Assembly (NCBI RefSeq): GCF_041248615.1
Contig: NZ_CP158426.1
From: Escherichia coli
Lineage (GTDB): Bacteria > Pseudomonadota > Gammaproteobacteria > Enterobacterales > Enterobacteriaceae
Length of the DNA: 64,000 bases
Reading direction: 5' to 3' (one strand)
Notes under the pieces: model-generated
Database searches by the model: none
The model's input: only the letters and a program-made list of their open reading frames with translations
Told to the model about the DNA's origin: nothing
In this document: positions 1 to 64,000 of the stretch, piece after piece
Position numbering within the stretch: the first letter of the stretch is position 1
How the letters are laid out: every line of letters begins with the position of its first letter
Made by a program: the position numbers and the translations under genes

Positions 1-381
1 AAAAACTATCGCGTTAAATTTGAAGCGGTTCCCAGTATTGATGACGCTGCCACGGATAAAAAAGATCTCTCTATGCAGTTAACCGTTAATTTAATTTGGG
101 GGATTGTTGTTAGTGTTCCACCTCAGCAACCCATTGCCAGGTTAGAAGTAAACCCTGCCAAAAAATTATTAAATGCTGGGAATCAGCGTTTGAAAATTTT
201 AACGATCGCTTATTGTAAAAATAATAGCAAAGATAATTGTAAGATACAGACCGTAAATAAAAACATCTTCCCTGGTCAGGAAAGAAATCTGGAAAGTATA
301 TCTGGCTACGACAAAATCGTTGTCAAATATAATAACTGGATCACCAAAGATAATGGCGAGTTTGAACTGGCGGTCCATTAA
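1..381 (+). CDS. partial CDS (5' end outside window): C-terminal part of a putative fimbrial chaperone of a class 5 pilus operon
   Basis: Frame 1 is open from base 1 to the stop at 379-381; sits directly upstream of and co-directional with pilin, usher and adhesin genes. Chaperone role is inferred from operon position only. Confidence 0.35.
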   Translation, partial: KNYRVKFEAVPSIDDAATDKKDLSMQLTVNLIWGIVVSVPPQQPIARLEVNPAKKLLNAGNQRLKILTIAYCKNNSKDNCKIQTVNKNIFPGQERNLESISGYDKIVVKYNNWITKDNGEFELAVH

Positions 382-410
382 TTATCATTGTAATAAACGA
401 AGGAATAGTA

Positions 411-911
411 ATGAAAAAGGTATTTGCAAAATCTCTTCTGGTTGCCGCGATGTTGTCTGTTGCTGGCTCTGCGTTAGCAGTACAAAAAGATATCACTGTA
501 ACGGCTAACGTTGATGCCGCTCTGGATATGACACAGACCGATAACACCGCACTGCCAAAAGCAGTCGAAATGCAATATCTGCCGGGTCAGGGTCTGCAAT
601 CTTACCAGTTAATGACCAAAATCTGGTCTAACGATGTTACCAAAGATGTAAAAATGCAGTTAGTTTCCCCGGCGCAACTGGTTCAAAGCCTGGATGCTAC
701 CAAGATTGTTCCGCTGACAATAACCTGGGGTGGCGAAGAAATTAAAGCTGATGCGGCAACCACGTTTACCGCAACCAAAATCTTTGCTTCCGATGCGTTA
801 ACTAACGGTTCTCTGGCTAAAAATCTGATGTTTGCGCAAACCACCAAAGGTGTTCTGGAAACAGGTATCTACCGTGGCGTAGTAAGCATTTATCTGTCCC
901 AGGATATCTAA
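411..911 (+). CDS. fimbrial major subunit (pilin), class 5 / CFA-I CS1-like
   Basis: 166 aa; N-terminal signal peptide ending ALA-VQKDITVTANVD resembles the mature N-terminus of CfaB/CooA-type pilins; AAGGA ribosome-binding site upstream; first full gene of a pilin-usher-adhesin set. Confidence 0.6.
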   Translation: MKKVFAKSLLVAAMLSVAGSALAVQKDITVTANVDAALDMTQTDNTALPKAVEMQYLPGQGLQSYQLMTKIWSNDVTKDVKMQLVSPAQLVQSLDATKIVPLTITWGGEEIKADAATTFTATKIFASDALTNGSLAKNLMFAQTTKGVLETGIYRGVVSIYLSQDI

Positions 912-1001
912 TCCGGATAACAGAATTAACACGTAACAAAGGGGGGCTAGTCCTCCCTTATTTTAATTGTTTTAGTATTTGTTATGGATTTCAGGGTTGC
1001 C

Positions 1002-3686
1002 ATGGATAAAAAATTACTGGCTCTTTTGATCCTGGCGAGTCTCAGCCCGGCAAAGGCGACATTAACCAAAATTCCCGCTGGGTTTGAGGTTATTGCTCAG
1101 GGACAGCAGGAGTATATCGAGGTTTATTTCGCAGGGAAAAGTCTCGGTAAATATTATGCAATGGTTAATCTTGACACCGTAACATTTCTTGATTCAACAA
1201 GTTTATATAGCAAGCTGGAACTGGATGCGGACGACCAGAAAATATCGCGTATAGTAAAAGAAAAATTATCGCAACCGTTAGCCCGCCACGGCGAATTAGC
1301 ATGTGGTTTTGTTCGTACTGACTCAGGGTGTGGCTTTCTTAATACCGATACAGTGGAAATAATTTTCAACGATGAAGAGAGTTCGGCAACGTTATTTCTT
1401 AATCCGCAATGGAGTTCTGCTTTCGACGCGAAGTCATTATATTTAAATCCGGACAAAAATACGGTTAATGCCTTTATACATCAGCAAGACATCAATGTCC
1501 TGGCACAAGATGATTACCAGTCGTTGTCTGTTCAGGGTAACGGTGCGCTGGGAATAACAGAAAATAGCTATATTGGCGCACATTGGAATTTCAATGGTTA
1601 TGATGCAGATGATGTCAGTGACAGTAATGCTGATGTCAGCGATCTCTATTATCGTTATGATTTTTTACGTCGTTATTATGTGCAGGCGGGGCGCATGGAC
1701 AACCGCACGCTATTTAATGCACAAGGCGGGAACTTTACCTTTAACTTTCTGCCACTCGGTGCAATCGATGGGATGCGTATCGGGTCGACACTTAGCTATT
1801 TAAACCAGGCGCAAAGCCAGCAAGGGACGCCAGTAATGGTCCTGCTTTCGCGTAATTCTCGCGTTGACGCTTATCGTAATGAACAGCTACTGGGATCGTT
1901 TTATCTCAATAGTGGTTCGCAATTTATTGATACCAGTTCCTTTCCGCCAGGCAGCTACAGCGTGGCATTAAAAGTCTACGAAAATAACCAACTTACCCGC
2001 ACCGAGCTTGTGCCGTTTACCAAAACAGGCGGTCTGACAGATGGAAATGTGCAATGGTTTTTACAGGCAGGTAAAACCACATCACAGGTTTCTGATGATG
2101 AAAGCTCAGCTTATCAACTAGGGGTACGCCTGCCACTACACCCGCAATATGAGCTCTATGCAGGCCTGGCGAATGCCGATGATGTGAATTCATTCGAACT
2201 CGGTAATAACTGGACGTCGAGTTTAGGCGGGGCGGGGAATCTTGCTATAAGCGCCAGCCTGTTCCGTAATGATGACGGCGGCAAAGGTGATATGCAGCAG
2301 GCAAACTGGAGCAATCCGGGATGGCCGACGTTGGGCTTTTATCGGACCAACTCTGACGGCGATGCTTGTACAACCGACAGCAGAGAGAGCTACAACGCCT
2401 TAAGCTGTTATGAAAGCATTTCCGCGACGGTTTCACAGAATCTTGTTGGCTGGAATATGATGTTGGGTTATACCCGCACACAAAATAACACCGATGATAG
2501 TCTGCGTTGGGATAAACAGCAGAGCTTTGAAAATAACTATCTTCGCCAGACAACAGCGCAAAGTATCTCTGAAACTGTACAACTTAGTGCTTCCCGCGCT
2601 TTTGTGATGCGTGACTGGATTTTGAGTACTTCTGTTGGTGTTTTCCATCGTAATGACAACGGTGGTGATAATGACGACAACGGCTTGTACTTGTCGTTTT
2701 CGTTATCTGACACGCCAACGATGGACAGCAATAACAACAGCCATTCAACCAATGTTTCTACGGATTATCGTTATAGCGATCAGGATGGTGATCAAACGTC
2801 ATGGCAGTTATCGCATACCTTTTATAACGATTCATTCAGCCATAAAGAGCTTGGCGTAACCGTCGGTGGTCTGAACACAGATACCATAAACAGCGCGGTT
2901 AACGGGCGTTGGGATGGTCAGTACGGAAATGTCTACGCTACCGTGTCTGACAGTTATGATCGTAAGAATCATGATCATCTCTCGGCCTTTACAGGTACTT
3001 ACAGCTCCACGCTGGCAGTCAGTCGCTATGGCGTTAATTTGGGGGCCAGCGGTACAGAAGATTTGCTGGGGGCGGTGTTGGTAGATGTGAAAGGATTCTC
3101 TGAACAGGATGAGGAGAGTCAGGATCTGCAACTCGAAGCGCGGGTAGCAGGCAGCAGAACATTGCAACTTGGTCAAAGCGACAGTGTGTTGTTCCCTTAT
3201 CCTGGATTTCAGTCTGGTTTTGTTGAGGTCAACGACAGTAGCCAGGGCAACCAGCAAGGCACAACAAACATCATTAACGGTGCAGGGAATCGTGAATTAA
3301 TGTTGTTGCCTGGCAAGCTGCGCTATCGCGAAGTGTCAGCCAGCTTTAATTACAACTATATCGGTCGCTTGTTATTGCCAGCATCGGTAGAGAAATTCCC
3401 GCTGGTTGGTCTGAACAGCGCCATGTTACTGGTCGCTGAAGATGGCGGATTTACACTTGAAATTAACGGTAGCGAAAAAGAGCTATATCTCCTGTCGGGG
3501 CAGCAATTCCTTAAGTGTCCGCTTAGTGTTGTGAAGAAACGCGCCAGCATTCGTTACAGCGGGGATGTGAATTGTAGTGTCGTGAGTTATTCGCAATTAC
3601 CGGAGTCCATTCAGGTTCAGGCGCAGTTAAAACAGCCTAAATTACGTGGAAACGTTCAGACGGCGCAAAGGGAGGTTGCACCATGA
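1002..3686 (+). CDS. fimbrial outer-membrane usher (CfaC/CooC-like)
   Basis: About 895 aa with signal peptide (MDKKLLALLILASLSPAKA); size and position match class 5 ushers. Start moved to the ATG at 1002 (AGGG 5 nt upstream) rather than the ORF-track ATG at 984. Confidence 0.6.
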   Translation: MDKKLLALLILASLSPAKATLTKIPAGFEVIAQGQQEYIEVYFAGKSLGKYYAMVNLDTVTFLDSTSLYSKLELDADDQKISRIVKEKLSQPLARHGELACGFVRTDSGCGFLNTDTVEIIFNDEESSATLFLNPQWSSAFDAKSLYLNPDKNTVNAFIHQQDINVLAQDDYQSLSVQGNGALGITENSYIGAHWNFNGYDADDVSDSNADVSDLYYRYDFLRRYYVQAGRMDNRTLFNAQGGNFTFNFLPLGAIDGMRIGSTLSYLNQAQSQQGTPVMVLLSRNSRVDAYRNEQLLGSFYLNSGSQFIDTSSFPPGSYSVALKVYENNQLTRTELVPFTKTGGLTDGNVQWFLQAGKTTSQVSDDESSAYQLGVRLPLHPQYELYAGLANADDVNSFELGNNWTSSLGGAGNLAISASLFRNDDGGKGDMQQANWSNPGWPTLGFYRTNSDGDACTTDSRESYNALSCYESISATVSQNLVGWNMMLGYTRTQNNTDDSLRWDKQQSFENNYLRQTTAQSISETVQLSASRAFVMRDWILSTSVGVFHRNDNGGDNDDNGLYLSFSLSDTPTMDSNNNSHSTNVSTDYRYSDQDGDQTSWQLSHTFYNDSFSHKELGVTVGGLNTDTINSAVNGRWDGQYGNVYATVSDSYDRKNHDHLSAFTGTYSSTLAVSRYGVNLGASGTEDLLGAVLVDVKGFSEQDEESQDLQLEARVAGSRTLQLGQSDSVLFPYPGFQSGFVEVNDSSQGNQQGTTNIINGAGNRELMLLPGKLRYREVSASFNYNYIGRLLLPASVEKFPLVGLNSAMLLVAEDGGFTLEINGSEKELYLLSGQQFLKCPLSVVKKRASIRYSGDVNCSVVSYSQLPESIQVQAQLKQPKLRGNVQTAQREVAP

Positions 3687-4762
3687 GAAATCGATTGATT
3701 GCCGTGATTTTATGTCTATTTGGCATGGTTGCAGGTGTTCAGGCAGCGCCCAATGTAACAGCTGAAATTACTTATGATTTGGCTGTAGGTAGGGCGGATT
3801 ATTACTTCTGGAATAGAGAAGATCCACCCGGAGTAAATACGTATATGTGGTATCAATGCGCTTATAACAATTTACAGCAGACATGTACTAACTCTGGCAA
3901 TGTAACGACAGTACAAATTTATATGACAGAGCAACGAAGCGGGATGCGTTGGCCAGTCAAGCTTAAGGGATATCAAACGGTTTTAACTTCAGCTTCTGGC
4001 TCTGGTAATTGTACTGGGTATAACAGACAACGCCCCTTAAATGACAGTGGCGGACGTTCTTGTCAGGATGAAACTGGTTGGCATGATGCCAACAGGAAAC
4101 AGCTCACACTCTACATCGAACAGGCGGAAATGAAAAAGTTGCCAATTGGTGGCGTGTGGAAAGGGTCGGTATTCTTACATTTAAATAGCCCATCACAGGA
4201 CTATACCGCAGATATCACCCTGAACACTCTCGATCCGAACCATATCGATGTGTTCTTCCCGGAGTTCGCCCACGCTACGCCACGAGTGCAGTTAGACTTG
4301 CATCCAACAGGAAGCGTTAACGGCAGCAACTACGCGCAAGATCTGACCATGTTGGACATGTGTCTGTACGATGGCTTTAACGGTAATGCTATCAGTTATG
4401 AAATCATGCTCAAAGATGAAGGACGACCCGCCGCAGGGCGCAGAGACGGTTACTTCTCTATCTATCGTCAGGGAGGAACCACCACTGACGAGGGAGAACG
4501 CATTGATTACCGTGTCAAAATGTACAACCCGGAAACCGGTGGGCAAATTGATGTGCGCAATAATGAAAATATGGTCTGGACCAGCATTAATCTGAAACGT
4601 GTGCGTCCGGTCGTGTTGCCAGGCATTCGTTACGCTGTGATGTGTGTACCTACACCTTTGACTCTGGCAGTCGATAAATTCAGCGTGATGGACAAACAGG
4701 CGGGATATTATATGGGTAAATTGTCGGTCATCTTTACCCCGTCATTGCCGACAATCAATTGA
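3683..4762 (+). CDS. fimbrial minor subunit / tip adhesin (CfaE/CooD-like)
   Basis: 359 aa with signal peptide; start overlaps usher stop by 4 bp (ATGA), indicating translational coupling; size matches class 5 tip adhesins (about 360 aa). Confidence 0.5.
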   Translation: MRNRLIAVILCLFGMVAGVQAAPNVTAEITYDLAVGRADYYFWNREDPPGVNTYMWYQCAYNNLQQTCTNSGNVTTVQIYMTEQRSGMRWPVKLKGYQTVLTSASGSGNCTGYNRQRPLNDSGGRSCQDETGWHDANRKQLTLYIEQAEMKKLPIGGVWKGSVFLHLNSPSQDYTADITLNTLDPNHIDVFFPEFAHATPRVQLDLHPTGSVNGSNYAQDLTMLDMCLYDGFNGNAISYEIMLKDEGRPAAGRRDGYFSIYRQGGTTTDEGERIDYRVKMYNPETGGQIDVRNNENMVWTSINLKRVRPVVLPGIRYAVMCVPTPLTLAVDKFSVMDKQAGYYMGKLSVIFTPSLPTIN

Positions 4763-4786
4763 CCTCGCAGACCAGAAAAAACCAAA

Positions 4787-4818
4787 CAACGAAGCCGCCT
4801 GAACAGGCGGCTTCGTCA
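4787..4818. terminator. hairpin terminator between convergent fimbrial adhesin gene and exuT
   Basis: Inverted repeat ACGAAGCCGCCTG-AACA-GGCGGCTTCGT with an A-run on the plus strand (T-run on the minus strand, so best fitted as the exuT terminator). Confidence 0.6.
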
Positions 4819-4837
4819 TTACAACTTACGTTAAGCG

Positions 4838-6136
4838 TTAATGTTGCGGTGCGGGATCGTTATGTGTTTCCTGCGCCACCTCAATCGCTGGTTTGTTCTG
4901 CAACACGGTCCAGATAACCAGCGCACCCAGCAGGTCAAATACTGCCAGAACTGCGAACAGCGGGCTGAAGCCGATGGTGTCAGCCAGTGCACCGACAACC
5001 AGCGCAAACAGCGTACTTGCCAGCCATGCGGACATCCCGGTTAAACCGTTTGCCGTTGCCACTTCGTTACGACCAAACACGTCAGAAGAGAGCGTAATCA
5101 GCGCGCCAGACAGTGCCTGGTGAGCAAAACCACCGATACACAGCAGCATAATCGCGACATACGGGTTGGTGAACAGACCGATCATACCCGGGCCAATCAT
5201 CAGCACAGCACCCAGCGTTACGACCATCTTACGGGAAACGATCAGGTTCACACCAAACCAACGCTGGAACAGCGGCGGCAGGTAACCACCGAGGATACAA
5301 CCGAGGTCAGCAAACAGCATCGGCATCCAGGCAAACATCGCGATCTCTTTCAGGTTAAAGCCGTAAACTTTAAACATGAACAGCGGGATCCACGCGTTAA
5401 AAGTACCCCATGCCGGTTCTGCCAGGAAGCGCGGCAGCGCGATACCCCAGAACTGACGGTTACGCAGGATCTGACCAACGGACATTTTCTTCGCTGTGTC
5501 AACCTGGTGCTGGGCTTCCTGACCATTAATAATGTAGTCGCGTTCTTCATCGGTCAGATGCTTCTGGTCGCGCGGATGTTTATAGAAAATCAGCCATGCC
5601 ATCGCCCAGATAAAGCTCAATGCACCGGAGATGATAAATGCCATCTGCCAGCTGTGCATTACGATTGCCCATACCACCAGCGGCGGTGCAATCATCGCAC
5701 CAATCGAAGAACCTACGTTAAAGTAACCTACCGCGATGGAACGCTCTTTCGCCGGGAACCATTCGGAGCTGGCTTTCAGACCCGCCGGGATCATCGCTGC
5801 TTCCGCGGCACCGACCGCACCACGAGCAACAGCCAGGCCGCCCCAGCTACCTGCCAGCGCGGTTGCACCACAGAACACGGCCCACAGCACAGCAAACATT
5901 GCATAACCGATTTTCGTACCCAGCACATCCAGTACATAACCTGCTACCGGTTGCATGACCGTATAAGCAGCAGAATAGGCTGCGATGATATAGGAATACT
6001 GTTGGGTGGAGATGTTTAACTCTTCCATCAGAGTTGGCGCAGCTGCCGCCACAGTGTTACGCGTCAGGTAACCAAGCACGGTGCCGAGCGTCACCAGTGC
6101 GATCATATACCAACGTAACCCTTTAATTTTACGCAT
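4838..6136 (-). CDS. exuT: hexuronate transporter (MFS)
   Basis: ORF-track protein matches ExuT throughout; start trimmed to MRKIKGLRWYM (ATG at 6134-6136) for the 432-aa K-12-type product. The 472-aa upstream ATG at 6256 is an alternative. Confidence 0.9.
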   Translation of the reverse strand: MRKIKGLRWYMIALVTLGTVLGYLTRNTVAAAAPTLMEELNISTQQYSYIIAAYSAAYTVMQPVAGYVLDVLGTKIGYAMFAVLWAVFCGATALAGSWGGLAVARGAVGAAEAAMIPAGLKASSEWFPAKERSIAVGYFNVGSSIGAMIAPPLVVWAIVMHSWQMAFIISGALSFIWAMAWLIFYKHPRDQKHLTDEERDYIINGQEAQHQVDTAKKMSVGQILRNRQFWGIALPRFLAEPAWGTFNAWIPLFMFKVYGFNLKEIAMFAWMPMLFADLGCILGGYLPPLFQRWFGVNLIVSRKMVVTLGAVLMIGPGMIGLFTNPYVAIMLLCIGGFAHQALSGALITLSSDVFGRNEVATANGLTGMSAWLASTLFALVVGALADTIGFSPLFAVLAVFDLLGALVIWTVLQNKPAIEVAQETHNDPAPQH

Positions 6137-8031
<1,895 letters not shown>

Positions 8032-8045
8032 GGTCTGGGGTTGAT

Positions 8046-9533
8046 ATGCAATACATCAAGATCCATGCGCTGGATAACGTCGCGGTCGCTTTAGCGGATT
8101 TGGCTGAAGGCACAGAAGTCAGTGTCGATAACCAGACTGTTACGCTGCGCCAGGATGTTGCTCGTGGACATAAATTTGCGTTAACGGATATCGCAAAAGG
8201 GGCCAACGTCATCAAATATGGCCTGCCGATTGGTTATGCATTGGCGGATATTGCGGCGGGGGAACACGTCCACGCCCACAATACGCGCACGAATCTGAGC
8301 GATCTGGATCAGTATCGCTATCAACCTGATTTTCAGGATCTGCCTGCGCAAGCGGCAGATCGTGAAGTGCAGATCTATCGTCGCGCTAACGGCGATGTCG
8401 GGGTGCGCAATGAGCTGTGGATCCTGCCAACCGTGGGCTGTGTTAACGGCATCGCGCGGCAGATCCAGAACCGTTTCCTGAAAGAGACCAACAACGCCGA
8501 AGGTACTGACGGCGTGTTCCTCTTCAGCCACACCTACGGCTGCTCGCAGCTGGGCGACGATCACATCAATACCCGCACCATGCTGCAAAATATGGTGCGC
8601 CACCCGAACGCGGGCGCAGTGCTGGTGATTGGCCTGGGTTGTGAAAACAACCAGGTTGCCGCATTCCGTGAAACGCTGGGCGATATCGATCCTGAACGCG
8701 TTCATTTCATGATCTGCCAACAGCAGGATGATGAGATCGAAGCCGGGATCGAGCATTTGCATCAGCTGTATAGCGTGATGCGCAACGATAAACGCGAACC
8801 GGGCAAACTCAGCGAACTGAAGTTTGGTCTGGAGTGTGGTGGTTCTGACGGTCTTTCTGGTATTACTGCTAACCCGATGCTGGGGCGTTTCTCTGACTAC
8901 GTGATTGCTAACGGCGGTACTACCGTACTGACCGAAGTGCCGGAGATGTTTGGCGCAGAGCAGTTGCTGATGGACCATTGCCGCGACGAAGCAACGTTTG
9001 AAAAACTGGTCACCATGGTCAATGACTTCAAGCAGTACTTTATTGCCCATGACCAGCCGATCTATGAAAACCCATCGCCGGGGAACAAAGCGGGCGGTAT
9101 CACCACGCTGGAAGACAAATCACTTGGCTGTACCCAGAAAGCGGGTTCCAGCGTCGTGGTTGACGTGCTGCGTTACGGTGAGCGTCTGAAAACACCGGGG
9201 CTGAACTTGTTAAGTGCGCCGGGTAACGATGCCGTAGCGACCAGCGCCCTGGCGGGTGCGGGCTGCCATATGGTGCTGTTCAGTACTGGTCGTGGCACGC
9301 CGTATGGTGGATTTGTGCCGACGGTGAAAATCGCCACCAACAGTGAACTGGCGGCGAAGAAAAAACACTGGATCGACTTTGACGCGGGTCAGCTGATCCA
9401 CGGTAAAGCGATGCCGCAGTTGCTGGAAGAATTTATCGATACCATCGTTGAGTTTGCCAATGGTAAACAAACCTGCAACGAGCGTAACGACTTCCGCGAA
9501 CTGGCGATCTTCAAAAGCGGCGTAACGCTATAA
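8046..9533 (+). CDS. uxaA: altronate dehydratase
   Basis: 495 aa, MQYIKIHALDNVAVALADL; follows uxaC by 14 bp in the uxaCA operon arrangement. Confidence 0.92.
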   Translation: MQYIKIHALDNVAVALADLAEGTEVSVDNQTVTLRQDVARGHKFALTDIAKGANVIKYGLPIGYALADIAAGEHVHAHNTRTNLSDLDQYRYQPDFQDLPAQAADREVQIYRRANGDVGVRNELWILPTVGCVNGIARQIQNRFLKETNNAEGTDGVFLFSHTYGCSQLGDDHINTRTMLQNMVRHPNAGAVLVIGLGCENNQVAAFRETLGDIDPERVHFMICQQQDDEIEAGIEHLHQLYSVMRNDKREPGKLSELKFGLECGGSDGLSGITANPMLGRFSDYVIANGGTTVLTEVPEMFGAEQLLMDHCRDEATFEKLVTMVNDFKQYFIAHDQPIYENPSPGNKAGGITTLEDKSLGCTQKAGSSVVVDVLRYGERLKTPGLNLLSAPGNDAVATSALAGAGCHMVLFSTGRGTPYGGFVPTVKIATNSELAAKKKHWIDFDAGQLIHGKAMPQLLEEFIDTIVEFANGKQTCNERNDFRELAIFKSGVTL

Positions 9534-9555
9534 AGTCGAAATGAGTTGTTAATAA

Positions 9556-9595
9556 AAAACGGCGTTTCATAATGTGAAGCGCCGTTTGCTTTTCC
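9556..9595 (+). terminator. rho-independent terminator after uxaA
   Basis: Hairpin AACGGCGTTTCA-TAATG-TGAAGCGCCGTT followed by a T-run. Confidence 0.6.
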
Positions 9596-9615
9596 ATACC
9601 TGCTAAGGATTTATC

Positions 9616-10167
9616 ATGACCGCGTATTGGCTGGCCCAGGGCGTGGGTGTCATCGCCTTTCTGATCGGTATCACAACATTTTTCAATCGTGACGAACGTC
9701 GCTTCAAAAAGCAGCTTTCGGTCTATAGCGCCGTTATTGGCGTACATTTTTTTCTTCTGGGCACCTATCCCGCTGGTGCCAGTGCCATCCTTAATGCCAT
9801 TCGTACGCTGATTACTTTACGCACGCGCAGCTTATGGGTAATGGCGATTTTTATTGTGCTGACTGGCGGAATTGGCCTCGCGAAGTTCCATCATCCTGTC
9901 GAACTACTGCCGGTAATCGGCACGATTGTCAGTACCTGGGCGCTGTTCCGCTGTAAAGGGCTGACCATGCGCTGCGTAATGTGGTTTTCAACGTGTTGCT
10001 GGGTGATTCACAACTTCTGGGCGGGGTCGATAGGCGGCACGATGATTGAGGGGAGTTTTCTGCTGATGAATGGTCTGAATATCATTCGTTTCTGGCGGAT
10101 GCAGAAAAGGGGAATTGATCCGTTTAAAGTAGAGAAAACCCCTTCCGCCGTAGACGAAAGGGGTTAA
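9616..10167 (+). CDS. ygjV: inner-membrane protein YgjV
   Basis: 183 aa, hydrophobic multi-span protein; position between uxaA and sstT as in K-12. Confidence 0.85.
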   Translation: MTAYWLAQGVGVIAFLIGITTFFNRDERRFKKQLSVYSAVIGVHFFLLGTYPAGASAILNAIRTLITLRTRSLWVMAIFIVLTGGIGLAKFHHPVELLPVIGTIVSTWALFRCKGLTMRCVMWFSTCCWVIHNFWAGSIGGTMIEGSFLLMNGLNIIRFWRMQKRGIDPFKVEKTPSAVDERG

Positions 10168-10171
10168 ACAA

Positions 10172-11416
10172 TTAATTACGCAGGGCGCTATTTGCCAGAC
10201 GATCGTCTTCTGCCTGGCAAGCTGCCGCAGTGAACAGCACGTCAGTTGAAGAGTTCAGCGCGGTTTCGCAAGAGTCCTGCAATACGCCGATGATAAAGCC
10301 GACGGCAACCACCTGCATGGCGATATCGTTCGAAATACCGAACATATTACAGGCCAGTGGGATCAGCAGCAGAGAACCCCCCGCCACGCCGGATGCGCCA
10401 CAGGCACACAGAGAAGCCACTACGCTCAACAGCAGCGCTGTGGGCAGATCGACCGGAATACCCAGCGTATTAACCGCAGCCAGCGTCAACACGGTAATGG
10501 TGATTGCTGCGCCCGCCATATTGATGGTGGCACCCAGCGGAATAGAAACGGAATAGGTATCGCGATCCAGATTCAGCTTTTCACAAAGCGCCATATTCAC
10601 CGGAATGTTCGCCGCAGAGCTGCGGGTGAAGAAGGCGTACACGCCGCTTTCGCGCAGGCACAGCAGCACCAGCGGGAACGGGTTACGACGAATTTTCCAC
10701 CACACCAGCAAGGGGTTAACCACCAGCGCCACCAGCAGCATACAGCCAACCAGCACGACCAGCAGTTGCGCGTAGCCCCACAGTGTGGAGAAACCGGTGG
10801 TTGCCAGGGTAGAAGAAACCAGACCAAAAATACCGATCGGTGCGAAGCGAATGACCAGTTTCACCATAAAGGTGACGGCATTCGACATATCGTTGACCAG
10901 GTTTTTGGTTGTCTCGTTACCGTGACGCAGTGCGAAACCGAGGCCAATTGCCCACACCAGGATCCCGATGTAGTTACCTTTCAGCAGCGCGTCGATGGGG
11001 TTGGAAACCATGCTCATTACCAGCCCGCGCATCACTTCGACAATGCCTGACGGCGGCGAAATATCACCCGCGCTACTGGACAAGTGCAGGGTAGAAGGGA
11101 AGGCAAAGCTGAAGACTACTGCGGCCAGAGCAGCAGAGAAGGTACCCAGCAGATAGAGGAACAAAATAGGGCGGATATTGGTTTTCTGCCCGTGCTGGTG
11201 GTTAGCAATAGATGCCATTACCAGCATCAACACCAGGATGGGGGCAACGGCTTTCAGTGCGCCGACGAACAAAGTACCTAACAGACCAACAGCTTCCGCC
11301 GCGGGTTTTGAGATCCATGCCAGAAGAATCCCCAGAACAAGGCCGACCAGGATTTGTTTTACCAGGCTGCCATGAGCCAGACGCCGGAATAGCCCCGGTG
11401 AACGTTGCGTAGTCAT
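10172..11416 (-). CDS. sstT: serine/threonine:Na+ symporter
   Basis: 414 aa, [21 protein letters not shown]; DAACS-family transporter. Confidence 0.92.
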
Positions 11417-11689
11417 TTTTCGATCCTTTCATTGTGTTGTCGCACATCCCTGGTGCGTTCTGTCGACGCGTCTTTCAGGATGTAACAAAGTGTTTGCAAG
11501 GTCGAGTATAAGGAAAGTTACAGCTTCGGAAAGCGAAAAATGCTGGATTTTAAAGAGAGGTCATATTTTGCAACTTAATGGTTACATTTATTTGACATAA
11601 ACAGAGGGAAGGACTGGCTACTAAGGCTGATTAGATAACATATGGGCAAAACTATTTGGAATATGAGAACGGTTGCGCTCTTTTAATGT

Positions 11690-11935
11690 GCTATGCCATA
11701 TAAAGTCACTGGCGCAGGGAGCGCGCAGGGGGCGGCCAATCGCCGCCGCCCCCTGCACCCCCAGGCTCTGGCGAACAAAATCGCCGCTGCGCGGTTCCCT
11801 CAGCTTATCCCTTGCGGCTACCGGGTCGGGCGCAAGGGAACGTCCCTGTAAGATGCCCCCTCGCCGCGCATCCATGCGCGTCGCCCCGGCCTCCAGGGAA
11901 CGCTTCGGCGATTTTGACGCCACCAACACCCGTGC
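11690..11935. repeat. GC-rich palindromic intergenic repeat region (box-type repeat; family not assigned)
   Basis: Nested inverted repeats such as GCGCAGGGGGCGGCC...GCCGCCCCCTGCACCC and TCCCTTGCGGCT...GGCGCAAGGGA in an intergenic gap; overlapping ORFs on both strands are treated as artefacts. Confidence 0.35.
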
Positions 11936-12031
11936 GGTCTTTTTGTAAAGAGCTATAAGCCGATTACATAATTAATAGCTCACCTTTGTCTGGAATGAGT
12001 TATCTCTAGGAATGGCTTAATATACAGCGAA

Positions 12032-12997
12032 TCATTCTCCCCGCTGCTTATCATGCCGATAATTCACCCAGGCGTTGATAATAAATGTCATCACCAGAAT
12101 GCCAAACACCACGCCCAGCGAGACGGCGATTGGAATATGGTAGAAGTCGACAATCAGCATCTTGATACCGATAAACACCAGAATCACCGCCAGGCCATAT
12201 TTGAGCATCGAGAAACGTTCTGCTACGCCCGCCAGCAGGAAATACATCGCACGCAGGCCGAGGATCGCAAAGAGGTTTGAGGTCAGCACAATGAACGGGT
12301 CAGTGGTCACGGCGAAGATAGCCGGAATGCTATCCACGGCGAAAATCACGTCGCTCAATTCCACCAGAATCAGCACCAGCATCAGCGGCGTGGCATACAG
12401 CAAGCCATTTTTACGCACAAAGAAATGCTCGTTGTCGATGGTGTCGGTCATACGCAAATGACCGCGTAGCCAGCGCACCAGCGGCTTGTCGCCAATGCCT
12501 GATTCATCTTCATGGGCCAGCGCCATCTTCACGCCGGTAAACAGCAGGAAGGCACCGAAGATATACAGGATCCAGTCGAACTGCGAAATCAGCCAACTGC
12601 CAGTGAAGATCATGATGGTACGCAGAACAATCGCCCCGAGTACGCCATACACCAGCACGCGCCGTTGTAACGCCGCCGGAACAGAGAAATAGCTGAACAA
12701 CATCAGCCAGACAAAGACGTTATCGACCGCCAGCGATTTCTCAATCAGATAACCCGTGAGAAAGGCCAGTGCCTGTGGATCGGCAACGGCGCGACCTTCG
12801 GTTTGCACCAGATACCACCAGAAAGCGGCGTTAAACAGTAACGACAGCGTCACCCAGACCAGCGACCAGGCCGCAGCCTGTTTCATGGTCATGCCATGTG
12901 CCCCACGACGCCCCTGCAACAACAGGTCGATAGCCAGCATAATGGCGACAACAACAGCGAATCCGCCCCATAGCAACGGCGTGCCGACAGTATTCAT
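12032..12997 (-). CDS. alx: TerC-family membrane protein Alx
   Basis: 321 aa, [29 protein letters not shown]. Confidence 0.9.
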
Positions 12998-13200
12998 AGA
13001 AGTTCCTTACACATAAAAAAACGGCCAACGTCGGAAGACGTCAGCCGCTGCTTTTTATGCATAGACCTCGCCTTCCGGCAAGGTCTCACTTACAACAAAA
13101 AAGGAATACGTCTGCGTATTCCTTTCGGGTTGCCCGGTGACCGGATGTGGTTTTGCACACATCGTAATGACGATCGACCGACAATGAAGTTACTCCCCTT
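12998..13200 (-). ncRNA. alx 5' leader (pH-responsive RNA element, SraF region); boundaries approximate
   Basis: Long structured untranslated region directly upstream of alx in the ygjR-alx gap, where K-12 carries the alkaline-responsive leader RNA. Called from position and K-12 knowledge, not from a structure model. Confidence 0.4.
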
Positions 13201-13279
13201 TGCAGGTAACAAAGTATGACAGACCATTCAGCCAGTCAATGGTCTGTTACATACCTTTTACACTGTTTTACTTTGGCAA

Positions 13280-14266
13280 TTATAGTTTTACGCTATCTGC
13301 CGGAAAAATCACCCCAGTCTGGCTGCGGATCTCGGTCAGCAGTTTGGCGGTGATGCGACTGACCGCCAGCCCTGGATGATCCACCAGATGCTCATCCACC
13401 AGGGTAGCGAACAGCTCTGCTTCGTAGAGCATGGTATTAATATGCTGCGGTTGGGTGAGATCCTGCATCTGGCTGCCACGCGGCACAAAACACACTTTCT
13501 GGCATTCAGACAGTTTTTCAATCACCAGCGATCCCGCTTCGCCCTGAATCTCGCTTGCCAGGACAGAATCGCTCACTTTTGAGTGCTGCAACGTAACGCT
13601 GAAATCACCGTAATCCATCACCACCACGCCGTGGGCATCTACGCCGCTTGCCAACAAACTGGCGGTTGCCTGCACGCTTTTCGGCTCACCAAATAACGCC
13701 ACCGCTGACGCCAGACAGTAAAAGCCGATATCCATAATTGAACCGTTAGAGAATGCCGGATTAAAGGTGTTGGGATTCTCACCATCCAGGTAACGTTGAT
13801 ACCGCGAGGAATACTGGCAATAGTTGAAAAAGACTTTACGCAATTTGCCGACTTTCGGCAGCGCCTGGCGCAGCAAATAAAAGTTCGGCAGGCAGGCGGT
13901 TTTAAATGCCTCAAACAGCACCACCTGATTTTCCCGCGCACAGGCAATGGCGGCATCCACTTCCGCCAGATTCGACGCCAGCGGTTTCTCGCAAATCACA
14001 TGAATTTTATGGCTAAGGAAAAGTTGTGTCTGGGAAAAGTGCAGGGCATTCGGGCTGGCAATATACACCGCGTCAATGGCATCGCTTTCTGCCATCGCTT
14101 CCAGCGACGTAAACAGATGCTCGACAGAAAAATCATTGGCGAAGTGCTGGGCCTGTTCAAGGCTGCGGGAATATACGGCGGTTAACTTGTATTTACCGCT
14201 CTCATGGGCGGCCTCGACGAACTGGCGAGTGATCCAGTTCGTACCAATCACAGCGAAACGTATCAT
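13280..14266 (-). CDS. ygjR: predicted NAD(P)-dependent oxidoreductase (GFO/IDH/MocA family)
   Basis: Start set at MIRFAVIGTNWITRQF (ATG 14264-14266), 328 aa; the ORF track offers a 6-codon longer alternative from 14284. Confidence 0.85.
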   Translation of the reverse strand: MIRFAVIGTNWITRQFVEAAHESGKYKLTAVYSRSLEQAQHFANDFSVEHLFTSLEAMAESDAIDAVYIASPNALHFSQTQLFLSHKIHVICEKPLASNLAEVDAAIACARENQVVLFEAFKTACLPNFYLLRQALPKVGKLRKVFFNYCQYSSRYQRYLDGENPNTFNPAFSNGSIMDIGFYCLASAVALFGEPKSVQATASLLASGVDAHGVVVMDYGDFSVTLQHSKVSDSVLASEIQGEAGSLVIEKLSECQKVCFVPRGSQMQDLTQPQHINTMLYEAELFATLVDEHLVDHPGLAVSRITAKLLTEIRSQTGVIFPADSVKL

Positions 14267-14344
14267 AACGCGTGGATACTCCATAAAGGGATTCTGTCGT
14301 CAATGTAGCACGCCTTTTTCATCTTCGACGTGCGCAGATACGCA

Positions 14345-15037
14345 TTATTCTTTCGCCGGACAGCCATGCTCACTAAACGGCCCAATCATGACCGATGGCC
14401 CGAGATATTTCGGCTGGCGATGGAGGATTTTTGCGTCAATCACCGCGCTGACTCTGGCGAGTTTCTCCCGTAACTGAGTATAAAAACCGTGCTTCATATT
14501 GAGGTCTGGCGCGTTAAAGCCGATAGCGTCGATGCCGTACTGTTTTGCCAGCCAGATGGCGCGTTGGTTATGAAATTCTTGCGAAATAATGGTGATATGG
14601 TTTTCCCCAAACACCTTTTTGGCACGCACTACCGAATCCAGCGTTGAGAATCCGGCATAGTCGCAGAAGATCACTTTCGCCGGTACGCCTTTAGCGATCA
14701 AAGCCTGCTGCATACCTGAGGCTTCATCGTAATTTTTACGTCCGTTATCGCCACTTACCAGTAGCCATTTCACTTTTCCGGCGTGGTACAACGCTGCTGC
14801 GGTATCAATACGTCGGGTAAAGTAGCGATTACCCGGCCTCGCCCCCAGCAATAAACCCACGTTACGCGCCGGAACTGCGTTGACATCGCTCCAGGTCAGC
14901 TGCTTGCTGGTGTTGACCATAACGCGATCGGCAATAAAAAGGGTCGCTCCTGCTGTAAGCAACAATAAACAGCCAATCTTAAGAGTCCGGCGAGAAAAAC
15001 AAATACGGAGAAGAAGGCGGGCAAAGGCGCGCAGCAT
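14345..15037 (-). CDS. ygjQ: DUF218-domain protein YgjQ
   Basis: 230 aa, N-terminal membrane anchor; synteny with K-12. Confidence 0.85.
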
Positions 15038-15113
15038 GGTCGTTATCCTTAACGAAAGGGGGGAGGTCGATTTTAGGCGCTAAAGGAAGAAAAGATAACG
15101 CCTGACATCATTT

Positions 15114-15617
15114 TCAGATTTTGTCCTGCCCAAGTGACAACTGCGTTAGCCACAGACGAGTGTCGAATTCAAGCTGGTGGTACTGCGGCTCCATATGACA
15201 GCACAATTGATAGAACGCTTTGTTATGCTCTTTCTCCTTCAGGTGCGCCAACTCGTGCACCACGATCATGCGCAAAAACGGTTCCGGCGCGTTGCGAAAC
15301 ACGGTAGCGACGCGGATCTCCGCCTTTGCTTTCAGCTTACCGCCCTGCACACGCGAAATAGCGGTATGTAACCCGAGCGCGTTTTTCAGCACATGGATCT
15401 TATTGTCATACATCACTTTAGTGATCGGCGGGGCATTGCGCAGAAACTGATTTTTCAGATCCTGGGTATATTGCCAGAGGGCTTTATCGGTGGCGTAGTC
15501 GTGTGTTCCCGGATAGCGTTTTGCCAGCACATCGCCCAGACGCTGTTCGTTAATCAGCGTTCGCACCTGGGAAAGTAGCTGGTCGGGATAACCCTGAAGA
15601 TAAGTAAGATTGCTCAT
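15114..15617 (-). CDS. ygjP: predicted metal-dependent hydrolase YgjP
   Basis: HELAH(L) zinc-hydrolase motif; start set at [13 protein letters not shown] (ATG 15615-15617); ORF-track 5' extension rejected. Confidence 0.85.
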
Positions 15618-15701
15618 AACCGCCCACGAAAAAGAGAAAAAGGGTATACTCACGCACCCTTTTCAGGGGCAACGTCGAAATTTTATCATTCAGGAGGGCC
15701 G

Positions 15702-16838
15702 ATGAGCCACTTAGACAACGGTTTCCGTTCACTGACACTACAACGTTTTCCGGCGACGGATGACGTTAACCCGCTACAGGCGTGGGAAGCGGCGGATGAA
15801 TATTTGCTGCAACAGTTGGACGACACAGAAATCCGCGGCCCGGTGTTGATCCTGAATGATGCCTTTGGTGCGTTAAGTTGTGCACTGGCGGAACATAAGC
15901 CTTACAGCATTGGCGACTCATACATCAGCGAACTGGCGACGCGCGAGAATTTACGCCTCAACGGGATTGATGAATCGAGCGTGAAGTTTCTCGACAGCAC
16001 CGCTGACTACCCGCAACAGCCGGGCGTGGTACTGATCAAAGTACCGAAAACACTGGCGTTGCTGGAACAACAACTGCGTGCGCTGCGCAAAGTGGTCACG
16101 CCGGATACACGTATTATTGCCGGTGCCAAAGCCCGTGACATCCACACTTCCACGCTGGAACTGTTCGAAAAAGTGCTCGGCCCGACCACCACCACGCTGG
16201 CATGGAAGAAGGCACGCTTAATTAACTGTACTTTCAACGAGCCGCCGCTGGCCGATGCGCCGCAGACCGTTAGCTGGAAACTGGAAGGTACTGACTGGAC
16301 TATCCACAACCATGCGAATGTCTTCTCCCGCACCGGGCTGGATATTGGCGCGCGCTTCTTTATGCAGCATCTGCCAGAGAATCTCGAAGGTGAGATTGTC
16401 GATCTCGGTTGTGGTAATGGCGTTATTGGTCTGACGCTGCTTGATAAAAACCCGCAGGCGAAAGTGGTGTTTGTCGATGAATCGCCGATGGCGGTTGCTT
16501 CCAGCCGTTTGAACGTTGAAACCAACATGCCAGAGGCGTTGGATCGCTGCGAGTTTATGATCAACAACGCGCTCTCCGGCGTGGAGCCTTTCCGCTTTAA
16601 TGCTGTGCTCTGCAACCCGCCGTTTCATCAGCAACATGCGCTGACCGATAACGTCGCCTGGGAGATGTTCCACCACGCCCGCCGCTGTCTGAAAATCAAC
16701 GGCGAGCTGTATATCGTTGCCAACCGTCACCTGGATTACTTCCATAAACTGAAGAAGATTTTCGGCAACTGCACCACCATCGCCACGAATAATAAATTTG
16801 TGGTGCTGAAAGCAGTGAAGCTGGGGCGTCGTCGGTAA
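15702..16838 (+). CDS. rlmG: 23S rRNA m2G1835 methyltransferase
   Basis: 378 aa; SAM-binding motif [10 protein letters not shown] and NPPFH catalytic motif. Confidence 0.9.
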
Positions 16839-16849
16839 GATTGGCAGCT

Positions 16850-16945
16850 ACCTGCCAGATAAGGCGTAAACGCCTTATCTGGCATACGTTCAGCACATTA
16901 CCCCCAGGTCGGATAAGACGCGGCAAGCGTCGCATCCGGCACTTC
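16850..16945. repeat. REP elements (BIME-like cluster)
   Basis: Palindromic units GCCAGATAAGGCGTAAACGCCTTATCTGGC and GGTCGGATAAGACGCGGCAAGCGTCGCATCCGGCAC between convergent rlmG and fadH. Confidence 0.55.
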
Positions 16946-16955
16946 AATGCACGAT

Positions 16956-19001
<2,046 letters not shown>

Positions 19002-19099
19002 TTATGTGGTCGGATGAGTTCTAATTTAGCCGTCGCCGGAGAAAAGGGAAAAGGGGAGTGCGGGGTTTGTGATGGGATTCAAAAAGAATACGCCCGGTG

Positions 19100-19190
<91 letters not shown>

Positions 19191-19199
19191 CATTGCAAA

Positions 19200-31080
<11,881 letters not shown>

Positions 31081-31286
31081 TTAACATCTGTTGTTATTTT
31101 GCACGGTTTTTGTCGGGTATGGATTTGGCGATTGCTGCGCAAATGCACACTTTCAGGGCAACAACTGCCTGATTTTTGGGCAAGATAATTAACGTTTTCG
31201 TATAGTAATAGAGTGAAAGTATTTTAAATCAAGAGATTAGATTTATGCTTTAATCGCAAATTGCGATCTAAATCAAATTAATCAGT

Positions 31287-31315
31287 TAAAGATAACCGCA
31301 GCGGGGCCGACATAA
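31287..31315 (+). promoter_or_regulatory. sigma-28 (FliA) class III promoter of aer
   Basis: TAAAGATA - 11 bp - GCCGACATAA matches the sigma-28 consensus TAAAGTTT-N11-GCCGATAA about 50 bp upstream of aer. Confidence 0.55.
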
Positions 31316-31362
31316 ACTCTGACAAGAAGTTAACAACCATATAACCTGCACAGGACGCGAAC

Positions 31363-32883
31363 ATGTCTTCTCATCCGTATGTCACCCAGCAAAATACCCC
31401 GCTGGCGGACGATACCACTCTGATGTCCACTACCGATCTGCAAAGCTATATCACTCATGCTAATGACACTTTTGTGCAGGTGAGCGGCTTTACCTTGCAA
31501 GAGTTACAAGGGCAGCCGCACAACATGGTGCGTCACCCGGATATGCCAAAAGCGGCGTTTGCAGATATGTGGTTCACCCTGAAAAAAGGGGAGCCCTGGA
31601 GCGGCATCGTGAAAAATCGCCGCAAAAATGGCGACCATTATTGGGTGCGGGCCAATGCGGTACCGATGGTGCGCGAGGGAAAAATCAGTGGCTATATGTC
31701 GATTCGTACCCGGGCGACGGATGAAGAGATCGCGGCGGTGGAGCCGCTGTACAAAGCGTTAAACGCCGGACGTACCAGTAAACGTATTCATAAAGGCCTG
31801 GTGGTGCGTAAAGGCTGGCTGGGTAAACTGCCTTCATTACCGCTTCGCTGGCGGGCGCGTGGCGTGATGACCCTGATGTTTATCTTGCTGGCGGTCATGC
31901 TTTGGTTTGTTGCTGCCCCGGTGGTGACGTATATCCTCTGTGCGTTAGTGGTATTGTTGGCAAGCGCCTGTTTTGAATGGCAGATTGTCCGCCCGATAGA
32001 AAATGTCGCCCGTCAGGCACTGAAGGTGGCGACCGGAGAGCGTAATAGTGTTGAGCATCTGAATCGCAGCGATGAGCTGGGGCTGACATTACGCGCGGTA
32101 GGGCAGCTTGGCCTGATGTGCCGTTGGCTAATTAACGATGTCTCAAGCCAGGTGTCCAGTGTCAGAAACGGCAGTGAGACGCTGGCGAAAGGCACCGATG
32201 AACTGAACGAACATACCCAGCAGACAGTTGATAACGTTCAGCAAACGGTGGCGACCATGAACCAAATGGCGGCGTCGGTGAAACAGAACTCTGCCACGGC
32301 GTCGGCTGCCGATAAACTTTCTATCACTGCCAGTAATGCGGCAGTGCAGGGCGGGGAGGCGATGACCACGGTGATCAAGACAATGGACGATATCGCCGAC
32401 AGTACCCAGCGCATTGGCACCATTACTTCGCTGATTAACGATATTGCGTTTCAGACCAATATTCTGGCCCTGAATGCGGCGGTGGAAGCGGCGCGTGCCG
32501 GCAAACAAGGCAAAGGTTTTGCAGTGGTGGCAGGGGAAGTGCGTCATTTAGCCAGCCGCAGCGCCAATGCTGCCAACGATATTCGCAAGCTGATTGATGC
32601 CAGTGCTGATAAGGTGCAATCCGGTTCGCAGCAGGTACATGCAGCCGGACGGACGATGGAAGATATTGTGGCACAGGTGAAAAACGTCACCCAATTGATC
32701 GCCCAGATTAGCCATTCAACGCTGGAACAGGCCGATGGGCTTTCCAGCCTGACCCGTGCAGTGGATGAGCTTAACCTCATCACCCAGAAAAATGCCGAGC
32801 TGGTGGAAGAGAGTGCGCAGGTGTCGGCGATGGTGAAACACCGCGCCAGCCGACTGGAAGACGCGGTGACGGTGCTGCATTAA
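31363..32883 (+). CDS. aer: aerotaxis receptor (PAS-FAD, HAMP, MCP signalling domain)
   Basis: 506 aa, [34 protein letters not shown]. Confidence 0.92.
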
Positions 32884-32889
32884 TCGATA

Positions 32890-32985
32890 TGCCGGATCCG
32901 GTGTTTGATACACGATGCCTGATGCGATGCTGGCGCATCTTATCAGGCCTACGGGGGGGTAGGGTACGCCGCATCCGGCAATCGG
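32890..32985. repeat. REP elements
   Basis: TGCCGGATCCGG..., ATGCTGGCGCATCTTATCAGGCCTAC and GGGTACGCCGCATCCGGCA between convergent aer and yqjI. Confidence 0.5.
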
Positions 32986-32988
32986 TGA

Positions 32989-33612
32989 TTAATCCAGTTG
33001 CGTAATATCAAAAGCGGCGCGGTCGATCACCGCAATGATCTTTTTTATTTGTGCATCAGTGATATCGCTCTGGTTGACGCGTAAATCCAGCACCGCTTTA
33101 AAATTATCCAGTGCCCGCTTCATTTGCGGGTTCTGGCGCAGCGCAGCGCCAACGCAACGCGCTTTGATGCGTTCTTCAATCATCTCTACCTGTTCGCGGT
33201 TTTCTTCCAGCCACTGCGCGCCTTGTTCGGTCAACGCAATCTGCTTCTTACCACCTTCCTCTTCGCGGATGGTAATCAGCGACTGCTCCTGCAGAAAATC
33301 CAGCGTTGGGTAGATGACGCCCGGGCTTGGGGTGTAATTCCCCTGGGTTAGATTCTCAATCGCTTTAATCAATTCGTAACCGTGGCTGTCATCGCGCGAG
33401 AGAATATCCAGAATCACCAGACGTAATTCACCGTGACCAAAGAAACGTTGCCGACGACCGCCGCCGCGACCGTGGCGACCACCGCAGCATTGACCGTGTT
33501 CATGCTGGTGACCGTGTCCGCAGTGCTCATGTTCTGACTTCTCACCTTTGCAGCAGCCTTCATGGCGTGGCTGGCCTTCATGTTTACAACACCCTTCGTG
33601 ATGATGGCTCAT
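32989..33612 (-). CDS. yqjI: PadR-family metal-responsive repressor
   Basis: 207 aa with His/Cys-rich N-terminus (HHHEGCCKHEGQPRHEGCCKGE) and PadR-type winged helix. Confidence 0.88.
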   Translation of the reverse strand: MSHHHEGCCKHEGQPRHEGCCKGEKSEHEHCGHGHQHEHGQCCGGRHGRGGGRRQRFFGHGELRLVILDILSRDDSHGYELIKAIENLTQGNYTPSPGVIYPTLDFLQEQSLITIREEEGGKKQIALTEQGAQWLEENREQVEMIEERIKARCVGAALRQNPQMKRALDNFKAVLDLRVNQSDITDAQIKKIIAVIDRAAFDITQLD

Positions 33613-33619
33613 ATCAGCC

Positions 33620-33885
33620 TCCTTTTGCTTAATTAGATATATCTAATTTATATCTGATATGAGCGCTCTTGCAAGTATAAAAATGATTTTTAAACGTGAA
33701 TGCACCTCACATCCAGGCCGGATAATACGTTCACGCCGCATCCGCCAGCCTTTCTACGACGTTGAATGTCTTCTCATACCTCAGATATATCAGTTCTACA
33801 AATCGCTTGCATTTATCATGATTAACAATCATTATCATTTACGAAATTTATTTAGATATATCTGATTACTATCACGAAGGCGATA
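33620..33885. promoter_or_regulatory. yqjI / yqjH divergent promoter region with Fur box and repeated palindrome TTAGATATATCT
   Basis: GATTAACAATCATTATCATT (about 33820-33839) matches the Fur box consensus GATAATGATAATCATTATC; the palindrome TTAGATATATCT occurs at about 33633-33644 and 33852-33863, next to each start codon; a REP-like unit lies at about 33706-33750. Confidence 0.5.
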
Positions 33886-33888
33886 ACA

Positions 33889-34653
33889 ATGAATAACTCC
33901 CCCCGCTACCCGCAGCGCGTTCGCAATGATCTGCGCTTCCGTGAACTGACTGTGCTACGCGTTGAGCGTATTAGCGCCGGTTTTCAGCGCATTGTCCTTG
34001 GCGGCGAGGCGCTGGACGGTTTTACATCGCGCGGCTTTGACGATCACAGCAAACTCTTCTTTCCTCAATCTGATGCTCACTTTGTGCCGCCAACGGTAAC
34101 GGAAGAGGGTATCGTCTGGCCGGAAGGACCACGCCCACCGTCGCGTGACTATACGCCGCTGTATGACGAACTACGCCATGAACTGGCGATTGATTTCTTT
34201 ATTCACGAAGGTGGCGTCGCCAGCAGCTGGGCAATGCAGGCGCAACCGGGCGATAAACTTACGGTGGCAGGTCCGCGCGGTTCGCTGGTGGTGCCAGAGG
34301 ATTACGCGTATCAGCTGTATGTCTGCGATGAATCCGGAATGCCCGCACTGCGCCGCCGCCTGGAAACGTTGAGCAAACTTGCCGTTAAACCGCAAGTTAG
34401 CGCACTGGTTAGCGTGCGGGATCACGCCTGCCAGGATTATCTCGCGCACCTTGATGGTTTTAATATCGAATGGCTGGCGCATGATGAGCAGGCGGTAGAT
34501 GCGCGTCTGGCGCAGATGCAAATCCCTGCCGATGATTACTTCATCTGGATAACCGGCGAAGGCAAAGTCGTTAAGAATTTAAGCCGCCGCTTTGAAGCGG
34601 AACAGTATGATCCACAGCGGGTACGTGCAGCGGCTTACTGGCACGCAAAGTAA
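33889..34653 (+). CDS. yqjH: NADPH-dependent ferric-siderophore reductase (siderophore-interacting protein family)
   Basis: 254 aa, MNNSPRYPQRVRNDLRFRELTVLRVERISAGFQRIVLGG. Confidence 0.88.
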   Translation: MNNSPRYPQRVRNDLRFRELTVLRVERISAGFQRIVLGGEALDGFTSRGFDDHSKLFFPQSDAHFVPPTVTEEGIVWPEGPRPPSRDYTPLYDELRHELAIDFFIHEGGVASSWAMQAQPGDKLTVAGPRGSLVVPEDYAYQLYVCDESGMPALRRRLETLSKLAVKPQVSALVSVRDHACQDYLAHLDGFNIEWLAHDEQAVDARLAQMQIPADDYFIWITGEGKVVKNLSRRFEAEQYDPQRVRAAAYWHAK

Positions 34654-34659
34654 CTGATA

Positions 34660-34702
34660 TATAAAAAGAAAAAGGCTGATGATTTCTCGTCAGCCTTTGC
34701 TA
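34660..34702 (-). terminator. rho-independent terminator downstream of the tRNA fragment
   Basis: Minus-strand hairpin AAAGGCTGACGAGAAATCATCAGCCTTT followed by a T-run, directly 3' of the tRNA 3' end. Confidence 0.55.
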
Positions 34703-34706
34703 TATC

Positions 34707-34753
34707 TGGTGGCCCCTGCTGGACTTGAACCAGCGACCAAGCGATTATGAGTC
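34707..34753 (-). tRNA. ileX: 3'-terminal 47-nt fragment of a CAU-anticodon tRNA (ileX-type tRNA-Ile2); not a complete gene; candidate island att site
   Basis: Revcomp reads GACTCATAATCGCTTGGTCGCTGGTTCAAGTCCAGCAGGGGCCACCA (anticodon loop with CAU, T-arm, acceptor 3' strand, CCA); upstream sequence cannot pair as a 5' acceptor strand, so the gene is truncated at the anticodon stem. Confidence 0.7.
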
Positions 34754-34879
34754 ATGAGGCAAGTTCGTTCTATATTGTTTTTGTTTGTTCGTGATTGCTT
34801 TATTAGTTGTTTGTAATCAATAAATTATGTGATTTTCCCTGTCTCCGCTTGGTTCCGTTTTTTCTTCATTGTACGATCG

Positions 34880-34903
34880 TTACCTGACCCATTACCTGAC
34901 CCA
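34880..34903 (+). repeat. perfect tandem 12-bp direct repeat TTACCTGACCCA x2 (candidate integrase arm-type sites)
   Basis: Two adjacent identical copies about 50 bp upstream of the integrase start, inside the att-proximal region. Confidence 0.4.
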
Positions 34904-34949
34904 AAATCACGAGTTATTCTGATTGTTACTGGTTTAGAAAAGAGGTTCT

Positions 34950-36266
34950 ATGGCCGTCAATCTTACTGAAACAGCCATCCGAGCATTGAAAGCAAAAAAG
35001 ACATCGTTCTATGTCTGGAGCAACAGCTCTCAACGTGGCACTGGACGACTTGGTGTCAAAGTTCAGCCTTCTGGCAGCAAGATTTTCTATTTCCGCTATT
35101 ACGTGGAAAAAGGGAAAAAAGAAAGATTCATTCAATTGGGTATATGGCCTGAGATGAAACTGGCCACAGCGAATGAACTGGCAAAAAAGTATGGTGCCTG
35201 GCTCATTGAAGGAAAGGCTCCCCAGGCAGAACTGGAACGACAACAGTTTGCAGAACAGCAGCGGATACAACTCCATCAATCACAGGGCTCATTTGAAGCA
35301 TTGATTCATGGTTATGTTAACAAAATGAAAATTGATAATAAGAGGACATGGCAGGATGTTCTGAAACGCCTTGAAAATGAATGCTATACAGTGATCCCCC
35401 GTGAAACTAAAGCTAAAGATGTGACTTCCGGACAGATTAAACATATCCTGGCCGGGATCATTCAGCGCGGTGCTGTGGTTCACTCTAACCGGATCCGTTC
35501 TTACCTGATGGCTGCATTTAACTATGGACTGAAAGCAGATAACGATCCGATGAACACAAGTGTAGGGATTACTTTTGGGCTGGAGGCAAATCCGGTGTCA
35601 GTGATACCGAAACAGTCATCTGCTGAAAAAGTCGGTGATACCTGGCTGACACTTGAAGAGTTGCGTTTTCTAATGGAACATTTTGCTGAAGCAACCAACG
35701 TTGGATTATTGATGCAACATTTGATCCGATTCTGTATCTATACCGGAGGGCAACGTCCTTTCGAAATGATCGCCAGTCAGTGGTGTGATGTTGATTTTCA
35801 ACAAAAAACGCTGCTGGTGACTGCTGATGTCTCTAAAAATAAACGAGAGCATTTGATACCGTTGACTGAATCAGCATTACAGGAATTATCCTGTGTGCAG
35901 GAGTTAACAAAAGAAAAATCCAGCCCTTACATTTTTCCACTTTCGACTAATGGTAAGCGTCCGGTTCGTACGGACAGTCTGGCTCGCGCTATCATGTATT
36001 TCCGGGCTTTTAATCCTGACTTTAAAATTTTTACAGCACGTGACTTACGTCGGACCTGTAAAACGTTAATGGGAGAAGCTGGGATCAGTAAGGAAATCCG
36101 CGATCGTATTCAAAATCATGCGTTGAACGATGTCAGTTCAAAACATTATGATCGATACGATTATTTGCCAGAAAAACGCAGAGCACTTGAGATCTGGGAG
36201 GACCGGGTTAATAACTATCAACAGCAAACAGGCAATAATGTTGTCAATCTGTTTGGCAGAAGGTGA
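34950..36266 (+). CDS. tyrosine site-specific integrase (P4-type)
   Basis: 438 aa; N-terminal arm-binding-like region (KVQPSGSKIFYFRYYVEKGKK); C-terminal catalytic-region motifs (HDLRRT..., ...HYDRYDY); good ribosome-binding site AAAAGAGG. Confidence 0.88.
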   Translation: MAVNLTETAIRALKAKKTSFYVWSNSSQRGTGRLGVKVQPSGSKIFYFRYYVEKGKKERFIQLGIWPEMKLATANELAKKYGAWLIEGKAPQAELERQQFAEQQRIQLHQSQGSFEALIHGYVNKMKIDNKRTWQDVLKRLENECYTVIPRETKAKDVTSGQIKHILAGIIQRGAVVHSNRIRSYLMAAFNYGLKADNDPMNTSVGITFGLEANPVSVIPKQSSAEKVGDTWLTLEELRFLMEHFAEATNVGLLMQHLIRFCIYTGGQRPFEMIASQWCDVDFQQKTLLVTADVSKNKREHLIPLTESALQELSCVQELTKEKSSPYIFPLSTNGKRPVRTDSLARAIMYFRAFNPDFKIFTARDLRRTCKTLMGEAGISKEIRDRIQNHALNDVSSKHYDRYDYLPEKRRALEIWEDRVNNYQQQTGNNVVNLFGRR

Positions 36267-36395
36267 GGGAGTTCCTGGTTGCTGTACGAATTGTGTACAA
36301 TTGATGGGTATTGTTGATGCACTTGGTTCTTGTATTGTTTACTATAATTATTGAGGTAAATTTTCGTGCCGGTATTACTCAGAGGGGATTCAAAA

Positions 36396-36992
36396 ATGGC
36401 TGTAATTCCAATGTCTTACTCCCCTGCTACTGTAGCTCGTCGTTTTTCGATACTGGATGGAGTAACTATTCAGGGCGTGCTTTACCAGATCATCTGGGAT
36501 CCAAAGACTCCGTTTGCTGCGGTAATCGAAGCTGCACCTTCTGTTATTGATGGTGATGTTCGCCATAAGGTTGTTGCCACTCTGGAGCTTCAGCGTCGTC
36601 CCCGGCTTGAAGGCGTGTTTGTCCAGAAATTCTGGGAAGAACAGGATGTTGCTCAGATTGAAGGGATTGTTGTCGATGGCGCTGTACGTGATGTTGGTCT
36701 TGCAACGTTTGTTTATGAAACGATAGTCACAAAAGCGGGCGTTGTACTATTAAGTGATAACGAGCAATATGAAGGAGGTAAAGCTCTCTGGCAGCATATT
36801 GCGCGTCGTTCAACGAATCTGAAGGTGTTTATTTTAGATACTGATTCCGCACGGTATTACCCGTTTGATGGCGAACGGATCAGTTATGACGGGAAAAGCA
36901 TCCCGGAATCAGAAATCTGGAGTGAACATCCTGAGCGAAACAGACACGCTGTCGTTCTTGTGGCTGAATCTGTTAATGGTAAAGCCGCATAA
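36396..36992 (+). CDS. hypothetical protein (possible GNAT-like fold, unverified)
   Basis: 198 aa from the ATG with AGAGGGGA ribosome-binding site (ORF track starts 10 codons earlier at GTG); segment IEGIVVDGAVRDVGLATFVYETIV loosely resembles GNAT motif A; no confident family assignment. Confidence 0.5.
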   Translation: MAVIPMSYSPATVARRFSILDGVTIQGVLYQIIWDPKTPFAAVIEAAPSVIDGDVRHKVVATLELQRRPRLEGVFVQKFWEEQDVAQIEGIVVDGAVRDVGLATFVYETIVTKAGVVLLSDNEQYEGGKALWQHIARRSTNLKVFILDTDSARYYPFDGERISYDGKSIPESEIWSEHPERNRHAVVLVAESVNGKAA

Positions 36993-37074
36993 TTTGCTGA
37001 GTGTCTCATTTTTTGAGATCTTGCTGGAAAGTCTCCTTTGGGGATAGCGAACTGCTATCCCCTTTCTCAGTGAG

Positions 37075-38679
37075 TTACTGTTCGACCAGACATTTTCCCC
37101 ATAAAGGTCGTATCGAGTATCTATCTTCGCTATATGGATTTATTTTATTTTTTTCCCTCTGTGCTATCAGCAACGTGTCGATCTCATCCTTAATAATGTG
37201 TTGAACTGCTTGACGGTAACGGTTAAGCGAAGTGTCACTGATATCTTGTGGAAGTTGTAGACTGCCATCTGCCTTGACAAGTTCATTCACACCATCTTTA
37301 ATTCTGCGTCCCTGACCATCAGGTATACCTTCATTCAGATCATAGCCTTTTAGTCCTGCAAGACGAATATTCACGTCAATCTTTTCTGTACGTATCTTTT
37401 TGTTACTTACCAACAGAATTTTATTGGCGTTATACCATTTTTCAAATATTTCCAGTTGTTTCATGATGTTTGTGAAGTTATTCAGTTCGCTCCTGAATTC
37501 AATAGATTTTCTAATTTTACGCTCTTTTGCATCAATGTTTATTCCTGGATAATTTATTTCCATTTTTAACGGTTCTGTGTATGCCTGTTGCAGGCAATCA
37601 GCAAGATTCATTGCTGCATCCTGCAGGGTATTGGTATAAATCAGTTTCAGAAGTTCATCACGCTGTATAGTGATTTGACAATAGTCTTTTTCCCATGCGG
37701 TGGTGTTTTCAATCGTGTCACTTTCATCGGAAATAATTGTTGTGAACTTCCAGGTGTAACGAATAAAATCATTTCCTTTAAAATATTGCACTAATTTATT
37801 TAACCATTCATATATTTCCAGAGCATAAAGTTTAACGTATCCATCATATATTATCTTTGTTGCATTTTTGTTGGCTAGCGAAAACATTTTGTCCACGAAT
37901 TCTGTACGCCCGATTGTTAGCAATTGTTTTCTAAGTTTACTCACATCGTTAGTATCTGGTTTCTCACAATTCCAGGGACTTTTGTATTCATTTTCAAAAG
38001 GAGAAAGCCATTCAGGAATCTCTGTTTCTGAGTGATAGCAGTTGTTAATAGCCAAACCAAGGGTTCTGGCAAGTATCGCTGATTCATCAATTTGATGGTA
38101 TCGGTTCAGTTGTTCCAGTAATTCTTTAGTACATGAGTGCGCAACAGAAAGATCCTGATGGCAATATCCTTGTCGAACCAGAGCGGGAAGTGGTGAGCAA
38201 TGAGCTTTACAATCTGTCAGAATATTGAACAAATCGTTTCTGACGAATTCTTCCATCTCAGGTGTTTTCCAGCCACCACTATTTTGGCCGACAAATTTTG
38301 CTGTTGGTTCCCTGTTCATATCTCCCCAGGTTTTCAGGCTGACGAGTCTGTTATCAAAACCATTGTATAAATGGCACATAACCTGAAAAGCAGCATACAG
38401 ATCTTTAGATAGTGGATTATCGGTCTCACTTATGGAGTAGTTCTCTCTGTTTTTCTCTAAAATACTTTGGAGTTTTGTGTTAGCGCGTAATGCCGAGAGA
38501 ATCCGATGTTGTTCATCAAACCAAGGACGATATTCTGGATCCAGATACAATCTGCGTGCTTTGAAAATGAGTAGAAGCAACTGTTCGGAAACAGCTTCAT
38601 GTATGTGGGGAAACGGCATGGAGGTGCCGGATAAAACACGATAGTACGGGTGGTTTGTTTTTACCTTTTTAGTTACCAT
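37075..38679 (-). CDS. hypothetical protein, 534 aa, no recognisable domain
   Basis: Long uninterrupted ORF in an AT-rich segment flanked by long AT-rich non-coding DNA; no Walker A motif; one Rx4H element (RQGYCH) is insufficient for a HEPN call. Confidence 0.6.
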   Translation of the reverse strand: MVTKKVKTNHPYYRVLSGTSMPFPHIHEAVSEQLLLLIFKARRLYLDPEYRPWFDEQHRILSALRANTKLQSILEKNRENYSISETDNPLSKDLYAAFQVMCHLYNGFDNRLVSLKTWGDMNREPTAKFVGQNSGGWKTPEMEEFVRNDLFNILTDCKAHCSPLPALVRQGYCHQDLSVAHSCTKELLEQLNRYHQIDESAILARTLGLAINNCYHSETEIPEWLSPFENEYKSPWNCEKPDTNDVSKLRKQLLTIGRTEFVDKMFSLANKNATKIIYDGYVKLYALEIYEWLNKLVQYFKGNDFIRYTWKFTTIISDESDTIENTTAWEKDYCQITIQRDELLKLIYTNTLQDAAMNLADCLQQAYTEPLKMEINYPGINIDAKERKIRKSIEFRSELNNFTNIMKQLEIFEKWYNANKILLVSNKKIRTEKIDVNIRLAGLKGYDLNEGIPDGQGRRIKDGVNELVKADGSLQLPQDISDTSLNRYRQAVQHIIKDEIDTLLIAQREKNKINPYSEDRYSIRPLWGKCLVEQ

Positions 38680-39458
38680 AATGTTAAATTCTTCCGTCTA
38701 TTGCATAGCTGTTTCCAGTAGAGAAACTTGATACAGTCCTTTGTCAGGACATTGATACAGAGTTAACAGCCTCTACGAAATGGGAATCAGTTATGCAGTG
38801 GCATTATACGATGCTGAATCTAATACGATATCCTTAGCGTTTATTCCTGATTTTTTTACGAGCATTCCCTTTTGTTGCATATTGCTCAGGACGCAAATGA
38901 TTTTACGGTTATAGCCCTCTACAGTCACGTCACTTTCATCTGAAAATATGTATCGTTTTCATTCAATTATTATCTTTTGTCTGCACTTTAGCTTTAGAAA
39001 GTTGGCAAAAATCAACTCCCTCTTACAAGTTCTATTATCGCCAGAAGATAATTTTGTGAACTTCGTCACGTTTTCAAACTAATGTTGTGGGGGCTTTTCT
39101 GGGGAGAATTTTTGGTCACTACCCCTCCTCTTGATATCATAGATTATAACAAGATTTTTTTTGTTTTTGTCTGCATAAAATAACCTACGAATATTGTGAT
39201 TTTGATTTTTATTTTGTATACCAAAAAGCATTGTTTAAGTTATTTTTATATTGTGACTTTCTTTGTTGTTATTGTGTTATTAGAAGTCAGTTAATTAAAT
39301 CATTTCTCGCAATTTGATTTCTTGGTTGTGCAAATGTATTGTTTTGCTCGTGAGTTGCTGGTGCTGTTCAACAGCATACCACTACAGATAGATGTAGTGA
39401 TTTGAGCAGCTCACATGCATATACAATCTGAAAATCATGAATATATAAGGAGAGCAAT

Positions 39459-39686
39459 ATGTGGAAGCCGTTAAGAGATGAGAACCGTTTATCAATTTTG
39501 AAGATCTATGGATACACCTGTGACAGACTGGTACGAGAAAAGGAACGCCAGAAAATTACGTCTATTTCTCGTTCACAAGCCTGGAAACTGGAACGTGAAG
39601 GAAAATTCCCGCCACGTAAAACTATTGGAAAGAAATCCTGTGGGTGGTTATTAAGTGATCTATTGTGGTGGATTAGTCAGTATTAA
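39459..39686 (+). CDS. AlpA-family phage/island transcriptional regulator
   Basis: 75 aa; pattern RLV...ISRSQAW.LEREGKFP...GKKSCGW fits the AlpA (prophage CP4-57 regulatory) fold; ribosome-binding site TAAGGAGAG. Confidence 0.75.
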   Translation: MWKPLRDENRLSILKIYGYTCDRLVREKERQKITSISRSQAWKLEREGKFPPRKTIGKKSCGWLLSDLLWWISQY

Positions 39687-39748
39687 CCTTATAGTATCAG
39701 AATAATATATATTTCTATATTTTAATTTTATAATTAAAAAGGAGTTTC

Positions 39749-40495
39749 ATGATGAAACGTGTCTCTTTCTCTCTTGCAGAAACATATGAAGCTGATGTAA
39801 TTAAAAAGTATCAGCATTTAAAAAAATGCTCATTTTCAGCAGCGATTAAAGAGTGTTTAAAGCTAGGGGCTCCTGTTTTAAACAGGATAAATGAAAATAT
39901 TGCTGCTATAACTGATATAGAGGATAAGCTACGTCAGTTTTTTAATGAGGAACCATTTGTGCAACGGACAAAGCCTGAAATAACAAAAGGAGAGTTTTTT
40001 CATAGCATTTATAAATCGCATATCAAATATGAATATGATGTTCTCGATAGAAAGATATTTCCTCATGAAAGCACCAGAAATGCTATGGGAGTTGCAGAGA
40101 AAAAGGGAATTAAAGAGAATGCGACCTTAATGCTGGAATATTATAAAGTTGAGAAGGCAATTTGTATTTACACGAACAGAAAAGTTTCCCATACCCTGAA
40201 TCGTGCAGGAGGGTTTTATAAAACCATTCTGATTAAAACCAGTGTTTTTGGGGATTATTTTTTTGACTTTTGCAATTCAGTTTGCCTGCCGATAGATGAG
40301 TTGATTGAGTATGGTACGAAAGAAACAGTGAGGCGACATCAGATTCGTAGTACAGGATTTTGTACTTTTCATATTCCGATTTTTTATATCAATAATAAGG
40401 CTGTAATAGTGCCTGTTCTGAGAACAGAGGAAGTTTCACAAAGTTCCAGAACAGGTGGAGATGTTATTATTATTAACCCATTTGAAGATGAATGA
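39749..40495 (+). CDS. hypothetical protein
   Basis: 248 aa, AT-rich codon usage, ribosome-binding site AAAAGGAG; no family recognised. Confidence 0.55.
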   Translation: MMKRVSFSLAETYEADVIKKYQHLKKCSFSAAIKECLKLGAPVLNRINENIAAITDIEDKLRQFFNEEPFVQRTKPEITKGEFFHSIYKSHIKYEYDVLDRKIFPHESTRNAMGVAEKKGIKENATLMLEYYKVEKAICIYTNRKVSHTLNRAGGFYKTILIKTSVFGDYFFDFCNSVCLPIDELIEYGTKETVRRHQIRSTGFCTFHIPIFYINNKAVIVPVLRTEEVSQSSRTGGDVIIINPFEDE

Positions 40496-40716
40496 TTATG
40501 GCCCGCGTAGATTTATTCATAACCCAGAAATCGTGGTGTAAATGATGAACAGAAACCGCTTTCTGAGGTTAAAGAGAGCAATCATTACCCGGGAGTGGCC
40601 AACTCTTTTATCGAGTACTTTTCCGATGTATCTGGAGAGCCTCCCTTAGAAAAGAGTAATGCGACTCAGGAAAAAACAGGTTCAATAATTAATTCATGAC
40701 ACCAGTTTGAGGCATT

Positions 40717-41277
40717 ATGGCGAGTTTTGCATACATAGACTCTGAAAAATGGTCAAAACTTAATCGCTTAAAATCCATGATTCAGAGATATTTTAAAGAA
40801 CCACTATTGCAGTTAACAGGCGAATTGGGTCGCCCGGATTATACTCTGGCAGACAGAAAACGGTTAGTTCGACTCCTGACGCAGGATATGCAAAGGGGTG
40901 ATATTCTGATTACTAAATCGTTAACTTGTTTTGGTAATACGCCGGAAAAAATACAGGAGGTTTTATCTTTAAGTATCAGACAAGGTATTAATATTTGCTT
41001 TTTTACGTCATCAGAGTTGCCGGATGGTGATGATATTCCTGTGGTACTCACCGGGATGATTTTACCTACAGATATTAGAGGAAAAATTCCCGACATCAGT
41101 ATCCGGAAAATTAAAAGAAAACCAGGAAGGAAAGAAGGGAGTATTCATAGTAAAAATATCAGACAGTTGAAATTGCAGGGGTTCAGTCAGTCACAAACAG
41201 CCAGAAAATTAAGCATCAGTTTATCCACTGTAAAAAGACACTGGGATAAAGGTATTGTTGATCTAACTGCAGAGTAA
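40717..41277 (+). CDS. hypothetical protein with C-terminal resolvase/invertase-type HTH
   Basis: 186 aa; C-terminus QGFSQSQTARKLSISLSTVKRHW resembles the HTH of serine recombinases; the N-terminal region lacks an obvious catalytic serine motif, so likely a regulator or degenerate recombinase. Confidence 0.5.
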   Translation: MASFAYIDSEKWSKLNRLKSMIQRYFKEPLLQLTGELGRPDYTLADRKRLVRLLTQDMQRGDILITKSLTCFGNTPEKIQEVLSLSIRQGINICFFTSSELPDGDDIPVVLTGMILPTDIRGKIPDISIRKIKRKPGRKEGSIHSKNIRQLKLQGFSQSQTARKLSISLSTVKRHWDKGIVDLTAE

Positions 41278-41473
41278 CATTTTATAGTCCTTGTAGCTAT
41301 TGGCAATGGAGTTATAAATACATGTGCGTTGGATAGGTAATATATATTATATCTGTGATGTATAGTATATGTGTAATGATGGATATGATGTACTAATAGA
41401 GCTAATGGTATTCTGATACCAAATAATTAGTTGTGTGTAGATCATAACTCTGTTTAATGTTTTAGAACGTTCT

Positions 41474-41558
41474 AATGTAACTGTGTAACATCATCCTGTT
41501 CTCTAATGTAACAATAGGCAGTAGCGTTTTTCTTAATTGACGCCCAGAGGGTTATATA
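41474..41558. repeat. intergenic repeats: direct repeat TCTAATGTAAC x2 and perfect palindrome CCCAGAGGG-TTATATAT-CCCTCTGGG
   Basis: Read directly in the 380-bp AT-rich gap upstream of the first YagK/YfjJ-like gene; coordinates approximate. Confidence 0.45.
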
Positions 41559-41658
41559 TCCCTCTGGGAACTACTGATACGAATATTAATATCTGCTTCT
41601 GTTGTGTATTGGGTAGGTTAACTATTAGCTTATCTCTGAAAGCAAAAGGAATATTAAC

Positions 41659-42273
41659 ATGATTACGATTGAAACTCTTTACGGTGAATGTCATGAGGCT
41701 CACGGGTTAAAAATAAGAAACCAGGTGAATAACCTCTTCCAGAAACATCCCAGAATAACGGCAATACGGGTGGATCTCCATTATCCTCCCGTGATTGACA
41801 ACGGGGATACCATTACCTGTTTTCCTAACCTGAGTCCCGGAGAGATATCTCGTTTCCGTAACTCGCTGAATGCGAAAATTAATGCAGATCAACACCGTAA
41901 AAAACAACAAGGCAAACGCACCTACGCAACGTCGGTTTGTATTATCTGGGCGAAAGAATATACGCAGTCCTTTAAATGTCATTATCACGTCTGCCTTTTT
42001 TTTAACAAAGACGCCTATTACCACCTGGGAGACTATGAGCGCTCTGACACCCTGAGAGGGTTAATTACCGGAGCCTGGTACAGTGCCTTAGGGTTAGAAC
42101 TGGAAGATCACCAGGGACTAGTTCATTTCCCTGCTAATGGACGTTACATCCTGGATATTAACGATCCTGATTTCCCTGAGCAATATCAGCGCTTATTGGC
42201 ACGTCTGGATTATCTGACGAAGCTCGACACTAAAGCATCAGGCCAGCGTAACTTTGGCTACAGCGGTTTTTGA
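41659..42273 (+). CDS. YagK/YfjJ-family protein (Inovirus Gp2-like domain)
   Basis: 204 aa; architecture and motifs (…HYHVCLFFNKDAYYHLG…) typical of the YagK/YfjJ family common in CP4-like islands; ribosome-binding site AAAAGGA. Confidence 0.55.
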   Translation: MITIETLYGECHEAHGLKIRNQVNNLFQKHPRITAIRVDLHYPPVIDNGDTITCFPNLSPGEISRFRNSLNAKINADQHRKKQQGKRTYATSVCIIWAKEYTQSFKCHYHVCLFFNKDAYYHLGDYERSDTLRGLITGAWYSALGLELEDHQGLVHFPANGRYILDINDPDFPEQYQRLLARLDYLTKLDTKASGQRNFGYSGF

Positions 42274-42300
42274 CCTATTGTAACTGTAAGGTGATTTATT

Positions 42301-42867
42301 ATGTATACAGAATCAAACGTTAAGCTTTCCTGTAACGCCCTCTGGCAAAAGTATGTCCTTGCAACTCTGTATCGGGCTGCAGCTACACATCCTAAAATTA
42401 AATTATTACAATTTAAATTAATACCTTGCCCAGGTATGAACAAGGCAATTCCCTCTCTGATGGCTGATTTTACTGGTGAACTGCATAGACTAATTTCTGA
42501 ATATTTGCAGTGCAAGCGACGTAAAGATAAATCTGTTGAGCCCGCCCCTTTATATTATCTCTGGAGTAGGGAAGCTGTGGCTAACGATACCACTCCTTAT
42601 CTTATGGTACTGCTACTTAATAACGATGTCTGGTGTAAGAGTCGTGAGGTGGTGGCTCTCAGAAATCTGATTGAGCAGGCGTGGGGAAAAGTATTGGGTG
42701 AAGATAACTCCATTACACATCTGGTTGTGTATCCTGAAGTGCTGTCGTTGGTATTTGATGCAGCTAACACATACAACGCTGAGCCTGGTGTACTGGAACA
42801 GACGGCCCAGGCTTACATTGAATCGCATGGTGCCATTGAACGTCATCTTGGGTGTAGTGACTTTTAA
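42301..42867 (+). CDS. YagK/YfjJ-like paralogue (divergent)
   Basis: 188 aa; similar length and motif spacing to the preceding gene (…PYLMVLLLNNDVWCKS…); followed by hairpin AGGGCCTTTCGCTGAGAGGCCCT. Confidence 0.45.
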   Translation: MYTESNVKLSCNALWQKYVLATLYRAAATHPKIKLLQFKLIPCPGMNKAIPSLMADFTGELHRLISEYLQCKRRKDKSVEPAPLYYLWSREAVANDTTPYLMVLLLNNDVWCKSREVVALRNLIEQAWGKVLGEDNSITHLVVYPEVLSLVFDAANTYNAEPGVLEQTAQAYIESHGAIERHLGCSDF

Positions 42868-42974
42868 CGACGTCAGGTGATGCATAAGGGCCTTTCGCTG
42901 AGAGGCCCTGTTTACACAATTAAATAAGTCGAGCCCGACCAGCAATTTTGACGTTGACGGCAGGATTATTGAGG

Positions 42975-43062
42975 GGCAATCAATGTGTTCTTCGGCAGCG
43001 ATTACGGTAGTGAACGGACCTGCTGTCTGAATGGTATCGATCCGCAAGCGTATCTGCGCCAT
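42975..43062 (+). pseudogene. IS66-family transposase C-terminal remnant, truncated by IS2
   Basis: Translation FGSDYGSERTCCLNGIDPQAYLRH matches the conserved …CKLNGIDPxAYL… region of IS66-family transposases; reading frame is cut at the IS2 end at 43063. Confidence 0.4.
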
Positions 43063-44151
43063 TGGATTTGCCCCTATATTTCCAGACACCTGTTATCACT
43101 TAACCCATTACTGGCCCGCTGCCGTAGATATTCCCGTGGCGAGCGATAACCCAGTGCACTATGCGGATGCCATTCGTTATAATGCTCGAACGCCTCTGCA
43201 AGGTTCTTTGCTGCCGTTAACCCGTCTGGTTTGGGCATGATACTGATGTAATCACGCTTTATCGTTTTCACGAAGCTCTCTGCTATGCCGTTACTCTCCG
43301 GACTCCGCACCGCCGTGTTCTTCGGTTCAAGTCCCAGCATCCGGGCGAACTGGCGTGTTTCATTAGCCCGGTAGCATGAACCATTATCCGTCAGCCACTC
43401 CACTGGAGATGTCGGAAGCTCGCTGCCGAAGCGGCGTTCCACCGCTCCCAGCATGACGTCCTGTACTGTTTCACTGTCGAAGCCGCCCGTAGTGACCGCC
43501 CAGTGCAGTGCCTCACGGTCACAGCAGTCCAGCGCGAACGTGACCCCCAGTTTTTCTCCGTTATCACAGCGGAACTCGAACCCGTCAGAGCACCATCGTT
43601 GATTGCTTTCTTTCACGGCCACTTTGCCAGTATGTGCCCGTTTCGATGGCGGTACAGCGGTTTTTCGCTCAAGCAACAGCGCATTCTGGCGCATGATCCG
43701 GTAAACACGTTTGGCATTGATAGCAGGCATACCATCAAGTTCGGCCTGTCTGCGAAGCAGCGCCCATACCCGACGATAACCATACGTGGGCAGCTCTCCG
43801 ATAACATGGTGTATACGGAGAAGCACATCCGTATCATCTGAGTGACGGCTGCGGCGACCATCTTTCCAGTCATCGGTTCGTCTGAGAATGACGTGCAACT
43901 GCGCACGCGACACCCGGAGACAACGGCTGACTAAGCTTACTCCCCATCCCCGGGCAACAAGGGAGACCGTCATTCCCGGTTCAAAGCTCTGCTGAACAAT
44001 AGCGATCTTTTCCTGTGTAGTACGCCGTCTGCGTTTCTCCGGCCCTAAGACATCAATCATCTGTTCTCCAATGACTAGTCTAGAAACTAGTATTAAGACT
44101 ATCACTTATTTAAGTGATATTGATTGTCTGGAGATTCAGGGGGCCAGTCTA
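43063..44151 (-). mobile_element. IS2 copy with internal deletion of about 240 bp (1089 bp versus 1331 bp canonical)
   Basis: Both IS2 termini recognised (TGGATTTGCCCCTATATTTCCAGACA at 43063; GGGGGCCAGTCTA ending 44151); the 5 bp flanking the two ends differ (GCCAT versus TATAT), so no target-site duplication. Confidence 0.8.
43074..44105 (-). CDS. IS2 transposase, in-frame InsC-InsD fusion created by the internal deletion
   Basis: N-terminal 37 aa equal InsC ([36 protein letters not shown]); the remainder equals InsD ([21 protein letters not shown]…DNRCLEI). Confidence 0.8.
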
Positions 44152-44485
44152 TATATCAATTAATCATTAGTTTAAAAGCTTGTTCAACTGCATACATCAT
44201 TAGCGTTTAAGCCAGTGAACAGGAAGTTTACTGGCTTAATTACAGTAATATAGTGTATCGCTATGCTCACTGAGTCTTAGATCTCCACCGTCGGTCTAAT
44301 ATTCGCACTCCTGCTAACAACCGGTAATCAAATCGTCCTCCGGTATTGAAAGTTAATACACAAATCAGGATGATGGAGGCTCATACTGGTACAGCGCGAC
44401 CACTTATGCAGGCGTCTCTGTCAGGTTTGTTGCCCGGATCACCCGCATCAGGGACAGGGCTGTTCAGTTATCCGCAGGAGAAAAT

Positions 44486-45496
44486 ATGTCACTCAAGGCT
44501 ATCGCCGCCGAACTCGGGATCTCTGTCACCACAGTCAGCCGGGCGCTTGGCGGATTTTCGGACGTTTCCGCTTCGACCCGTGCACGTGTAGAAGCGGAAG
44601 CTCGGCGTCGTGGTTATCGCCCGAATACCCTGGCAAGACGTCTCAAAACCGGTAAAACCGATGCGGTCGGCCTGGTCTTCCCTGAACATGCTGTACTGTT
44701 CAGCAGTAGTGTGTTTGTGGATATGGTCAGTTGTATCAGCCGGGAACTGGCCCGCCATGATATTGACTTACTGCTGATAGCCGATGATGAACGGGCTGAC
44801 AGCCACAGCTATATGCGTCTGGTCGAAAGCCGCCGGGTTGATGCCCTTATCGTGGCGCACACGATGGATAATGACCCGCGTCTTACACACCTGCAGGAGG
44901 CCGGTATTCCGTTTCTGGCACTCGGTCAGGTGCCGTCCGGTCTTCCCTGTGCCTGGTTTGACTTTGATAACCATGCAGGAACCTGGCAGGCCACACAGCA
45001 CCTGATTGCCCTGGGCCATCAGCGAATTGCCCTGCTGAGTGAGGACAACTCCCGTGCCTATGTCACTGCACGACGTCAGGGATGGCGCGATGCCCTGAGT
45101 GAACATGGTCTGCCTGAGACCTGGCTACGCCGGGTCTCTCCCACCCGACGCTCAGGTTTCCAGGCAGTGACTGAGTTAATGTCACTTCCGCTTCCCCCGA
45201 CGGCCATTATTACCGACAGTGACCTGATCGGTGATGGCGCGGCCATGTCGCTGCAGTTATCCGGTCATCTGTCCGGAGAGGATGCCGTCTCTCTTGTGGT
45301 TTATGATGGTCTGCCGCAGGACAGTATTATTGAACAGGATGTGGCTGCAGTTCTTCAGTCAACACGACATCGCGTCGGTCGTCAGATTGCCGACATGATA
45401 CGCCAGCTGGTCACGAATGTTTCACCTGAAATGCTACAAGTACTCTGGCAGCCGGAATTTCATCCTGGCAAGACAACGCTTGCTCCCTCCGCCTGA
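44486..45496 (+). CDS. rafR: LacI-family repressor of the raffinose operon (RafR-like)
   Basis: 336 aa with N-terminal HTH MSLKAIAAELGISVTTVSRAL; directly upstream of alpha-galactosidase, permease and invertase genes. Confidence 0.75.
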   Translation: MSLKAIAAELGISVTTVSRALGGFSDVSASTRARVEAEARRRGYRPNTLARRLKTGKTDAVGLVFPEHAVLFSSSVFVDMVSCISRELARHDIDLLLIADDERADSHSYMRLVESRRVDALIVAHTMDNDPRLTHLQEAGIPFLALGQVPSGLPCAWFDFDNHAGTWQATQHLIALGHQRIALLSEDNSRAYVTARRQGWRDALSEHGLPETWLRRVSPTRRSGFQAVTELMSLPLPPTAIITDSDLIGDGAAMSLQLSGHLSGEDAVSLVVYDGLPQDSIIEQDVAAVLQSTRHRVGRQIADMIRQLVTNVSPEMLQVLWQPEFHPGKTTLAPSA

Positions 45497-45515
45497 TTTT
45501 TAATCCCGCTCACAA

Positions 45516-45554
45516 ATTCGAATCGTTTCGGTTGCTATCCGAAACGATTCGGAT
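45516..45554. promoter_or_regulatory. near-perfect 16-bp inverted repeat (candidate RafR operator pair) upstream of rafA
   Basis: ATTCGAATCGTTTCGG - 7 bp - CCGAAACGATTCGGAT, located 35-75 bp before the rafA start. Confidence 0.5.
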
Positions 45555-45589
45555 CAACAGTAAGGCATACCCGAAAACGGAGATGTCTT

Positions 45590-47716
45590 ATGGAACCGAT
45601 GTACCGCAGGCTGACCAGTCCCCACTCAGACCTGATTATTAAAACCCACCCGTATGCAGAGATTGTCTGGTGGGGATCCACCCTGAAACACTTTTCACCG
45701 GATGACTGTATCAGCCTGGAAAGGCCGGTTGCGAATGGTCGTCTGGATACCGACACCCCACTGACGCTGATGGCCGAAAACGGCGCGGGACTTTTTGGCT
45801 CGCCGGGGCTGGAGGGACACCGCAACGGGCTGGATGCGTCCCCTGTGTTCCGTACCATCAGCGTGGTACAGGCCGGAGAATCACTCACCCTGACCAGTGA
45901 GGATGCAGTGGCGGGTCTGCGCATGGTCAGTGAACTGGTGCTGACATCGTCCGGTGTGCTGAAGATGCGTCATGCCCTGACGAACCTCCGTGAAGGGGAC
46001 TGGCAGGTGAACCGCTTCGCCATCACGCTCCCTGTGGCTGAAAGGGCAGAGGAAGTCATGGCCTTCCACGGACGCTGGACTCGTGAGTTTCAGCCGCACA
46101 GGGTCCGTCTCACACATGACGGTTTTGTGCTGGAGAACCGCCGGGGCCGCACGTCCCATGAGCATTTTCCGGCACTGATTGCCGGTGCCCCCGGTTTCTC
46201 AGAACAGCAGGGCGAGGTGTGGGCCGTACATCTGGGCTGGAGTGGCAACCATCGCATGAAATGTGAGGTCAAAACTGACGGACGGCGTTACCTCCAGGCG
46301 GAAGCACTGTGGATGCCCGGAGAAAAAGCCCTGAAGAAGGATGAGACCGTGTACACGCCGTGGCTGTACGCCAGCTATTCCCCGGAGGGGCTCAATGGTA
46401 TGAGTCAGCAGTACCACCGTTTTCTGCGCGATGAAATCATCCGTTTTCCTGAGCAGAAACCCCGTCCGGTGCACCTCAATACCTGGGAAGGTATTTATTT
46501 TGACCACGACCCGAACTACATCATGCAGATGGCCGGACGTGCGGCAGCGCTTGGCGTTGAACGTTTCATTATCGACGACGGCTGGTTTAAGGGACGCAAT
46601 GATGACCATGCGGCTCTGGGCGACTGGTATCTGGATGAACAGAAGTATCCGGACGGACTGATGCCGGTGATTAACCATGTGAAATCACTCGGCATGGAGT
46701 TCGGTATCTGGGTGGAACCGGAAATGATTAACCCGGACTCTGACCTCTTTCGCCGCCATCCTGACTGGGTACTGTCAATGCCGGGGTACACACAACCAAC
46801 CGGGAGACATCAGTATGTTCTCAACCTGAACATTCCTGAGGCCTTTGCTTACATTTATGAACGCTGTTTATGGCTGCTGGGCGAACACCCAGTTGACTAT
46901 GTGAAATGGGACATGAACCGCGAGCTGGTCCAGGCCGGGCATGAAGGTCGGGCGGCGGCGGACGCGCAGACCCGTCAGTTTTACCGGCTGCTGGATCTCC
47001 TGCGCGAACGTTTTCCCCGTGTTGAGTTTGAGTCCTGCGCTTCCGGCGGTGGACGTATCGACTTTGAGGTTCTGACCCGCACGCACCGCTTCTGGGCTTC
47101 TGACAACAATGACGCCCTGGAGCGCTGCACCATACAGCGTGGCATGAGTTACTTTTTCCCGCCGGAGGTTATGGGGGCACACATCGGTCATCATCGCTGC
47201 CATGCCACCTTCCGGCAGCACAGCATTGCCTTTCGCGGTCTGACGGCCCTGTTCGGTCATATGGGACTGGAGCTGGATCCGGTAACGGCCGGAGAAGAGG
47301 AATCCGCCGGTTACCGCCGCTATGCCTCGCTCTACAAAGAATGGCGGCAGCTTATCCACACGGGCACCCTATGGCGGGTGGATATGCCGGATGCGGCGAC
47401 ACAGGTGCAGGGGGTGGTCAGCCCGGATCAGTCGCAGGCGCTCTTCCTGGTGAGCCAGCTTGCCATGCCGGATCACACCCTGCCGGGTGCTCTACGTTTT
47501 CCGGGGCTGGCACCACAGGCCCGTTACCGGCTTCGTGTTGTTGACCATCCGGATATTCAGCTGGTCGGTGAAGGCGGGCATACCATGCGCAGGCTGCCCG
47601 GCTGGATGAACCAGACCTCCGACATCAGTGGGGAATGGCTGGCGCAGGCCGGTATTCAGCTTCCCGTACTGGATCCGGAAAGCGCCATGCTGATTGCCCT
47701 TGAACGTTTGGCATAA
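45590..47716 (+). CDS. rafA: alpha-galactosidase (GH36), RafA-like
   Basis: 708 aa; size and context match raffinose-plasmid RafA. Confidence 0.85.
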   Translation: MEPMYRRLTSPHSDLIIKTHPYAEIVWWGSTLKHFSPDDCISLERPVANGRLDTDTPLTLMAENGAGLFGSPGLEGHRNGLDASPVFRTISVVQAGESLTLTSEDAVAGLRMVSELVLTSSGVLKMRHALTNLREGDWQVNRFAITLPVAERAEEVMAFHGRWTREFQPHRVRLTHDGFVLENRRGRTSHEHFPALIAGAPGFSEQQGEVWAVHLGWSGNHRMKCEVKTDGRRYLQAEALWMPGEKALKKDETVYTPWLYASYSPEGLNGMSQQYHRFLRDEIIRFPEQKPRPVHLNTWEGIYFDHDPNYIMQMAGRAAALGVERFIIDDGWFKGRNDDHAALGDWYLDEQKYPDGLMPVINHVKSLGMEFGIWVEPEMINPDSDLFRRHPDWVLSMPGYTQPTGRHQYVLNLNIPEAFAYIYERCLWLLGEHPVDYVKWDMNRELVQAGHEGRAAADAQTRQFYRLLDLLRERFPRVEFESCASGGGRIDFEVLTRTHRFWASDNNDALERCTIQRGMSYFFPPEVMGAHIGHHRCHATFRQHSIAFRGLTALFGHMGLELDPVTAGEEESAGYRRYASLYKEWRQLIHTGTLWRVDMPDAATQVQGVVSPDQSQALFLVSQLAMPDHTLPGALRFPGLAPQARYRLRVVDHPDIQLVGEGGHTMRRLPGWMNQTSDISGEWLAQAGIQLPVLDPESAMLIALERLA

Positions 47717-47770
47717 AAGGACCGGAGCCGGTCACGGCTCCCTGCACTCAGTCCCGTGAGGATAACAATA

Positions 47771-49048
47771 ATGAATACTGTCAGTACTCATAAAAACCCC
47801 GATTTCTGGATATTTGGTCTGTTCTTTTTTCTCTACTTTTTCATCATGGCAACCTGTTTCCCGTTTCTGCCCGTCTGGCTGTCAGACATTGTGGGGCTGA
47901 GTAAAACGGATACCGGGATTGTTTTTTCATGCCTCTCCCTGTTTGCCATCAGCTTCCAGCCGCTGCTGGGGGTCATCTCAGACCGTCTTGGCCTGAAAAA
48001 ACACCTGATGTGGATCATCAGCCTGCTGCTGGTCCTGTTTGCACCGTTCTTTCTGTACGTTTTTGCGCCGCTGCTGCGGTTCAACATCTGGGCCGGAGCA
48101 CTGAGCGGCGGGATTTTTATCGGCTTCGTTTTTTCTGCGGGAGCCGGTGCCATCGAAGCCTATATTGAACGTGTCAGCCGCAGCAGCGGATTTGAATACG
48201 GTAAGGCCCGGATGTTCGGCTGTCTGGGCTGGGCGCTGTGTGCCACCACGGCAGGGCTGCTTTTCAACGTGGATCCGTCCCTGGTATTCTGGATGGGGTC
48301 CGGCTGCGCATTGCTGCTGGTCCTTCTGGTGGCGCTGGCGCGTCCCGGAACCAGTCAGACAGCGATGGTCATGAATGCGCTGGGTGCCAACTCGCCCGTG
48401 ATTTCCGCCGGAATGGTGTTCAGTCTGTTTCGTATGCGTCAGATGTGGATGTTCGTGCTTTACATGATTGGGGTGGCCTGCGTCTATGACGTGTTTGACC
48501 AGCAGTTTGCCACGTTCTTCCGTGCATTTTTTGACACGCCGCAGGCGGGGATCCGGGCATTTGGTTTTGCCACCACGGCTGGCGAGATTTGCAATGCCAT
48601 CATCATGTTCTGCTCCCCCTGGATAATCAACCGCATTGGTGCCAAAAACACACTGCTTGTCGCGGGTCTGATTATGACCATCCGCATCACAGGGTCGGCC
48701 TTTGCCACCACGGCTACTGAAGTGGTGATCCTGAAAATGCTGCATGCCCTTGAAGTCCCATTCCTGCTGGTTGGTGCGTTCAAGTATATCACCGGCGTGT
48801 TTGATACCCGGCTGTCGGCCACCATTTATCTGATTGGCTTTCAGTTCTCCAAACAACTGGCGGCGATATTCCTCTCAACCTTTGCAGGTCACCTGTATGA
48901 CCGCATGGGGTTCCAGAACACCTATCTGGTTCTGGGCGGTATTGTCCTTGCGGTCACCGTGTTATCGGCTTTCACCCTGAGCAGTACCCGTAAAACGGCT
49001 GCCCCGTCAGCAGAAACCGCTACAGCACAGACGGAGGTTCGCTTATGA
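47771..49048 (+). CDS. rafB: raffinose permease (LacY-family oligosaccharide:H+ symporter), RafB-like
   Basis: Start at MNTVSTHKNPDFWIFGLFFFLYFF with GAGGA ribosome-binding site; LacY-like throughout. Confidence 0.85.
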   Translation: MNTVSTHKNPDFWIFGLFFFLYFFIMATCFPFLPVWLSDIVGLSKTDTGIVFSCLSLFAISFQPLLGVISDRLGLKKHLMWIISLLLVLFAPFFLYVFAPLLRFNIWAGALSGGIFIGFVFSAGAGAIEAYIERVSRSSGFEYGKARMFGCLGWALCATTAGLLFNVDPSLVFWMGSGCALLLVLLVALARPGTSQTAMVMNALGANSPVISAGMVFSLFRMRQMWMFVLYMIGVACVYDVFDQQFATFFRAFFDTPQAGIRAFGFATTAGEICNAIIMFCSPWIINRIGAKNTLLVAGLIMTIRITGSAFATTATEVVILKMLHALEVPFLLVGAFKYITGVFDTRLSATIYLIGFQFSKQLAAIFLSTFAGHLYDRMGFQNTYLVLGGIVLAVTVLSAFTLSSTRKTAAPSAETATAQTEVRL

Positions 49049-50475
49049 AACAGCGTCTTGCCTCTGCACAGGTTGCACTTGATACACTCCGCGCCCGTCG
49101 TGGTGATACCTGGTACCCGGTTTTTCATCTGGCTCCACCTGCCGGATGGATGAATGATCCGAACGGGCTTATTTATTTCAGCGGTCGCTATCACGCATTC
49201 TTTCAGCACCATCCGGCAAGTGAACATCAGGGGCCGATGCACTGGGGACATGCCACCAGTCCGGACATGCTGCACTGGCAGCATGAGCCGGTTGCGCTGG
49301 CACCCGGTGATGAATATGACCGGGATGGCTGTTTTTCCGGCAGCGCAGTGGACGACAACGGCGTGCTGTCGCTTATCTACACCGGTCATCTCTGTCTGGA
49401 GGATCGGGGGGATGACAGCATCATCCGCGAAGTCCAGTGTCTGGCAACCAGCCGTGACGGCATTCACTTTGAGAAACAGGGCTGCGTGCTGACGCCACCG
49501 GAAGGCATCATGCATTTCCGTGACCCGAAGGTCTGGCGGGAAGGGGGATACTGGTGGATGGTTATCGGCGCGCGGGATACCTCTGACACCGGTCAGGTGC
49601 TGCTGTATCGCGGCACATCCCTGCGGGACTGGCGCCAGGAACGGGTTCTAGCGCAGTCGGCAGCCGGAGAAAGCTATATGTGGGAATGTCCGGACTTTTT
49701 CCGCTGTGGCGACCATCACTGGCTGATGTTCTCCCCGCAGGGGATGACGCCCGGCGGATACCGGTTCCGCAACCGCTTTCAGAGCGGAGTTTTACCGGGT
49801 CACTGGCAGCCGGGGGCCGCCTTTGCCCTGAGCGGGGCATTTGAAGAACTGGATCACGGTCATGATTTTTATGCCCCGCAGTCCCTGGTCGCGGAGGACG
49901 GACGGCGCATCATCATGGCCTGGATGAATATGTGGGACTCCCCGATGCCTACAAAGCGTGAGGCCTGGGCCGGATGTCTGACCCTGCCGAGGGAACTTTT
50001 TGAACGCCATGGTCGTCTGTGTCAGCGTCCGGTTCGCGAAGCCGAATCCCTTCGCGGGACGTGCCAGCCGTTACACCCTGTAAGGCTCAGTGGCACGCAG
50101 TTGCTGGCTGAGGACGCACAGGCCGTGGAACTGGTGCTGACGTGGCATACCCTCGACAGTCAGGCAGAGCATTACGGCATCCACCTGGGAGACGGGCTCC
50201 GGCTGTATGTGGATAACCAGGCAGGACGGCTGGTGCTTTGGCGTCACTACCCGGATGAGGGGCTGGACGGTTACCGCAGTATCGCGCTGCCTGGCGCAGA
50301 ATATCTGACGCTACGGGTTTTCCTGGACCGTTCATCGGTGGAAGTGTTCGTTAACGATGGCGATGCCACCCTGTCCAGCCGTATTTACCCGCAGCCCGGA
50401 ACCCGCCGGTTGTCGCTATATGCAGCTCACGGCGAGGCTGTGCTGACGGACGGCTCACTGTGGACGCTGGCCTGA
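49045..50475 (+). CDS. rafD: GH32 invertase / sucrose hydrolase, RafD-like
   Basis: 476 aa; GH32 signature WMNDPNG near the N-terminus; start overlaps rafB stop by 4 bp. Confidence 0.85.
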   Translation: MKQRLASAQVALDTLRARRGDTWYPVFHLAPPAGWMNDPNGLIYFSGRYHAFFQHHPASEHQGPMHWGHATSPDMLHWQHEPVALAPGDEYDRDGCFSGSAVDDNGVLSLIYTGHLCLEDRGDDSIIREVQCLATSRDGIHFEKQGCVLTPPEGIMHFRDPKVWREGGYWWMVIGARDTSDTGQVLLYRGTSLRDWRQERVLAQSAAGESYMWECPDFFRCGDHHWLMFSPQGMTPGGYRFRNRFQSGVLPGHWQPGAAFALSGAFEELDHGHDFYAPQSLVAEDGRRIIMAWMNMWDSPMPTKREAWAGCLTLPRELFERHGRLCQRPVREAESLRGTCQPLHPVRLSGTQLLAEDAQAVELVLTWHTLDSQAEHYGIHLGDGLRLYVDNQAGRLVLWRHYPDEGLDGYRSIALPGAEYLTLRVFLDRSSVEVFVNDGDATLSSRIYPQPGTRRLSLYAAHGEAVLTDGSLWTLA

Positions 50476-50538
50476 AATAATTCCACTGCCGTCGGTGACG
50501 GCAGTACTTTCGGTTCACCCGTAATGAAGGAAAGCACA

Positions 50539-51054
50539 ATGGGATTACTGGGCAGGATTAAACAACTGATAAGTGAAAATGAGAAACCGGCGGAAGTCAC
50601 CCGCGTGATGGCACCGCTGTCCGGTGAAATTGTCCCTCTGGACACGGTTCCGGATGCTGTGTTTGCCGGGAAAATAGTGGGGGATGGTATTGCTATCCGT
50701 CCTTCCGGCGGCGATACCTTGATGGCTCCTGTCAGCGGCACTATCGGTAAAATACTGGAGACAAACCACGCGTTTTCCATCCGCACCGACAGTGGCACTG
50801 AACTGTTCGTGCACTTCGGTATTAACACAGTTGACCTCAGGGGAGAGGGTTTCCGGCGTATTGCCCAGGAAGGCCAGCTGATCAGCACCGGTGACCCCGT
50901 CATCGGGTTTGACCTTGCGTTACTTCAGCAGAAAGCACAGTCCACGCTGACACCGGTGATTGTGGCGGACTCTGACCGTGTCCAGGAGATAACCCTGTTC
51001 TCCGGCCCGGTCATCGCCGGAGAAACACCGGTTTTTGATATCAGCAGCCAGTAA
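50539..51054 (+). CDS. PTS EIIA(Glc)-like protein (Crr paralogue)
   Basis: 171 aa from MGLLGRIK (ribosome-binding site AAGGA 7 nt upstream); contains the EIIA-Glc core …KIVGDGIAIRPSG…GKILETNHAFSI…LFVHFGINTVDLRGEGF… including the two active-site His. Confidence 0.75.
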   Translation: MGLLGRIKQLISENEKPAEVTRVMAPLSGEIVPLDTVPDAVFAGKIVGDGIAIRPSGGDTLMAPVSGTIGKILETNHAFSIRTDSGTELFVHFGINTVDLRGEGFRRIAQEGQLISTGDPVIGFDLALLQQKAQSTLTPVIVADSDRVQEITLFSGPVIAGETPVFDISSQ

Positions 51055-51324
51055 GCGCCATGAGTGACAATATCGCCAGCGGGCAGCTGGTATCAGGGAA
51101 AGCCGCACATCTGGCCTGGTGCGGGCTGGTAGCCCTGCATCTGGCCCGCCGGGATGGCCGGATTGCGTCAAAAATCCAGGAAAACCTGTTTCTAAACCGC
51201 TGGCGGAGCACAGCACTGAAACAGCACCGTTTTCCCCGCACATATCAGAGCCCTGCAGAGTGAAAGCGGGGCGAAAGATATCCGCAGCAGGCTGGAGTAT
51301 CTGTGGCAGGCCTGCTCTGGTGAT

Positions 51325-51636
51325 GTGTCGGTACAGACTGACCTGTTCCGCCTGACATTCGCCCTGGAAACCATCAGGGAGCAGGGCTGGTGCTGGCGGA
51401 TACTGAGCGACCGGAAATGGGAGGGGCGTAATGTCGTGGTTCCGAACGGGGATGCCGGCAGCTTTTATCTTTCCCGCTCACGTCTTGAGGCGGCATTTGA
51501 TTATCAGGGGAGGTTGCTGCATCCCCTGACCGGCGATGTGTCTGCCCTCGCTGCCCTGCTCCGGAATGCGGGTTGGTATCCAATTCCAGCCGGAACCACG
51601 GATATGGCGATGTTTGAGCTGTCTGTCATCCGCTGA
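51325..51636 (+). CDS. hypothetical small protein (uncertain; possibly part of a decayed gene)
   Basis: 103-aa ORF with GTG start in a GC-rich stretch where all three plus frames carry 60-100-codon ORFs (51060-51263, 51119-51355, 51325-51636). Confidence 0.25.
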   Translation: MSVQTDLFRLTFALETIREQGWCWRILSDRKWEGRNVVVPNGDAGSFYLSRSRLEAAFDYQGRLLHPLTGDVSALAALLRNAGWYPIPAGTTDMAMFELSVIR

Positions 51637-51665
51637 ATATGACTGATGAAAATCATGGAGTATGA

Positions 51666-52592
51666 ATGAGTACAGTAAAAGTATGGGGTCTCGGTGATGC
51701 CGTGGTGGATTTATTACCGGAGAAGCCGGGCACGCTGTTGCAGTGCCCTGGTGGTGCGCCTGCCAATGTTGCCGTGGGCGTGGCCCGACTGGGGGGCCTG
51801 AGCGGGTTTGTCGGGTGTGTGGGGGATGACCCTTTCGGGCGTTTTATGCGCAAAACCCTGGCTGATGAGGGTGTGGACACGGCGTATATGCATACCGACC
51901 CTCTGTACCGGACTTCCACAGTGGTGGTGTCGCTGGTGCCGGGTGGTGAACGAACCTTCACATTTATGGTGCGCCCTTCGGCAGACCTTTTCCTTACCCC
52001 TGATGATTTACCGCCCTTTCGTGCCGGTGAATGGCTGCATACCTGCTCCAATGCCCTGAGTGCAGAGCCCTGCCGCAGCGCCACGTTTCAGGCCATGGAG
52101 AACATCCGGCAGGCTGGCGGCAGGGTCAGCTTTGACCCCAACATCCGGACTGACCTGTGGCAGAGCACATCGCAACTGCGTGAGTGTCTGCACCGGGCGC
52201 TCATGCTGGCGGATGTGGCAAAGGTATCGGAAGAGGAACTGTTCTTTATCAGCGGTGAACAGGATGTCCGGAAGGGAACCGATGTTCTGGCATCACATTA
52301 TCCCCTGGCACTGCTGCTGGTAACCCAAGGAAAGGATGGCGTGATGGCTCGCTGGCAGGGAAAAAACCTGTACTTCCCGGCAACACCGGTGGTGAGTGTG
52401 GACACGACCGGTGCCGGTGACGCCTTCGTGGCAGGTCTGCTGGCAGCGCTGGCGGCAGAGGGGATGCCCTCCGGTGAGCAGGCACTCGCATCCGTCATCG
52501 AACAGGCCCAGCGCTGTGGTGCGCTTGCCACGACAGCAAAAGGTGCCATGACAGCGTTACCCCGTCGCCAGGATTTACTGAAACACCCCTGA
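51666..52592 (+). CDS. scrK: fructokinase (ribokinase/pfkB family; ScrK/CscK-like)
   Basis: 308 aa; VLGDAVVDLL N-terminus and DTTGAGDAF ATP-binding motif. Confidence 0.85.
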   Translation: MSTVKVWGLGDAVVDLLPEKPGTLLQCPGGAPANVAVGVARLGGLSGFVGCVGDDPFGRFMRKTLADEGVDTAYMHTDPLYRTSTVVVSLVPGGERTFTFMVRPSADLFLTPDDLPPFRAGEWLHTCSNALSAEPCRSATFQAMENIRQAGGRVSFDPNIRTDLWQSTSQLRECLHRALMLADVAKVSEEELFFISGEQDVRKGTDVLASHYPLALLLVTQGKDGVMARWQGKNLYFPATPVVSVDTTGAGDAFVAGLLAALAAEGMPSGEQALASVIEQAQRCGALATTAKGAMTALPRRQDLLKHP

Positions 52593-52640
52593 CCGTTTCC
52601 TGCCCGTAACCGTTGTGCACGTCATTTTTGTTGCGGGTGA

Positions 52641-54188
<1,548 letters not shown>

Positions 54189-54193
54189 ACACT

Positions 54194-54219
54194 AACGCTC
54201 CCGGTGTACCGGGAGCGTT
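54194..54219 (+). terminator. hairpin terminator after the porin gene
   Basis: AACGCTCCCGGT-GTAC-CGGGAGCGTT perfect stem directly after the stop codon. Confidence 0.6.
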
Positions 54220-54424
54220 GCCGGTCATTGTCCCGTAAATGAAAGCGTTGTTCATCAATAGGAATTTAAACCCCAAAAAGATTAAAAAAACACCTGAAAA
54301 AGGGCGCTTTCTCAGCATCGTCACACATGCCATAACTTCGACGTCATCAATTAAATGGACTTCATTGATTGATACCGGGTATCGTGACGGGAGCCTGTTT
54401 AGGATTCTGTGTAAATGCCTTTTC

Positions 54425-55217
54425 TCAGAAGTGACCGTCCAGGCGGTCACCGAACTCGATAATAAAGCGGCTCATTGCCATTCGCCAGTCCTTCAACGGC
54501 ATCGTCCATTTCTGGGACGCAGACTGGATTGCCAGCCACACCACTTTTTTCACCGAGTCGTCTGTCGGGAACACTTTACGCTTTTTGATCGCATGGCGGA
54601 TCACGCTGTTTAGCGACTCGATGGCATTCGTCGTATAGATCACTTTGCGGATGTCCGTTGGATAAGCGAAGAACGTGGCAAGATTCGGCCAGTTAGCCTG
54701 CCAGCTTCGGCTTATCTGAGGATAGCGACTGTCCCAGGCCGCAGCGAACGCTTCCAGTGCCTGCTGACCTGCCTCTTCCGTGGGAGCTTGATAAATCGCT
54801 TTCAGGTCGCGAGTGACGGCCTTGTAGTCCTTCCATGACACGAAGCGCAGGCTGTTGCGCACCATATGCACGATGCATAACTGGATGCGGGCCTTCGGAT
54901 ATACTGTGTTGATGGCATCCGGGAAGCCTTTCAGGCCATCCACACAGGCGATGAGGATATCGTTCAGACCGCGGTTTTTCAGTTCAGTCAGCACATTGAG
55001 CCAGAACTTCGCCCCTTCATTTTCGGCCAGCCACATACCCAGCAGTTCCTTCTGACCTTCGATATTGATGCCCAGTGCCAGGAACACCGATTTGTTGATG
55101 ACGCGACTGTCCTGCCGAACTTTCAGGACGATACAGTCAAGATAAACAATGGGGTAAACAGCATCCAGTGGTCTGTTTTGCCATTCTACAACCTGCTCCA
55201 TCACGGCATCGGTGACC
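54425..55217 (-). pseudogene. IS256-family (mutator-type) transposase, N-terminally truncated by IS3-family insertion
   Basis: Encodes only the C-terminal roughly 260 aa (…VTDAVMEQVVEWQNRPLDAVYPIVYLDCIVLKVRQD…); the frame runs open into the terminal inverted repeat of the neighbouring IS3-family element at 55218. Confidence 0.75.
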
Positions 55218-55271
55218 TGAGCCGCCCCGGGAATCCTGGAGACTAAACTCCCTGAGAAAGAGGTAAACAGA

Positions 55272-55598
55272 ATGACTAAAAATACTCGTTTTTCCCCCGA
55301 AGTCCGTCAGAGGGCGATTCGTATGGTTCTGGAAAGTCAGGGCGAATATGACTCACAGTGGGCGGCAATTTGTTCCATTGCCCCAAAGATTGGCTGTACA
55401 CCGGAGACTCTGCGTGTCTGGGTGCGCCAGCATGAGCGGGATACCGGAGGCGGTGATGGCGGGCTCACCACCGCTGAACGTCAGCGTCTGAAAGAGCTGG
55501 AACGTGAAAATCGTGAACTGCGCCGCAGTAACGATATCCTTCGCCAGGCTTCCGCTTATTTTGCGAAGGTGGAGTTCGACCGCCTCTGGAAAAAGTGA
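55272..55598 (+). CDS. IS3-family transposase OrfA (IS629/IS1203-like)
   Basis: 108 aa, [51 protein letters not shown]; HTH plus leucine zipper. Confidence 0.85.
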
Positions 55599-56012
55599 TG
55601 CCACTGCTGGATAAGCTGCGTAAGCTGTACGGGGTCGGACCGGTATGCAGTGAACTACATATTGCCCCGTCAACGTATTACCACTGTCAGCAACAGCGAC
55701 ATCATCCTGATAAACGCAGTGCCCGTGCGCAGCGCGATGACTGGCTGAAGAAAGAGATACTGCGCGTATACGATGGGAATCATCAGGTATACGGTGTGCG
55801 TAAAGTCTGGCGTCAGTTGTTACGGGAAGGAATCAGGGTAGCCAGATGTACAGTGGCGCGCCTCATGGCGGTTATGGGACTTGCCGGTGTTCTCCGGGGT
55901 AAAAAGGTCCGCACTACCGTCAGCCGGAAAGCCGTTGCCGCAGGCGACCGCGTAAACCGTCAGTTTGTGGCAGAACGTCCTGACCAGTTGTGGGTGGCTG
56001 ATTTTACTTACG
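55595..56012 (+). CDS. IS3-family transposase OrfB, 5' exon (interrupted by group II intron)
   Basis: Frame runs to …[10 protein letters not shown] then meets GTGTG at 56013; the ORF-track continuation [15 protein letters not shown] is intron read-through. Confidence 0.65.
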
Positions 56013-58761
<2,749 letters not shown>

Positions 58762-58799
58762 CCACTTCAGTGGGTGGTGGTGTTAAGAGCATGCGGTCT

Positions 58800-58935
58800 G
58801 CGTAAGAGAAAGGGGTGAGCATTTTACGCTGCTGTTGCTGCCGGATGCGGCTCGCGCCTTATCCGGCCTATAAATGAGCGTGAAACGCAGGCCTACAAAT
58901 GAGTGTGAAATGTAGGCCTGATAAGCGAAGCGCCA
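58800..58935. repeat. REP-like elements
   Basis: TGCCGGATGCGGCTCGCGCCTTATCCGGCCTA and GTAGGCCTGATAAGCGAAGCGCCATCAGG between the IS3-family end and the lactate module. Confidence 0.45.
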
Positions 58936-59142
58936 TCAGGAATAAGTGCCAGGTATTACACGCGGAAGTAGCGTGGTGGAATCAACGCGGAAAAGGCGTC
59001 GAACTTCTTCACCATCTTTTTCCAGAACAACATAACAACAATCCTCGATTTGAAACATCGGCGCTATTTTAGTCAGCGCCGACAAATCGTAAAGCCTGTC
59101 GCCTTGTTCCGTTTCTGGGGTGGTATAAACCTTTTTGGTCAC
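58936..59142 (-). CDS. hypothetical small protein (low confidence)
   Basis: 68-aa ORF co-directional with and 48 bp downstream of the lactate permease gene; no family recognised. Confidence 0.25.
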   Translation of the reverse strand: MTKKVYTTPETEQGDRLYDLSALTKIAPMFQIEDCCYVVLEKDGEEVRRLFRVDSTTLLPRVIPGTYS

Positions 59143-59190
59143 TGTGTCGTCAAATACGATTGCCGCGAATTTGACGGGGTTGACAATGGC

Positions 59191-60744
59191 TTACGCCATA
59201 AACCAGTAATAAAAGAGACCGACTTTCAGGCCAAGGATCACAATGTAGGCACAGCAGTATTTCATGGTGCCAGACATGATCTGATTGGCCTGACCGTCCA
59301 TTTTGGTGGCAGAAACCGCGATGGCGATGCTTTGCGGCGAAATCATTTTGCCCCCCGTAGCGCCAGAGGTATTGGCCGCCGCCAGCCAGTTGGGATCGAT
59401 ATGTAACTTGCTGGCAGCTATGGTTTGCAGCTTGCCAAACAGAATGTTCGAGTTGGTATCGCTGCCGGTAACGAACGTGCCCAGCGCGCCAATCACCGGG
59501 GCGAGGAAGACGTACGAGCTGCCGGTCAGATCGACAATCGACTGCGCCAGTGTGGAGATAATCCCGCTGAGATCCATCACCGTGGCCAGCGCGACGATCG
59601 CCATAATTGCCACGATAGAGTTTTTAAGCTGGAAAATCGTTTTGATAAATACTTCCAGCATCCCGCGTGCGGACGCTCCCTGAATAAAACCGCCGATAAT
59701 GGTCGCAAAGATAATCAGCATCCCTGGTGTGGTCACCCATTCAACTTTCAGTGCCATCGTTTTGCCGTCAGCCAACGTGAAATGCAGCACCGAAGCCAGT
59801 TGGGATGCCGCGCCTTTTATTGTCGGAAACAGCGGCGAACACAGCAGGATAAACACAAAAATAAACAGATAGATAGAGCCCACGCGGAACAACACTTTTG
59901 CCGAGCGCGGCGTGGTTTCGCGGGTATGGCTGACCTCAATGCGCCACTCTGGATCGGTTTTCCCTTTGCGCAGGCGACTGACCATCGCCACGGCAAACAG
60001 GCTGACCAGGCTACCGGCAAAAGCGGGTAATTCCGCGCCAAGATGGATGGCGACAAAATATTGCGGAATCAGCGTGGAAATGCCGCAAATCAACGTGATC
60101 AGAAATACGCCGCGAATGGCTTTCAGGCCACCGCCAATAATGCAGACAATCACAAACGGCAGCAGGATATTAAACAGCGCGAGCTGCAAAATAATGGTTC
60201 CGCCTAAGGTATAAACCGGCAGATTAACCTGCTCTGCCAGAATAGAAACCGGGATCCCAACCGCGCCAAATGCGGTCGGAACGGTATTTGCTACGAGGGA
60301 AGCAATCGCCGCCTTCAACGGGTTGAATCCCAGCGCAATGAGAATACCGATCGGAATAGCGACCGCCGTGCCATAGCCCGCAGCGGCTTCAAGAAATCCA
60401 CCAAAACACCATGAAATCAGCAGCACCTGAATACGCTTATCTTCGCTAATGCTGGCGAGAATATCGCGCAGAATATCCAGCGCTTTGGTCGCCTGCATGA
60501 CGTTATAACTGAAGATAGCGCCGAGGATAACAATTACGATCGGCCATAGTCCCTTCAGTGCACCATAGCCTATCGCGGCTTTCAAATTTTGTACGGGCAT
60601 TTCCCAGAATATTGCCGATAGTGCAGCGGTGAATACCAAAGAGATCAGTACGGAATAATGGATGGGCATTTTTAATTTCAGTATTAAAAATACCATCAGC
60701 AGCAAAGGAGAGAGTGCCAGAGCAAACATTAAATATTCGTGCAT
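59191..60744 (-). CDS. lactate permease (LctP family)
   Basis: 517 aa, highly hydrophobic multi-span protein with LctP-type segments; divergent from the Dld-like gene across a 430-bp AT-rich promoter region. Confidence 0.8.
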   Translation of the reverse strand: MHEYLMFALALSPLLLMVFLILKLKMPIHYSVLISLVFTAALSAIFWEMPVQNLKAAIGYGALKGLWPIVIVILGAIFSYNVMQATKALDILRDILASISEDKRIQVLLISWCFGGFLEAAAGYGTAVAIPIGILIALGFNPLKAAIASLVANTVPTAFGAVGIPVSILAEQVNLPVYTLGGTIILQLALFNILLPFVIVCIIGGGLKAIRGVFLITLICGISTLIPQYFVAIHLGAELPAFAGSLVSLFAVAMVSRLRKGKTDPEWRIEVSHTRETTPRSAKVLFRVGSIYLFIFVFILLCSPLFPTIKGAASQLASVLHFTLADGKTMALKVEWVTTPGMLIIFATIIGGFIQGASARGMLEVFIKTIFQLKNSIVAIMAIVALATVMDLSGIISTLAQSIVDLTGSSYVFLAPVIGALGTFVTGSDTNSNILFGKLQTIAASKLHIDPNWLAAANTSGATGGKMISPQSIAIAVSATKMDGQANQIMSGTMKYCCAYIVILGLKVGLFYYWFMA

Positions 60745-61174
60745 TACAATTCCCGATTTACTTTTTTAGACTGAGCTATATTTATGGGGAAGGAAGCTAC
60801 CTGAATAATAAAATAAAAAATGCTAACTGAATCGCTTCAGTGAAATAAAGTTATAAAGGTTAATAATTGTATAAATAATGTTATTTTTTTATTAAATATG
60901 AATAACCACTAAATATTACAACACCCATTAGAGTTAATCATTAATAGGTATGGGATGATCTTTGCAATAAATAAGTGTTTTGGCATCCCCTCAAAGGGCG
61001 AGGTATGAATTATATGGCGGTGGTAATTTCATTAAAAAATGTGAGCGGTACCGAAAGAAATAAAATGGGGTATTGCATGTGGATATTGATTGAGGGAATA
61101 TTCTGCTTTGTCATACAAATGAACTTATAGCCATTTTCACTGGCCCTGATATAAGGAGCGGAGAGCCGCCCTCC

Positions 61175-62872
61175 ATGAAACATACTGATAATAAGACCTT
61201 TTTGACGACTCTTACCCAATTGGTTGGCCCTGCTCATATCCTCACCGAACCGTCAAAAACTGCGTGTTACCGTAAGGGATTCCGCTCGGGTCAGGGTGAT
61301 GCTCTGGCGGTGGTTATCCCCGGCTCTTTGCTTGAACTCTGGAAAGTCCTCAGCGCCTGCGTTGAGGCTGATAAAATAATCCTGATGCAGGCGTCGAACA
61401 CAGGCCTGACCGAGGGTTCGACGCCAAATGGTAATGACTACGACCGCGAGATCGTCATTATCAGCACGCTGCGGCTGGACAGTCTGCATGTGCTGGATGA
61501 GGGCAAGCAGGTGCTGGCTTATCCGGGCACCACGCTGTACTCGCTGGAAAGGGCGCTGAAGCCGTTTGGCCGTGAGCCGCATTCGGTGATCGGCTCTTCG
61601 TGCATCGGCGCGTCGGTTATCGGCGGTATCTGTAATAACTCGGGCGGTTCTCTGGTCCAGCGAGGCCCGGCTTACACCGAGATGTCGCTGTTTGCCCGCA
61701 TTGATGAACAGGGACGCTTGCAGCTGGTCAATCACCTTGGCATTGAGCTAGGTCAGACGCCAGAGCAAATCCTTGCCCGGCTGGATAACAATGTGATTGA
61801 AGCCGCGCTCGTCAACCATGACGGACGTCACGCGCACGATCACGACTATGTTAGCCGCGTGCGGGACATCAATGCCGACACGCCAGCACGTTACAACGCT
61901 GACCCGGATCGCCTGTTTGAATCCTCTGGCTGCGCGGGCAAGTTAGCGGTGTTTGCCGTACGTCTGGATACCTTTGAAGCCGAGAAGAACCAGCAGGTCT
62001 TTTATATCGGTACCAATCAGACTGATGTCCTGACTGAGATTCGCCGCCACATCCTGGCGAATTTTACAAACCTGCCGGTTGCTGGGGAGTATATGCACCG
62101 CGATATCTATGATATTGCAGAGAAATACAGCAAAGATACCTTCCTGATGATCGACAAACTTGGCACGGACAAAATGCCGTTCTTCTTCAACCTGAAGGGG
62201 CGTACCGAGGCCATACTTGAGAAGGTGAAGATCTTTCGCCCGCACTTTACTGACCGCGCGATGCAGGCTTTTAGCCATCTGTTCCCGAGCCATCTCCCGG
62301 CGCGGATGAAGACCTGGCGCGATAACTATGAACACCATCTGATGTTGAAAATGTCCGGCGAGGGTGTGGCCGAAGCCCAGGCATGGTTAACGGACTATTT
62401 TAAATCGGCCGAGGGCGCGTTCTTTACCTGTACCGCGGAAGAGGGCAGTAAGGCGTTTCTGCATCGTTTTGCCGCCGCGGGTGCTGCCATTCGTTATCAG
62501 GCCGTTCATTCTGACGAGGTTGAGGATATTCTCGCGCTGGATATTGCATTACGCCGCAATGATACCGAATGGTATGAGTATTTACCTGCGGAAATTGACA
62601 GTCAGTTGGTGCATAAACTCTATTACGGCCATTTTATGTGCCATGTATTCCATCAGGATTATATCGTTAAAAAAGGCGTAGATGCCCACGCGTTAAAAGA
62701 ACAGATGCTGGAATTACTGCGCCAACGCGGAGCGCAATATCCGGCGGAACACAATGTCGGCCATCTGTATAAAGCGCCGGAAAATTTGGCACGTTTTTAT
62801 CAGGAAAATGATCCGACCAACACTATGAATCCAGGTATTGGTAAAACCAGCAAACATAAAAACTGGGCATGA
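61175..62872 (+). CDS. dld: FAD-dependent D-lactate dehydrogenase (Dld family)
   Basis: 565 aa; colinear with E. coli Dld (…YRKGFRSGQGDALAVV…PGTTLYSLE…VIGSSCIGASVIGGICNNSGGSLVQRGPAYTEMSLFARI…) but in a non-K-12 context. Confidence 0.85.
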   Translation: MKHTDNKTFLTTLTQLVGPAHILTEPSKTACYRKGFRSGQGDALAVVIPGSLLELWKVLSACVEADKIILMQASNTGLTEGSTPNGNDYDREIVIISTLRLDSLHVLDEGKQVLAYPGTTLYSLERALKPFGREPHSVIGSSCIGASVIGGICNNSGGSLVQRGPAYTEMSLFARIDEQGRLQLVNHLGIELGQTPEQILARLDNNVIEAALVNHDGRHAHDHDYVSRVRDINADTPARYNADPDRLFESSGCAGKLAVFAVRLDTFEAEKNQQVFYIGTNQTDVLTEIRRHILANFTNLPVAGEYMHRDIYDIAEKYSKDTFLMIDKLGTDKMPFFFNLKGRTEAILEKVKIFRPHFTDRAMQAFSHLFPSHLPARMKTWRDNYEHHLMLKMSGEGVAEAQAWLTDYFKSAEGAFFTCTAEEGSKAFLHRFAAAGAAIRYQAVHSDEVEDILALDIALRRNDTEWYEYLPAEIDSQLVHKLYYGHFMCHVFHQDYIVKKGVDAHALKEQMLELLRQRGAQYPAEHNVGHLYKAPENLARFYQENDPTNTMNPGIGKTSKHKNWA

Positions 62873-62946
62873 AATACGAATGAACATTTGTTTGATATCG
62901 CGATATCAAGCGCAATAAACAGAAATGAAGCAATGGAGTAGTTATT

Positions 62947-63666
62947 GTGAATGTAAATTTCTTTGTCACCTGTATTGGTGACGCACTGAAATCACGGATG
63001 GCACGAGACTCCGTATTGCTGCTGGAAAAACTGGGTTGTCGCGTTAATTTCCCCGAGAAGCAAGGGTGTTGCGGTCAGCCAGCCATCAACAGCGGTTACA
63101 TCAAAGAGGCGATCCCCGGGATGAAAAACCTGATCGCCGCGCTGGAAGACAACGACGATCCGATTATCTCCCCGGCGGGCTCCTGCACCTACGCGGTTAA
63201 AAGCTACCCGACGTATCTGGCCGATGAACCGGAATGGGCGCTGCGTGCTGAGAAAGTTTCCGCGCGTATGCAGGATCTCACCTCCTTTATCGTCAACAAA
63301 CTGGGTGTGGTGGACGTTGGTGCCAGCCTGCAGGGCCGCGCTGTGTATCATCCTTCCTGTAGCCTGACCCGCAAACTGGGAGTGAAGGAAGAGCCGCTTA
63401 CGCTGCTGAAAAACGTGCGCGGACTGGAGCTGTTGACGTTTGCCGATCAGGATACCTGTTGCGGCTTTGGCGGGACGTTCTCGGTCAAGATGGCCGAGAT
63501 ATCCGGTGAGATGGTGAAAGAGAAAGTATTACATCTGATGGACGCAAAGCCGGAATTTTTGATTGGCGCAGACGTTAGCTGCCTGCTGAACATTGGCGGT
63601 CGACTGCAACGGGAAGGCCAGCCGGTCAAAGTGATGCATATTGCTGAAGTGCTGATGAGCCGCTGA
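62947..63666 (+). CDS. lactate utilisation protein A (LutA/YkgE-like Fe-S oxidoreductase, CCG domains)
   Basis: 239 aa; two cysteine-rich CCG motifs (GCCGQPA…, TCCGFGG…). Confidence 0.85.
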   Translation: MNVNFFVTCIGDALKSRMARDSVLLLEKLGCRVNFPEKQGCCGQPAINSGYIKEAIPGMKNLIAALEDNDDPIISPAGSCTYAVKSYPTYLADEPEWALRAEKVSARMQDLTSFIVNKLGVVDVGASLQGRAVYHPSCSLTRKLGVKEEPLTLLKNVRGLELLTFADQDTCCGFGGTFSVKMAEISGEMVKEKVLHLMDAKPEFLIGADVSCLLNIGGRLQREGQPVKVMHIAEVLMSR

Positions 63667-63676
63667 GGGGAAAGAG

Positions 63677-64000
63677 ATGTCGATAAAAACCAGCGATGTA
63701 GAATTTAAACTGCGTATTCGTCAGCAGATAGAAGATCCGATTATGCGCAAAGCCGTGGCTAATGCGCAGGAGCGTATCGGCGCGAATCGGCAAAAAATGG
63801 TCGATGAGTTAGGCCACTGGGAAGAATGGCGCGATCGTGCCAGCCAGATCCGCGATCACGTTCTGAGCAACCTCGACGCTTACCTGTACCAACTCTCCGA
63901 GAAAGTGACGGAAAACGGCGGACACGTCTATTTCGCCAAAACCAAAGAAGATGCCACTCGCTACATTTTGCAGGTCGCGCAGAGTAAAAATGCGCAGAAG
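63677..64000 (+). CDS. partial CDS (3' end outside window): lactate utilisation protein B (LutB/YkgF-like)
   Basis: Starts 11 bp after the LutA-like stop with AGGGGAAAGAG ribosome-binding site; N-terminus MSIKTSDVEFKLRIRQQIEDPIMRKAVANAQERIG typical of YkgF/LutB. Confidence 0.8.
   Translation, partial: MSIKTSDVEFKLRIRQQIEDPIMRKAVANAQERIGANRQKMVDELGHWEEWRDRASQIRDHVLSNLDAYLYQLSEKVTENGGHVYFAKTKEDATRYILQVAQSKNAQK

What the first reader, a model, noticed from the sequence alone, without database searches (positions are those of the whole stretch)
1..4837. Class 5 (CFA/I-CS1-like) chaperone-usher fimbrial operon abutting exuT, where K-12 has exuR
Pilin (166 aa), usher (about 895 aa) and tip-adhesin-sized (359 aa) genes, preceded by a partial upstream gene, form a compact translationally coupled operon that converges on exuT across a single hairpin terminator. 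In K-12 the gene directly downstream of exuT is the repressor exuR, which is not present within 4.8 kb here. So this locus carries an accessory adhesin operon inserted between or replacing the exuT-exuR linkage. If exuR is lost, hexuronate genes would be derepressed. The pilin N-terminus resembles the class 5 pili best known from enterotoxigenic strains.
Basis: partly seen in the sequence, partly recalled or inferred. Interest (0 to 1): 0.5.

Follow-up and report, generated by a model that had tools for sequence, protein, structure and literature searches.

The report
Known E. coli CS1-like (eaf) fimbrial operon
This is the already described chromosomal "CS1-like"/eafABCD pilus operon that about a third of E. 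coli strains carry between the hexuronate genes exuR and exuT; the repressor exuR is not lost, so the locus is ordinary apart from an unusually variable adhesin tip.

Summary
Window 1-4762 (+) encodes the 3' end of a chaperone, a 166-aa pilin, an 894-aa usher and a 359-aa tip adhesin. They converge on exuT (4838-6136, -) across one hairpin. All four proteins are class 5 (alpha, CFA/I-CS1 type) by Pfam, by solved CfaA/CfaB/CfaE structures, and by an AlphaFold model of the adhesin matching CfaE (TM 0.73).

The "exuR lost" idea is wrong. The window simply starts inside the operon. In the 100%-identical source genome, intact exuR lies 632 nt left of window base 1, divergent from the chaperone gene. 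The operon sits between exuR's promoter and exuT's terminator, which K-12 also has.

The locus is not new. It is the "CS1-like" operon of strain SE11 (2008), named eafABCD in E. coli W (2011). It occurs in 1,916 of 5,426 complete E. coli genomes and at the same site in E. albertii. It shares only 29-39% identity with CFA/I, has no linked regulator or mobility genes, and lacks the adherence-critical Arg181.

One feature deserves a note: the adhesin's N-terminal receptor-binding domain is hypervariable (median 60% identity versus 93% for its C-terminal domain). This window's variant occurs in only 5 genomes. Interest is low.

The parts
1..381 (+). eafA, 3' part (last 126 codons) of the CfaA-type periplasmic chaperone. 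The full gene is 238 aa and starts 336 nt left of the window.
   Evidence: ORF frame and stop. Full gene in identical genomes. 38% identical to CfaA over the full length. PDB 4ncd CfaA E=5.6e-36. Pfam PapD_N.
411..911 (+). eafB, major pilin (166 aa) with a CFA/I-like N-terminal donor strand (VQKDITVTANVDAALD).
   Evidence: Pfam Fimbrial_CS1 E=1.8e-22. CfaB, CS17 and CS1 structures hit. 39% identical to CfaB.
939..959 (+). Intercistronic GC-rich hairpin followed by a T-run between pilin and usher. Inferred to be a partial terminator or attenuator that sets the pilin-to-usher ratio.
   Evidence: Terminator-like site (L001 9939-9959). The hairpin is kept in all six alleles despite sequence changes. 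Its function is inferred, not shown.
1002..3686 (+). eafC, outer-membrane usher (894 aa) of the TcfC/CooC/CfaC type.
   Evidence: Pfam Usher_TcfC 4.4e-58, TcfC 2e-20, CooC_C 1.3e-4. 29% identical to CfaC over 96% of its length. Published 'CS1-like' PCR primers hit 2364-2382 and 3099-3118, giving the published 755-bp amplicon.
3683..4762 (+). eafD, two-domain CfaE/CblD-family tip adhesin and assembly initiator (359 aa). Its start overlaps the usher stop (ATGA).
   Evidence: Pfam CblD 7.9e-99. CfaE 2hb0 E=1.3e-27. 30% identical to CfaE. AlphaFold model pLDDT 85, pTM 0.78, with CfaE as best PDB match at TM 0.73 over both domains.
3749..4228 (+). Hypervariable N-terminal (receptor-binding) domain of eafD. 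This window's variant is rare.
   Evidence: 56-74% aa identity among six alleles, versus 85-99% for the C-terminal domain. Median 60% versus 93% among 17 Escherichia 90%-identity clusters, with an entropy peak at residues 95-140. Only 5 of 1,906 matching genomes are >=99% identical to this 480-nt segment.
4785..4820 (-). exuT intrinsic terminator hairpin (16-bp stem, T-run on the minus strand). It also serves as the only stem-loop at the end of the eaf operon.
   Evidence: L001 13820-13785. Conserved with the K-12 exuT-exuR intergenic hairpin.
4838..6136 (-). exuT hexuronate transporter (432 aa), a core gene that marks the right flank of the operon.
   Evidence: PGAP annotation in identical genomes. 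K-12 synteny.

Best explanation
The region is the chromosomal eafABCD ('CS1-like', E. coli alpha-type fimbria) operon, a class 5 alternate chaperone-usher pilus system.

Inferred mechanism, by homology to CFA/I:
- EafA chaperones subunits in the periplasm.
- EafD (tip adhesin/initiator) binds the EafC usher first.
- EafB pilins are then added by donor-strand exchange through their conserved N-terminal strand, giving a helical pilus with a single EafD at the tip.
- A hairpin after eafB probably lowers read-through into eafC-eafD, whose translation is coupled.

The operon is an old, low-GC accessory block of the genus Escherichia. It lies between the exuR promoter and the exuT terminator, and was then differentially lost or kept among lineages. 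K-12 lacks it. exuR, exuT and their operators are untouched, so hexuronate regulation is not expected to change.

Shown here: gene content, family membership, position, distribution and allelic diversity. Inferred: assembly mechanism, attenuator function, promoter (a conserved TTGACT-17-TCTAAT about 70 nt upstream of eafA, outside the window), probable H-NS silencing of the AT-rich leader, and the gain/loss history. Receptor and expression conditions are unknown.
For: - Gene order chaperone-pilin-usher-adhesin, all intact.
- Pfam Fimbrial_CS1, Usher_TcfC/TcfC/CooC_C, CblD and PapD_N.
- Hits to solved CfaA, CfaB and CfaE.
- 38/39/29/30% identity to CfaA/B/C/E over near full length.
- AlphaFold model of EafD matches CfaE at TM 0.73.
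- exuR is adjacent and intact in the source genome and in all carriers checked.
- Junction alignments put the block between about 45 nt upstream of the exuR ATG and the exuT terminator.
- 1,916 of 5,426 complete genomes carry it, always on the chromosome.
- It occupies the same site in E. albertii.
- Purifying selection acts on all genes (dN/dS 0.04-0.14).
- Literature identity: PMC2608844, PMC3032704, and primer/amplicon match.
- Transcripts were reported in non-O157 STEC (PMC6033998).
Against: - No pilus has been visualised and no receptor identified for this locus in any paper found.
- There is no Rns/CfaD-type activator gene in or beside the block. No strong consensus sigma-70 promoter passed the scan in the eafA leader, so it may be silent under laboratory conditions.
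- The Arg181 essential for CfaE/CooD adherence falls in a deletion in EafD, so binding cannot be extrapolated from CFA/I.
- Some genomes carry IS-disrupted or truncated copies.
- Archer et al. 2011 stated that the cluster lacks a tip adhesin. That is contradicted here for this allele, but W's own sequence was not examined.
Confidence: 0.88

Rival explanations
1. The operon replaced exuR, or otherwise uncoupled exuT from exuR, so carriers are derepressed for hexuronate catabolism.
For: exuR is not inside the window. The exuR upstream region beyond about -45 is replaced by operon DNA, so the exuR -35 region differs from K-12.
Against: Intact exuR (258 aa) lies 296 nt upstream of eafA, divergently oriented, in the source genome and in all carriers examined. 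An 18-nt motif shared with the exuT and uxaC operator regions is retained at the exuR promoter. exuT keeps its own terminator.
Confidence: 0.03
2. It is a recently acquired ETEC-type colonisation-factor island, horizontally transferred from a CFA/I or CS plasmid, and it marks a pathogen.
For: Low GC relative to the flanks. Class 5 family membership. Class 5 operons are typically plasmid-borne in ETEC (Wurpel 2013).
Against: Only 29-39% identical to CFA/I proteins and 30% to the CS19 usher. No integrase, IS or repeats at the junctions. Fixed chromosomal site in 1,916 genomes from humans, animals, water and food. Same site in E. albertii. Synonymous divergence between alleles is 0.37 to above 2, which implies an old locus. 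It is present in commensals and laboratory strains SE11, HS, W and ATCC 8739.
Confidence: 0.04
3. The operon is a cryptic, functionally decaying remnant that no longer makes pili in nature.
For: No linked activator. An AT-rich leader typical of H-NS-silenced fimbrial operons. IS insertions and truncated eafD occur in some E. coli and Shigella. Many K-12 chaperone-usher operons are cryptic (cited).
Against: All four ORFs are intact here and in six divergent alleles of conserved lengths. dN/dS is 0.04-0.07 for chaperone, pilin, usher and the adhesin C-terminal domain despite dS of 0.37-0.95, which requires long-term selection for function. Usher and pilin transcripts were detected and differentially expressed in STEC.
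Confidence: 0.12

Closest known systems
eafABCD / 'CS1-like' fimbrial operon of E. coli (SE11 ECSE_3375-3378, Oshima 2008; E. coli W, Archer 2011; Wurpel 2013 typing)
   Same: Same chromosomal site (exuR | operon | exuT). Same four-gene order. Same alpha/class 5 type. The published CS1-like primers give the expected 755-bp product in the window's usher.
   Different: This window carries a rare allele. The operon is about 91.6% (nt) identical to the common type, and its adhesin N-terminal domain is only 58-71% (aa) identical to the other alleles compared. Archer et al. said there is no tip adhesin, but EafD here is clearly CfaE-like.
CFA/I (cfaABCE) and CS1 (cooBACD) pili of enterotoxigenic E. 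coli: class 5 fimbriae, alternate chaperone-usher pathway
   Same: Gene order, Pfam families, the pilin N-terminal donor strand, the two-domain adhesin fold, and the chaperone fold.
   Different: 29-39% identity only. Chromosomal rather than plasmid-borne. No IS flanks. No known Rns/CfaD dependence. The KRRY segment containing Arg181/Arg182 of CfaE is deleted in EafD. It is found mostly in commensal or B1-type strains.
Tcf (tcfABCD) of Salmonella Typhi and cable pili (cblBACD) of Burkholderia cenocepacia
   Same: These are the best-scoring NCBIfam models for all four proteins, with the same alpha-clade architecture.
   Different: All scores are far below the equivalog cut-offs: TcfC 552 versus 1428, TcfD 106 versus 589, TcfB 94 versus 384, CblA 114 versus 225. 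The proteins are relatives, not orthologues.
Related four-gene operons in Klebsiella, Enterobacter, Kluyvera and Salmonella (CfaE/CblD family adhesins, 40-46% identical to EafD)
   Same: Same gene order and Pfam content.
   Different: Different chromosomal site in Klebsiella, beside a decarboxylase gene plus LysR-family regulator on one side and an Asp/Glu racemase gene on the other. Much lower identity.

Membership tests
Class 5 / alpha-clade (CFA/I-CS1) alternate chaperone-usher fimbriae | Four-gene operon in the order chaperone, major pilin, usher, minor tip subunit | tested here: met
   The chaperone start lies outside the window but is present in the identical source genome.
Class 5 / alpha-clade (CFA/I-CS1) alternate chaperone-usher fimbriae | Major pilin of the CS1/CfaB family with a conserved N-terminal donor strand | tested here: met
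   Pfam Fimbrial_CS1 1.8e-22. VQKDITVTANVDAALD aligns with CfaB VEKNITVTASVDPVID.
Class 5 / alpha-clade (CFA/I-CS1) alternate chaperone-usher fimbriae | Usher of the CfaC/CooC/TcfC type (the alpha clade is defined by usher phylogeny, Nuccio and Baumler) | tested here: met
   Usher_TcfC, TcfC and CooC_C domains. 29% identity to CfaC over 96% of its length. No tree was built here. Alpha typing is also stated in PMC3032704.
Class 5 / alpha-clade (CFA/I-CS1) alternate chaperone-usher fimbriae | Two-domain tip adhesin/initiator of the CfaE/CooD/CblD family | tested here: met
   Pfam CblD 7.9e-99. CfaE E=1.3e-27. AlphaFold model versus 2hb0 gives TM 0.73 across both domains.
Class 5 / alpha-clade (CFA/I-CS1) alternate chaperone-usher fimbriae | CfaA-type chaperone | tested here: met
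   38% identity over 231 aa. PDB 4ncd E=5.6e-36.
ETEC class 5 colonisation factors (functional subgroup) | Conserved Arg181 in the adhesin, essential for adherence (Sakellaris 1999, cited) | tested here: not met
   CfaE K180-R181-R182-Y183 aligns to a gap in EafD in HMMER, BLASTP and MAFFT alignments. No Arg is in that column in any Escherichia allele shown.
ETEC class 5 colonisation factors (functional subgroup) | Plasmid-borne, IS-flanked, and activated by an AraC-family regulator (Rns/CfaD) | tested here: not met
   All 1,920 places are chromosomal. There are no IS or regulator genes within or beside the block. Dependence on an unlinked regulator cannot be tested here.
eafABCD / CS1-like locus of E. 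coli | Located between exuR and exuT | tested here: met
   The exuT side is in the window. The exuR side is in the identical source genome and in 6 further carriers.
eafABCD / CS1-like locus of E. coli | Detected by the published CS1-like usher PCR (755-bp amplicon) | tested here: met
   Primers match at 2364-2382 (1 mismatch) and 3099-3118 (2 mismatches), giving a span of 755 bp.
Salmonella Tcf / Burkholderia Cbl (NCBIfam equivalogs) | Score above the curated equivalog cut-off | tested here: not met
   TcfC 551.7/1428, TcfD 105.6/589, TcfB 93.6/384, CblA 113.9/225.

The most novel reading that the evidence does not exclude
The receptor-binding (N-terminal) domain of EafD may be a recombining, hypervariable cassette held as many ancient allelic lineages across Escherichia, including E. 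albertii, while the rest of the pilus machinery stays conserved. Strains with the same pilin can carry adhesin domains only 58% identical, and this window carries a rare type seen in 5 of about 1,900 carriers. If so, this common commensal class 5 pilus would partition strains among host glycans or niches, or would be under immune- or phage-driven frequency-dependent selection. To my knowledge, that has not been described for this locus.
Probability: 0.3. Interest if true: 0.45.

Novelty: already known. Interest (0 to 1): 0.15.

Why it matters
It matters little as a discovery. The locus is annotated by PGAP, named in the literature, and present in a third of sequenced E. coli. Three things have value.

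- It removes a false lead: exuR is not lost, so no hexuronate derepression is predicted.
- It corrects a published statement that the eaf cluster lacks a tip adhesin. EafD is a bona fide CfaE-like two-domain adhesin.
- It shows that divergence is concentrated in the adhesin's receptor-binding domain, and that the locus is far older (dS 0.4 to above 2) than the surrounding core genome.

Together these make eaf a reasonable candidate for studying niche-specific adhesion in commensal and B1-type E. coli. No functional data exist yet.

Tried and rejected
1. I looked for ExuR control of eaf. An 18-nt motif derived from the exuT, uxaC and exuR promoter regions (AAANTNGTNTGANAANTT) occurs only at those three places in 24.3 kb, with no site of 2 or fewer mismatches near the eaf promoter. 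The test is circular for the three sites and informative only for the absence elsewhere.

2. The sigma-70 scan found no qualifying + strand promoter in the exuR-eafA spacer. By eye, a TTGACT-17 nt-TCTAAT pair is invariant in six otherwise divergent leaders. This is inferred only.

3. There was no PDB sequence relative for the usher.

4. NCBIfam Tcf and Cbl equivalogs all scored below cut-off.

5. Rfam and ARAGORN found nothing in 1-6,600.

6. I searched for remnants of eaf in the K-12 empty site. Only the heptamer CTCGCAG next to the terminator is shared, and there are no direct repeats.

7. The main text of Wurpel 2013 does not contain the term 'CS1-like'. The name is used in its figures according to citing papers.

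8. Not done:
- the genome contigs and metagenome scans (judged unnecessary);
- site-model tests for positive selection;
- inspection of E. coli W's own eafD;
- phylogroup assignment of carriers.

9. Technical: only the first locus fetched per turn reached the Python sandbox, so the sequences were passed in through alignments instead.
Full report
**What is in the sequence**

Window 1-4762 on the + strand holds, in order:
- the last 126 codons of an ORF ending at 381;
- a 166-aa ORF (411-911);
- a long ORF (first ATG at 984, 900 aa; annotated start 1002, 894 aa; stop 3686);
- a 359-aa ORF (3683-4762) whose ATG overlaps the preceding stop as ATGA.

exuT lies on the minus strand at 4838-6136, followed by uxaC and uxaA.

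Only the usher-adhesin pair is strictly translationally coupled. The chaperone-pilin gap is 29 nt. The pilin-usher gap is 90 nt and holds a GC-rich hairpin plus T-run at 939-959, which is preserved in six divergent alleles.

Between the adhesin stop and the exuT stop there is a single 16-bp hairpin (4785-4820), with its T-run on the exuT strand. The same hairpin follows exuT in K-12, so it is exuT's own terminator.

GC content is 0.37-0.50 in the operon against 0.52-0.57 in exuT/uxaCA.

**Source and the missing left side**

The window is 100% identical to E. coli NRZ14408 (NZ_LT599825.1 736001-800000) over the stretches compared, 1-6,300 and 34,600-59,500. In that record the chaperone gene starts 336 nt left of the window. 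An intact exuR (258 aa) lies 296 nt further upstream, divergently oriented, followed by yqiM, yqjA and mzrA as in K-12.

The same arrangement, exuR(-) | chaperone-pilin-usher-adhesin(+) | exuT(-), is found in six further E. coli genomes that carry five further alleles, and in E. albertii.

Junction alignments against K-12 show where homology stops:
- on the exuR side, it runs to about 45 nt upstream of the exuR ATG;
- on the exuT side, it runs through the terminator hairpin to a CTCGCAG heptamer that abuts the adhesin stop codon.

So a block of about 5.4 kb sits inside what is a 129-bp spacer in K-12. An 18-nt motif shared with the exuT and uxaC operator regions is still present at the exuR promoter.

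**Family assignment**

| Protein | Pfam | Solved structures (sequence search) | Identity to CFA/I |
|---|---|---|---|
| Chaperone | PapD_N | CfaA 4ncd, 5.6e-36 | 38% to CfaA |
| Pilin | Fimbrial_CS1, 1.8e-22 | CfaB, CS17 and CS1 pilins | 39% to CfaB |
| Usher | Usher_TcfC 4.4e-58, TcfC 2e-20, CooC_C 1.3e-4 | none | 29% to CfaC |
| Adhesin | CblD, 7.9e-99 | CfaE 2hb0, 1.3e-27 | 30% to CfaE |

Pfam results are, structure hits, and BLASTP identities (all over near full length).

The pilin N-terminus VQKDITVTANVDAALD matches the CfaB donor strand VEKNITVTASVDPVID.

An AlphaFold2 model of the adhesin, built on 53 aligned homologues (pLDDT 85, pTM 0.78), finds CfaE as its best PDB match. That match is E=1.3e-24 and TM 0.73 across both domains, well ahead of FimH-type adhesins.

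They are not orthologues of any named system. All NCBIfam Tcf and Cbl equivalog scores are far below cut-off, and the best ETEC plasmid ushers are only 29-30% identical.

The KRRY segment of CfaE, which contains the adherence-essential Arg181 (Sakellaris et al. 1999, cited), is deleted in EafD in three independent alignments. Receptor specificity therefore cannot be carried over from CFA/I.

**It is already known**

- Oshima et al. 2008 described ECSE_3375-3378 of commensal SE11 as a 'CS1-like fimbrial operon'. They reported it as absent from MG1655 and present in E24377A, HS, ATCC 8739, 536 and SMS-3-5, with 71-100% amino-acid identity (PMC2608844).
- Archer et al. [quoted passage not shown]
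- Later papers, citing Wurpel et al. 2013, treat 'CS1-like' as a B1-associated chaperone-usher type.
- Published CS1-like PCR primers hit the window's usher at 2364-2382 and 3099-3118. That span is exactly the published 755-bp amplicon.
- PGAP annotates all four genes.
- Transcripts of the usher and pilin were reported as higher in HUS-associated non-O157 STEC. PCR positivity was associated with lower rather than upper urinary tract infection.

I found no paper showing pili, a receptor or a mutant phenotype.

Archer et al. stated that the cluster has no tip adhesin and is unlikely to function in colonisation. The Pfam, PDB and fold evidence above contradicts this for the allele studied here. 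I did not examine W's own sequence.

**Distribution and history**

The operon is found in 1,916 of 5,426 complete E. coli genomes (35%), always on the chromosome and nearly always once. Hosts include humans, livestock, pets, wild birds, water and food. Some copies are interrupted by IS1, IS2 or IS3, and truncated 210-aa EafD forms occur in Shigella boydii.

There are no integrase, IS or repeat signatures at the junctions.

Alleles are strikingly divergent for E. coli:
- Only 5 genomes are at least 99% identical to the window's operon, 1,672 are 90-95% identical, and 238 are 80-90% identical.
- Pairwise synonymous divergence among six alleles is 0.37 for pilin and usher, 0.89 for the chaperone, 0.95 for the adhesin C-terminal domain, and saturated for the adhesin N-terminal domain.
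- dN/dS is 0.04-0.07, rising to 0.14 in the N-terminal domain.

Together with the identical site in E. albertii and homologues labelled Escherichia sp. E13S3 and E4742, this points to an old Escherichia locus. The locus has been maintained under purifying selection and lost from some lineages. It does not look like a recent insertion. This history is inference.

Relatives at 40-46% adhesin identity occur in Klebsiella, Enterobacter, Kluyvera and Salmonella, and in Klebsiella they sit at a different site.

**The one unusual feature**

Divergence is concentrated in the N-terminal, receptor-binding domain of EafD.

- Among six alleles this domain is 56-74% identical, while the C-terminal pilin-like domain is 85-99% identical. 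For comparison with the window's allele, the pilin is 94-98%, the usher 95-97% and the chaperone 84-96% identical.
- Two genomes with the same pilin protein and 98.9% identical C-terminal domains have N-terminal domains only 58% identical, which indicates recombination at the domain boundary.
- Across 17 Escherichia clusters (90% identity), median pairwise identity is 60% for the N-terminal domain and 93% for the C-terminal domain. Variability peaks at residues 51-60 and 95-140, and there are 14 N-domain groups at 80% or more.
- The window's N-domain type is found in only 5 of 1,906 matching genomes.

Average dN/dS below 1 with saturated dS means this looks like ancient allelic lineages rather than ongoing positive selection. 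Site-level tests were not run.

**Mechanism**

By homology to CFA/I, and not shown here:
- EafA captures subunits in the periplasm.
- EafD initiates assembly at the EafC usher and ends up at the tip.
- EafB polymerises by donor-strand exchange.
- The hairpin after eafB probably attenuates transcription into eafC and eafD.
- eafD translation is coupled to eafC translation.

A TTGACT-17-TCTAAT pair is invariant in an otherwise variable, very AT-rich leader and is the likely promoter. It did not pass the consensus scan. H-NS silencing and the need for an unlinked activator are plausible but untested. No additional ExuR-type site lies near it.

**Verdict**

The locus is already known and common, so interest is low. 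The domain-restricted hypervariability of the adhesin is the only aspect that might repay further work.

Noticed in passing
window 34754-64000: Core synteny with strain 362 ends inside the 3' 47 nt of tRNA-Ile (ileX), and no intact tRNA is found in the window. From there a tyrosine-integrase-led genomic island begins. It carries a raffinose/sucrose-type cluster (LacI-like regulator, alpha-galactosidase, MFS transporter, GH32 hydrolase, IIA-Glc-like protein, kinase, carbohydrate porin), IS remnants, and then L-lactate permease, dld and lut-type genes. At least 80% of window 34600-59500, which is mostly island, is present in 122 complete genomes.
   Followed up: partly
window 55553-55669 and 58196-58282: Rfam finds an ALIL pseudoknot (IS3 transposase frameshift element) and a group II intron domain. 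The record annotates a group II intron reverse transcriptase (ltrA) inserted within a broken IS3 copy.
   Followed up: no
window 6368-6385 (-) and 6548-6565 (+); also L001 8398-8415 (exuR promoter, outside the window): Three copies of an 18-nt motif, AAANTNGTNTGANAANTT, sit at the exuT, uxaC and exuR promoter regions and are presumably ExuR/UxuR operators. In eaf carriers the exuR copy (AAAGTGGTATGATAACTT) resembles the uxaC site more closely than the K-12 exuR copy does (AAAGTGGTATAACAAATA), because the junction of the block lies just upstream.
   Followed up: partly
L002 (K-12) 6524-6652, the empty site: At the place where carriers have the operon, K-12 has a short inverted repeat, TGCGAG-N10-CTCGCA. 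Carriers keep only the right arm, CTCGCAG, directly after the eafD stop. No target duplication was seen.
   Followed up: no
plasmid record NZ_MG591698.1 198536-201160: A 353-kb E. coli record filed as a plasmid carries an eaf usher 96.8% identical to the window's, plus the adhesin gene. A second plasmid record is also 95-99% identical. Every match in the complete-genome collection was chromosomal. These may be misassigned replicons or chromosome-derived segments.
   Followed up: no
eaf loci in other genomes (for example NZ_CM192120.1, NZ_CM129884.1, NZ_CP025869.1; Shigella boydii proteins P0021): IS1, IS3 and IS2 insertions interrupt the usher or adhesin in several E. coli. Truncated 210-aa EafD proteins, labelled Shigella boydii, are seen on 42 contigs, which shows lineage-specific decay of the locus.
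   Followed up: no
NZ_OW967178.1 714296-719270 (strain 362; not in the window): In the island-free strain with the same eaf allele, a second chaperone-usher operon (pilus protein, chaperone, usher, fimbrial-like protein) lies just beyond ribB. It appears to be the Yqi-like type and sits at a different position from K-12 ygiL-yqiGHI.
   Followed up: no
window 4838-6256: The longest exuT ORF (472 aa, ATG at 6256) extends 40 codons upstream of the annotated 432-aa start at 6136. The extension is probably not translated.
   Followed up: no

Follow-up and report, generated by a model that had tools for sequence, protein, structure and literature searches.

A GC-rich block of palindromes in the sstT-alx gap of Escherichia coli is the known repeat TRIP1d

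A GC-rich palindromic block between sstT and alx

We analyzed a 64-kb stretch of E. coli DNA (contig NZ_CP158426.1), here called the window, in which sstT and alx are neighbors on the minus strand; sstT starts at position 11416 and alx stops at 12032. Within the gap between the two genes lies a block with a GC content of 0.63-0.71, compared with 0.34-0.45 in the flanks. Delimited by homology, the unit has 264 bp and 65.9% GC, and the sequences on its two sides have 39.6% and 35.4% GC (Table 1). A preliminary description, made from the letters of the sequence alone, had reported about 250 bp of GC-rich sequence with nested inverted repeats at this place, and both observations hold. A repeat finder returned eleven inverted-repeat pairs in the block, among them perfect 12-bp hairpin arms (11725-11736 and 11745-11756) and a long-range inverted pair of 16 nt (11776-11791 and 11901-11916). 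Further inverted-repeat hairpins occupy 11862-11883 and 11808-11839. Both strands fold far more stably than shuffled sequence (z = -4.66 and -4.68; 0 of 200 dinucleotide shuffles were as stable). For the strand that carries the G-quadruplex (G4) motif, the minimum free energy is -145 kcal/mol (z = -4.7).

The extent first given for the block, 11690-11935, was right as to place and wrong at the left edge: the similarity to other copies begins 18 bp further out, at 11672. On the opposite side, homology to the type found between yohP and dusC continues past 11935 to about 11955. In the minimum-energy fold, AAAGAGC in this extension (11947-11953) pairs with GCTCTTT near the other end (11677-11683). 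The preliminary description had also noted that the block does not match the REP consensus. Consistent with this, scanning 11300-13400 against Rfam with a cutoff of E <= 10 gave no match to the REP-derived family naRNA4. As a positive control for REP, the REP beside cdd in K-12 gave a sub-threshold naRNA4 match (31.4 bits, E = 0.037).

Table 1. Features of the sstT-alx gap, in window coordinates
Feature	Position	Strand	Basis or remark
Variable intergenic cassette: TRIP1d plus unrelated filler	11600..12031		Comparison of the window, K-12 and E. whittamii
TRIP1d repeat unit	11672..11935		Locus spacing as published; homology to the aqpZ-lysO and yohP-dusC copies
Short homology extension with terminal complement	11936..11955		BLAST with yohP-dusC (TRIP1c-type) copies
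Hairpin A, perfect 12-bp GC stem GCAGGGGGCGGC / GCCGCCCCCTGC, 8-nt loop	11725..11756	-	Overlaps the G4 motif
G-quadruplex motif GGGGGTGCAGGGGGCGGCGG, exact	11743..11762	-	One match in 64 kb, none expected
Three-way-junction core with long stem P1 (arms 11900-11922 and 11769-11792)	11769..11922	-	Consensus of 20 copies, pair counts
Hairpin C, containing UUACAGGGACGU at 11840-11851	11828..11860	-	Consensus fold, pair counts
Hairpin B, invariant CAUGGAUG apex, loop UGGA at 11871-11874	11862..11883	-	Stem pairs compensatory, loop constant
Spurious 102-aa ORF, 'hypothetical protein' in some RefSeq genomes	11621..11929	-	Stops in most copies
Spurious 91-aa ORF	11673..11948	+	Closed in most copies

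The block is TRIP1d

TRIP1 repeats were described by Rudd (1999) and divided into types TRIP1a-e by Li et al. (2024; PMC10888264). The published TRIP1d is 264 bp long, is separated from the alx stop by 96 bp and from the sstT start by 255 bp, downstream of the one gene and upstream of the other, is 89% identical to TRIP1a and occurs in 23% of genomes (PMC10888264). Applied to the window, this spacing and length correspond precisely to 11672-11935. We therefore have before us an element that has already been described, and no new kind of element has to be proposed. The same study gives a GC content of 62-65% for TRIP1 and a fold of -145.37 kcal/mol, termed 'double-Y', for TRIP1d, and places 99% of about 16,000 TRIP1 copies at only five fixed loci (PMC10888264). 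The window copy agrees with the family in its full-length homology, its type-specific locus, its high GC content and its very stable fold. For instance, over about 267 bp it is 87-91% identical to the K-12 copies in the aqpZ-lysO and yohP-dusC gaps (L009 2516-2782 and L010 2123-2407), and to others.

The preliminary description had raised the possibility of a different intergenic repeat family and had proposed to look for copies elsewhere in the genome. That possibility proved correct. Of 5426 complete E. coli genomes searched with the block by megablast, 5425 have TRIP1, at a median of three places per genome and a maximum of five. The lower-identity matches sit in the aqpZ-lysO and yohP-dusC spacers, and K-12 has a copy at both of these loci. 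Roughly 1588 records are at least 95% identical to the window copy, and overall TRIP1d occurs in ~23-29% of E. coli genomes. As it is missing from about 70% of E. coli, TRIP1d cannot be essential. A 95%-identical TRIP1d also lies beside alx in MOD1-EC7003, which belongs to another species-level lineage of Escherichia. Outside Escherichia, TRIP1 was not found when one genome per species was scanned for exact 18-mers; the remaining hits were chance matches and two contaminant contigs. This result differs from the statement that RRS, the name under which two of the copies have been studied, is widely conserved in enterobacteria (Pham et al.).

Function of the sister copies and orientation of the window copy

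Two of the sister copies are known as 'replication risk sequences' (RRS) from the work of Pham, Cox, Goodman and colleagues: TRIP1a is RRS-lysO, at aqpZ-lysO, and TRIP1c is RRS-dusC, at yohP-dusC (Pham et al. 2023, 2024; Kusi-Appauh et al. 2026 preprint). One strand of the RRS has the G-quadruplex-forming sequence 5'-GGGGGTGCAGGGGGCGGCGG-3' (Pham et al.). In vitro, this G4 strand is a block to Pol I, II and IV. Where it is the lagging-strand template, the replisome leaves single-stranded DNA (ssDNA) behind as it passes, in a gap that can reach ~2 kb; RecA and SSB load onto this gap wherever the RRS is placed. When the RRS is inverted, no RecA/SSB peak is seen in vivo; gap frequency is ~66% and gap size is about half, which is put down to the weaker block that the C-strand poses. 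The two RRS form a symmetric pair, ~650 kb either side of dif, that flanks the terminus region. Experimentally, a function of the TRIP1/RRS family has been shown at the DNA level only.

This DNA-level mechanism of the paralogues is the best-supported one for TRIP1d as well. In the family, once the duplex is unwound, the G-rich strand folds into a G-quadruplex and very stable hairpins, and the folded strand stalls DNA polymerases. Where the G-rich strand serves as lagging-strand template, an ssDNA gap stays behind after replication, onto which SSB and RecA load. The window copy retains all structural features, among them the 20-mer, which is without mismatch and on the minus strand. In K-12, alx and sstT lie on the plus strand at 3.239 Mb. 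This is in the left replichore, whose lagging-strand template is the minus strand; the window plus strand corresponds to the K-12 minus strand and would thus have the same role. Together with the plus-strand GC skew across the window, which is modest (+0.029), the synteny with K-12 therefore points to the window plus strand as the lagging-strand template. We infer that the window copy is in the 'inverted' orientation, with its G4 strand as the leading-strand template. Applied to both K-12 RRS, the same synteny reasoning gives the published lagging-template orientation.

A G4 motif on the leading-strand template predicts weak gap formation at alx-sstT, probably through the complementary C-strand. 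Since inverted RRS give no peak in vivo, the effect of TRIP1d on replication may even be nil. The position also differs from that of the RRS pair, ~650 kb from dif, as alx-sstT maps to 3.2395 Mb in K-12. With dif at ~1.59 Mb on the K-12 map, the distance is ~1.65 Mb. Taken together, TRIP1d is very probably a structure-forming DNA element of the TRIP1/RRS family that acts at this locus as a weak gap trigger at most. It could in addition offer dispersed homology for chromosomal rearrangement, and it would lie where transcription reading through from alx passes.

A fold maintained by compensatory changes

We predicted a consensus structure on the G4 strand from 20 distinct copies, which come from E. 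coli, E. albertii, E. whittamii, two further Escherichia species and two contaminant contigs. The core is a three-way junction (Table 1). Its closing stem, P1, has 20 pairs and is continued by a 5-pair extension (11895-11899 with 11808-11812); a short stem joins 11885-11891 with 11816-11825. A covariance model built from TRIP1 cores only, R1, scores 183.6 bits on 11768-11922. Standard pairs make up 99.6% of 1,455 cells in the 20 copies, compared with 42-48% in slid controls. Seven pairs show two-sided compensatory change, a number that 2 of 500 shuffles reach, and the two-sided changes fill 23 cells, which none of 500 shuffles reaches, although the copies are related and these counts thus overstate their independence.

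Three of the compensatory pairs are in hairpin B and set TRIP1d apart from all other types; the stem takes the forms CGCCGCGCAT..ATGCGCGTCG and CAGCCCACAT..ATGTGGGCTG. The others are one pair in hairpin C, one in the closing stem and two in the GC hairpin A, where both pairs changed from C-G to A-U in the copies from E. whittamii alx-sstT (L064) and from yohP-dusC of Escherichia sp. E1V33 (L065). Seven compensatory pairs in 20 copies indicate that the TRIP1 fold is under selection. Clearly, it is the hairpins, beyond the G4 alone, that selection has maintained. The covariation suits the folding of unwound ssDNA and of RNA equally well. One-sided changes that keep a G-U pair occur in eight columns if the G4 strand is the one that folds and in three for the other strand; this asymmetry in favor of the G4 strand is suggestive but not significant, and the fold had been derived on the G4 strand in the first place.

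The fold also bears on the idea that TRIP1d is a functionless passenger, kept by recent ancestry and by occasional gene conversion from the functional RRS. Its presence in only a minority of E. coli genomes fits this idea, as do the other alleles that stand in its place, including a K-12 type at >= 99% identity in ~47% of records, and an orientation that predicts weak or absent gap formation. However, four of the seven compensatory pairs (the three in hairpin B and the one in hairpin C) are specific to the TRIP1d lineage and restore pairing, which is not what decay would leave, and the TRIP1d beside alx in the MOD1-EC7003 lineage also argues against it. We consider the passenger reading unlikely. 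With compensatory changes occurring in the very lineage whose G4 would be in the weak orientation, the pattern gives a hint of a second selected function outside the DNA-gap model.

Resemblance to the TwoAYGGAY motif and candidate CsrA sites

A new lead came from the covariance-model scan against RNA families that had been proposed at the outset. No Rfam family reached its gathering score in or near the block. The one notable match was sub-threshold, to TwoAYGGAY (RF01731); weak matches to MIR1437 and Zeta-pan were set aside, since they reflect no more than a GC hairpin or some short string. TwoAYGGAY is an orphan motif of gut metagenomes, Clostridia and gamma-proteobacteria (Weinberg et al. 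2010), defined by two AYGGAY hairpin loops and a closing stem that is often very long, and it has been proposed to be a CsrA-binding sRNA (Gardner and Eldai). In all copies tested, the model gave a full-length alignment on the G4 strand, with 29.9 bits (E = 0.043 in a 2.1-kb search) for the window copy and 30.6-30.9 bits for three other TRIP1 copies. These scores of ~30 bits lie below the gathering score of 43 that Rfam uses for membership.

The two elements also have an architecture in common, with a very long closing stem and two hairpins. Loop 1 of TRIP1, AUGGAU, fits AYGGAY, and loop 2, AGGGAC, departs from it at the second position; published Psychromonas TwoAYGGAY sequences include the same pair of loops. 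In TRIP1 the apices read CAUGGAUG, invariant while its stem covaries, and UUACAGGGAYGU, in which the part ACAGGGAYGU varies only at Y. We also ran the reverse search, with R1 against metagenome TwoAYGGAY loci, many of them confirmed by Rfam at 43-153 bits. R1 aligned over its full length to an Rfam-validated locus (L103 1355-1500; 33.9 bits, E ~1e-5) and matched a dozen GC-rich relatives, such as L096 at 36.3 bits, but these loci had been chosen by a loop pattern containing CATGGATG, so that the reciprocal score is partly built in. A second Rfam-validated locus, L141, gave 23.4 bits, and long GC hairpins alone reach ~26 bits (L111). R1 found none of the 150-bit gut members.

The SELEX consensus for CsrA is RUACARGGAUGU, with GGA in a loop and ACA 100% conserved. 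Candidate site 2, UUACAGGGACGU, agrees with it at 10 of 12 positions and lies partly inside a stem in the minimum-energy fold; the 64-kb window contains the pattern TACARGGAYGT a single time, where 0.09 matches would be expected. Candidate site 1 of TRIP1d, GCGCAUGGAUGC, agrees at 8 of 12 positions and reads GCAUGGAUGC, without the SELEX-invariant ACA. The two GGA sites are ~28 nt apart, a spacing that could suit a CsrA dimer. A spacing rule for such dimers is said to go back to work by Mercante and colleagues in 2009.

These observations might mean that TRIP1 works mainly as RNA. In that case a transcript of the G4 strand, produced by read-through from alx, would fold into the three-way junction and, as a GC-rich relative of TwoAYGGAY, bind or sequester CsrA. 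Between alx and TRIP1d there is no canonical terminator; an intrinsic terminator for alx was considered within the element itself and rejected, since none of the GC hairpins is followed by a U-tract. The alignments in both directions, the shared loop pair, the agreement of site 2 with the SELEX consensus and the excess of G-U pairs on the G4 strand all point the same way. Against it stand the sub-threshold Rfam score, the gut members missed by R1, the pre-selection of the metagenome loci, the missing ACA of site 1 and a wobble asymmetry that is not significant, and hairpins of the same strand in ssDNA explain the covariation just as well. Moreover, no promoter or terminator was found bracketing TRIP1d (two promoter-like sites are at the level of shuffled sequence), and the orientation of TRIP1 relative to the neighboring genes varies among loci and strains. 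In the rows consulted of the K-12 gene-level CsrA tables, which cover genes and not intergenic sites, there are four 'No' flags (taken without their column headings) and 'NS' (no significant change) for dusC and ybjE. The YohP paper makes no mention of the yohP-dusC spacer. On balance, a mainly RNA-based function seems quite unlikely.

The link between TRIP1 and TwoAYGGAY or CsrA is, at the level of these model scores, a lead, and we did not find it in the searched literature that mentions TwoAYGGAY. A broader version, for which we see some chance but which we would not favor, is that TRIP1/RRS is an enterobacterial GC-rich branch of TwoAYGGAY in which the G4-strand apices CAUGGAUG and UACAGGGAYGU are CsrA-type recognition sites, as RNA or as ssDNA. 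If this were true, the RRS might owe their function to more than the G-quadruplex, or else the TwoAYGGAY 'RNAs' of other bacteria might be elements of replication and topology that act as DNA.

Variation at the locus

K-12, whose sstT-alx spacer the preliminary description had singled out for comparison, has a different sequence at this site: its 398-bp spacer is without TRIP1. The 183 bp beside sstT (11417-11599) are common to the window, K-12 and E. whittamii, and from there to the alx stop the three diverge fully. In K-12 the place is taken by another multi-copy repeat, found at a median of six places per genome, which looks like BoxC. E. whittamii has TRIP1 at alx-sstT in the opposite orientation, with a hairpin B of the TRIP1a/c type and unrelated filler. 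Similar changes are seen at the other loci. At aqpZ-lysO the element is inverted between K-12 and the strains FUJ80154 and E69, and at yohP-dusC between K-12 and E. whittamii, E1V33 and E69; in such inverted alleles an element of ~265-275 bp is flipped and 40-70 bp on each side are replaced. Among 18 copies, matches between flanks are confined to copies at the same locus, and no target-site duplication was found at the 18 junction pairs. This variation looks like replacement of whole cassettes rather than transposition.

We therefore weighed the view that TRIP1 is a non-autonomous, MITE-like mobile element that inserted independently at a few preferred intergenic sites. It would account for the multiple copies (one to five), for the short complementary ends (GCTCTTT and AAAGAGC) and for the opposite orientations and unrelated filler among lineages at alx-sstT, aqpZ-lysO and yohP-dusC. 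However, 99% of the copies are in five fixed loci, no transposase is associated with TRIP1, and the filler changes along with the element, as in recombinational replacement of a cassette and not as in clean insertion. MITEs are recognized by terminal inverted repeats together with a target-site duplication; in TRIP1 the terminal complement is only 7 nt and none of the junctions examined has a duplication. Mobility is an improbable explanation.

The view that the block encodes a small protein has practically no chance of being right: the two ORFs are present and PGAP puts a hypothetical protein (WP_001426202.1) on the element in some genomes, but in most paralogues and orthologues both frames are interrupted by stops or by indels that shift the frame (the 102-aa frame on the minus strand has one to four stops in 16 of 20 copies, and the 91-aa frame on the plus strand is closed in 17 of 20), neither product has a Pfam match at E <= 1, the substitutions track base-pairing and not codon structure, and open frames are expected from a palindrome of 66% GC. 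With no frame open across the homologues we rejected both as genes, in line with the preliminary description, which had called the long ORFs on the two strands artefactual.

Significance

In E. coli, no programmed triggers of post-replication gaps are known apart from the sister copies. These are, moreover, essential under some conditions, which makes TRIP1d more than junk DNA. In about a quarter of natural E. coli there is one more copy, located far away from the terminus region and with the G4 apparently on the 'wrong' strand, a natural inversion experiment. Lineage-specific compensatory mutations indicate that hairpins, and not the G4 alone, are under selection. The resemblance of the core to an orphan motif predicted to bind CsrA may, like the two preceding points, be of use in work on the RRS.

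Comparison with known elements

Compared with CsrB, CsrC, RsmY and RsmZ, TRIP1 likewise has GGA at hairpin apices in an ACA-GGA-UGU context. In contrast to the ~9-22 sites of CsrB and CsrC, it has two candidate sites, of which site 1 in TRIP1d is without ACA, and it is without a known promoter. With TwoAYGGAY it shares the very long closing stem, the three-way junction, two hairpins with AUGGAU and AGGGAY apices, several copies per genome and a full-length alignment on one consistent strand. It is GC-richer than the gut members (GC 0.44-0.51 in two alignments) and has an extra 3' GC hairpin and the G4 module.

REP/BIME and BoxC-type repeats are GC-rich, palindromic, intergenic and multi-copy like TRIP1. 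TRIP1 is dissimilar to them in sequence, much longer (~265 bp) and restricted to few copies at five fixed loci. To the RRS the block is homologous across the whole 222-bp RRS core, with an identical G4 20-mer and the same hairpins; it differs in lying away from the terminus-region flanks, in a G4 that would be on the leading-strand template and in being found in a minority of strains. Relative to other TRIP1d copies, the window copy has one extra G-G mismatch, in the hairpin C pair 11857/11832. In locus, length and stable fold it is the same as the TRIP1d of Li et al. (2024), and nothing that defines the element is different.

A polymorphic cassette in the alx-sstT spacer

The spacer between alx and sstT is a polymorphic cassette whose alleles all diverge at the same point, 183 bp upstream of sstT (see the table for the content of three alleles). 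The repeat that occupies the K-12 allele is found at a median of six places per genome, and about 47% of records carry this allele at ≥99% identity. RefSeq places a 100-aa "hypothetical protein", WP_001426202.1 (NZ_CM147699.1; 1432-1734 of the compared locus L003), squarely over TRIP1d, the GC-rich TRIP1-family repeat of the window allele; in all likelihood this gene annotation is spurious.

Coordinates of the alx-sstT cassette alleles and of the RNA-family matches in the window
Feature	Location	Content or score
alx-sstT cassette, window allele	window 11600-12031	TRIP1d and filler
alx-sstT cassette, K-12 allele	L001 3547-3944	GC-rich multi-copy repeat other than TRIP1d
alx-sstT cassette, E. 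whittamii allele	L064 4939-5518	inverted TRIP1, filler unrelated
ALIL pseudoknot (frameshift element, IS3-type transposases)	window 55553-55669	111.7 bits
Group II intron catalytic domain	window 58196-58282	64.9 bits

Elsewhere in the window, the pseudoknot and intron matches indicate mobile elements near the right end. The GC content of positions 32001-44000 is 0.41-0.44, compared with ~0.51-0.56 elsewhere, and this segment may be of horizontal origin. The alx leader is usually assigned to the yybP-ykoY family; the region upstream of alx (12998-13279) did not match the Rfam yybP-ykoY (Mn/pH) leader even at E ≤ 10.

Distribution and orientation of TRIP1

An 18-mer of the element is invariant across all 20 Escherichia copies. 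It was absent outside the genus in an exact-match contig scan of GTDB r220 (one genome per species, loci L011-L086), a search that diverged copies could escape. According to the papers on replication risk sequences (RRS), conservation of the element extends across the enterobacteria, and the copies in Kluyvera are nearly identical.

Two TRIP1 copies lie on contigs labeled otherwise: a 583-bp "Bacillus sp." contig (L083, coverage 0.7x), whose lysO-side flank is identical to K-12, and a 2.8-kb "Proteobacteria" MAG contig (L024) with a dusC fragment. Both are probably E. coli contamination of the respective assemblies. In L083, a hairpin B of the TRIP1d type is joined to the lysO-side flank, and this arrangement of the sequence suggests a TRIP1a/1d recombinant.

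Relative to K-12, the element is inverted at aqpZ-lysO in L004 (compared with L009) and at yohP-dusC in L063, L065 and L048 (compared with L010). Natural lineages thus carry the K-12-opposite element at both RRS loci, and "inverted" RRS would therefore be expected in many wild strains. In the inverted alleles of both loci, the 40-70 bp directly adjoining the element are also replaced; in the FUJ80154 aqpZ-lysO allele, this flank replacement removes the aqpZ terminator hairpin.

Arrangement of TwoAYGGAY elements

Genuine copies of the orphan RNA motif TwoAYGGAY on metagenome contigs (L089, L103, L163 and L094) occur either as several copies ~1.7 kb apart, as in L089 (4297-4465, 5993-6161 and 7737-7905), or as close divergent inverted pairs, as in L103 (1029-1195, minus strand; 1347-1507, plus strand). 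Many of the pattern matches are located at contig ends. The behavior of TwoAYGGAY elements in these contigs is that of a dispersed repeat and not that of a single sRNA gene.

Follow-up and report, generated by a model that had tools for sequence, protein, structure and literature searches.

The intact alx leader of an Escherichia coli strain, very probably a Mn2+ riboswitch of the alx type

On the minus strand of the DNA analysed here (a stretch of 64,000 nucleotides from Escherichia coli, hereafter the window), the open reading frame ygjR (13280..14284) is followed, across a spacer of 282 bp, by alx (12032..12997, 321 aa) and then by sstT (10172..11416). The alx coding sequence is supported by its reading frame, by the RefSeq annotation and by a match to the TerC family of Pfam (PF03741, E 1.3e-53), and the product of this regulated gene is a TerC-family Mn2+ exporter. 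An earlier note on this DNA had proposed a long 5' untranslated region in front of alx on the minus strand, at 12998-13200. Such a region exists: it comprises 207 nt (13204..12998, with alx starting at 12997), so that the proposed interval captured the right element but clipped its first 4 nt, which belong to helix P1.1. We hold with high confidence that it is the E. coli alx leader (PRE; SraF in its terminated form), an alx-type yybP-ykoY Mn2+ riboswitch that controls the TerC-family Mn2+ exporter Alx in cis.

Positions in the leader are given as nt n = window position 13205-n, whereby +1 is the U at 13204, the A of the start codon lies at 12997 and the AUG occupies nt 208-210. The numbering was fixed by residues that published work designates by number (A11, U35, A37, A132, G134, C135, A137, A149-153, C155 and A156; PMC12153347, PMC3874183); all of these, more than ten in number, fit a +1 at 13204. 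The complete leader (nt 1-207; 12998..13204, minus strand) is delimited by its K-12 identity, by this literature-anchored numbering and by its folding energy (minimum free energy, MFE, of -92.2 kcal/mol, as against -57.2 +/- 4.6 kcal/mol for shuffled sequences; z = -7.6).

Aligned with K-12 MG1655, the ygjR-alx spacer was 99% identical, with three substitutions and no internal gaps over 320 aligned bases, and every published structural element was found in place; the identification as K-12 PRE/SraF was thereby upheld, and the alignment to the K-12 leader that the earlier note had proposed as a check came out decisively in its favour. Locus and strand are those of the K-12 element (Nechooshtan et al. 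2009, 2014; Stephen and Mishanina 2022, 2025), 204 of the 207 leader nucleotides are identical, and hairpins A-D (P3, P4, P5 and P6), terminators B and D, the alternative C/D helix, the Shine-Dalgarno (SD) sequence and the start codon are shared, whereas C24U, A50C and A55C set the window leader apart. All three substitutions fall in the P3 leg: C24U (13181) turns a C-G pair of P3 into U-G (10 further orthologues show the same U24-G71 wobble), while A50C (13155) and A55C (13150) lie within the apical loop region of P3.2, where A55C abolishes the closing pair U48-A55. Together they lower the predicted stability of both conformers by 5.7 kcal/mol and leave the gap between the ON and OFF folds at 15.4 kcal/mol. 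Of 5426 complete E. coli genomes, 5419 contain the 501-base stretch that holds the leader (12900-13400) at 95% identity or more, under the annotation ygjR and alx; the exact haplotype of nt 1-65 was matched in just 4 of the 5426 (megablast with a 65-nt query, for which the 28-nt word leaves the exact-match count alone usable). Judged from sequence, the strain-specific substitutions look benign and functionally neutral, and nothing suggests a loss of function; the alx leader of this strain is intact, ordinary and already known.

Ahead of the leader, a candidate alx promoter was read from the sequence, with a -35 hexamer TTGACT (13234..13239, minus strand) separated by 17 nt from a -10 hexamer TACTTT (13211..13216, minus strand), the latter placed by its position relative to the literature-anchored +1 (13204), which lies seven nucleotides past it. 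A consensus promoter scan found no sigma-70 site on the minus strand, the putative promoter going unflagged because its -10 matches the consensus at only 3 of 6 positions. A perfect 10-bp inverted repeat (ACAGACCATT ... AATGGTCTGT, 9-nt loop; 13247..13219, minus strand), whose loop takes in the putative -35, is located 33 nt past the ygjR stop codon and could be a ygjR terminator or an operator.

Orthologous leaders were gathered in one protein-anchored scan of species-representative genomes, which yielded at least 80 Alx loci in Enterobacterales (Escherichia, Citrobacter, Klebsiella, Enterobacter, Kosakonia, Cedecea, Pantoea, Erwinia and others; Yersiniaceae, Hafniaceae and Morganellaceae lie outside the sample). 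In 80 of the 80 loci listed the leader stands directly upstream of alx, on the same strand, and the gene is preceded by the L1 motif GCAAAGGGGAGUAAC, intact or with one base substituted or missing; leader lengths ranged from 110 to 469 nt. Seventy leaders were aligned (alignment A2), and base pairs were counted on the structure transferred from the literature model. Over the whole aptamer 95.3% of the cells were paired and 24 pairs had changed on both sides, which 0 of 500 shuffles reached, the slid controls giving 26-44% pairing.

Annotation gives no hint of this element: in the two genomes examined, K-12 and the closest genome, NRZ14408, the RefSeq records list neither a riboswitch nor an sRNA ahead of alx. 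The earlier note had named a covariance-model scan with the PRE/alx family as a further check and the lack of a significant hit as grounds for giving up its reading, and taken to the letter this is what was obtained. Rfam 15 contains no PRE/SraF family, and the Mn2+ riboswitch model (RF00080, yybP-ykoY) returned no match at the gathering threshold in the whole window, nor any at E <= 10 on 501 nt or on 141 nt. The positive control, the K-12 mntP leader (L003, 1462-1558), scored 41.6 bits (E 7e-10) against RF00080, under the gathering score of 45. By comparison, a model of our own (R1), built from 66 aptamers (alignment A3) with all Escherichia left out, matched the window with its whole length at 13204..13075 (minus strand; 117.6 bits, E 1.9e-32), as the sole match in 64 kb, and scored 120.5 bits on the K-12 alx leader. 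Since a model free of Escherichia scores this high, and the mntP control itself falls below the gathering score, the RF00080 negative is a blind spot of the model and the element itself is present; hence, a negative Rfam scan must not count as absence. R1 in turn gave no match to the mntP leader at E <= 10, so that the two Mn2+ riboswitches of E. coli go unseen by each other's models.

A few weak Rfam matches (STnc370, STnc240, Spy392987, mir-1179 and others) covered terminator hairpins only and were discarded as chance. Another weak match, to RF02617 (SSRC10, 'Streptococcus sRNA 10'; 13094-13207, minus strand, 16.3 bits, E 0.41), aligns such that GGGAGUAGC, CGUCAAUA and GAGACC fall on L1 and L3 of the alx aptamer, which suggests that SSRC10 may be a yybP-ykoY-type leader filed as an sRNA. 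The crystallographically characterised mntP riboswitch is likewise without annotation in the K-12 RefSeq record.

The Mn2+-sensing aptamer (nt 1-130; 13075..13204, on the minus strand like all leader features below) is outlined by the R1 match and by covariation, and takes the form of a P1/P3/P4 three-way junction, as the alx leader is also described in the literature. P1.1 joins nt 2-8 to nt 122-127, L1 sets nt 9-14 against nt 118-121, and P1.2 joins nt 15-18 to nt 114-117. The 5' strand of L1, GGGGAGUA (nt 7-14; 13191..13198), includes the A-minor adenosine A11 and is invariant in the 70 aligned leaders except at nt 7, where one leader (L081) is short of one G in a G-run; the same motif occurs in mntP (GGGGAGUAG) and in the RF00080 consensus. 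On the opposite side lies GAGACCUUGC (nt 118-127; 13078..13087), the 3' strand of L1 together with the 3' 'switch' strand of P1.1, which is invariant across the orthologues and has alternative partners, pairing with nt 2-8 (ON) or inside hairpin C/P5 (OFF). Its GAGACC (nt 118-123) is common to the alx leader and mntP, with GGGGAGUAA at nt 7-15. P1.1 and P1.2 are about 100% paired and essentially invariant, no pair having changed on both sides, and hence show no compensatory covariation.

The L3 loop, UCAUUAC (nt 35-41; 13164..13170), contains the Mn-coordinating A37 and agrees exactly with the published alx-like consensus (PMC12153347); in the 70 aligned leaders U35, C36, A37, A40 and C41 are invariant and U38 and U39 at least 90% conserved. 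It is enclosed, along with hairpin P3.2 (nt 42-61), by the outer helix and P3.1 of the P3 leg (nt 24-33 with nt 63-71; the leg as a whole at 13134..13181), in which covariation was seen at 5 of the 9 pairs of P3 (99% paired) and at 5 of the 6 pairs of P3.2 (97% paired). P4, or hairpin B (nt 73-112; 13093..13132), is supported by covariation (99% paired at its base, 3 of 4 pairs covarying) and by the terminator scan, as it holds the intrinsic terminator B, made up of a hairpin (nt 79-106) and a U6 tract. The linker between P1.2 and P3 spans 5 nt in the window (nt 19-23) and 4-6 nt in all 68 distinct orthologous leaders, none of which has a P2 hairpin there and which show at most one 1-nt indel.

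Downstream of the junction lies the expression platform, in which two mutually incompatible arrangements can be traced. P5, or hairpin C (nt 119-128 with nt 133-142, GGAA loop; 13063..13086), was predicted in both MFE and centroid structures as the OFF-state helix that takes the switch strand; across the orthologues it is 91.6% paired and forms in the MFE structure of 53 of the 68, with no pair changed on both sides. P6, or hairpin D (nt 157-184), constitutes with its U7 tract (nt 184-190) the intrinsic terminator D (13015..13048), which was recognised by the terminator scan and by covariation (94.6% paired, 3 covarying pairs, and an invariant U-tract core across the orthologues) and marks the 3' end of the ~190-nt SraF RNA. 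Opposed to hairpin D stands the 9-bp ON-state C/D (P5/P6) helix, whose 5' half (nt 128-136; 13069..13077) pairs with nt 165-173 (13032..13040). This helix was adopted from a published model (PMC3874183) and then tested by covariation: it is 98.9% paired in 68 distinct leaders, as against 45-64% in slid controls, with covariation at three pairs (G130-C171 is replaced by A-U in 12 sequences, A132-U169 by U-A in 4, and G136-C165 by A-U in 1).

The terminator scan placed U-tract hairpins at 13126..13099 (B) and 13049..13020 (D), and both agree in position with the terminated K-12 transcripts of ~108 nt and ~190 nt described in PMC9472077. A U-tract of at least 5 U after hairpin B/P4 (13097-13126 in the window) is present in only 10 of the 68 distinct orthologous leaders; Kosakonia and Cedecea are among the taxa whose P4 lacks it, and terminator B is accordingly a trait of Escherichia and a few relatives and not general to the alx-type riboswitch. 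The SD sequence AAGGAA (nt 197-202; 13003..13008) is paired in the MFE structure, where A197-G199 pair with C16-U18 and A202-U207 with G8-U13. This pairing to L1 is 58-79% conserved and free of covariation, and the SD core pairs with nt 25 or below in the MFE structure of only 21 of the 68 orthologues. Thus, terminator B and SD masking are lineage-specific, while terminator D and the C/D helix are conserved across the Enterobacterales sampled.

Left unconstrained, the leader folded into the published inactive conformer, with P3, P4, P5, an extended P6 and the SD region paired with G8-U13 and C16-U18. With P1.1 and P1.2 enforced, ViennaRNA returned a structure 15.4 kcal/mol less stable than OFF, which contained no C/D helix, kept hairpin D, paired the SD with nt 136-142 and left the ribosome-binding site (RBS) occluded. 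Among the suboptimal folds of nt 128-193 (the best 400 of 1,411 within 6 kcal/mol), none had A137 bulged. Given the size of this penalty, the ON state must draw on ligand, tertiary contacts and kinetics beyond the reach of these tools; the modelled instability of the ON fold would be consistent with a need for ligand and kinetic control, and falls short of proving it.

The mechanism that we favour combines what was established here (K-12 identity, all helices, the covariation of P3, P3.2, P4, hairpin D and C/D, and the conservation of L1 and L3) with what the literature reports for K-12 (Mn2+ binding, the pH effect and pausing). Nucleotides 1-127 would fold as a three-way junction in which the leg P1.1-L1-P1.2 docks on the leg P3-L3-P3.2 (stacked with P4), so that docked L1 (GGGGAGUA / GAGA) and L3 (UCAUUAC) may form the metal pocket. 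At low Mn2+ and neutral pH (OFF), nt 119-127 (the 3' strand of L1 and P1.1) would be captured by hairpin C/P5 and hairpin D/P6 would then fold, with two outputs: transcription would end at hairpin D to give the ~190-nt SraF RNA, and in read-through mRNA hairpin D and the freed 5' strand of L1, paired to the SD region, would block translation. In the ON state, Mn2+ held between L1 and L3 would stabilise P1.1 and keep nt 119-127 from hairpin C, allowing nt 128-136 to pair with nt 165-173 (the loop and 5' arm of hairpin D); the terminator would thereby be dismantled and the RBS exposed, Alx would be made and Mn2+ exported. Alkaline pH would favour this state through a rise in cytoplasmic Mn2+ and a pH-tuned aptamer, and the switch would need co-transcriptional folding and RNA polymerase pausing.

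Published work on K-12 supplies the ligand. Direct and selective Mn2+ binding was documented by probing of the K-12 alx aptamer and by the crystal structure of a chimera carrying the alx L3 (6CC1). Translational induction of alx reaches 68-fold by alkaline pH and 21-fold by Mn2+, the PRE being needed for both (PMC10197570), and Mn2+ binding is a prerequisite of the pH response (PMC12153347). The alkaline response itself is ascribed to raised cytoplasmic Mn2+ and to Mn2+ sensing tuned by pH (PMC10197570, PMC12153347, PMC12934788). The label 'pH-responsive', which the earlier note had attached to the leader, therefore describes a response that the literature confirms but is outdated as a mechanism, the element being a variant yybP-ykoY Mn2+ riboswitch.

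Under the original PRE model the leader is a pH sensor without ligand: at alkaline pH RNA polymerase would dwell longer at two pause sites (in hairpins C and D), this alone would steer the RNA into its active fold, and Mn2+ would have no part. The pause-site mutants A132G, C135U and A137G speak for this account (PMC3874183; G134A is also among the mutants of this literature), the corresponding residues are unchanged in the window, and an ON state disfavoured by ~15 kcal/mol fits kinetic control. Yet pausing alone gives no reason why L1 and L3 should be conserved in the 70 aligned leaders, which come from many genera, and the agreement of both loops with the motifs of the mntP Mn2+ riboswitch argues against a ligand-free sensor; moreover, alkaline pH is reported not to lengthen the pauses (PMC9472077), and pH to be unable to activate the switch without Mn2+ binding (PMC12153347). 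For K-12, point mutations of L1 or L3 that destroy Mn2+ binding are reported to destroy alkaline induction as well. We regard this account as very unlikely.

A different reading takes the main product to be SraF itself, a free-standing, trans-acting sRNA of ~190 nt ending at terminator D and meant for other genes, to which the adjacency of alx is incidental. SraF was first found in an sRNA screen (PMC9472077), and a strong U7-tract terminator does yield a species of this size; against it stand the strict same-strand linkage to alx (80 of the 80 loci listed) and the removal of alx regulation by deletion of the PRE (PMC10197570), which together with the points that follow leave it highly improbable. 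The helix that dismantles the terminator (C/D) covaries, which points to selection for read-through control. We know of no trans target of SraF, for which a trans role beside the cis role may still be envisaged. Three open reading frames of 31-35 codons that overlap the leader (13055..13162, 13086..13184 and 12994..13089, minus strand) would be the starting point for attenuation by a leader peptide, whereby the choice between terminator and antiterminator would depend on translation of a short frame. However, the AUG of nt 43-45 falls within helix P3.2 and is replaced in other genera by GUG, AAG, UUG or GCA; leaders differ in the length of the P3.2 loop and of P4 by numbers other than multiples of 3, and the aptamers span 99-150 nt, so that no reading frame is conserved; and the base changes track RNA pairing and not codon structure. 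To such an attenuator we give practically no credence, and the alx-type Mn2+ riboswitch acting in cis is retained as the explanation of the leader.

Set beside the yybP-ykoY riboswitches of RF00080 (E. coli mntP, Lactococcus lactis yoaB, Xanthomonas oryzae), the alx leader resembles them in the L1 motif, in a 3' strand that ends in GAGACC, in the P1.1 switch helix, in an L3 with the conserved C-A dinucleotide (UCAUUAC in alx, ACAUACU in the family consensus) and in its position upstream of a TerC-family Mn2+ exporter gene, the family being associated with TerC, MntP and P-type ATPase genes. A37, the Mn-coordinating adenosine of L3, is present and invariant in the alx leaders. Unlike the family, however, the alx leader lacks P2 and forms a three-way instead of a four-way junction, its L3 is shorter and divergent, its P4 is long (and in Escherichia itself a terminator), and it stays below the 45-bit gathering threshold with no RF00080 score at all. 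As in other terminator/antiterminator platforms (Bacillus subtilis yybP, L. lactis yoaB), a U-tract hairpin (D) and an alternative helix (C/D) are rival folds, between which the ligand-stabilised P1.1 decides; in contrast to these, the output of E. coli alx is mainly translational (68-fold, against about 2-fold transcriptional; PMC10197570), and whereas single-antiterminator platforms make do with one element, alx uses hairpins C and D plus SD masking. As terminator D and the C/D helix are conserved and covarying, while terminator B is confined to 10 of 68 leaders and SD masking occurs in the MFE of 21 of 68 without covariation, it may be proposed that transcription antitermination is the ancestral and general output of the alx-type class and the translational effect of K-12 a later elaboration; we consider this proposal speculative and rather unlikely.

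Several orthologous leaders are interrupted by insertions of 100-260 nt, namely in L004 (Escherichia albertii, 817-1200), L015 and L016 (Siccibacter), L025 and L059 (Superficieibacter), L038 and L056 (Erwinia persicina), where the covariance-model matches are split or weakened to 60-95 bits. By their motifs, these insertions resemble REP/BIME or ERIC/IRU repeats. Most of them lie inside hairpin B/P4, which evidently tolerates very large inserts, and that of L056 lies in the hairpin D region; Phytobacter (L018, L029 and L058) carries a large insert in the apical loop of P3.2. In Atlantibacter sp. RC6 (L031, 1091-1200) the aptamer is deleted between direct repeats of TTGCCGG (E. coli nt 21-27 and 124-130), the remaining leader of 110 nt joins L1 to hairpin C, and the riboswitch has apparently been lost.

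The surroundings of the locus in the window hold other features of their own. The alx-sstT spacer (11417-12031) is 615 bp long as against 398 bp in K-12, from which the final codons of alx diverge as well; the extra GC-rich sequence of ~285-350 bp (especially 11640-11990, minus strand) is an unannotated dispersed repeat found in 1-5 places (median 3) per E. coli genome, one copy of it lying between dusC and yohP in strain gw25. It matches no Rfam family at the gathering threshold, and we presume that it may be one of Rudd's intergenic repeat families. Further along, an ALIL pseudoknot (RF01497; 55553-55669, plus strand, 111.7 bits, E 3.6e-28), which is the frameshift element of IS3-family elements, identifies an IS3-family insertion sequence at that position, and a group II intron catalytic domain (RF00029; 58196-58282, plus strand, 64.9 bits, E 1.7e-10) marks a mobile group II intron at a distance of ~2.5 kb from that insertion sequence.

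The alx-type leader emerges as a three-way-junction variant, and possibly a structurally distinct subclass, that is invisible to the current Rfam model of Mn2+ riboswitches, and routine annotation consequently misses both E. coli Mn2+ riboswitches (alx and mntP). A family devoted to alx-type leaders could be seeded with the alignment of 70 leaders and with the model R1. For the strain itself current understanding is unchanged: it keeps an intact copy of a well-characterised regulator that ties manganese export to alkaline stress.

Follow-up and report, generated by a model that had tools for sequence, protein, structure and literature searches.

The aerotaxis receptor gene aer is preceded by a motif of the type that sigma-28 (FliA), the sigma factor for flagellar genes, reads, which raises the question of whether the gene answers to the flagellar cascade alone or to a further regulator as well. 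We addressed this in a stretch of 64,000 nucleotides of Escherichia coli chromosome, hereafter the window. Positions 31259 to 31319 almost certainly form the single promoter of aer, a composite element combining a sigma-28 promoter with a CRP site. The aer promoter, its start, sigma factor and activator are already known, from K-12 experiments published in 2010 and a genome-wide confirmation in 2014. Its function in the window strain is carried over from K-12, and from the sequence we infer that the same mechanism operates here and in other enterobacterial genera.

The aer locus and its promoter elements

The aer coding sequence was taken from the list of open reading frames as 506 codons at 31363-32883 on the + strand. 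Its product, which shares 502 of 506 residues (99%) with K-12 Aer, carries a PAS domain at the N-terminus (within 31363-31883) and an MCP signalling domain. The same open reading frame is labelled aer by RefSeq both in a genome identical to the window over this region, that of E. coli PCN033, and in K-12 MG1655; positions 31057-31400 match the former at 100% identity and the latter at 95.3%. The gene is flanked by the divergent patA/ygjG and by nfeR.

The sigma-28 motif lies on the + strand. Its -35 element, TAAAGATA, occupies 31287-31294 (-32 to -25) and matches the consensus TAAAGTTT at 6 of 8 positions. An 11-nt spacer, ACCGCAGCGGG (31295-31305), of fixed length and variable sequence, separates it from the -10 element, GCCGACAT, at 31306-31313 (-13 to -6), which likewise shares 6 of 8 positions with its consensus, GCCGATAA. 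Within the -10 element, positions -11 to -9 form the CGA core, and the C at -8 departs from consensus. Including the trailing AA, the whole motif TAAAGATAACCGCAGCGGGGCCGACATAA spans 31287-31315 and occurs once in the window, exactly where the initial annotation had placed a motif with 11-nt spacing upstream of aer. From the end of the -10 octamer to the aer start codon at 31363 there are 49 nt. The transcript start (+1) falls at 31319 on the same strand, transferred from K-12 primer extension onto identical sequence, and leaves a 5' untranslated leader of 44 nt (31319-31362) with a Shine-Dalgarno AGGA at 31352-31355.

On the other side of the intergenic region, the longest open reading frame for patA/ygjG runs from 29566 to 31056 on the - strand (496 aa), while the RefSeq start corresponds to window position 30945 and gives a protein of 459 aa. 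The published ygjG sigma-54 promoter, TGGCGCAATCCCTGCAAT, is found at approximately 30986-31013, inside the extra N-terminal stretch, so the true intergenic region is 30946-31362. The paper on the sigma-54 regulon deals with this divergent ygjG/patA promoter, at a distance of over 270 bp, and says nothing of aer (PMC2831329). A scan of the window with Rfam gave no match near the aer promoter. It did return an ALIL pseudoknot, a frameshift element of the IS3 family, at 55553-55669 (+, 111.7 bits) and a group II intron catalytic domain at 58196-58282 (+, 64.9 bits), matches which indicate mobile elements some 24-27 kb downstream of aer.

Sigma-28 dependence and the transcript start

The proposal that aer is read from a sigma-28 promoter is borne out by genome-wide data from K-12. 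In K-12, the FliA ChIP-seq motif upstream of aer is the very same 28-mer, TAAAGATAACCGCAGCGGGGCCGACATA, and its peak has a fold-above-threshold score of 21 (Fitzgerald et al. 2014, PMC4183435). In the same study aer RNA fell significantly from 225 in motile MG1655 to 12 in a fliA deletion (PMC4183435).

The K-12 promoter has been dissected in detail by Hollands, Lee, Lloyd and Busby (Mol Microbiol 2010, PMC2859248). Activity dropped from 223 to between 23 and 50 Miller units on point mutation at -32, -30 or -28 (Table 1 of PMC2859248), and when CGA was changed to GCT it stood at 12 Miller units, as low as in the absence of sigma-28 (PMC2859248). In vitro, sigma-28 holoenzyme transcribed the aer fragment and melted it from -10 to +4, as detected with KMnO4 (PMC2859248).

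Primer extension gave one product, with a start 6 bp downstream of the -10 octamer (PMC2859248). The published numbering puts the T of TAAAG at -32 and CGA at -11 to -9 (PMC2859248). No base differs between the window and K-12 from 31285 up to the ATG, which makes 31319 the +1 and gives a leader of 44 nt. Three statements in PMC2859248 converge on this position, namely the 6-bp distance from the octamer, the numbering of TAAAG and CGA, and the centring of CRP at -49.5. The primer-extension product was sized approximately, which gives the start an uncertainty of about ±1-2 nt; the evidence for the position comes from one laboratory's primer extension and KMnO4 footprints, together with where the ChIP-seq peak lies. 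A comparison with the mapped K-12 start had been named by the initial annotation as the check on its own proposal, and the two agree.

The requirement for CRP

Sigma-28 dependence would also be expected of a plain class 3 promoter of consensus type, governed by the FlhDC-FliA-FlgM cascade only and lacking a promoter-specific activator. This reading draws on the recognisable sigma-28 octamers and 11-nt spacing, on the dependence of aer on FliA, and on the firing of the promoter without CRP in vitro when polymerase is plentiful. We nevertheless consider it very unlikely, for the reasons set out in this section.

The elements are far from canonical, the word used in the initial annotation. Against TAAAGTTT-N11-GCCGATAA the aer site has 4 mismatches in 16 positions, two in each octamer. 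Position 6 of the -10 octamer, a near-invariant T, is T in 48, A in 3 and C in 1 of the 52 K-12 FliA ChIP sites, and the sole C is that of aer; at position 6 of the -35 octamer, A is as frequent as T (23 and 23 of 52). The aer -10 element is thus a member of the sigma-28 class, but a sub-consensus one.

Upstream of the motif lies a CRP-cAMP site that did not appear in the initial annotation. It reads AATTGCGATCTAAATCAAATTA, occupies 31259-31280, is centred between 31269 and 31270 (-49.5) and is identical to that of K-12. It matches AAATGTGATCTAGATCACATTT at 17 of 22 positions and the core TGTGA-N6-TCACA at 8 of 10, and the -35 octamer opens, with the T at 31287, 17.5 bp downstream of the site's centre (31269.5).

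This site is required in K-12. When sigma-28 was supplied independently of CRP, activity was 223 Miller units with CRP and 53 without it, a difference that weighs against control by the cascade only, and the effect of CRP on aer is not exerted through sigma-28 levels (PMC2859248). Mutating the CRP site abolished activation (PMC2859248). Activation was also lost when the site was shifted to -41.5, -44.5 or -54.5; at -61.5 activity was two-fold lower, still required CRP and was independent of sigma-28, probably owing to a cryptic sigma-70 promoter (PMC2859248). In vitro, CRP was required at low polymerase concentration, while at high concentration the promoter fired without it (PMC2859248), so the dependence on CRP is quantitative rather than absolute. 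FeBABE mapping showed CRP flanked on each side by alpha C-terminal domains (PMC2859248). The authors termed CRP at -49.5 with sigma-28 an unusual organisation (PMC2859248), and the position is that of neither class I (CRP near -61.5) nor class II (near -41.5) promoters.

Two further observations count against a plain class 3 promoter: the CRP site is intact in the window, with its sequence and spacing kept across genera, and six other classical sigma-28 promoter regions are without direct CRP regulation (PMC2859248). The statement that aer is under normal flagellar-regulon control is therefore right as regards FliA and wrong in so far as it implies that the cascade suffices. A sigma-28 motif upstream of aer, even one that looks like consensus, does not amount to plain flagellar-cascade control, since expression also needs CRP.

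An inverted repeat, ATCGCAA-A-TTGCGAT (31253-31267), with perfect 7-bp arms set 1 nt apart, overlaps the upstream half of the CRP site. Its left arm is kept in E. coli and Citrobacter, is found as ACGCAA in Pluralibacter and RIT691, and is absent from Enterobacter, Cedecea and Pseudocitrobacter. The repeat could be the site of a second regulator, or could have arisen by chance.

Motif strength and chance expectation

A consensus search of the 64-kb window allowing up to 3 mismatches missed the aer site, and its sole match was intragenic, at 23587. Weight matrices were also built from the 52 K-12 FliA ChIP-seq motifs (PMC4183435) with aer left out. With the matrix of the 51 other sites, the aer site scored 11.5 bits and ranked 17th among about 128,000 window positions; it stood 47th among the 52 ChIP sites, and about 4 equal or better matches are expected per shuffled 64 kb. 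With a matrix of 24 strong FliA sites in which the spacer was ignored, it scored 15.1 bits and ranked 3rd, and the chance expectation was 0.38 sites per 64 kb. For the 306 nt separating aer from the long upstream open reading frame, the stretch used in the estimate, only about 0.001-0.01 such sites are expected on the coding strand. The aer motif is marginal by score alone, and clearly non-random once position and strand are counted. The motif scan suggested in the initial annotation thus recovers a recognisable sigma-28 layout, but its score does not stand clearly above chance in 64 kb.

Three other sigma-28 motif matches score as well as or better than the aer promoter, at 23587-23614 (+), 25531-25504 (-) and 14500-14527 (+), all of them intragenic. 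The match at 23587 is antisense within an open reading frame of 477 aa (22772-24205), and that at 25531 is on the sense strand of an ebgA-like open reading frame of 1081 aa. By coordinate conversion, the K-12 equivalents of these two are expected between the aer and yqjA sites, an interval for which the published table records no FliA ChIP-seq peak (PMC4183435). The weak intragenic FliA site of K-12 yqjA had no match in the window at up to 3 mismatches. Motif matching alone could not tell the real aer site from the intragenic chance matches in the window.

These equal or better matches are what speaks for the motif being fortuitous, with aer either transcribed by sigma-70 polymerase from another intergenic promoter (a sigma-70-like site is found at 31177-31206) or activated directly by FlhDC, of which an older study listed aer as a target (cited in PMC4183435). 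That explanation is scarcely credible: sigma-70 holoenzyme gave neither an aer transcript nor promoter melting in vitro (PMC2859248), a single primer-extension product was obtained and element mutations abolish expression (PMC2859248), Fitzgerald et al. state that FliA transcribes aer and that aer is not a direct FlhDC target (PMC4183435), and the elements are invariant across genera. As for the sigma-70-like site, a scan of 30900-31500 for TTGACA-N16-18-TATAAT found this one alone, with 1.2 expected in shuffles, and it was rejected as an aer promoter; the same scan found no such site at 31287-31315.

Conservation within E. coli

The composite sigma-28 and CRP promoter is conserved within the species. 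The 36-mer at 31285-31320, covering the promoter, is present exactly in 5287 of 5426 complete E. coli genomes, and the 32-mer at 31252-31283, covering the CRP site, in about 5250 (5252 of 5426, counting records that match over the full 32 bases). For the whole 344-bp stretch, only 500 genomes are at least 99% identical to the window.

Over 309 bp the window and K-12 differ at 16 positions, all upstream of 31285: 0 of 81 positions from 31285 onwards differ, against 16 of 228 upstream (Fisher p = 0.0085). Fifteen of these differences are also upstream of the CRP site. The remaining one, at 31284 (-35), falls between the CRP site and the -35 octamer and is the only position of the module to vary: the window and 734 E. 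coli genomes have A there, K-12 has G. About 86% of matched E. coli genomes have G, in most cases presumed from the single-mismatch class of a 61-bp search, which accounts for most of some 4590 genomes. A is the state of most other genera (...AACAAC-TAAAG).

One natural disruption was seen. In the pig isolate E. coli 20Ec-P-124 (NZ_AP017610.1, L083), the IS30-family element ISApl1 is inserted within the aer upstream region (3465379-3466713), with its transposase coding sequence at 3465501-3466475. The flanks of the match overlap at window positions of about 31275-31285, so ISApl1 splits the CRP site and parts its upstream half from the sigma-28 -35 element. The insertion should uncouple aer from CRP, and ISApl1 may provide an outward-reading promoter for the gene.

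Conservation across genera

Homologues of aer were retrieved by protein rather than by promoter. Eighteen orthologues, 72-95% identical at the amino-acid level, supplied upstream regions that were aligned with that of the window, giving 19 sequences from about 10 genera, among them Citrobacter, Enterobacter, Pseudescherichia, Phytobacter, Pluralibacter, Cedecea and Pseudocitrobacter. All 19 share, without exception, TAAAG, GCCGA, the A at -7, and the bases TG.GA and TC of the CRP half-sites. The 11-nt spacer, which has no indels, and the distance from CRP to the -35 element are equally fixed, while the flanks and the sequence of the spacer are free to vary. When the 250 nt upstream of each orthologue were searched for CRP-like 22-mers, the best one had exactly the same offset as in E. 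coli in all 18. At position 6 of the -10 octamer, 15 of the 19 sequences have A, 4 have C and none has T. The whole module from CRP to -10, with fixed spacing and a non-T base at this position, is thus present in all 18 enterobacterial aer orthologues.

Among more distant homologues, at 40-55% identity (from Pantoea, Erwinia, Burkholderia and other genera), many likewise have an upstream sigma-28 motif. One of at least 12 bits was found on the coding strand at 35 of 78 loci, and on the opposite strand at 1 of 78. Some of these motifs are at or near consensus, e.g., TAAAGTTT-N11-GCCGATAA in one locus (L031). Seven distant loci were inspected for a good CRP-like match at the E. coli offset, and none had one.

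We favour, with moderate confidence, the view that the weak -10 element and CRP at a fixed -49.5 form one composite module under selection at aer in about 10 genera of Enterobacteriaceae, that the sub-consensus -10 element confers activator dependence, and that cAMP gating of aer is a selected trait of the family rather than a peculiarity of K-12. The invariance across genera supports such a selected module without proving it. Conservation of the CRP to -10 module across genera is a small extension of the published work.

Across the same 19 sequences the leader also has a box, TTAAC(A) in the window (31330-31335, +12 to +17), of which TTA is invariant and C at least 90% conserved, while the leader sequence around it varies. 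The box could be a contact for a protein or a small RNA. No conserved RNA structure was found in the 44-nt leader, the consensus energy being -1.49 kcal/mol with no compensatory pairs.

A model for aer activation

The composite promoter would join two signals. In late exponential phase, export of FlgM would free FliA to join core polymerase. High cAMP, the mark of a poor carbon supply, would bring CRP to 31259-31280. There, its activating region 1 would contact the alpha C-terminal domains on AT-rich DNA about 18.5 bp to either side, and these alpha contacts would recruit sigma-28 holoenzyme to the sub-consensus octamers. DNA would then melt from about 31309 to 31322, with transcription from about 31319. 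Because both octamers are sub-consensus, recruitment of polymerase would be efficient only with CRP-cAMP bound; we infer that it is the non-consensus -10 element that causes the activator dependence. With a promoter composed in this way, aer would therefore be on only when the late flagellar cascade (free FliA) and high cAMP coincide. Every step up to transcription has been shown in K-12: there, on identical sequence, the work established where the transcript starts, how mutations in the elements act and where the alpha C-terminal domains sit, as well as FliA binding and the dependence on FliA and CRP (PMC2859248, PMC4183435).

Comparison with known promoters

The closest counterpart is the K-12 aer promoter itself, at the same locus and in the same neighbourhood of ebgR, ygjH, patA/ygjG, aer and nfeR. 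The two sequences agree fully over the 22-bp CRP site and between -34 and the ATG, and differ at -35 (A in the window, G in K-12) and at 15 more positions upstream of the CRP site.

Among the eight K-12 sigma-28 promoter regions tested, the CRP arrangement of aer is common only to trg (PMC2859248). The two E. coli genes, both chemoreceptors, share the CRP/-35/-10 spacing and the dual dependence on sigma-28 and CRP (PMC2859248). The trg promoter is at a separate locus outside the window and its -10 element, given in the ChIP table as GCCGATGA, has the consensus T where aer has C. Five of the six other regions were without CRP binding, and in the sixth, tsr, CRP was bound 132.5 bp upstream of the promoter with no detectable effect on expression (PMC2859248). 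The class 3 promoters of fliC, tar, motA, tsr and flgM use the same sigma factor, with two octamers, an 11-nt spacer and a start a few bases past the -10 element, as at aer; however, they are near consensus, whereas the mismatches of aer are accompanied by a need for CRP.

In its mode of activation, aer resembles the class I (-61.5) and class II (-41.5) CRP promoters of sigma-70, at which activating region 1 also contacts the alpha C-terminal domain and recruits polymerase. It is unlike them in that CRP is centred at -49.5, a position from which sigma-70 promoters are activated very weakly, and in that the holoenzyme at aer carries sigma-28.

Follow-up and report, generated by a model that had tools for sequence, protein, structure and literature searches.

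The window analyzed here, that is, the whole 64,000-bp stretch of Escherichia coli DNA, carries the divergently oriented genes yqjI (also named nfeR) and yqjH (also named nfeF), which were located from the list of open reading frames and are separated by an intergenic region of 276 bp (33613-33888). The assignment of these two genes in the initial annotation was borne out by the protein domains, by RefSeq and by the 98-99.5% identity of the products to their K-12 counterparts. YqjI contains a Pfam PadR domain (E = 2.5e-15), displays a Cys/His-rich N-terminal extension that is visible in the translation and differs from the K-12 protein by a single substitution, S185T (99.5% identity), so that the gene of a cognate PadR-type regulator lies intact and adjacent to the operator pair described below. 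YqjH contains the Pfam FAD_binding_9 and SIP domains and shows five substitutions relative to K-12 (98% identity). RefSeq names the same two genes nfeR and nfeF at a locus that is 100% identical over 381 bp, and also in K-12. According to the alignment, the ribosome-binding sites of both genes are identical to those of K-12. A 68-aa ORF at 33659-33865 was rejected as a gene, considering that it covers the promoters, the REP element and the Fur box, and that its sequence is that of the hypervariable center of the region. The features of the locus are listed in Table 1.

Table 1. Genes and observed or predicted regulatory features of the yqjI-yqjH locus (positions in the window).
Feature	Position	Strand	Description and basis
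yqjI/nfeR	32989..33612	-	PadR-type repressor, 207 aa; ORF, Pfam and RefSeq annotation
yqjI ribosome-binding site AAGGAGG	33619..33625	-	Read from the sequence; position kept in Escherichia alleles
yqjI-proximal operator (site II core), predicted	33631..33648	.	Perfect 18-bp palindrome AATTAGATATATCTAATT enclosing TTAGATATATCT
yqjI -10 TATAAA, predicted	33647..33652	-	Between two TTAGATATA repeats; PMC3946193
Auxiliary half-site TATATCTGA (TCAGATATA in yqjI sense), predicted	33649..33657	.	Ungapped alignment of 33 regions
yqjI -35 TTGCAA, predicted	33669..33674	-	PMC3946193; TTGC at fixed distance in orthologues
Degenerate REP unit	33717..33746	.	27/30 positions as in the K-12 copy
Third degenerate copy TCAGATATATCA, candidate auxiliary YqjI site	33781..33792	.	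Core AGATATATC at 33783-33791
yqjH -35 TTGCAT, most likely	33807..33812	+	CTTG at fixed offset from AATCATTATCAT in 33/33 regions
Fur-binding cluster, predicted	33813..33842	.	7-1-7 core TAACAATcATTATCA at 33823-33837 and overlapping weaker 7-1-7 TTATCATGATTAACA at 33813-33827
yqjH -10 CATTAT, most likely, inside Fur core	33830..33835	+	Inferred from the conserved -35 and 17-bp spacing
yqjH-proximal operator (site I) TTAGATATATCTGA, predicted	33852..33865	.	Exact motif and matrix score
yqjH/nfeF	33889..34653	+	Siderophore-interacting NADPH-dependent ferric reductase, 254 aa; ORF and Pfam

The repetition of a palindrome at both divergent promoters, which had been pointed out in the initial annotation, was confirmed by the exact occurrence of the 12-mer TTAGATATATCT at 33633-33644 and 33852-33863 (three strand-matches at two loci, compared to 0.00 expected from 100 dinucleotide shuffles). 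The features noted there all fall inside the stated interval, 33620-33885. The inverted repeat abuts the predicted -10 hexamers at both promoters, and the alignment shows that both palindromes and their flanks are identical to those of K-12, where the binding of YqjI was characterized. Besides, the yqjI-side palindrome is abutted by a half-site, TATATCTGA, that was absent from the initial annotation. The operator of yqjI is thereby organized as a tandem TTAGATATA repeat with a start-to-start spacing of 11 bp, wrapped around the yqjI -10 element and with the second copy completed into a palindrome, and the pattern [T/C]TAGATATA-NN-TTAGATATATC was found in every genus in an ungapped alignment of 33 orthologous regions. 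Based on this conservation, the YqjI operators are predicted at 33631-33657 and 33852-33865, 219 bp apart in the window. In Wang 2014, the footprint at the yqjI promoter is reportedly extended compared with that at the yqjH promoter, and such an extension would fit the tandem TTAGATATA arrangement.

An 11-nt perfect inverted repeat, GCTCATATCAG / CTGATATGAGC (33607-33617 and 33654-33664), was also observed bracketing the yqjI operator, with one arm covering the yqjI start codon and with CATATCAG, which resembles the operator half-site, lying within both arms; the arm at 33650-33660 constitutes an everted palindrome, ATATCTGATAT, as well. No conservation of this inverted repeat was detected in the orthologous regions compared outside Escherichia.

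A scan with the YqjI protein, considering one genome per species, retrieved 32 loci from Escherichia, Citrobacter, Enterobacter, Lelliottia, Superficieibacter, and Raoultella. The yqjH gene was divergently adjacent in 31 of these loci, and the adjacency was unreadable in the remaining one (L008), where the contig ends only 117 bp upstream of yqjI. The orthologous intergenic regions vary between approximately 130 and 287 bp in length and resist alignment otherwise, yet the 28 non-Escherichia loci with both genes all contain exactly two GATATATC cores, one per gene end. When a symmetric weight matrix derived exclusively from orthologous sites outside Escherichia was run over the 64,000 positions of the window, the yqjI-side palindrome ranked first (27.1 bits) and the yqjH-side palindrome ranked second (24.3 bits). 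The two main palindromes are thus placed far beyond chance by a matrix derived from foreign sites, and the third copy is only suggestive. Within the genus, no variation was seen in either palindrome, in the Fur block or in the yqjH -35 element across 10/10 Escherichia alleles, for which the mean column identity was 90%. The occurrence of the palindrome beside both start codons in 33/33 regions of six genera is what would be predicted for a repressor acting on its own gene and on the divergent one, and it agrees with the autoregulation and the repression of yqjH by YqjI that had been cited as known in the initial annotation. In the same matrix scan, the fourth rank corresponded to AACTGATATATAAAAA (34652-34667; 10.8 bits), which overlaps the yqjH stop codon and is probably a chance match, though it adjoins a regulated gene.

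The palindromes could alternatively be AT-rich sequence that belongs to the promoters or arose by chance, or they could be bound by a different regulator, with no role as YqjI operators, considering that the motif abuts or overlaps -10-like hexamers and that -10 elements are resembled by TATAT-rich strings. These alternatives are difficult to reconcile with the exact duplication of TTAGATATATCT at an expectation of 0.00 and with a GATATATC core that has been kept beside both genes in six genera, in surroundings that diverge freely. The palindromic symmetry suits the dimeric winged-helix protein that is encoded next door, and NfeR-dependent repression has been reported in E. coli and Klebsiella (PMC7981267). 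Altogether, we regard the explanations that dispense with YqjI as extremely improbable, and the palindromes are treated in the following as predicted YqjI operators.

The predicted yqjI promoter consists of TTGCAA and TATAAA separated by 16 bp (PMC3946193), and the layout of -35 element, 16-bp spacer, -10 element and palindrome was conserved without gaps in 33/33 regions. The expected start of yqjI transcription falls near the center of the palindrome, and bound YqjI would occupy its own promoter from -10 to +10. At the opposite side, the AATCATTATCAT block is invariant in 33/33 regions and is preceded at a fixed offset by CTTG(CA), which points to TTGCAT and CATTAT, separated by 17 bp, as the likely conserved yqjH promoter. 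A different prediction, TTAACA and TTTTAT with an 18-bp spacer, has been published (PMC3946193); its TTTTAT corresponds in the window to ATTTAT (33846-33851), in a stretch that varies between genera. Transcription would be expected to begin near 33842 from CATTAT and near 33858 from ATTTAT. With either promoter, the Fur cluster would cover core elements and the yqjH-side palindrome (33852-33865) would be positioned at the transcription start or within approximately 15 bp downstream of it. A generic scan for sigma-70 promoters and terminators between 33500 and 34000 returned no prediction, which is no evidence against the promoters since their hexamers (TTGCAA/TATAAA and TTGCAT/CATTAT) are non-canonical and fall below the rules of the scan.

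The predicted yqjH promoter is overlapped by the string GATTAACAATCATTATCATT (33820-33839), described in the initial annotation as a near-consensus Fur box. Its presence as a strong Fur site was supported, and the wording "near-consensus" proved too generous, since the best registers match the 19-bp consensus GATAATGATAATCATTATC at 13-14 of 19 positions, tying at the top of the window with three unrelated sites that reach 14/19; no match to this consensus was found when up to three mismatches were allowed. The agreement is closer with the 7-1-7 motif TGATAATnATTATCA, to which the core TAACAATcATTATCA conforms at 12 of 14 positions (two matches of this quality in 64 kb, compared to 0.24 expected) and the overlapping TTATCATGATTAACA at 11 of 14; additionally, six overlapping registers reach at least 11/19 of the Fur consensus. 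The other 7-1-7 match of the window (12076-12090) is located inside an ORF and was rejected as a likely chance occurrence. A model for the binding of Fur, based on information theory and trained on 24 proven sites of which the weakest scored 10.1 bits, detected a cluster of eight walkers over 106 bp at K-12 yqjH, with the strongest site located 59 bp upstream of the ATG, at coordinate 3214572, and scoring 19.9 bits (Chen et al. 2007, PMC2189734, Table 3). This coordinate corresponds to 3216550 of NC_000913.3, where the C at the center of the 7-1-7 core is found, and to position 33830 of the window, and the sequences are identical. The 19.9 bits are the published score of this identical K-12 sequence. 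The yqjH gene is listed as Fur-regulated in that study, citing its reference 13 (PMC2189734), and has been assigned to the Fur regulon elsewhere (PMC9501238).

The conservation of the AATCATTATCAT block might reflect only its role as -10 element and spacer of the yqjH promoter, with no participation of Fur, considering that CATTAT, with a 17-bp spacing to the conserved TTGCA, could plausibly serve as a -10 element and that the 19-bp Fur consensus is matched at just 13-14 positions. The agreement with the 7-1-7 motif at 12/14 positions, at a frequency above that expected in the window, and the several overlapping registers of at least 11/19, as seen in known Fur clusters, argue against this interpretation. 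Moreover, the score of 19.9 bits exceeds those of fhuA, exbB, and fepA-fes in the table that lists yqjH as Fur-regulated (PMC2189734), and the conservation runs past the hexamer to ATTAGCAATCATTATCATTT. A purely promoter-related origin of this block is therefore considered very improbable, and a Fur-binding cluster superimposed on the promoter is the interpretation maintained here.

Outside these elements, the intergenic region is variable. The window allele of 276 bp differs from the 287-bp allele of K-12, which occupies 3216492-3216778 of NC_000913.3, by an 11-bp indel next to the REP unit, and the differences between both alleles are concentrated in the center, around this unit. Matches to the yqjH-proximal 96 bp and to the yqjI-proximal 88 bp were found in 5,407 and 4,293 of 5,426 complete E. 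coli genomes, respectively, and the central 92 bp of the window were matched in only 57 of them (megablast). A center of the K-12 type was present at a coverage of at least 80% in 3,849 of the 5,426 genomes, and the lengths of the matches define two classes that are 11 bp apart (276 and 287 bp). The center found in the window (33690-33792) resembles that of E. albertii and of a cryptic Escherichia clade. The ten aligned Escherichia alleles and the matches to the genomes show an unusual degree of polymorphism in the center of this region in E. coli, with all regulatory elements fixed.

The REP unit in the center is a GC-rich imperfect palindrome of a multi-copy family, and the K-12 center used as a query matched a median of 36 places per genome; a second REP is located at 19158-19187 of the window. 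No REP was found outside Escherichia in the orthologous intergenic regions compared, and the predicted hairpin of the unit does not exceed shuffled sequence in stability (z = -0.42). The insertion sequence IS1397 belongs to an IS family that targets REP units. In strain IAI39, IS1397 has inserted inside the orthologous REP (positions 899-2621 of locus L035), which places the operators approximately 1.7 kb apart with three intact AGATATATC cores and constitutes a natural test of whether the YqjI operators must communicate. A scan of 32900-35000 against Rfam assigned no family (E <= 1) to the intergenic region and gave only two chance matches and a sub-threshold match to naRNA4, a REP-derived nucleoid-associated RNA. 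Located between aer and the yqjI 3' end, the naRNA4 match (32916-32948; 33 bits compared to a gathering score of 59.5) probably represents another REP unit.

Allowing two mismatches to TTAGATATATCT revealed a third copy, TCAGATATATCA, that was absent from the initial annotation. This copy scored 11.3 bits with the foreign-site matrix, ranking third in the 64 kb, and its AGATATATC core has been preserved in 8 of 10 Escherichia alleles, among them two 287-bp alleles, E. albertii and the cryptic clade. The core is degenerate in K-12 (AGACATATC), and strain SCPM carries AGATGTTTC; outside Escherichia, only a TATC and A-tract remnant or a half-site is found at the corresponding place. The distance between the two main operators varies among genera (96-97, 166, 172-175, 183-185, 217-219, and 230 bp) with no common phase, and a universal helical phasing of both operators was rejected on this basis. 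The yqjH-side operator follows the Fur block at a distance of 14-16 bp in 33/33 regions. Compressed control regions were observed in Enterobacter and Lelliottia (L015-L027), where the whole region is reduced to approximately 144 bp, with operators 96-97 bp apart, two -35 elements almost back to back and an additional AGATATAT half-site in the yqjI promoter spacer.

These observations raise the question of whether the operators act independently or as a three-operator looping system, in which the third core and the half-site would bring in extra dimers of YqjI and full repression would depend on contact between the sites, with K-12 (AGACATATC) carrying a weakened version and the window allele a fuller one. 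Looping is favored by the third rank assigned by an independent matrix, by the maintenance of the core in most Escherichia alleles, including E. albertii and the cryptic clade, by a TATATC or TATC located 8-15 bp upstream of the -35 element in Citrobacter, Raoultella, and Superficieibacter, and by the universal tandem TTAGATATA repeat at 11-bp spacing. However, 11.3 bits barely exceed the best background score (10.8 bits), the remnant outside Escherichia could be an UP-element-like tract, the cores of K-12 and SCPM are degraded, and the operators are 96-230 bp apart across genera with no shared helical phase. We consider such a looping system possible and rather unlikely. A related and more specific proposal would be a multi-operator device in which the palindrome and half-site of yqjI and the palindrome of yqjH are joined by a third core, AGATATATC, located upstream of the yqjH -35 element, degenerate in K-12 and intact in the window and in most wild alleles, and in which the 11-bp indel (276/287 bp, approximately one helical turn) would keep the looping phase. 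This device is regarded as doubtful; if it were true, the published K-12 work would describe a weakened circuit.

Two palindromic operators and a Fur cluster remain the basis of the mechanism proposed here. YqjI, as a winged-helix repressor of the PadR type that carries a metal-binding tail rich in Cys and His, would bind to the TTAGATATATCT palindromes, of which one, lengthened by the tandem half-site, would wrap the -10 and start region of yqjI, and the other would coincide with the yqjH transcription start or follow it closely. Once bound, YqjI would block RNA polymerase at both promoters, presumably by steric occlusion, and the association of nickel with YqjI would lower its affinity for DNA, leading to the derepression of both genes. 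Independently, Fe2+-Fur would bind the AT-rich cluster at 33813-33842, over the yqjH spacer and the likely -10 element CATTAT, and with these core elements covered yqjH would be expressed only at low iron or high nickel. It has been reported that NfeR represses nfeF and that nickel relieves this repression, and nfeF was up 85-fold in a Klebsiella delta-nfeR mutant (PMC7981267). The repression by NfeR, its relief by nickel, the regulation by Fur and the Fur score were obtained from the literature; the present analysis established the sequences, their identity to K-12, their conservation alongside the gene pair in six genera, their specificity in the window and the intactness of the regulator genes. 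We infer the exact promoter hexamers and start sites, the steric occlusion and any cooperation or looping between operators over 219 bp; the title of Wang 2014 points to cooperation between the operators, and a fixed loop geometry is unsupported, given the lack of universal helical phasing.

The control region is located in the vicinity of a genomic island. The island junction falls inside the tRNA-Ile gene ileX, at approximately 34753/34754 and about 100 bp past the yqjH stop codon; only the 3' 46 nt of ileX (approximately 34707-34753) remain on the yqjH side, followed by island DNA that starts with a P4-type tyrosine integrase gene (34950-36266; Arm-DNA-bind_3 and Phage_integrase domains). 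The control region had been described as lying right next to this junction. The island is indeed near and leaves the control region untouched, and the distance between them amounts to approximately 865 bp. ARAGORN detected no intact tRNA in the whole 64-kb window, and no second copy of the 32-nt tRNA end was found in the window, indicating that an intact ileX, if any, would be located beyond the window and that the island would be larger than 29 kb.

Taken together, these results make it very likely that these 276 bp represent the native control region shared by the divergent nfeR and nfeF, with the YqjI palindromes and the Fur site intact. The core regulatory architecture was indeed found to be intact, as had been stated in the initial annotation, since the operators, the Fur site and the promoter hexamers are base-for-base those of K-12. 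The region is an already characterized E. coli system in its normal state, that is, known biology, and its significance extends little beyond annotation: nickel- and iron-responsive control of a ferric-siderophore reductase is intact in a strain that carries an island at the neighboring ileX. The only mildly new aspects are the refinement of the operator architecture, a possible third site whose K-12 counterpart is degenerate, and the rarity of the central allele. Besides, the comparative data provide a cleaner definition of the YqjI operator, consisting of the GATATATC core and, at the autoregulated promoter, of a tandem TTAGATATA at 11 bp.

The closest known system is the yqjH-yqjI region of K-12, regulated by YqjI/NfeR and Fur (Wang, Wu & Outten 2011; Wang et al. 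2014), which shares with the window the same genes in a divergent layout and identical palindromes, half-site, Fur cluster and predicted hexamers. It differs in the central ~90 bp, in the spacing of the operators (230 bp compared to 219 bp in the window) and in the third core (AGACATATC instead of AGATATATC). Operators of the PadR family are inverted repeats bound by a winged-helix dimer and are often autoregulatory. As in other members of this family, a palindrome lies over the promoter of the regulator, which is divergent from its target; in contrast to them, YqjI adds a Cys/His-rich N-terminal metal-binding extension, and a tandem half-site at a distance of one helical turn lengthens the operator of its own gene. 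The REP unit belongs to the same multi-copy family of GC-rich palindromes as the REP/BIME elements of E. coli, but is single and degenerate in this region. Finally, classical enterobacterial Fur boxes likewise consist of an AT-rich cluster of overlapping sites over promoter core elements; relative to them, the yqjH site combines a perfect half-site (ATTATCA) with a degenerate left half-site (TAACAAT), and its 19.9 bits are comparable to the scores of mntH, fhuA, and exbB (PMC2189734).

Follow-up and report, generated by a model that had tools for sequence, protein, structure and literature searches.

The truncated tRNA and adjoining integrase gene in this stretch of Escherichia coli DNA (hereafter the window, 64,000 nucleotides, whose coordinates are used throughout) very probably mark one end of a 48.4-kb integrative genomic island that entered ileX by site-specific recombination via its own heterobivalent tyrosine integrase. 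It is an ordinary tRNA-integrated genomic island of a kind already known, viewed at its integrase-side junction, and on the chromosomal side of that junction lie the following features:

33889-34653, + strand: nfeF (yqjH), core-genome flanking gene; annotated as NfeF in an identical record and found at the same position in K-12
About 34663-34698, - strand: native ileX terminator, hairpin and T run, collinear with K-12 except for one substitution
34707-34753, - strand: displaced host 3' 47 nt of ileX (tRNA positions 30-76), the att core copy on the integrase side

The + strand of 34707-34753 reads TGGTGGCCCCTGCTGGACTTGAACCAGCGACCAAGCGATTATGAGTC, which is the reverse complement of positions 30-76 of the ileX tRNA-Ile2(CAU). 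A three-way alignment of both island ends with the K-12 empty site (nfeF-ileX-mug, represented by XL1-Blue) placed both junctions exactly; on the integrase side, collinearity with the empty site extends across the native terminator and the 47-nt fragment and ends right after GAGTC at 34753. It had been proposed from the letters of the window, in what we call here the sequence-only reading, that an island junction lies within ileX, that K-12 holds an intact gene at this position, and that a 3' remnant of 47 nt persists with its native terminator. The K-12 alignment bears out all of these proposals. Folding of the hairpin downstream of the CCA end gives -16.9 kcal/mol (z = -5.5) as against -22.7 kcal/mol in K-12. 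A simple consensus scan of the junction for promoters and terminators returned nothing, the native terminator included, and this terminator was missed because of a single stem mismatch, the hairpin being revealed by folding. No complete tRNA gene was called by ARAGORN in the whole 64-kb window, no tRNA was reported from the window by Rfam at the gathering threshold, and none was returned by an Rfam covariance-model search of 34600-34950 at E<=10. The top match of this permissive search was the Plastid-ycf2 5'UTR family (E = 0.014), which we rejected as a feature because this plastid leader is antisense to trnI-CAU and represents the same tRNA homology on the other strand. A plasmid match to the 47-mer (pEC16-AU-EG1) was likewise discarded, as it is a degenerate tRNA-like pseudogene amid IS elements and is unrelated to the junction.

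The far end of the island was read from NZ_LT599825.1 (E. coli NRZ14408), which is 100% identical to the window over its positions 736001-800000. The portion within the window is:

34754-64000: island part inside the window, from the annotation of the identical record NZ_LT599825.1

The island measures 48,417 bp and spans 34754 to the window equivalent of 83170 (record 819170); this full length corrects the earlier figure of at least 29 kb. A complete 76-nt tRNA gene occupies record positions 819124-819199 (equivalent to window 83124-83199) on the minus strand, adjoining mug. It has a CAU anticodon according to ARAGORN and scores 72 bits against the Rfam tRNA model, for which the gathering score is 29. 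The two 47-nt copies, at 34707-34753 of the window and 2124-2170 of locus L002, are direct repeats identical at 43 of 47 positions. A search for further copies of the 20-nt core, CGACCAAGCGATTATGAGTC, located a second at the far island end; the island region contains exactly two, one per end, where none is expected. With no more than two core copies and a single integrase gene, a tandem or composite arrangement is ruled out and the island is single.

The sequence-only reading had left two outcomes for the tRNA gene, an intact copy at the far island end outside the window or the loss of ileX. The second would apply if ileX had been truncated by deletion or illegitimate recombination, with the tRNA gene lost and the integrase merely nearby, and the window alone, which presents only the 3' 47 nt and no detectable tRNA, would be in keeping with such an event. 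This account is scarcely credible, however, given a complete tRNA(CAU) 48.4 kb away beside mug, on the side where K-12 has the 5' part of ileX, and two 47-nt copies that bound the island as direct repeats. The intact copy predicted for the far end is thus the outcome realised, and the gene is reconstituted rather than lost.

Comparison of the intact far-end tRNA with the native fragment revealed four differences in the 3' 47 nt, every one of them in the T arm: one compensated stem pair (C-G to U-A, changed on both sides) and two loop bases. The 5' 29 nt of the far-end tRNA and the sequence upstream of it are identical to K-12. The four T-arm differences indicate that the 3' half of the intact tRNA is element DNA; the reconstituted ileX is therefore a chimera of host and element, and the 3' half that belonged to the host is the fragment seen in the window. 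The chimeric tRNA is followed by a terminator supplied by the element, a hairpin and T run with a folding energy of -17.4 kcal/mol. It is possible that the chimeric ileX is the sole tRNA-Ile2 gene of the strain.

Within these limits the island encodes a raffinose/sucrose-type sugar cluster, a lactate permease, D-lactate dehydrogenase and lutABC, a type I restriction-modification system and Ag43, and a module of RadC, antirestriction, DUF932 and CbtA-YeeU genes adjoins the intact tRNA. The GC content drops from about 52% to 37-40% just inside the junction (36-42 kb), and IS3, IS256, IS5 and group II intron sequences are present inside the island together with pseudogenes. A small gene is, on its family membership, a candidate excision/directionality factor:

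39459-39686, + strand: AlpA-family small DNA-binding protein (Pfam Phage_AlpA, E = 3e-14)

A scan of one genome per species yielded 77 loci encoding relatives of the integrase (36-98% identity) in many genera. The mismatches between the two repeats, read against the K-12 alignment, confine the crossover to 20 nt, 34734-34753, which extend from tRNA position 30 to the first mismatch and are centred on the anticodon loop. The block of identity between tRNA and att begins at the anticodon arm and continues as far as the 3' end (positions 30-76), with the same boundary at 34 ileX loci and an analogous boundary at other tRNAs in related loci. One insertion, in Tenebrionibacter (L020), is at a non-tRNA secondary site that shares only ATTATGAGTC with the tRNA, which would narrow the likely overlap to about 10 nt or to the loop CTCATAA itself. 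Strand exchange would on this evidence take place in the 7-nt anticodon loop:

34745-34751, - strand: anticodon loop CTCATAA (tRNA strand), putative 7-nt strand-exchange (overlap) region

On the island side of the junction are an attachment arm, a pair of short repeats and the integrase gene:

34754-34949, + strand: integrase-proximal attP arm; island DNA begins at 34754, and the stretch aligns with its equivalent in 29 other-species loci
34880-34903, + strand: two tandem 12-bp repeats, TTACCTGACCCA, putative arm-type integrase-binding sites
34950-36266, + strand: tyrosine integrase of 438 aa, heterobivalent type (arm-binding and catalytic), assigned from Pfam domains

The tandem 12-bp repeat and an integrase reading away from the junction had both been described beforehand, and both were recovered at these positions. 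The integrase contains the domains PF13356 (Arm-DNA-bind_3), PF22022 (Phage_int_M) and PF00589 (Phage_integrase), and also matches the phrog_1 integrase. A 12-sequence alignment of clade members and IntA shows no variation at R269, R367, H390 and Y400/Y405, and the catalytic set is, as judged from this alignment, intact. The enzyme had been labelled a P4-type integrase, a description that fits its domain architecture and its alignment to IntA, which extends from end to end (23% identity, E = 9e-23). The label does not fit in two other respects: the match to NCBIfam PRK09692 scores 72.3 bits and falls below the family cut-off of 434, and the attachment site is at the anticodon loop and is not a short 3'-end site. 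The integrase belongs, as a distant member, to the broad superfamily of arm-domain integrases and differs from P4 in its att sublocation; its best phage relative is 39% identical. IntF was considered as a close homologue and rejected, as it shows 25% identity over part of the catalytic domain.

The repeats are located 126 bp inside the integrase-side junction and 46 bp upstream of the integrase start. A second tandem pair is present at the other end (L002 2043-2066), 57 bp from the 3' end of the intact tRNA, and the exact 12-mer occurs in only four copies in about 86 kb, one tandem pair per island end and all in one orientation. Neither the core copies nor the 12-mer pairs are due to chance. 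All 24 loci from other genera that encode an integrase of 84-98% identity have exact copies of the 11-mer TTACCTGACCC at -71 and -59, shifted to -70/-58 or -67/-55 in two of them, and the spacer around the conserved 11-mers varies among relatives. A third, inverted 11-mer is found at -36 or -33 in 23 of the 24 close relatives (exact in 22, with one mismatch in L015) and is absent from the window and from E. albertii. In a subclade with 57% identity a different motif, TTACGTCACC.. / CTACATCACCC, appears at the equivalent place.

The tandem 12-mers are best read as arm-type sites on both attP arms, to which the integrase would bind, because they are placed on both arms, are conserved, change with the integrase clade and accompany an integrase with an arm-binding domain. 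The repeats on the integrase side are nevertheless in promoter/operator territory, 46 bp before the start of the gene, and the far-end pair could serve a separate role; these are the grounds for an unlikely alternative in which the 12-mers serve some other regulator as operator or promoter elements, or are conserved as part of the integrase leader. Such a role would leave unexplained why the pair flanks the att core on both sides and occurs nowhere else in the 86 kb, why the motif switches together with the integrase clade, and why the integrase has an Arm-DNA-bind_3 domain. The two roles are in any case compatible: in KplE1, arm sites are reported to overlap the promoter of the integrase gene intS (PMC2951348). 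As arm sites, the 12-mers would share the stretch 34754-34949 with the integrase promoter, which must also be contained there; no consensus sigma-70 promoter was detected in this stretch upstream of the integrase. When the two island ends are joined on paper they give an attP of about 280 bp, consisting in order of two sites, the element terminator, the 47-nt core, the integrase arm, two sites and the integrase start.

In its circular form the element would possess an attP in which a tRNA copy that extends from the anticodon loop to CCA is followed by the element's own terminator, whilst the integrase gene would be situated across the core and divergent from it, with two 12-bp arm-type sites on each arm. 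Through strand exchange in the anticodon loop, the 3' half and terminator brought in by the element would be placed behind the host promoter and the 5' 29 nt of ileX. One product of integration would be the intact chimeric tRNA beside mug; the other would be the host's original 3' 47 nt and terminator, left beside the integrase arm as in the window junction. The integrase would come to stand beside the fragment because its gene lies 5' of the tRNA-like core in attP.

This position of the integrase had been regarded as atypical in the sequence-only reading, on the expectation that an island integrase adjoins the intact, reconstituted tRNA. The notion of an anomaly does not survive comparison, as the same layout is observed in K-12 CP4-6 and in 66 of the 77 related loci, where the integrase is divergent to a 3' tRNA fragment 160-280 bp away. 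The contexts upstream of the integrase in the 77 loci are:

34 loci: 47-nt ileX 3' fragment 159-258 bp upstream and divergent; the fragment sequence tracks the host species
32 loci: 3' fragment of another tRNA, starting from the anticodon loop (Arg-UCU, Arg-CCU, Asn-GUU, Gly-CCC and others, read from the sequences)
1 locus (L082): intact tRNA directly upstream of the integrase
10 loci: upstream context not resolved by the strict pattern

The ileX loci include representatives of Escherichia, Yersinia, Erwinia, Pantoea, Kluyvera, Citrobacter, Photorhabdus, Vibrio, Aliivibrio, Ferrimonas and others. An integrase beside a 3' tRNA fragment is the rule for this integrase's own lineage. We also considered whether the integrase first lay beside the intact tRNA in a P4-like arrangement and was later moved by an internal inversion or rearrangement, for example between IS copies. 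The IS3, IS256, IS5 and group II intron sequences of the island could mediate such an event, but it is very improbable in view of the distance between fragment and integrase (about 197 bp) and their orientation, which are kept in dozens of species, and of the sequence from the core to the integrase arm, which is continuous and homologous across related loci. Furthermore, the arm-type sites point the same way at either end, which is what an unrearranged attL/attR pair should show, and distant members of the clade at other tRNAs have the same layout.

The integrase and its relatives may, rather tentatively, constitute a coherent and experimentally uncharacterised clade, in which the integrase is always on the fragment side, the anticodon-loop targets switch between Ile2-CAU, Arg-UCU, Arg-CCU, Asn-GUU and Gly-CCC, and the 11-12-bp arm sites change with the subclade. 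If this were true, the sequence by itself would suffice to define a complete attP/attB pair, which could serve as a new tool for site-specific integration.

The integrase adjoins nfeF in 455 of 5426 complete E. coli genomes. The 301-bp left junction is present in 331 of these 5426 genomes and the right junction with the chimeric tRNA in 345, which places the island in about 6-8% of complete E. coli genomes; nearly all others have an uninterrupted nfeF-ileX-mug arrangement. Integrases that are 84-87% identical occupy ileX in many other genera. This sporadic presence, together with relatives at ileX elsewhere, leads us to conclude that the segment was acquired horizontally and is not vertically conserved.

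We searched the complete genomes of E. coli and the plasmids of PLSDB for a synthetic attP (far-end arm, core and integrase arm) and found no contiguous junction, either from an excised circle or from a tandem arrangement, although such a junction is rarely expected in finished assemblies. Two apparent plasmid matches to attP, CP101363.1 and NZ_MG591698.1, were dismissed because they are pieces of chromosome carrying aer-nfeR-nfeF-int. The current mobility of this copy of the island is unproven, and since the third, inverted arm site is missing from the island in the window, it may be impaired. In weighing the main explanation we counted against it the IS elements and pseudogenes, the lack of an excised attP and the lack of a consensus integrase promoter.

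The significance of these observations extends little beyond correct annotation, in that they fix the true limits of the island (48,417 bp, from ileX to ileX') and the anatomy of its att sites. For this family of islands tRNA finders report no tRNA at the integrase end, the intact gene being at the integrase-distal end, and island-calling rules that expect an integrase beside a tRNA would mis-orient such islands. The conserved arm motif and the 20-nt crossover stretch provide a ready design for testing the integrase.

Integrative elements and pathogenicity-island modules of E. coli are already on record as inserting at ileX (PMC7067040, PMC5539235, PMC7545054). The ileX elements reported from Shiga-toxin-producing E. 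coli in these papers have the target gene and the species in common with the present island, whereas the cargo of the LAA island differs from its raffinose-type sugar genes, lactate utilisation, type I restriction-modification and Ag43. The P4-type islands, for example CP4-57 (IntA, at ssrA) and GI-pheV (intP4), have the three-domain architecture of the integrase, a tRNA/tmRNA target and direct-repeat bounds in common with the ileX island, and an AlpA-family gene is a further shared feature. In CP4-57 of K-12, intA starts about 200 bp past the prophage start at the 3' end of ssrA. In P4-type islands such as CP4-57 and GI-pheV the integrase is immediately beside the intact tRNA or tmRNA, and the repeats span only 19-23 bp at the 3' end (PMC11537424). 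The ileX island is unlike these in that its repeat is 47 nt long and starts from the anticodon loop, and its integrase is beside the fragment. The TIGER paper is silent on the position of the integrase relative to the tRNA (PMC7192596).

A closer parallel in arrangement is provided by CP4-6, which is inserted in thrW of K-12. At one end of CP4-6 the intact thrW is found beside a module of toxin-antitoxin, RadC, DUF987, antirestriction, DUF932 and GTPase genes, as in the ileX island; at the other end intF is divergent from a thrW 3' fragment of about 48 nt that starts at the anticodon arm and is about 100 bp off. YagK/YfjJ-type genes are close to the integrase in both islands. CP4-6 differs in its target (thrW as opposed to ileX), in its cargo and in its integrase; IntF is a distant relative from another lineage, so that the layout has turned up in more than one line of integrases. 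An anticodon-loop class of tRNA integration sites was reportedly recognised by Williams in 2002. The features of this class, namely an identity block from the anticodon arm to the 3' end, a crossover in the anticodon arm and a 3' half restored by the element, are common to the ileX island, no difference between the two was found, and the island would, to judge from its sequence, be a member of this class.

Among the loci carrying related integrases, the Tenebrionibacter intestinalis locus (L020) has non-tRNA DNA joined to the same integrase arm at positions 2750-3000, and the only sequence that this junction DNA has in common with ileX is ATTATGAGTC. The locus looks like a secondary-site insertion and indicates that strand exchange takes place in the anticodon loop. 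Only at the Pseudomonas mandelii locus (L082) does an intact tRNA (Gly-CCC, 2794-2867) lie directly upstream of a related integrase, in divergent orientation; a fragment occupies that position in the others. At the ileX junction itself, a permissive Rfam scan returned a match to the Plastid-ycf2 5'UTR (E = 0.014; window 34709-34760, + strand). We rejected this as a separate element, as the plastid leader lies antisense to trnI-CAU and the match therefore represents tRNA homology read from the opposite strand.

The native 47-nt 3' half of ileX has a single megablast place in NZ_LT599825.1 as a whole, the chromosome of strain NRZ14408, and two places in K-12 strains, corresponding to ileX and ileY. 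NRZ14408 may lack ileY, in which case the chimeric ileX would be its sole tRNA-Ile2 gene.

The island carries metabolic cargo and mobile insertions at the following window positions:
44486-54188, raffinose/sucrose-type cluster (regulator, alpha-galactosidase, MFS transporter, GH32 hydrolase, kinase and porin)
55553-55669 and 56669-58282, IS3-family transposase pseudogene and group II intron
58196-58282, Rfam match to Intron_gpII
59191-64000, lactate module (permease, D-lactate dehydrogenase and lutABC)

The sugar cluster and lactate module have a GC content of 53-58%, compared with 37-40% in the island backbone. The transposase pseudogene, which has its ALIL frameshift pseudoknot, is split by the group II intron, whose parts are an ltrA reverse transcriptase/maturase and the Intron_gpII match.

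Two contigs from metagenome-assembled genomes assigned to Flavobacterium or Flavobacteriales (L010 and L041) contain this integrase and an ileX fragment of enterobacterial or Aliivibrio type, and are probably misbinned. Two PLSDB plasmid records (L084, CP101363.1, and L085, NZ_MG591698.1) contain a chromosomal aer-nfeR-nfeF-integrase segment and look like pieces of chromosome.

In 23 of the 24 close relatives (among L006-L034), the 11-mer of the tandem repeats occurs a third time, in inverted orientation:
-36/-33 relative to the integrase start, inverted (GGGTCAGGTAA), downstream of the tandem pair and ahead of the integrase start

This copy is absent from the E. coli version (window 34904-34949), and likewise from that of E. 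albertii. Its loss from these two versions could affect integrase regulation or excision. A repeat of approximately 21 bp, TAAC(A/T)GCTGGTGTAAGTAAAT, is found near both ends of CP4-6, the K-12 island at thrW (L003):
2008-2028, CP4-6 repeat
36061-36081, CP4-6 repeat

By analogy, these repeats may be arm-type sites comparable to the 12-mers of the ileX island.

Follow-up and report, generated by a model that had tools for sequence, protein, structure and literature searches.

A CP4-6-type integrative island core in Escherichia coli with a Rep-class HUH-like protein and a resolvase-derived protein

Few uncharacterised genes are as widespread in the genomic islands of enterobacteria as the yagM-yagL-yagK and alpA-yfjI-yfjJ blocks, and the islands that contain them carry virulence, metabolic and anti-phage cargo. 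A block of this kind lies at 39459-42867 of the 64,000-nt stretch of E. coli DNA analysed here (the window). The original prediction had listed AlpA, a 248-aa protein, a 186-aa recombinase-like protein and two adjacent YagK/YfjJ proteins, and had read them as a regulatory backbone. All five ORFs are present as described, intact and on the plus strand, and their Pfam domains agree with that list. Together with their surroundings they are as follows (positions in the window):

34707..34753, minus strand: left-end att repeat of the island, 47 nt that repeat the 3' end of a tRNA-Ile gene (ileX-type)
34950..36266, plus strand: P4-type tyrosine integrase, 438 aa
36366..38679, opposite strands: variable cargo between int and alpA, two ORFs
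36366-36992, plus strand: cargo ORF, 208 aa (the RefSeq start corresponds to 36396)
37075-38679, minus strand: cargo ORF, 534 aa
39459..39686, plus strand: AlpA-family excisionase/activator, 75 aa
39749..40495, plus strand: YagM homologue, 248 aa, family PF27701/UCP007319
40717..41277, plus strand: YagL homologue, 186 aa, predicted dead serine recombinase with a resolvase fold
41327..41344, plus strand: conserved element CGTTGGATAGGTAATATA, lying some 330 nt before the YagK-type gene
41659..42273, plus strand: YagK/YfjJ-family protein 1, 204 aa, Rep-class HUH endonuclease-like
42301..42867, plus strand: YagK/YfjJ-family protein 2, 188 aa
43063..44151, minus strand: IS3-family insertion sequence

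The island and its relatives

The window is E. coli chromosome, and the same CDSs appear in the RefSeq annotation of an E. coli chromosome identical to it. Region 39459-42867 forms the conserved core of an integrative island of the CP4-6 type, which has a P4-like integrase and sits at tRNA-ileX. The integrase gene lies by a tRNA-derived att repeat, an alpA gene follows, GC content is 0.34-0.45 inside the island and 0.50-0.58 in the flanks, and presence varies between strains: of 5426 complete E. coli genomes, 255 contain at least 80% of the island's length. The att repeat reads ...CTCATAA...GGGGCCACCA on the minus strand and occurs once in the window, where ARAGORN found no complete tRNA; in the identical genome the complete tRNA-Ile adjoins mug at the far end, about 48.4 kb rightward, and the island sits inside a 48-kb composite.

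On its right side the recognisable core is ended by the IS3-family element, which has rve, rve_3, HTH_21 and HTH_Tnp_1 domains and visible imperfect terminal inverted repeats; homology to a related locus (L044) breaks off at 43062. Because of this truncation and the composite setting, this copy may no longer be mobile. The element in the window is an ordinary, IS-ended example of an already known island type. A record labelled as a plasmid, CP101363.1, was considered as an excised circle and rejected, since it is a linear contig with chromosomal flanks (aer-nfeR-nfeF), though its YagK1 is 100% identical.

The 438-aa integrase matches Pfam Arm-DNA-bind_3 (1.3e-13) and Phage_integrase (1.9e-10) as well as the PHROG integrase family phrog_1 (3e-46), and is 23% identical to K-12 IntA (E 1e-21). 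Neither cargo ORF has a significant match in Pfam, NCBIfam or PADLOC; the 208-aa protein matches phrog_7522, a family of unknown function, and both ORFs are kept together with the integrase in E. albertii at 84% nucleotide identity. The 75-aa protein belongs to the AlpA family (PF05930 Phage_AlpA, 2.5e-14; 53.3 bits against a gathering threshold of 21, with the full profile, 1-51, covered) and matches phrog_2790, "excisionase and transcriptional regulator" (3e-22). P4-like cryptic prophages use AlpA-family proteins as excisionases, under H-NS control (PMC5148205), and across the compared loci the AlpA/excisionase type co-varies with the integrase type. An Rfam scan of 34-45 kb gave no significant match, and PADLOC reported no relevant known defence system among the island proteins.

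The predicted resemblance to CP4-type elements reflects real homology and synteny, and is closer to CP4-6 than to CP4-57. In K-12 CP4-6 (intF-yagN-ykgV-yagM-yagL-yagK) the counterpart genes are ordered and oriented in the same way with respect to the integrase and to the end with the tRNA fragment. They too come after an integrase gene and a small HTH gene of the excisionase type, and the conserved promoter element recurs ahead of yagK. CP4-6 differs in having IntF with YkgV at thrW, where the window island has the P4-type 438-aa integrase with AlpA at ileX, and in its other cargo; the window island also has an extra YagK paralogue that lacks the HUH motif. In CP4-57 (intA-yfjH-alpA-yfjI-yfjJ), too, a gene of the YagK/YfjJ family (39% identity) comes after one of the AlpA family and has the upstream motif seen here, but the DUF3987 helicase YfjI occupies the slot held here by YagM and YagL. 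Further afield, the Pseudomonas intY/alpA islands I23, I44 and I55 combine a tyrosine integrase with alpA, a gene for an HTH protein and a core gene labelled "inovirus Gp2-like", and their variable cargo adjoins the integrase (PMC12595487, PNAS 2025); the likeness is one of gene content, in another genus, and these islands are much larger and have the extra core genes YqaJ and RadC.

The two YagK/YfjJ proteins

Domain searches, which could have placed the core proteins in unrelated families, instead gave PF05930, HTH_7 and PF11726 matches far beyond chance. For the 204-aa protein the YagK_YfjJ_C match (PF11726) reaches 4e-55 and 186.8 bits (gathering threshold 25.8), and alignment to the K-12 proteins gives 59% identity to YagK (BLASTP E 4e-88) and 39% to YfjJ. 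Its motif set is complete, comprising E100, H108-Y-H110 and Y185-x-x-K188, with Y185 and K188 on helix 172-187 of the structure model. The model has the HUH nuclease fold, and both the His-hydrophobic-His and the Y-x-x-K motifs are in place. In 109 YagK-family sequences E100, H108, H110, W140, Y185, K188 and K192 are invariant; the family as a whole was taken as 599 representatives at E<1e-3.

The HUH motif precedes the tyrosine, as in Rep-class enzymes, and the top structural matches of YagK are all of the Rep or transposase class; the TrwC, TraI and MobA relaxases do not occur among the top 60. K-12 YfjJ passes the Pfam REP_ORF2-G2P cut-off (29.9 bits against 27.8), and there are weak matches to a Microvirus replication initiator (E 1e-3) and a PHROG replication-initiation family (7e-5). 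Compared with the nuclease domains of parvovirus NS1 and AAV Rep, with SIRV1 ORF119, pMV158 RepB, CRESS-DNA-virus Rep and the inovirus and microvirus initiators, YagK shares the fold, the His-hydrophobic-His on a beta-strand, an acidic third ligand and the downstream Tyr-x-x-Lys on a helix, at only 12-15% sequence identity. Unlike them it is a stand-alone protein of 200 aa with no fused helicase or oligomerisation domain, known from sequence and model, and it is encoded in chromosomal islands and not in autonomous replicons. Few plasmids carry a YagK homologue (67 of 72,556 records, almost only large plasmids), and it is never the evident sole replicon, so the family is not a typical autonomous Rep. 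Our literature search returned no biochemical or genetic data on any YagK/YfjJ, YagL or YagM protein.

The adjacent 188-aa protein is a genuine family member (PF11726 6.6e-10; 39.6 bits against the gathering threshold of 25.8; 1.7e-16 with the family HMM), and at 23% identity to its neighbour (BLASTP E 2e-5) it bears out the prediction that the two paralogues are divergent. Both histidines are replaced in it (H108P and H110L, giving P-Y-L), K188 and K192 are lost and the alignment of the tyrosine is ambiguous. This paralogue is probably non-catalytic, judging from these residues. The homologues found for it are all at least 73% identical and come from E. coli, Klebsiella and Salmonella; the second gene is a distinct lineage known only in E. 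coli and close relatives and no recent local duplicate. Its dN/dS is 0.37 against a 94.7%-identical copy. The corresponding YagK1 comparison with E. albertii is invalid, because the copy there is frameshifted.

The element at 41327..41344 is unique within the window. Of 37 loci, 29 have a close match to it upstream of their yagK/yfjJ-type gene, and these include both types of preceding cassette. The conserved spacer within it reads TGTTGGATAGG. In the K-12 yagL-yagK interval, genomic SELEX placed an RpoD promoter, TTTAGA-16-TATAAT, and H-NS is bound (PMC3946193). The K-12 copy of the element coincides with that promoter, and the element is probably a promoter with a conserved spacer. We also considered a hairpin origin, for which DNA folding of 41290-41420 gave z = 0.05; the promoter reading is better supported. 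Over 31 loci the region had a mean folding z of -0.55, with five below -1.5. We identified no origin or nick site, and near the element no significant or oriT-like hairpin.

A resolvase-derived protein in an alternating cassette

The 186-aa protein is 36% identical to K-12 YagL (E 4e-24) and carries an HTH_7 domain (Pfam 3.7e-5; 24.2 bits, cutoff 23.8). Alone it falls below the threshold for the Pfam Resolvase N domain (0.073; 13.6 against 23.3). A search with the protein found two homologues, and the YagL family was therefore built from genes neighbouring YagK loci. Its profile matches Tn3 resolvase (1.1e-5, positions 2-180/2-176) and gamma-delta resolvase (8e-5) in the PDB over the full length. 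The protein is collinear throughout with the small serine recombinases (Tn3 and gamma-delta resolvases, Gin and Hin invertases) and shares with them Y6, D59, G70, the GR minor-groove arm and the C-terminal HTH, but differs at the active site (R8D, S10E, D67T, R68C, R71N). With the Ser10 nucleophile and R8, D67, R68 and R71 replaced, it would be unable to recombine DNA. From its sequence, then, the 186-aa protein is a resolvase-derived, catalytically dead recombinase, as had been suspected from its apparent lack of the catalytic serine. K-12 YagL keeps the equivalents of Ser10 and R71, both lost here, and no family member keeps the full set. The GR arm and HTH are invariant across the family and intact in the 186-aa protein, and in four loci YagL is reduced to its HTH part of 58-63 aa.

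PGAP labels this protein (WP_000135718.1) a type I phosphoribosyltransferase, a reading we reject as a local beta-loop-alpha match. The best single-sequence PDB matches are indeed HPRTs (E 2.6e-4), with similarity confined to residues 46-119, where the protein reads ILITKSLTCFGNT and lacks the acidic pair of the PRPP-binding loop (VLIVEDIIDSGNT type). With the YagL-family profile the HPRT matches weaken to 1e-3 to 2e-2 and resolvases become best, over the full length. The RefSeq/PGAP product name thus appears spurious and is probably wrong.

The 248-aa protein has no match in a Pfam scan but is 31% identical to K-12 YagM (BLASTP E 4e-31). It consists of an N-terminal ribbon-helix-helix, a long helix and a C-terminal alpha/beta domain, the last having no convincing fold match in PDB or viral structures.

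Besides K-12 and the window, we compared 38 loci in other genomes, located with an 11-sequence YagK alignment. The AlpA-YagK interval is occupied by YagM and YagL in 15 loci and by a DUF3987 protein in about 18. Each cassette occurs with all three integrase/excisionase types, and the synteny of the core is held across genera, from Escherichia to Aeromonas, although several loci carry split or truncated copies. DUF3987 is an SF6/MCM-like replicative helicase family (PMC4889955), one member of which is a proven 5'-3' helicase (PMC11724360). It is this alternation that leads us to infer a post-excision replication or DNA-processing module and not a purely regulatory one. Neither a helicase nor a primase is encoded in the YagM/YagL cassette, so host enzymes would be needed for replication.

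A possible post-excision module and its alternatives

The core genes do not form a set of unrelated regulators. Based on the above we tentatively propose the following scheme, with a confidence that falls a little short of even. AlpA would act as recombination-directionality factor and activator for the cognate integrase and so trigger excision. The 204-aa YagK-type protein, a putative Rep-class HUH nickase expressed from its own promoter, would then nick the island DNA, leading to rolling-circle-type replication or single-strand processing of the excised circle. The YagM-like ribbon-helix-helix protein and the YagL-like dead resolvase may be sequence-specific DNA-binding accessory factors that recognise an origin or operator, together filling the slot held in sister islands by the DUF3987 replicative helicase. 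The second YagK paralogue, having no HUH motif and presumably unable to cut, would most likely be a DNA-binding or modulating partner. We are more doubtful of the proposition that YagK/YfjJ proteins are active Rep-class HUH nickases through which CP4-type islands replicate or are processed to single strands once AlpA has triggered excision, with YagM and YagL as a helicase-free origin-recognition cassette interchangeable with DUF3987 and YagK2 as a non-catalytic modulator of the nickase. If true, a whole group of "y-genes" in many enterobacterial islands would acquire a defined function. The invariant HUH/Tyr site of YagK, the dead-resolvase YagL and the helicase alternation provide a testable hypothesis on how islands persist or spread after excision.

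The same proteins could instead form a mobilisation module, in which YagK would be a Rep-like relaxase nicking an oriT of the excised island, YagM and YagL would be relaxosome accessory factors by virtue of their RHH and HTH domains, and the island would hitch-hike on conjugative plasmids. This seems improbable given the HUH-before-Tyr order, the Rep- and transposase-class structural matches without TrwC, TraI or MobA in the top 60, an alternative cassette that is a replicative helicase and no coupling protein, and the lack of an oriT-like hairpin in our folding analysis. A purely regulatory role, with AlpA, YagM, YagL and the YagK proteins all transcription factors and the HUH-like site of YagK serving DNA binding only, is in our view also unlikely, although it can draw on the classical DNA-binding domains of three of the five proteins (AlpA HTH, RHH and HTH_7), on the strongly conserved spacer of the YagK promoter, which suggests regulator binding, and on the survival of the YagK2 lineage without the HUH motif. 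The Glu, His-x-His and Tyr-x-x-Lys set, invariant in 109 diverged sequences, is hard to explain without catalysis, and the association of sister islands with a replicative helicase points elsewhere. As a description of the core, the predicted "regulatory backbone" is too narrow, since the YagK-type protein shows the characteristic features of HUH nucleases.

We give still less weight to a satellite-type or defence-linked module that would replicate the island, or attack phage DNA, only upon infection by a helper or invading phage, by analogy with PICIs, P4-type satellites or defence islands with alpA and a Gp2-like gene. The Pseudomonas intY/alpA islands with their "inovirus Gp2-like" gene do have defence genes as cargo, and a jumbo phage transduces these islands (PMC12595487); a two-gene cargo without significant Pfam, NCBIfam or PADLOC matches lies between int and alpA here; however, the island core contains no packaging, capsid-redirection or known defence genes, and beyond the weak Microvirus Rep match we found no YagK-type gene in bona fide phage genomes. 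Least probable of all is that the genes are what is left of a cryptic element and now serve no function in this strain. The IS truncation, the frameshifted E. albertii YagK1, the broken copies in several loci and the H-NS silencing of the K-12 homologues (PMC3946193) would fit such decay, but the five ORFs are all intact and recur unchanged in many genomes, their synteny is kept from Escherichia to Aeromonas, and YagK2 has a dN/dS of 0.37.

Gene content and relation to the K-12 cryptic prophages

The island core (39459-42867) consists of five genes, and the ORF listing returned the same order and coordinates as the original prediction, with every gene on the plus strand:

39459-39686, plus strand: AlpA-family protein, 75 aa (Pfam Phage_AlpA, 2.5e-14)
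39749-40495, plus strand: p248, a YagM homologue of 248 aa without a Pfam match
40717-41277, plus strand: p186, a YagL homologue of 186 aa (HTH_7, 3.7e-5, just over threshold; Resolvase-N faint, 0.073)
41659-42273, plus strand: YagK1, 204 aa (Pfam YagK_YfjJ_C, 4e-55)
42301-42867, plus strand: YagK2, 188 aa (Pfam YagK_YfjJ_C, 6.6e-10)

PHROGs agreed, giving excisionase and replication-initiator-like assignments, and NCBIfam and PADLOC added nothing to the Pfam picture.

The core had been described as a CP4-like backbone, and because BLASTP matches are accompanied by a shared gene order, this likeness reflects true homology and synteny, nearest to K-12 CP4-6. The matches are p248 to YagM (31% identity, E 4e-31), p186 to YagL (36%, 4e-24) and YagK1 to YagK (59%, 4e-88); YagK1 also matches YfjJ (39%, 5e-48), and YagK2 matches YagK (28%, 4e-9). 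The two paralogues were rightly called divergent, sharing only 23% identity (BLASTP E 2e-5). In CP4-6 the order is intF-yagN-ykgV-yagM-yagL-yagK, all on one strand, and the integrase adjoins the tRNA-fragment end, whereas CP4-57 carries alpA-yfjI-yfjJ, unlike the YagM+YagL arrangement of the window. AlpA and CP4-57 have reportedly been studied in K-12. The element belongs to an already known island type, and the original interpretation is supported with refinements.

A predicted HUH endonuclease, its paralogue and a resolvase-derived protein

An exhaustive search for the YagK/YfjJ family gave 599 cluster representatives at E<1e-3, and 109 of these, once aligned, share invariant E100, H108, H110, W140, Y185, K188 and K192 (YagK1 numbering). 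Judged by sequence, this set of an acidic ligand, His-hydrophobic-His and a downstream Tyr-x-x-Lys has the signature and order of Rep-class HUH endonucleases. Structural matches of YagK1 include B19 and bocavirus NS1, TnpA-REP, and geminivirus, nanovirus and vientovirus Rep; K-12 YfjJ exceeds the Pfam REP_ORF2-G2P threshold, and tblastn gave a weak hit to a Microvirus replication initiator. On motif and fold, we place YagK1 in the HUH superfamily and predict it to be an endonuclease.

YagK2 is still found by the family HMM (1.7e-16) and keeps the structural residues W97, E100, N116, W140, G200 and S202 of the family alignment, in which P and L replace the two histidines and both lysines are absent. 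Its homologues, all with at least 73% identity, come from E. coli and a few Klebsiella and Salmonella, and none of 38 YagK loci from other species has a YagK2-type gene. In another E. coli island context (locus L044, 7821-8567), a 93%-identical copy follows what is left of a decayed YagK1-type gene, its final 150 nt, so the tandem is the ancestral state and the HUH-less member has lasted longer than its partner. Between these two copies dN/dS is 0.37, based on 24 substitutions. YagK2 represents a conserved lineage, probably of pseudo-enzymes, and is neither a fresh duplicate nor an obvious pseudogene. The gene is intact in L044, where its neighbours encode Hha, DUF7828 and Zn_ribbon_11.

For p186, a single-sequence search of PDB ranks hypoxanthine phosphoribosyltransferases first (E 2.6e-4, residues 46-119) and resolvases lower (0.04-0.13). 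A family profile built from genes 5' of YagK in other genomes instead matched Tn3 resolvase end to end (1.1e-5, positions 2-180 to 2-176), gamma-delta resolvase (8e-5), Sin and Gin, while the phosphoribosyltransferases dropped to between 1e-3 and 2e-2 and remained local. A joint alignment with resolvases shows no variation at Y6, D59, G70, the GR arm or the HTH. The active site of p186, by contrast, carries R8D, S10E, D67T, R68C and R71N; none of the family retains all five catalytic residues. The end-to-end homology and the lost catalytic set mark p186 as a catalytically dead resolvase that keeps its DNA-binding half, as anticipated from the retained HTH and missing catalytic serine, here a glutamate (S10E). 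The newer RefSeq name, 'type I phosphoribosyltransferase' (WP_000135718.1), was considered and appears to be wrong: the PRPP-loop look-alike ILITKSLTCFGNT lacks the two acidic residues, the similarity is local, and the family is resolvase-derived. Four loci encode a shortened YagL homologue of 58-63 aa, which consists of the GR arm and HTH with the dead resolvase domain gone:

L017, 7624-7800: Serratia
L018, 214-390: Kluyvera
L020, 10745-10921: Citrobacter
L035, 5798-5989: Aeromonas

Alternating cassettes and possible mechanism

Two alternative cassettes fill the interval that separates the AlpA-type from the YagK-type gene, as a comparison of the window and K-12 with the 38 YagK loci of other species shows. 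YagM+YagL occupies 15 loci (Escherichia, Edaphovirga, Yersinia, Mixta, Citrobacter, Kluyvera, Serratia, Providencia, Proteus and Aeromonas), and a DUF3987 protein of ~470 aa occupies ~18. Neither cassette is tied to one integrase/excisionase type: both occur with int438/AlpA, IntA/AlpA/YfjH and IntF/YagN/YkgV. E. albertii shares integrase, cargo and AlpA with the window yet carries DUF3987 in the slot. The DUF3987 proteins belong to the SF6/MCM-like replicative helicases (PMC4889955), and one of them has been shown to act as a helicase (PMC11724360). Since the predicted Rep-class nuclease is always accompanied by either a replicative helicase or a DNA-binding pair, shuffled apart from the recombination genes, YagK and its cassette read as a putative replication or DNA-processing module.

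Of 37 loci from several genera, 29 have the motif TGTTGGATAGGTAwTATA 5' of their YagK-type gene, whichever cassette they carry, and the window holds a single copy:

41327-41344: motif in the window
~7120-7140, minus strand: motif in K-12 locus L003
~5475-5495: motif in locus L004

The K-12 site, in the yagL-yagK interval, coincides with an RpoD promoter (TTTAGA-16-TATAAT) identified by genomic SELEX and with H-NS binding (PMC3946193). The invariant part of the motif is the promoter spacer, which suggests a bound regulator. Tests for a conserved hairpin, which would indicate an HUH origin, gave z 0.05 for 41290-41420 and a mean z of -0.55 over 31 loci, five of them below -1.5. A near-perfect palindrome (CCCAGAGGGTTAT/ATATCCCTCTGGG, 41543-41568) lies ~90 nt 5' of the YagK1 start and is not followed by a T-run.

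The best-supported reading, which we hold tentatively at a little under an even chance, is a scheme of excision, HUH nicking and replication or processing. AlpA would promote Int-mediated excision, as members of its family are known to do in P4-like cryptic prophages (PMC5148205). YagK1 would then nick the excised circle for rolling-circle-type replication or single-strand processing, YagM and YagL may provide sequence-specific DNA recognition, with unwinding by host enzymes, and the HUH-less YagK2 may modulate the process. Counting against this scheme, no nick site was identified, and the YagK family is rare on plasmids and never an obvious sole replicon. The module could instead be a mobilisation relaxosome, and in this regard the top 60 structural matches of YagK1 include no conjugative relaxase. 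Rival readings also include a purely regulatory module, a decaying relic, and a satellite or defence role, for which the Pseudomonas alpA/Gp2-like islands offer a comparison (PMC12595487). These functional proposals, including the excision and nicking scheme, are hypotheses worth testing and will not surprise mobile-element specialists.

Island edges and cargo

The window derives from an E. coli chromosome. Its interval 34500-43200 matches NZ_LT599825.1 at 100% identity, and at least 80% of this interval is present in 255 of 5426 complete genomes. The GC content of the block that contains the core genes is 0.34-0.45, lower than the 0.50-0.58 of the flanks, and the block lies just 3' of nfeF:

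34707-34753, minus strand: copy of a tRNA-Ile 3' end, 47 nt, at the left edge of the block
34950-36266: P4-type integrase, next after the tRNA-Ile fragment
36366-38679: two cargo genes between int and alpA, encoding ORFs of 208 aa (plus strand) and 534 aa (minus strand)
43063-44151: IS3-family element, ~1.09 kb, directly after YagK2, truncating the core on the right

The window holds no complete tRNA. In NZ_LT599825.1 the intact tRNA-Ile adjoins mug, ~48.4 kb rightward, and is directly preceded by a GTPase/Ag43/DUF932/antirestriction/RadC/YeeU-CbtA/DUF4942 block, which we take to be typical of CP4-type elements. With the fragment and integrase on the left and the intact tRNA far to the right, the studied genes are the core at the integrase end of a composite island at ileX. 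This element spans ~48.4 kb at tRNA-ileX, between 34707-34753 in the window and 819124-819199 in NZ_LT599825.1 (18125-18200 of comparison locus L045), and carries a raffinose/sucrose-type sugar cluster, IS remnants, a group II intron, lactate-utilisation genes and a type I R-M system.

The 208-aa ORF matches phrog_7522 (function not assigned), and neither cargo ORF has a match in Pfam, NCBIfam or PADLOC. Both genes are kept with the integrase in E. albertii at 84% nucleotide identity. Defence systems often occupy the int-alpA position of related islands, which makes these two genes candidates for a new system of this kind. The 534-aa gene is separated from alpA by a 780-bp AT-rich non-coding stretch (38680-39458) with two 23-nt direct repeats (39191-39213 and 39248-39270), plausibly an H-NS-silenced alpA control region as in CP4So.

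The IS3-family element has a single 343-aa ORF in which HTH_Tnp_1 and rve are joined without a frameshift, suggesting a fused transposase in a copy that has undergone internal deletion. Locus L046 (CP101363.1, 1-11755) has been deposited under Salmonella enterica as a plasmid. The record, a linear contig of 11.7 kb, comprises aer-nfeR-nfeF together with the island as far as the IS, and probably represents a misfiled chromosomal contig whose organism assignment is possibly wrong.

Follow-up and report, generated by a model that had tools for sequence, protein, structure and literature searches.

The window analysed here, a stretch of 64,000 nucleotides, represents an Escherichia coli chromosomal island whose insertion adjoins nfeF. 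The order of its genes is a P4-type integrase, two hypothetical genes, alpA, a gene for a 248-aa protein, a gene for a 186-aa HTH protein and an intergenic gap, on the 3' side of which lie a 204-aa YagK/YfjJ gene, a degenerate 188-aa paralogue, IS2 and cargo genes. Every gene from alpA through yagK has the same orientation, and the downstream part of the island is IS-ridden. The AlpA-family regulator (39459-39686, + strand) is 69-76% identical across related loci. The 186-aa protein (40717-41277, + strand) ends in a resolvase-type HTH, and its N-terminal part is resolvase-like but degenerate; it matches HTH_7 (E = 3.7e-5) and, faintly, an Mpi-family invertase (E = 0.007). In the Pfam search HTH_7 was the only domain detected, with no match to the resolvase domain PF00239, and by inspection the catalytic Ser/Arg context is lost. 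Judging from its sequence, this protein looks like a catalytically dead resolvase, and its K-12 counterpart, YagL, is annotated as resolvase-like.

Both genes downstream of the gap match PF11726 (E = 4e-55 and 6.6e-10), which bears out their earlier assignment as YagK/YfjJ-like. The first (41659-42273, + strand) encodes the 204-aa protein, for which an HUH-type nickase fold is predicted, and the second (42301-42867, + strand) encodes the 188-aa paralogue, which lacks the HxH and Tyr motifs. In an alignment of 18 YagK homologues with 47-62% identity, residues R37, D39, H41, H108, H110, Y185, L186 and K188 of the 204-aa protein are invariant, giving an HxH followed by YLxK, and the fold predicted for it comes nearest to those of HUH nucleases and of the replication initiators of Microviridae. 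Since both motifs are invariant, the protein is plausibly an HUH-type nickase, with putative catalytic activity. We found no published function for YagK/YfjJ in the literature. It has been proposed that "inovirus Gp2-like" proteins, together with intY, alpA and an HTH protein, are likely core genes of Pseudomonas islands, and islands with those core functions are transduced by a jumbo phage (2025 PNAS, PMC12595487). In the island of Photorhabdus khanii (L024), the Hfq-binding sRNA isrN is matched over its full length (5099-5241, minus strand; 134.6 bits) some 0.5 kb downstream of the YagK homologue.

The gap between the stop codon of the HTH gene (41277) and the ATG of the YagK-like gene (41659) spans 41278-41658, that is, 381 bp with 32.5% GC compared with 50.9% for the whole window, in agreement with its original description as an AT-rich non-coding gap of about 380 bp. 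It contains two exact copies of the 11-mer TCTAATGTAAC on the + strand, at 41471-41481 and 41502-41512, with a start-to-start spacing of 31 bp; the extended unit at the second copy is GTTCT(CT)AATGTAAC. A distant third copy with one mismatch is found at 35669, and the hexamer TGTAAC occurs three times within 41476-41512. CTGATAC is present twice in the gap, perhaps by chance given its AT-richness. The palindrome occupies 41543-41568 (+ strand) and consists of the 5' arm CCCAGAGGG (41543-41551), the 8-nt loop TTATATAT (41552-41559) and the 3' arm CCCTCTGGG (41560-41568), all on the + strand. Its stem has 9 bp, 7 of them G:C pairs, and is predicted to form a stable stem-loop; the whole is a near-perfect 26-bp dyad, symmetric at 24 of 26 positions, which admits a 12-2-12 reading, its outer 9 bp being GC-rich and its centre AT-rich. 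Repeats and perfect palindrome are thus both present, as had been reported, with corrected coordinates: compared with the proposed span of 41474-41558, the palindrome reaches 41568, 10 bp beyond its end. An open reading frame of 41 codons, TTG-initiated, runs across the palindrome (41537-41662) and overlaps the yagK-like start in an ATGA; it was discarded as a gene because it lacks a Shine-Dalgarno sequence and shows three non-synonymous versus two synonymous differences, and it is probably a chance frame.

In dinucleotide shuffles of the gap, a perfect inverted repeat of at least 9 bp of any kind appeared in 68 of 2000, and a direct repeat of at least 11 bp within 60 bp in 32 of 2000 (p ~0.016). 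When 6 or more G:C pairs were required of a 9-bp inverted repeat, only 1 of 5000 shuffles had one. The palindrome is clearly non-random, the direct repeat only mildly so. In viral contigs the palindrome turned up in unrelated hairpins, a few of which resemble terminators, and in one copy of this island.

Of 5426 complete E. coli genomes, 259 carry the gap, with 90-100% identity, and among these 259 the segment 41440-41660 is at least 98.6% identical. The exact repeat and palindrome sequences are confined to this one E. coli lineage. Low-stringency BLASTN found no more distant DNA relative of the gap, and a protein search found no relatives of the lineage between 99% and 64% identity; two candidates for such intermediates were set aside, P0069 being a subfamily-A locus and P0115 a member of the same lineage. 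Seven haplotypes differ at about 20 sites, spread roughly evenly across the gap. The palindrome stems are invariant in the seven haplotypes and in 7 metagenome contigs (flank-anchored scan), all seven of which have the entire palindrome unchanged; at such shallow divergence this is uninformative. Copy 1 of the repeat carries an A>G change at 41479 in strains ETEC1722 and RM10740, two of the six other haplotypes. In strain C5 (L052) the loop 41552-41559 is exactly inverted, from TTATATAT to ATATATAA, with intact stems, which looks like a single inversion mediated by the inverted repeat. Mobile elements have entered the 381-bp gap in three independent events, each of them parting the gene from the conserved sequence at the 5' end of the gap described below: strain W444 has a 113-bp IS5-like MITE at 41401, with GGAAGGTGCGAATAAG as inverted repeats and a duplication of CTAA, strain EC17CM13 an IS3-family element at ~41506, in repeat copy 2, and strain A134_1EC an IS1 (IS1A) at ~41538. 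An 11.7-kb "Salmonella plasmid" record, CP101363.1 (L056), contains a 100% identical YagK gene; it is a linear contig with chromosomal aer/nfeR/nfeF-like genes and the left end of the island, apparently a mis-assigned chromosomal fragment.

Around the 5' end of the gap lies a conserved cassette of about 90 bp, found as one copy directly upstream of yagK in 46 of 46 YagK/YfjJ-family loci scanned, whatever the upstream gene. One genome per species was scanned, which gave 39 loci from Enterobacterales and one from Colwellia. The cassette-bearing loci include L005-L043, K-12 L051 (7109-7213, minus strand) and L058 (6410-6480), and both K-12 copies of the gene, yagK and yfjJ, have the cassette. Many loci keep the module alpA, 248-aa gene, HTH gene, gap of 250-370 bp and yagK; in others a DUF3987 (YfjI-like) gene precedes yagK. 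In the window the cassette was located at 41262-41346 (nhmmer profile, E = 7.5e-9), its sole copy in 64 kb, and no other copies of its boxes or of the family motif ATATATCCCTCTG described below were found elsewhere in the window. The cassette is better conserved than the proteins, which are 47-64% identical. A search of Rfam with the window region and eight related loci found no family across the intergenic region.

Three boxes make up the cassette. Box 1, CTAACTGCAGAGTAA (41263-41277, + strand), overlaps the end of the HTH gene; the family consensus is CTAATTGCAGAGTAAC, in which T.A.T..AGAGT is invariant in 30 loci. Box 2 is a small hairpin, ATAGT-N7-GCTAT (41284-41300, + strand; family consensus CAGYC-ATCACA-GGCTG). 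In this hairpin 84.7% of cells are paired, and changes on both sides were seen in 9 cells; shuffles gave 2.8, and none of the 500 came up to the observed number. One-sided changes read on the + strand are G.T in 26 cells versus A.C in 2, mostly reflecting one inherited U.G pair. Box 3, GTTGGATAGGTAATAT (41318-41352, + strand), is promoter-like, with the family consensus AAATTTAGATGTTGGATAGGTATTATA, an aligned -10 TATATT at 41343-41348 and the pattern GT.GGA..G.TA.TAT invariant across loci. It aligns to the K-12 yagL-yagK promoter TTTAGA-16-TATAAT, and box 3 of K-12 is exactly that promoter, assigned upstream of yagK as sigma-70 dependent by genomic SELEX with RNA polymerase and situated in a spacer bound by H-NS (PMC3946193).

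The window lineage has a poor -35 in the alignment with the K-12 promoter, and a simple scan gave no promoter on the + strand. Two minus-strand promoter-like sites (41375-41346 and 41306-41279) were rejected, since inspection of homologous sequences showed that they are not conserved in other lineages. Within box 3 the (TA)n tract at 41339-41350 is longer by 6 nt in ETEC1722 and by 2 nt in RM10740, and at 41364 the window lacks a 7-bp GTATCTG that is present in all six other haplotypes compared; such variation could alter promoter spacing, as in phase variation. Taken from sequence comparison, the cassette-plus-leader region appears to be a conserved, so far undescribed cis-element of a widespread, uncharacterised gene family.

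Between the cassette's 3' end and the start codon extends a lineage-specific, hairpin-rich stretch in which the repeats and the palindrome sit. The 3' two-thirds of the gap gave no significant similarity when aligned to other lineages. Against shuffled sequence the gap folds with a z-score of -2.81 on the + strand versus -1.50 on the - strand. The stem-loop 41543-41568 has a folding energy of -19.3 kcal/mol when computed as RNA and of -10.1 kcal/mol when computed as DNA; its pairs have probabilities of 0.95-1.0. An extended stem around the palindrome (CAGTAG/CTACTG and CGTT/GACG; 41519-41576, + strand) is predicted by the minimum free energy fold and is without comparative support; in L048 it shows one wobble-preserving change and one disrupting change. 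Further upstream, a predicted leader hairpin (41400-41432, + strand) has an inner GGTAT-TCTG-ATACC and an outer CTAA/TTAG and is the counterpart of a subfamily-A hairpin ending in TCTGATACCA, a 10-mer (window 41413-41422) common to the subfamily-A leaders L008 and L009. SNPs at 41465 and 41466 disrupt the predicted helix around repeat copy 1.

The Shine-Dalgarno sequence AAGGAA is covered by a predicted helix between 41586-41603 and 41641-41657 (+ strand), and positions 41647-41656 have a probability of being unpaired of 0.01-0.16 whether the palindrome is formed or not. Because the Shine-Dalgarno sequence should pair with 41586-41603 regardless of the palindrome, the latter is not predicted to gate translation directly. 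A switch model in which the 3' arm would alternately pair with the Shine-Dalgarno sequence gained no support, as the duplex reaches only -3.8 kcal/mol and leaves Shine-Dalgarno accessibility unchanged.

The original prediction had suggested a search for the same motifs upstream of homologous genes, and its outcome was divided: the 11-mer TCTAATGTAAC and the whole palindrome are absent from the loci of other lineages, but one palindrome arm recurs. The 3' half of the loop together with the 3' arm (41554-41566, + strand) forms the motif ATATATCCCTCTG, with the 13-mer ATATATCCCTnTG, which has matches in other leaders. These are L012 of Kosakonia (12/12), L015 of Citrobacter and L018 of Buttiauxella (11/12 each), and L019 of Citrobacter and L021 of Yersinia (10/12 each), so that five leaders match at 10/12 or better, versus 0.3 expected. 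At those five loci the motif supplies the 5' arm of a hairpin of 22-26 bp, such as TATCCCTGTG-ACAT-CACAGGGATA, located some 20 nt upstream of the Shine-Dalgarno site. Two pairs, both fully compensatory, distinguish hairpins of the L012 type from those of the L019 type: T:A has become G:C in one and C:G has become T:A in the other. Since ATATATCCCTnTG recurs as a hairpin arm elsewhere, the window palindrome seems to be built on the family motif with its partner upstream rather than downstream. The placement of the motif varies: it is the 3' arm in the window, the 5' arm in L012-type loci and outside a hairpin in subfamily A.

In subfamily A, which includes K-12 yagK, GTATAGCCCTGCCTGTGTGG complements CACATAGG beside the Shine-Dalgarno sequence, with 86% of cells paired versus 17-48% when the partners are slid; this pairing shows no double changes, and the structure was derived from the same sequences. 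Across 13 subfamily-A leaders, five helices have 88.8% of cells paired, compared with 28-40% with partners slid. Their variation is mostly G.U, with no excess of double changes. One-sided changes on the + strand are G.T in 28 cells versus A.C in 14 (14 versus 7 pair columns), a modest bias that speaks for a folded + strand, be it RNA or single-stranded DNA, rather than for a protein site in duplex DNA.

Taken together, our preferred reading, to which we give a probability of about 0.4, is that the palindrome is a stable stem-loop in a folded 5' leader of about 300 nt of the YagK/YfjJ-family mRNA. The sequence features and their non-randomness, the cassette, the homology of the motif and the conservation of structure in the relatives are observed. 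Transcription in the window lineage, which we infer, would either start at the promoter-like box, some 190 bp upstream, or read through from the alpA operon, which has the same orientation, and the palindrome would then fold into a very stable, autonomous RNA stem-loop (-19 kcal/mol). Its 3' half is this lineage's copy of the family-wide motif ATATCCCTnTG, which in other lineages is either a hairpin arm just before the ribosome-binding site or paired with that site. In the window the complementary partner of the motif lies upstream, and the stem-loop could be a rearranged member of this class of leader hairpins. Its function, which we also infer, would probably be to influence how stable the mRNA is or how it is processed, or to offer proteins a binding handle, and not to mask the start site; in the window lineage the start site is predicted to be masked by 41586-41603 instead. 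The direct repeats would most likely be a by-product.

The leader reading is favoured because the stem-loop lies downstream of a conserved promoter box that has been assigned experimentally in K-12, because the leaders of relatives are structured with a + strand bias, and because a strong fold is combined with one arm homologous to an anti-Shine-Dalgarno-like family motif. By analogy, the feature behaves most like the leader stem-loops of translationally controlled genes. As in known structured 5' leaders, such as translational operators and the ompA 5' stabiliser hairpins, the window stem-loop is very stable and lies between a promoter-like box and a start codon, the helices of its relatives are kept with G.U-tolerant changes, and a CCCU-containing motif complements the Shine-Dalgarno region. 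Unlike in those leaders, the window hairpin is 90 nt from the Shine-Dalgarno sequence, whose accessibility it is not predicted to affect, and it belongs to no Rfam family. Several observations weigh against the leader reading: the poor -35 of the window lineage and the scan without a + strand promoter, the lack of predicted control by the palindrome over Shine-Dalgarno accessibility, and the SNPs at 41465 and 41466, which break the helix near repeat copy 1. Moreover, the G.T bias and the compensatory changes fit a single-stranded + strand DNA equally well, and the compensatory changes alone would also fit a co-evolving palindromic protein site.

Single-stranded DNA is the substrate in the first alternative, in which the HUH-like protein would use the hairpin and the two 11-bp repeats as an origin of the rolling-circle type or as an oriT-like site; we regard it as unlikely. 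With the repeats as its binding sites, the 204-aa YagK protein would nick single-stranded DNA at the extruded hairpin or close to it, and the excised island would be replicated or mobilised. An operator or an origin had been among the original suggestions, and the origin has gained from the HUH-initiator fold with HxH and Tyr motifs predicted for the adjacent gene, and also from the layout, with direct repeats followed by a hairpin with a GC stem and an AT loop. This arrangement of repeats and hairpin with an HUH-like gene downstream recalls the double-strand origins of rolling-circle replicons (the dso of pMV158 with its IR-I hairpin and direct repeats, the intergenic region of Ff phage upstream of gene II, and the iterons and stem-loop of geminiviruses). 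However, a nick hairpin would be expected family-wide, and the palindrome and repeats occur only in one E. coli lineage, other lineages sharing only the 13-nt motif in differing positions relative to their hairpins. Unlike in those origins, there are only two repeats, of which copy 1 is mutable, with its change in two of the six other haplotypes, and the element is an integrase-bearing chromosomal island. The DNA hairpin is also worth only -10 kcal/mol, and no small replicon with a YagK homologue as its sole initiator was found in the plasmid and phage collections; of the YagK-only candidates, CP101363.1 proved to be a chromosomal contig and a 4.5-kb "phage" record is unverified.

A broader form of this proposal, which we consider somewhat less probable still, takes the cassette together with the lineage-specific hairpins and repeats upstream of every YagK/YfjJ gene as a dso or oriT-like origin that would act in cis for a family of HUH nickases not characterised so far. 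The same low standing applies to the joint scenario in which, after excision by AlpA and the integrase, the nickase would start rolling-circle replication or single-strand transfer of genomic islands of the P4-integrase type and the palindrome would be the specificity hairpin of the lineage. The core of the phiX174 origin is AACTTGATATTAATAAC. The sequence GAACTACTGATACGAATATTAATATC at 41568-41593, just 3' of the palindrome, loosely resembles it; the region is AT-rich and the resemblance may be due to chance.

It is no more probable than an origin of the 204-aa protein, and in our view doubtful, that the features have no current function, the palindrome being a recent local inverted duplication of the family motif and the 11-mer repeat a product of slippage or chance in AT-rich DNA. 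The lineage is so shallow (at least 98.6% identity in 259 genomes) that little follows from perfect stems, insertions of IS1, an IS3-family element and a MITE are tolerated in the gap, SNP density is roughly even across it, the repeat has p ~0.016, and the downstream part of the island has accumulated insertion sequences and a decayed second paralogue. Nevertheless, with the composition of the gap an inverted repeat of 9 bp that is GC-rich arises once in 5000 cases, and hairpins with the same motif are kept by compensatory changes in other lineages. The repeats had been proposed to be repeated regulator-binding sites, a proposal left unsupported by the absence of the 11-mer from other lineages and by the A>G in copy 1 in two of six other haplotypes, and lineage comparison, haplotypes and folding gave no evidence for the repeats as a functional pair.

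Rather improbable is a role of the 26-bp dyad as a duplex operator for a dimeric island protein (the 186-aa HTH protein, AlpA or YagK), acting as a roadblock or repressor site downstream of the promoter. The dyad is perfect in form, GC-rich in its outer 9 bp and AT-rich in the middle, the gene immediately upstream codes for an HTH protein of the resolvase type, and palindromes of 22-26 bp recur upstream of homologues, with arms that change together. In these respects it also resembles serine-recombinase sites (hix/gix of 26 bp, res site I), which share the 26-bp dyad, the 12-2-12 reading, the AT-rich centre and the resolvase-like HTH neighbour. Unlike such sites, the window has no second site, the neighbouring protein has no resolvase-domain match and the palindromes occur independently of it, being present also in loci without a gene for the 186-aa HTH protein or YagL. 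In addition, the dyad is about 190 bp downstream of the aligned -10 and not over the promoter, the shared half-site is placed tail-to-tail in L012-type loci where the window has it head-to-head, two arrangements that no rigid dimer could recognise in the same way, and the excess of G.T over A.C in the relatives is unexpected for a duplex protein site.

An intrinsic terminator, whether for the HTH gene upstream or for a transcript in antisense, the remaining original suggestion, can practically be dismissed, since the strong GC-rich 9-bp stem recalls Rho-independent terminators but has no U/T tract on either strand (the + strand continues AACTACTGATAC and the - strand CGTCAATTAAG), the scan gave 0 terminator-like sites, and the hairpin is wrongly positioned, 266 bp past the stop codon of the HTH gene.

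The palindrome is therefore a real, non-random, lineage-restricted hairpin, an element of an ordinary kind and modest when taken alone. A cis-acting role for the hairpin region is plausible because the hairpin is far from a chance feature and its surroundings are a cis-element conserved upstream of all the YagK/YfjJ genes examined. Genes of this "inovirus Gp2 family" are found beside int and alpA in very many enterobacterial and Pseudomonas islands, among them two cryptic prophages of K-12. The picture that emerges for the locus is of a gene always accompanied by one promoter-bearing cassette and a folded leader, encoding a protein predicted to be an HUH nickase. Whether the element works as RNA, in the control of expression, or as DNA, as a nick site or origin, would decide whether these islands merely regulate the gene or replicate and mobilise themselves.
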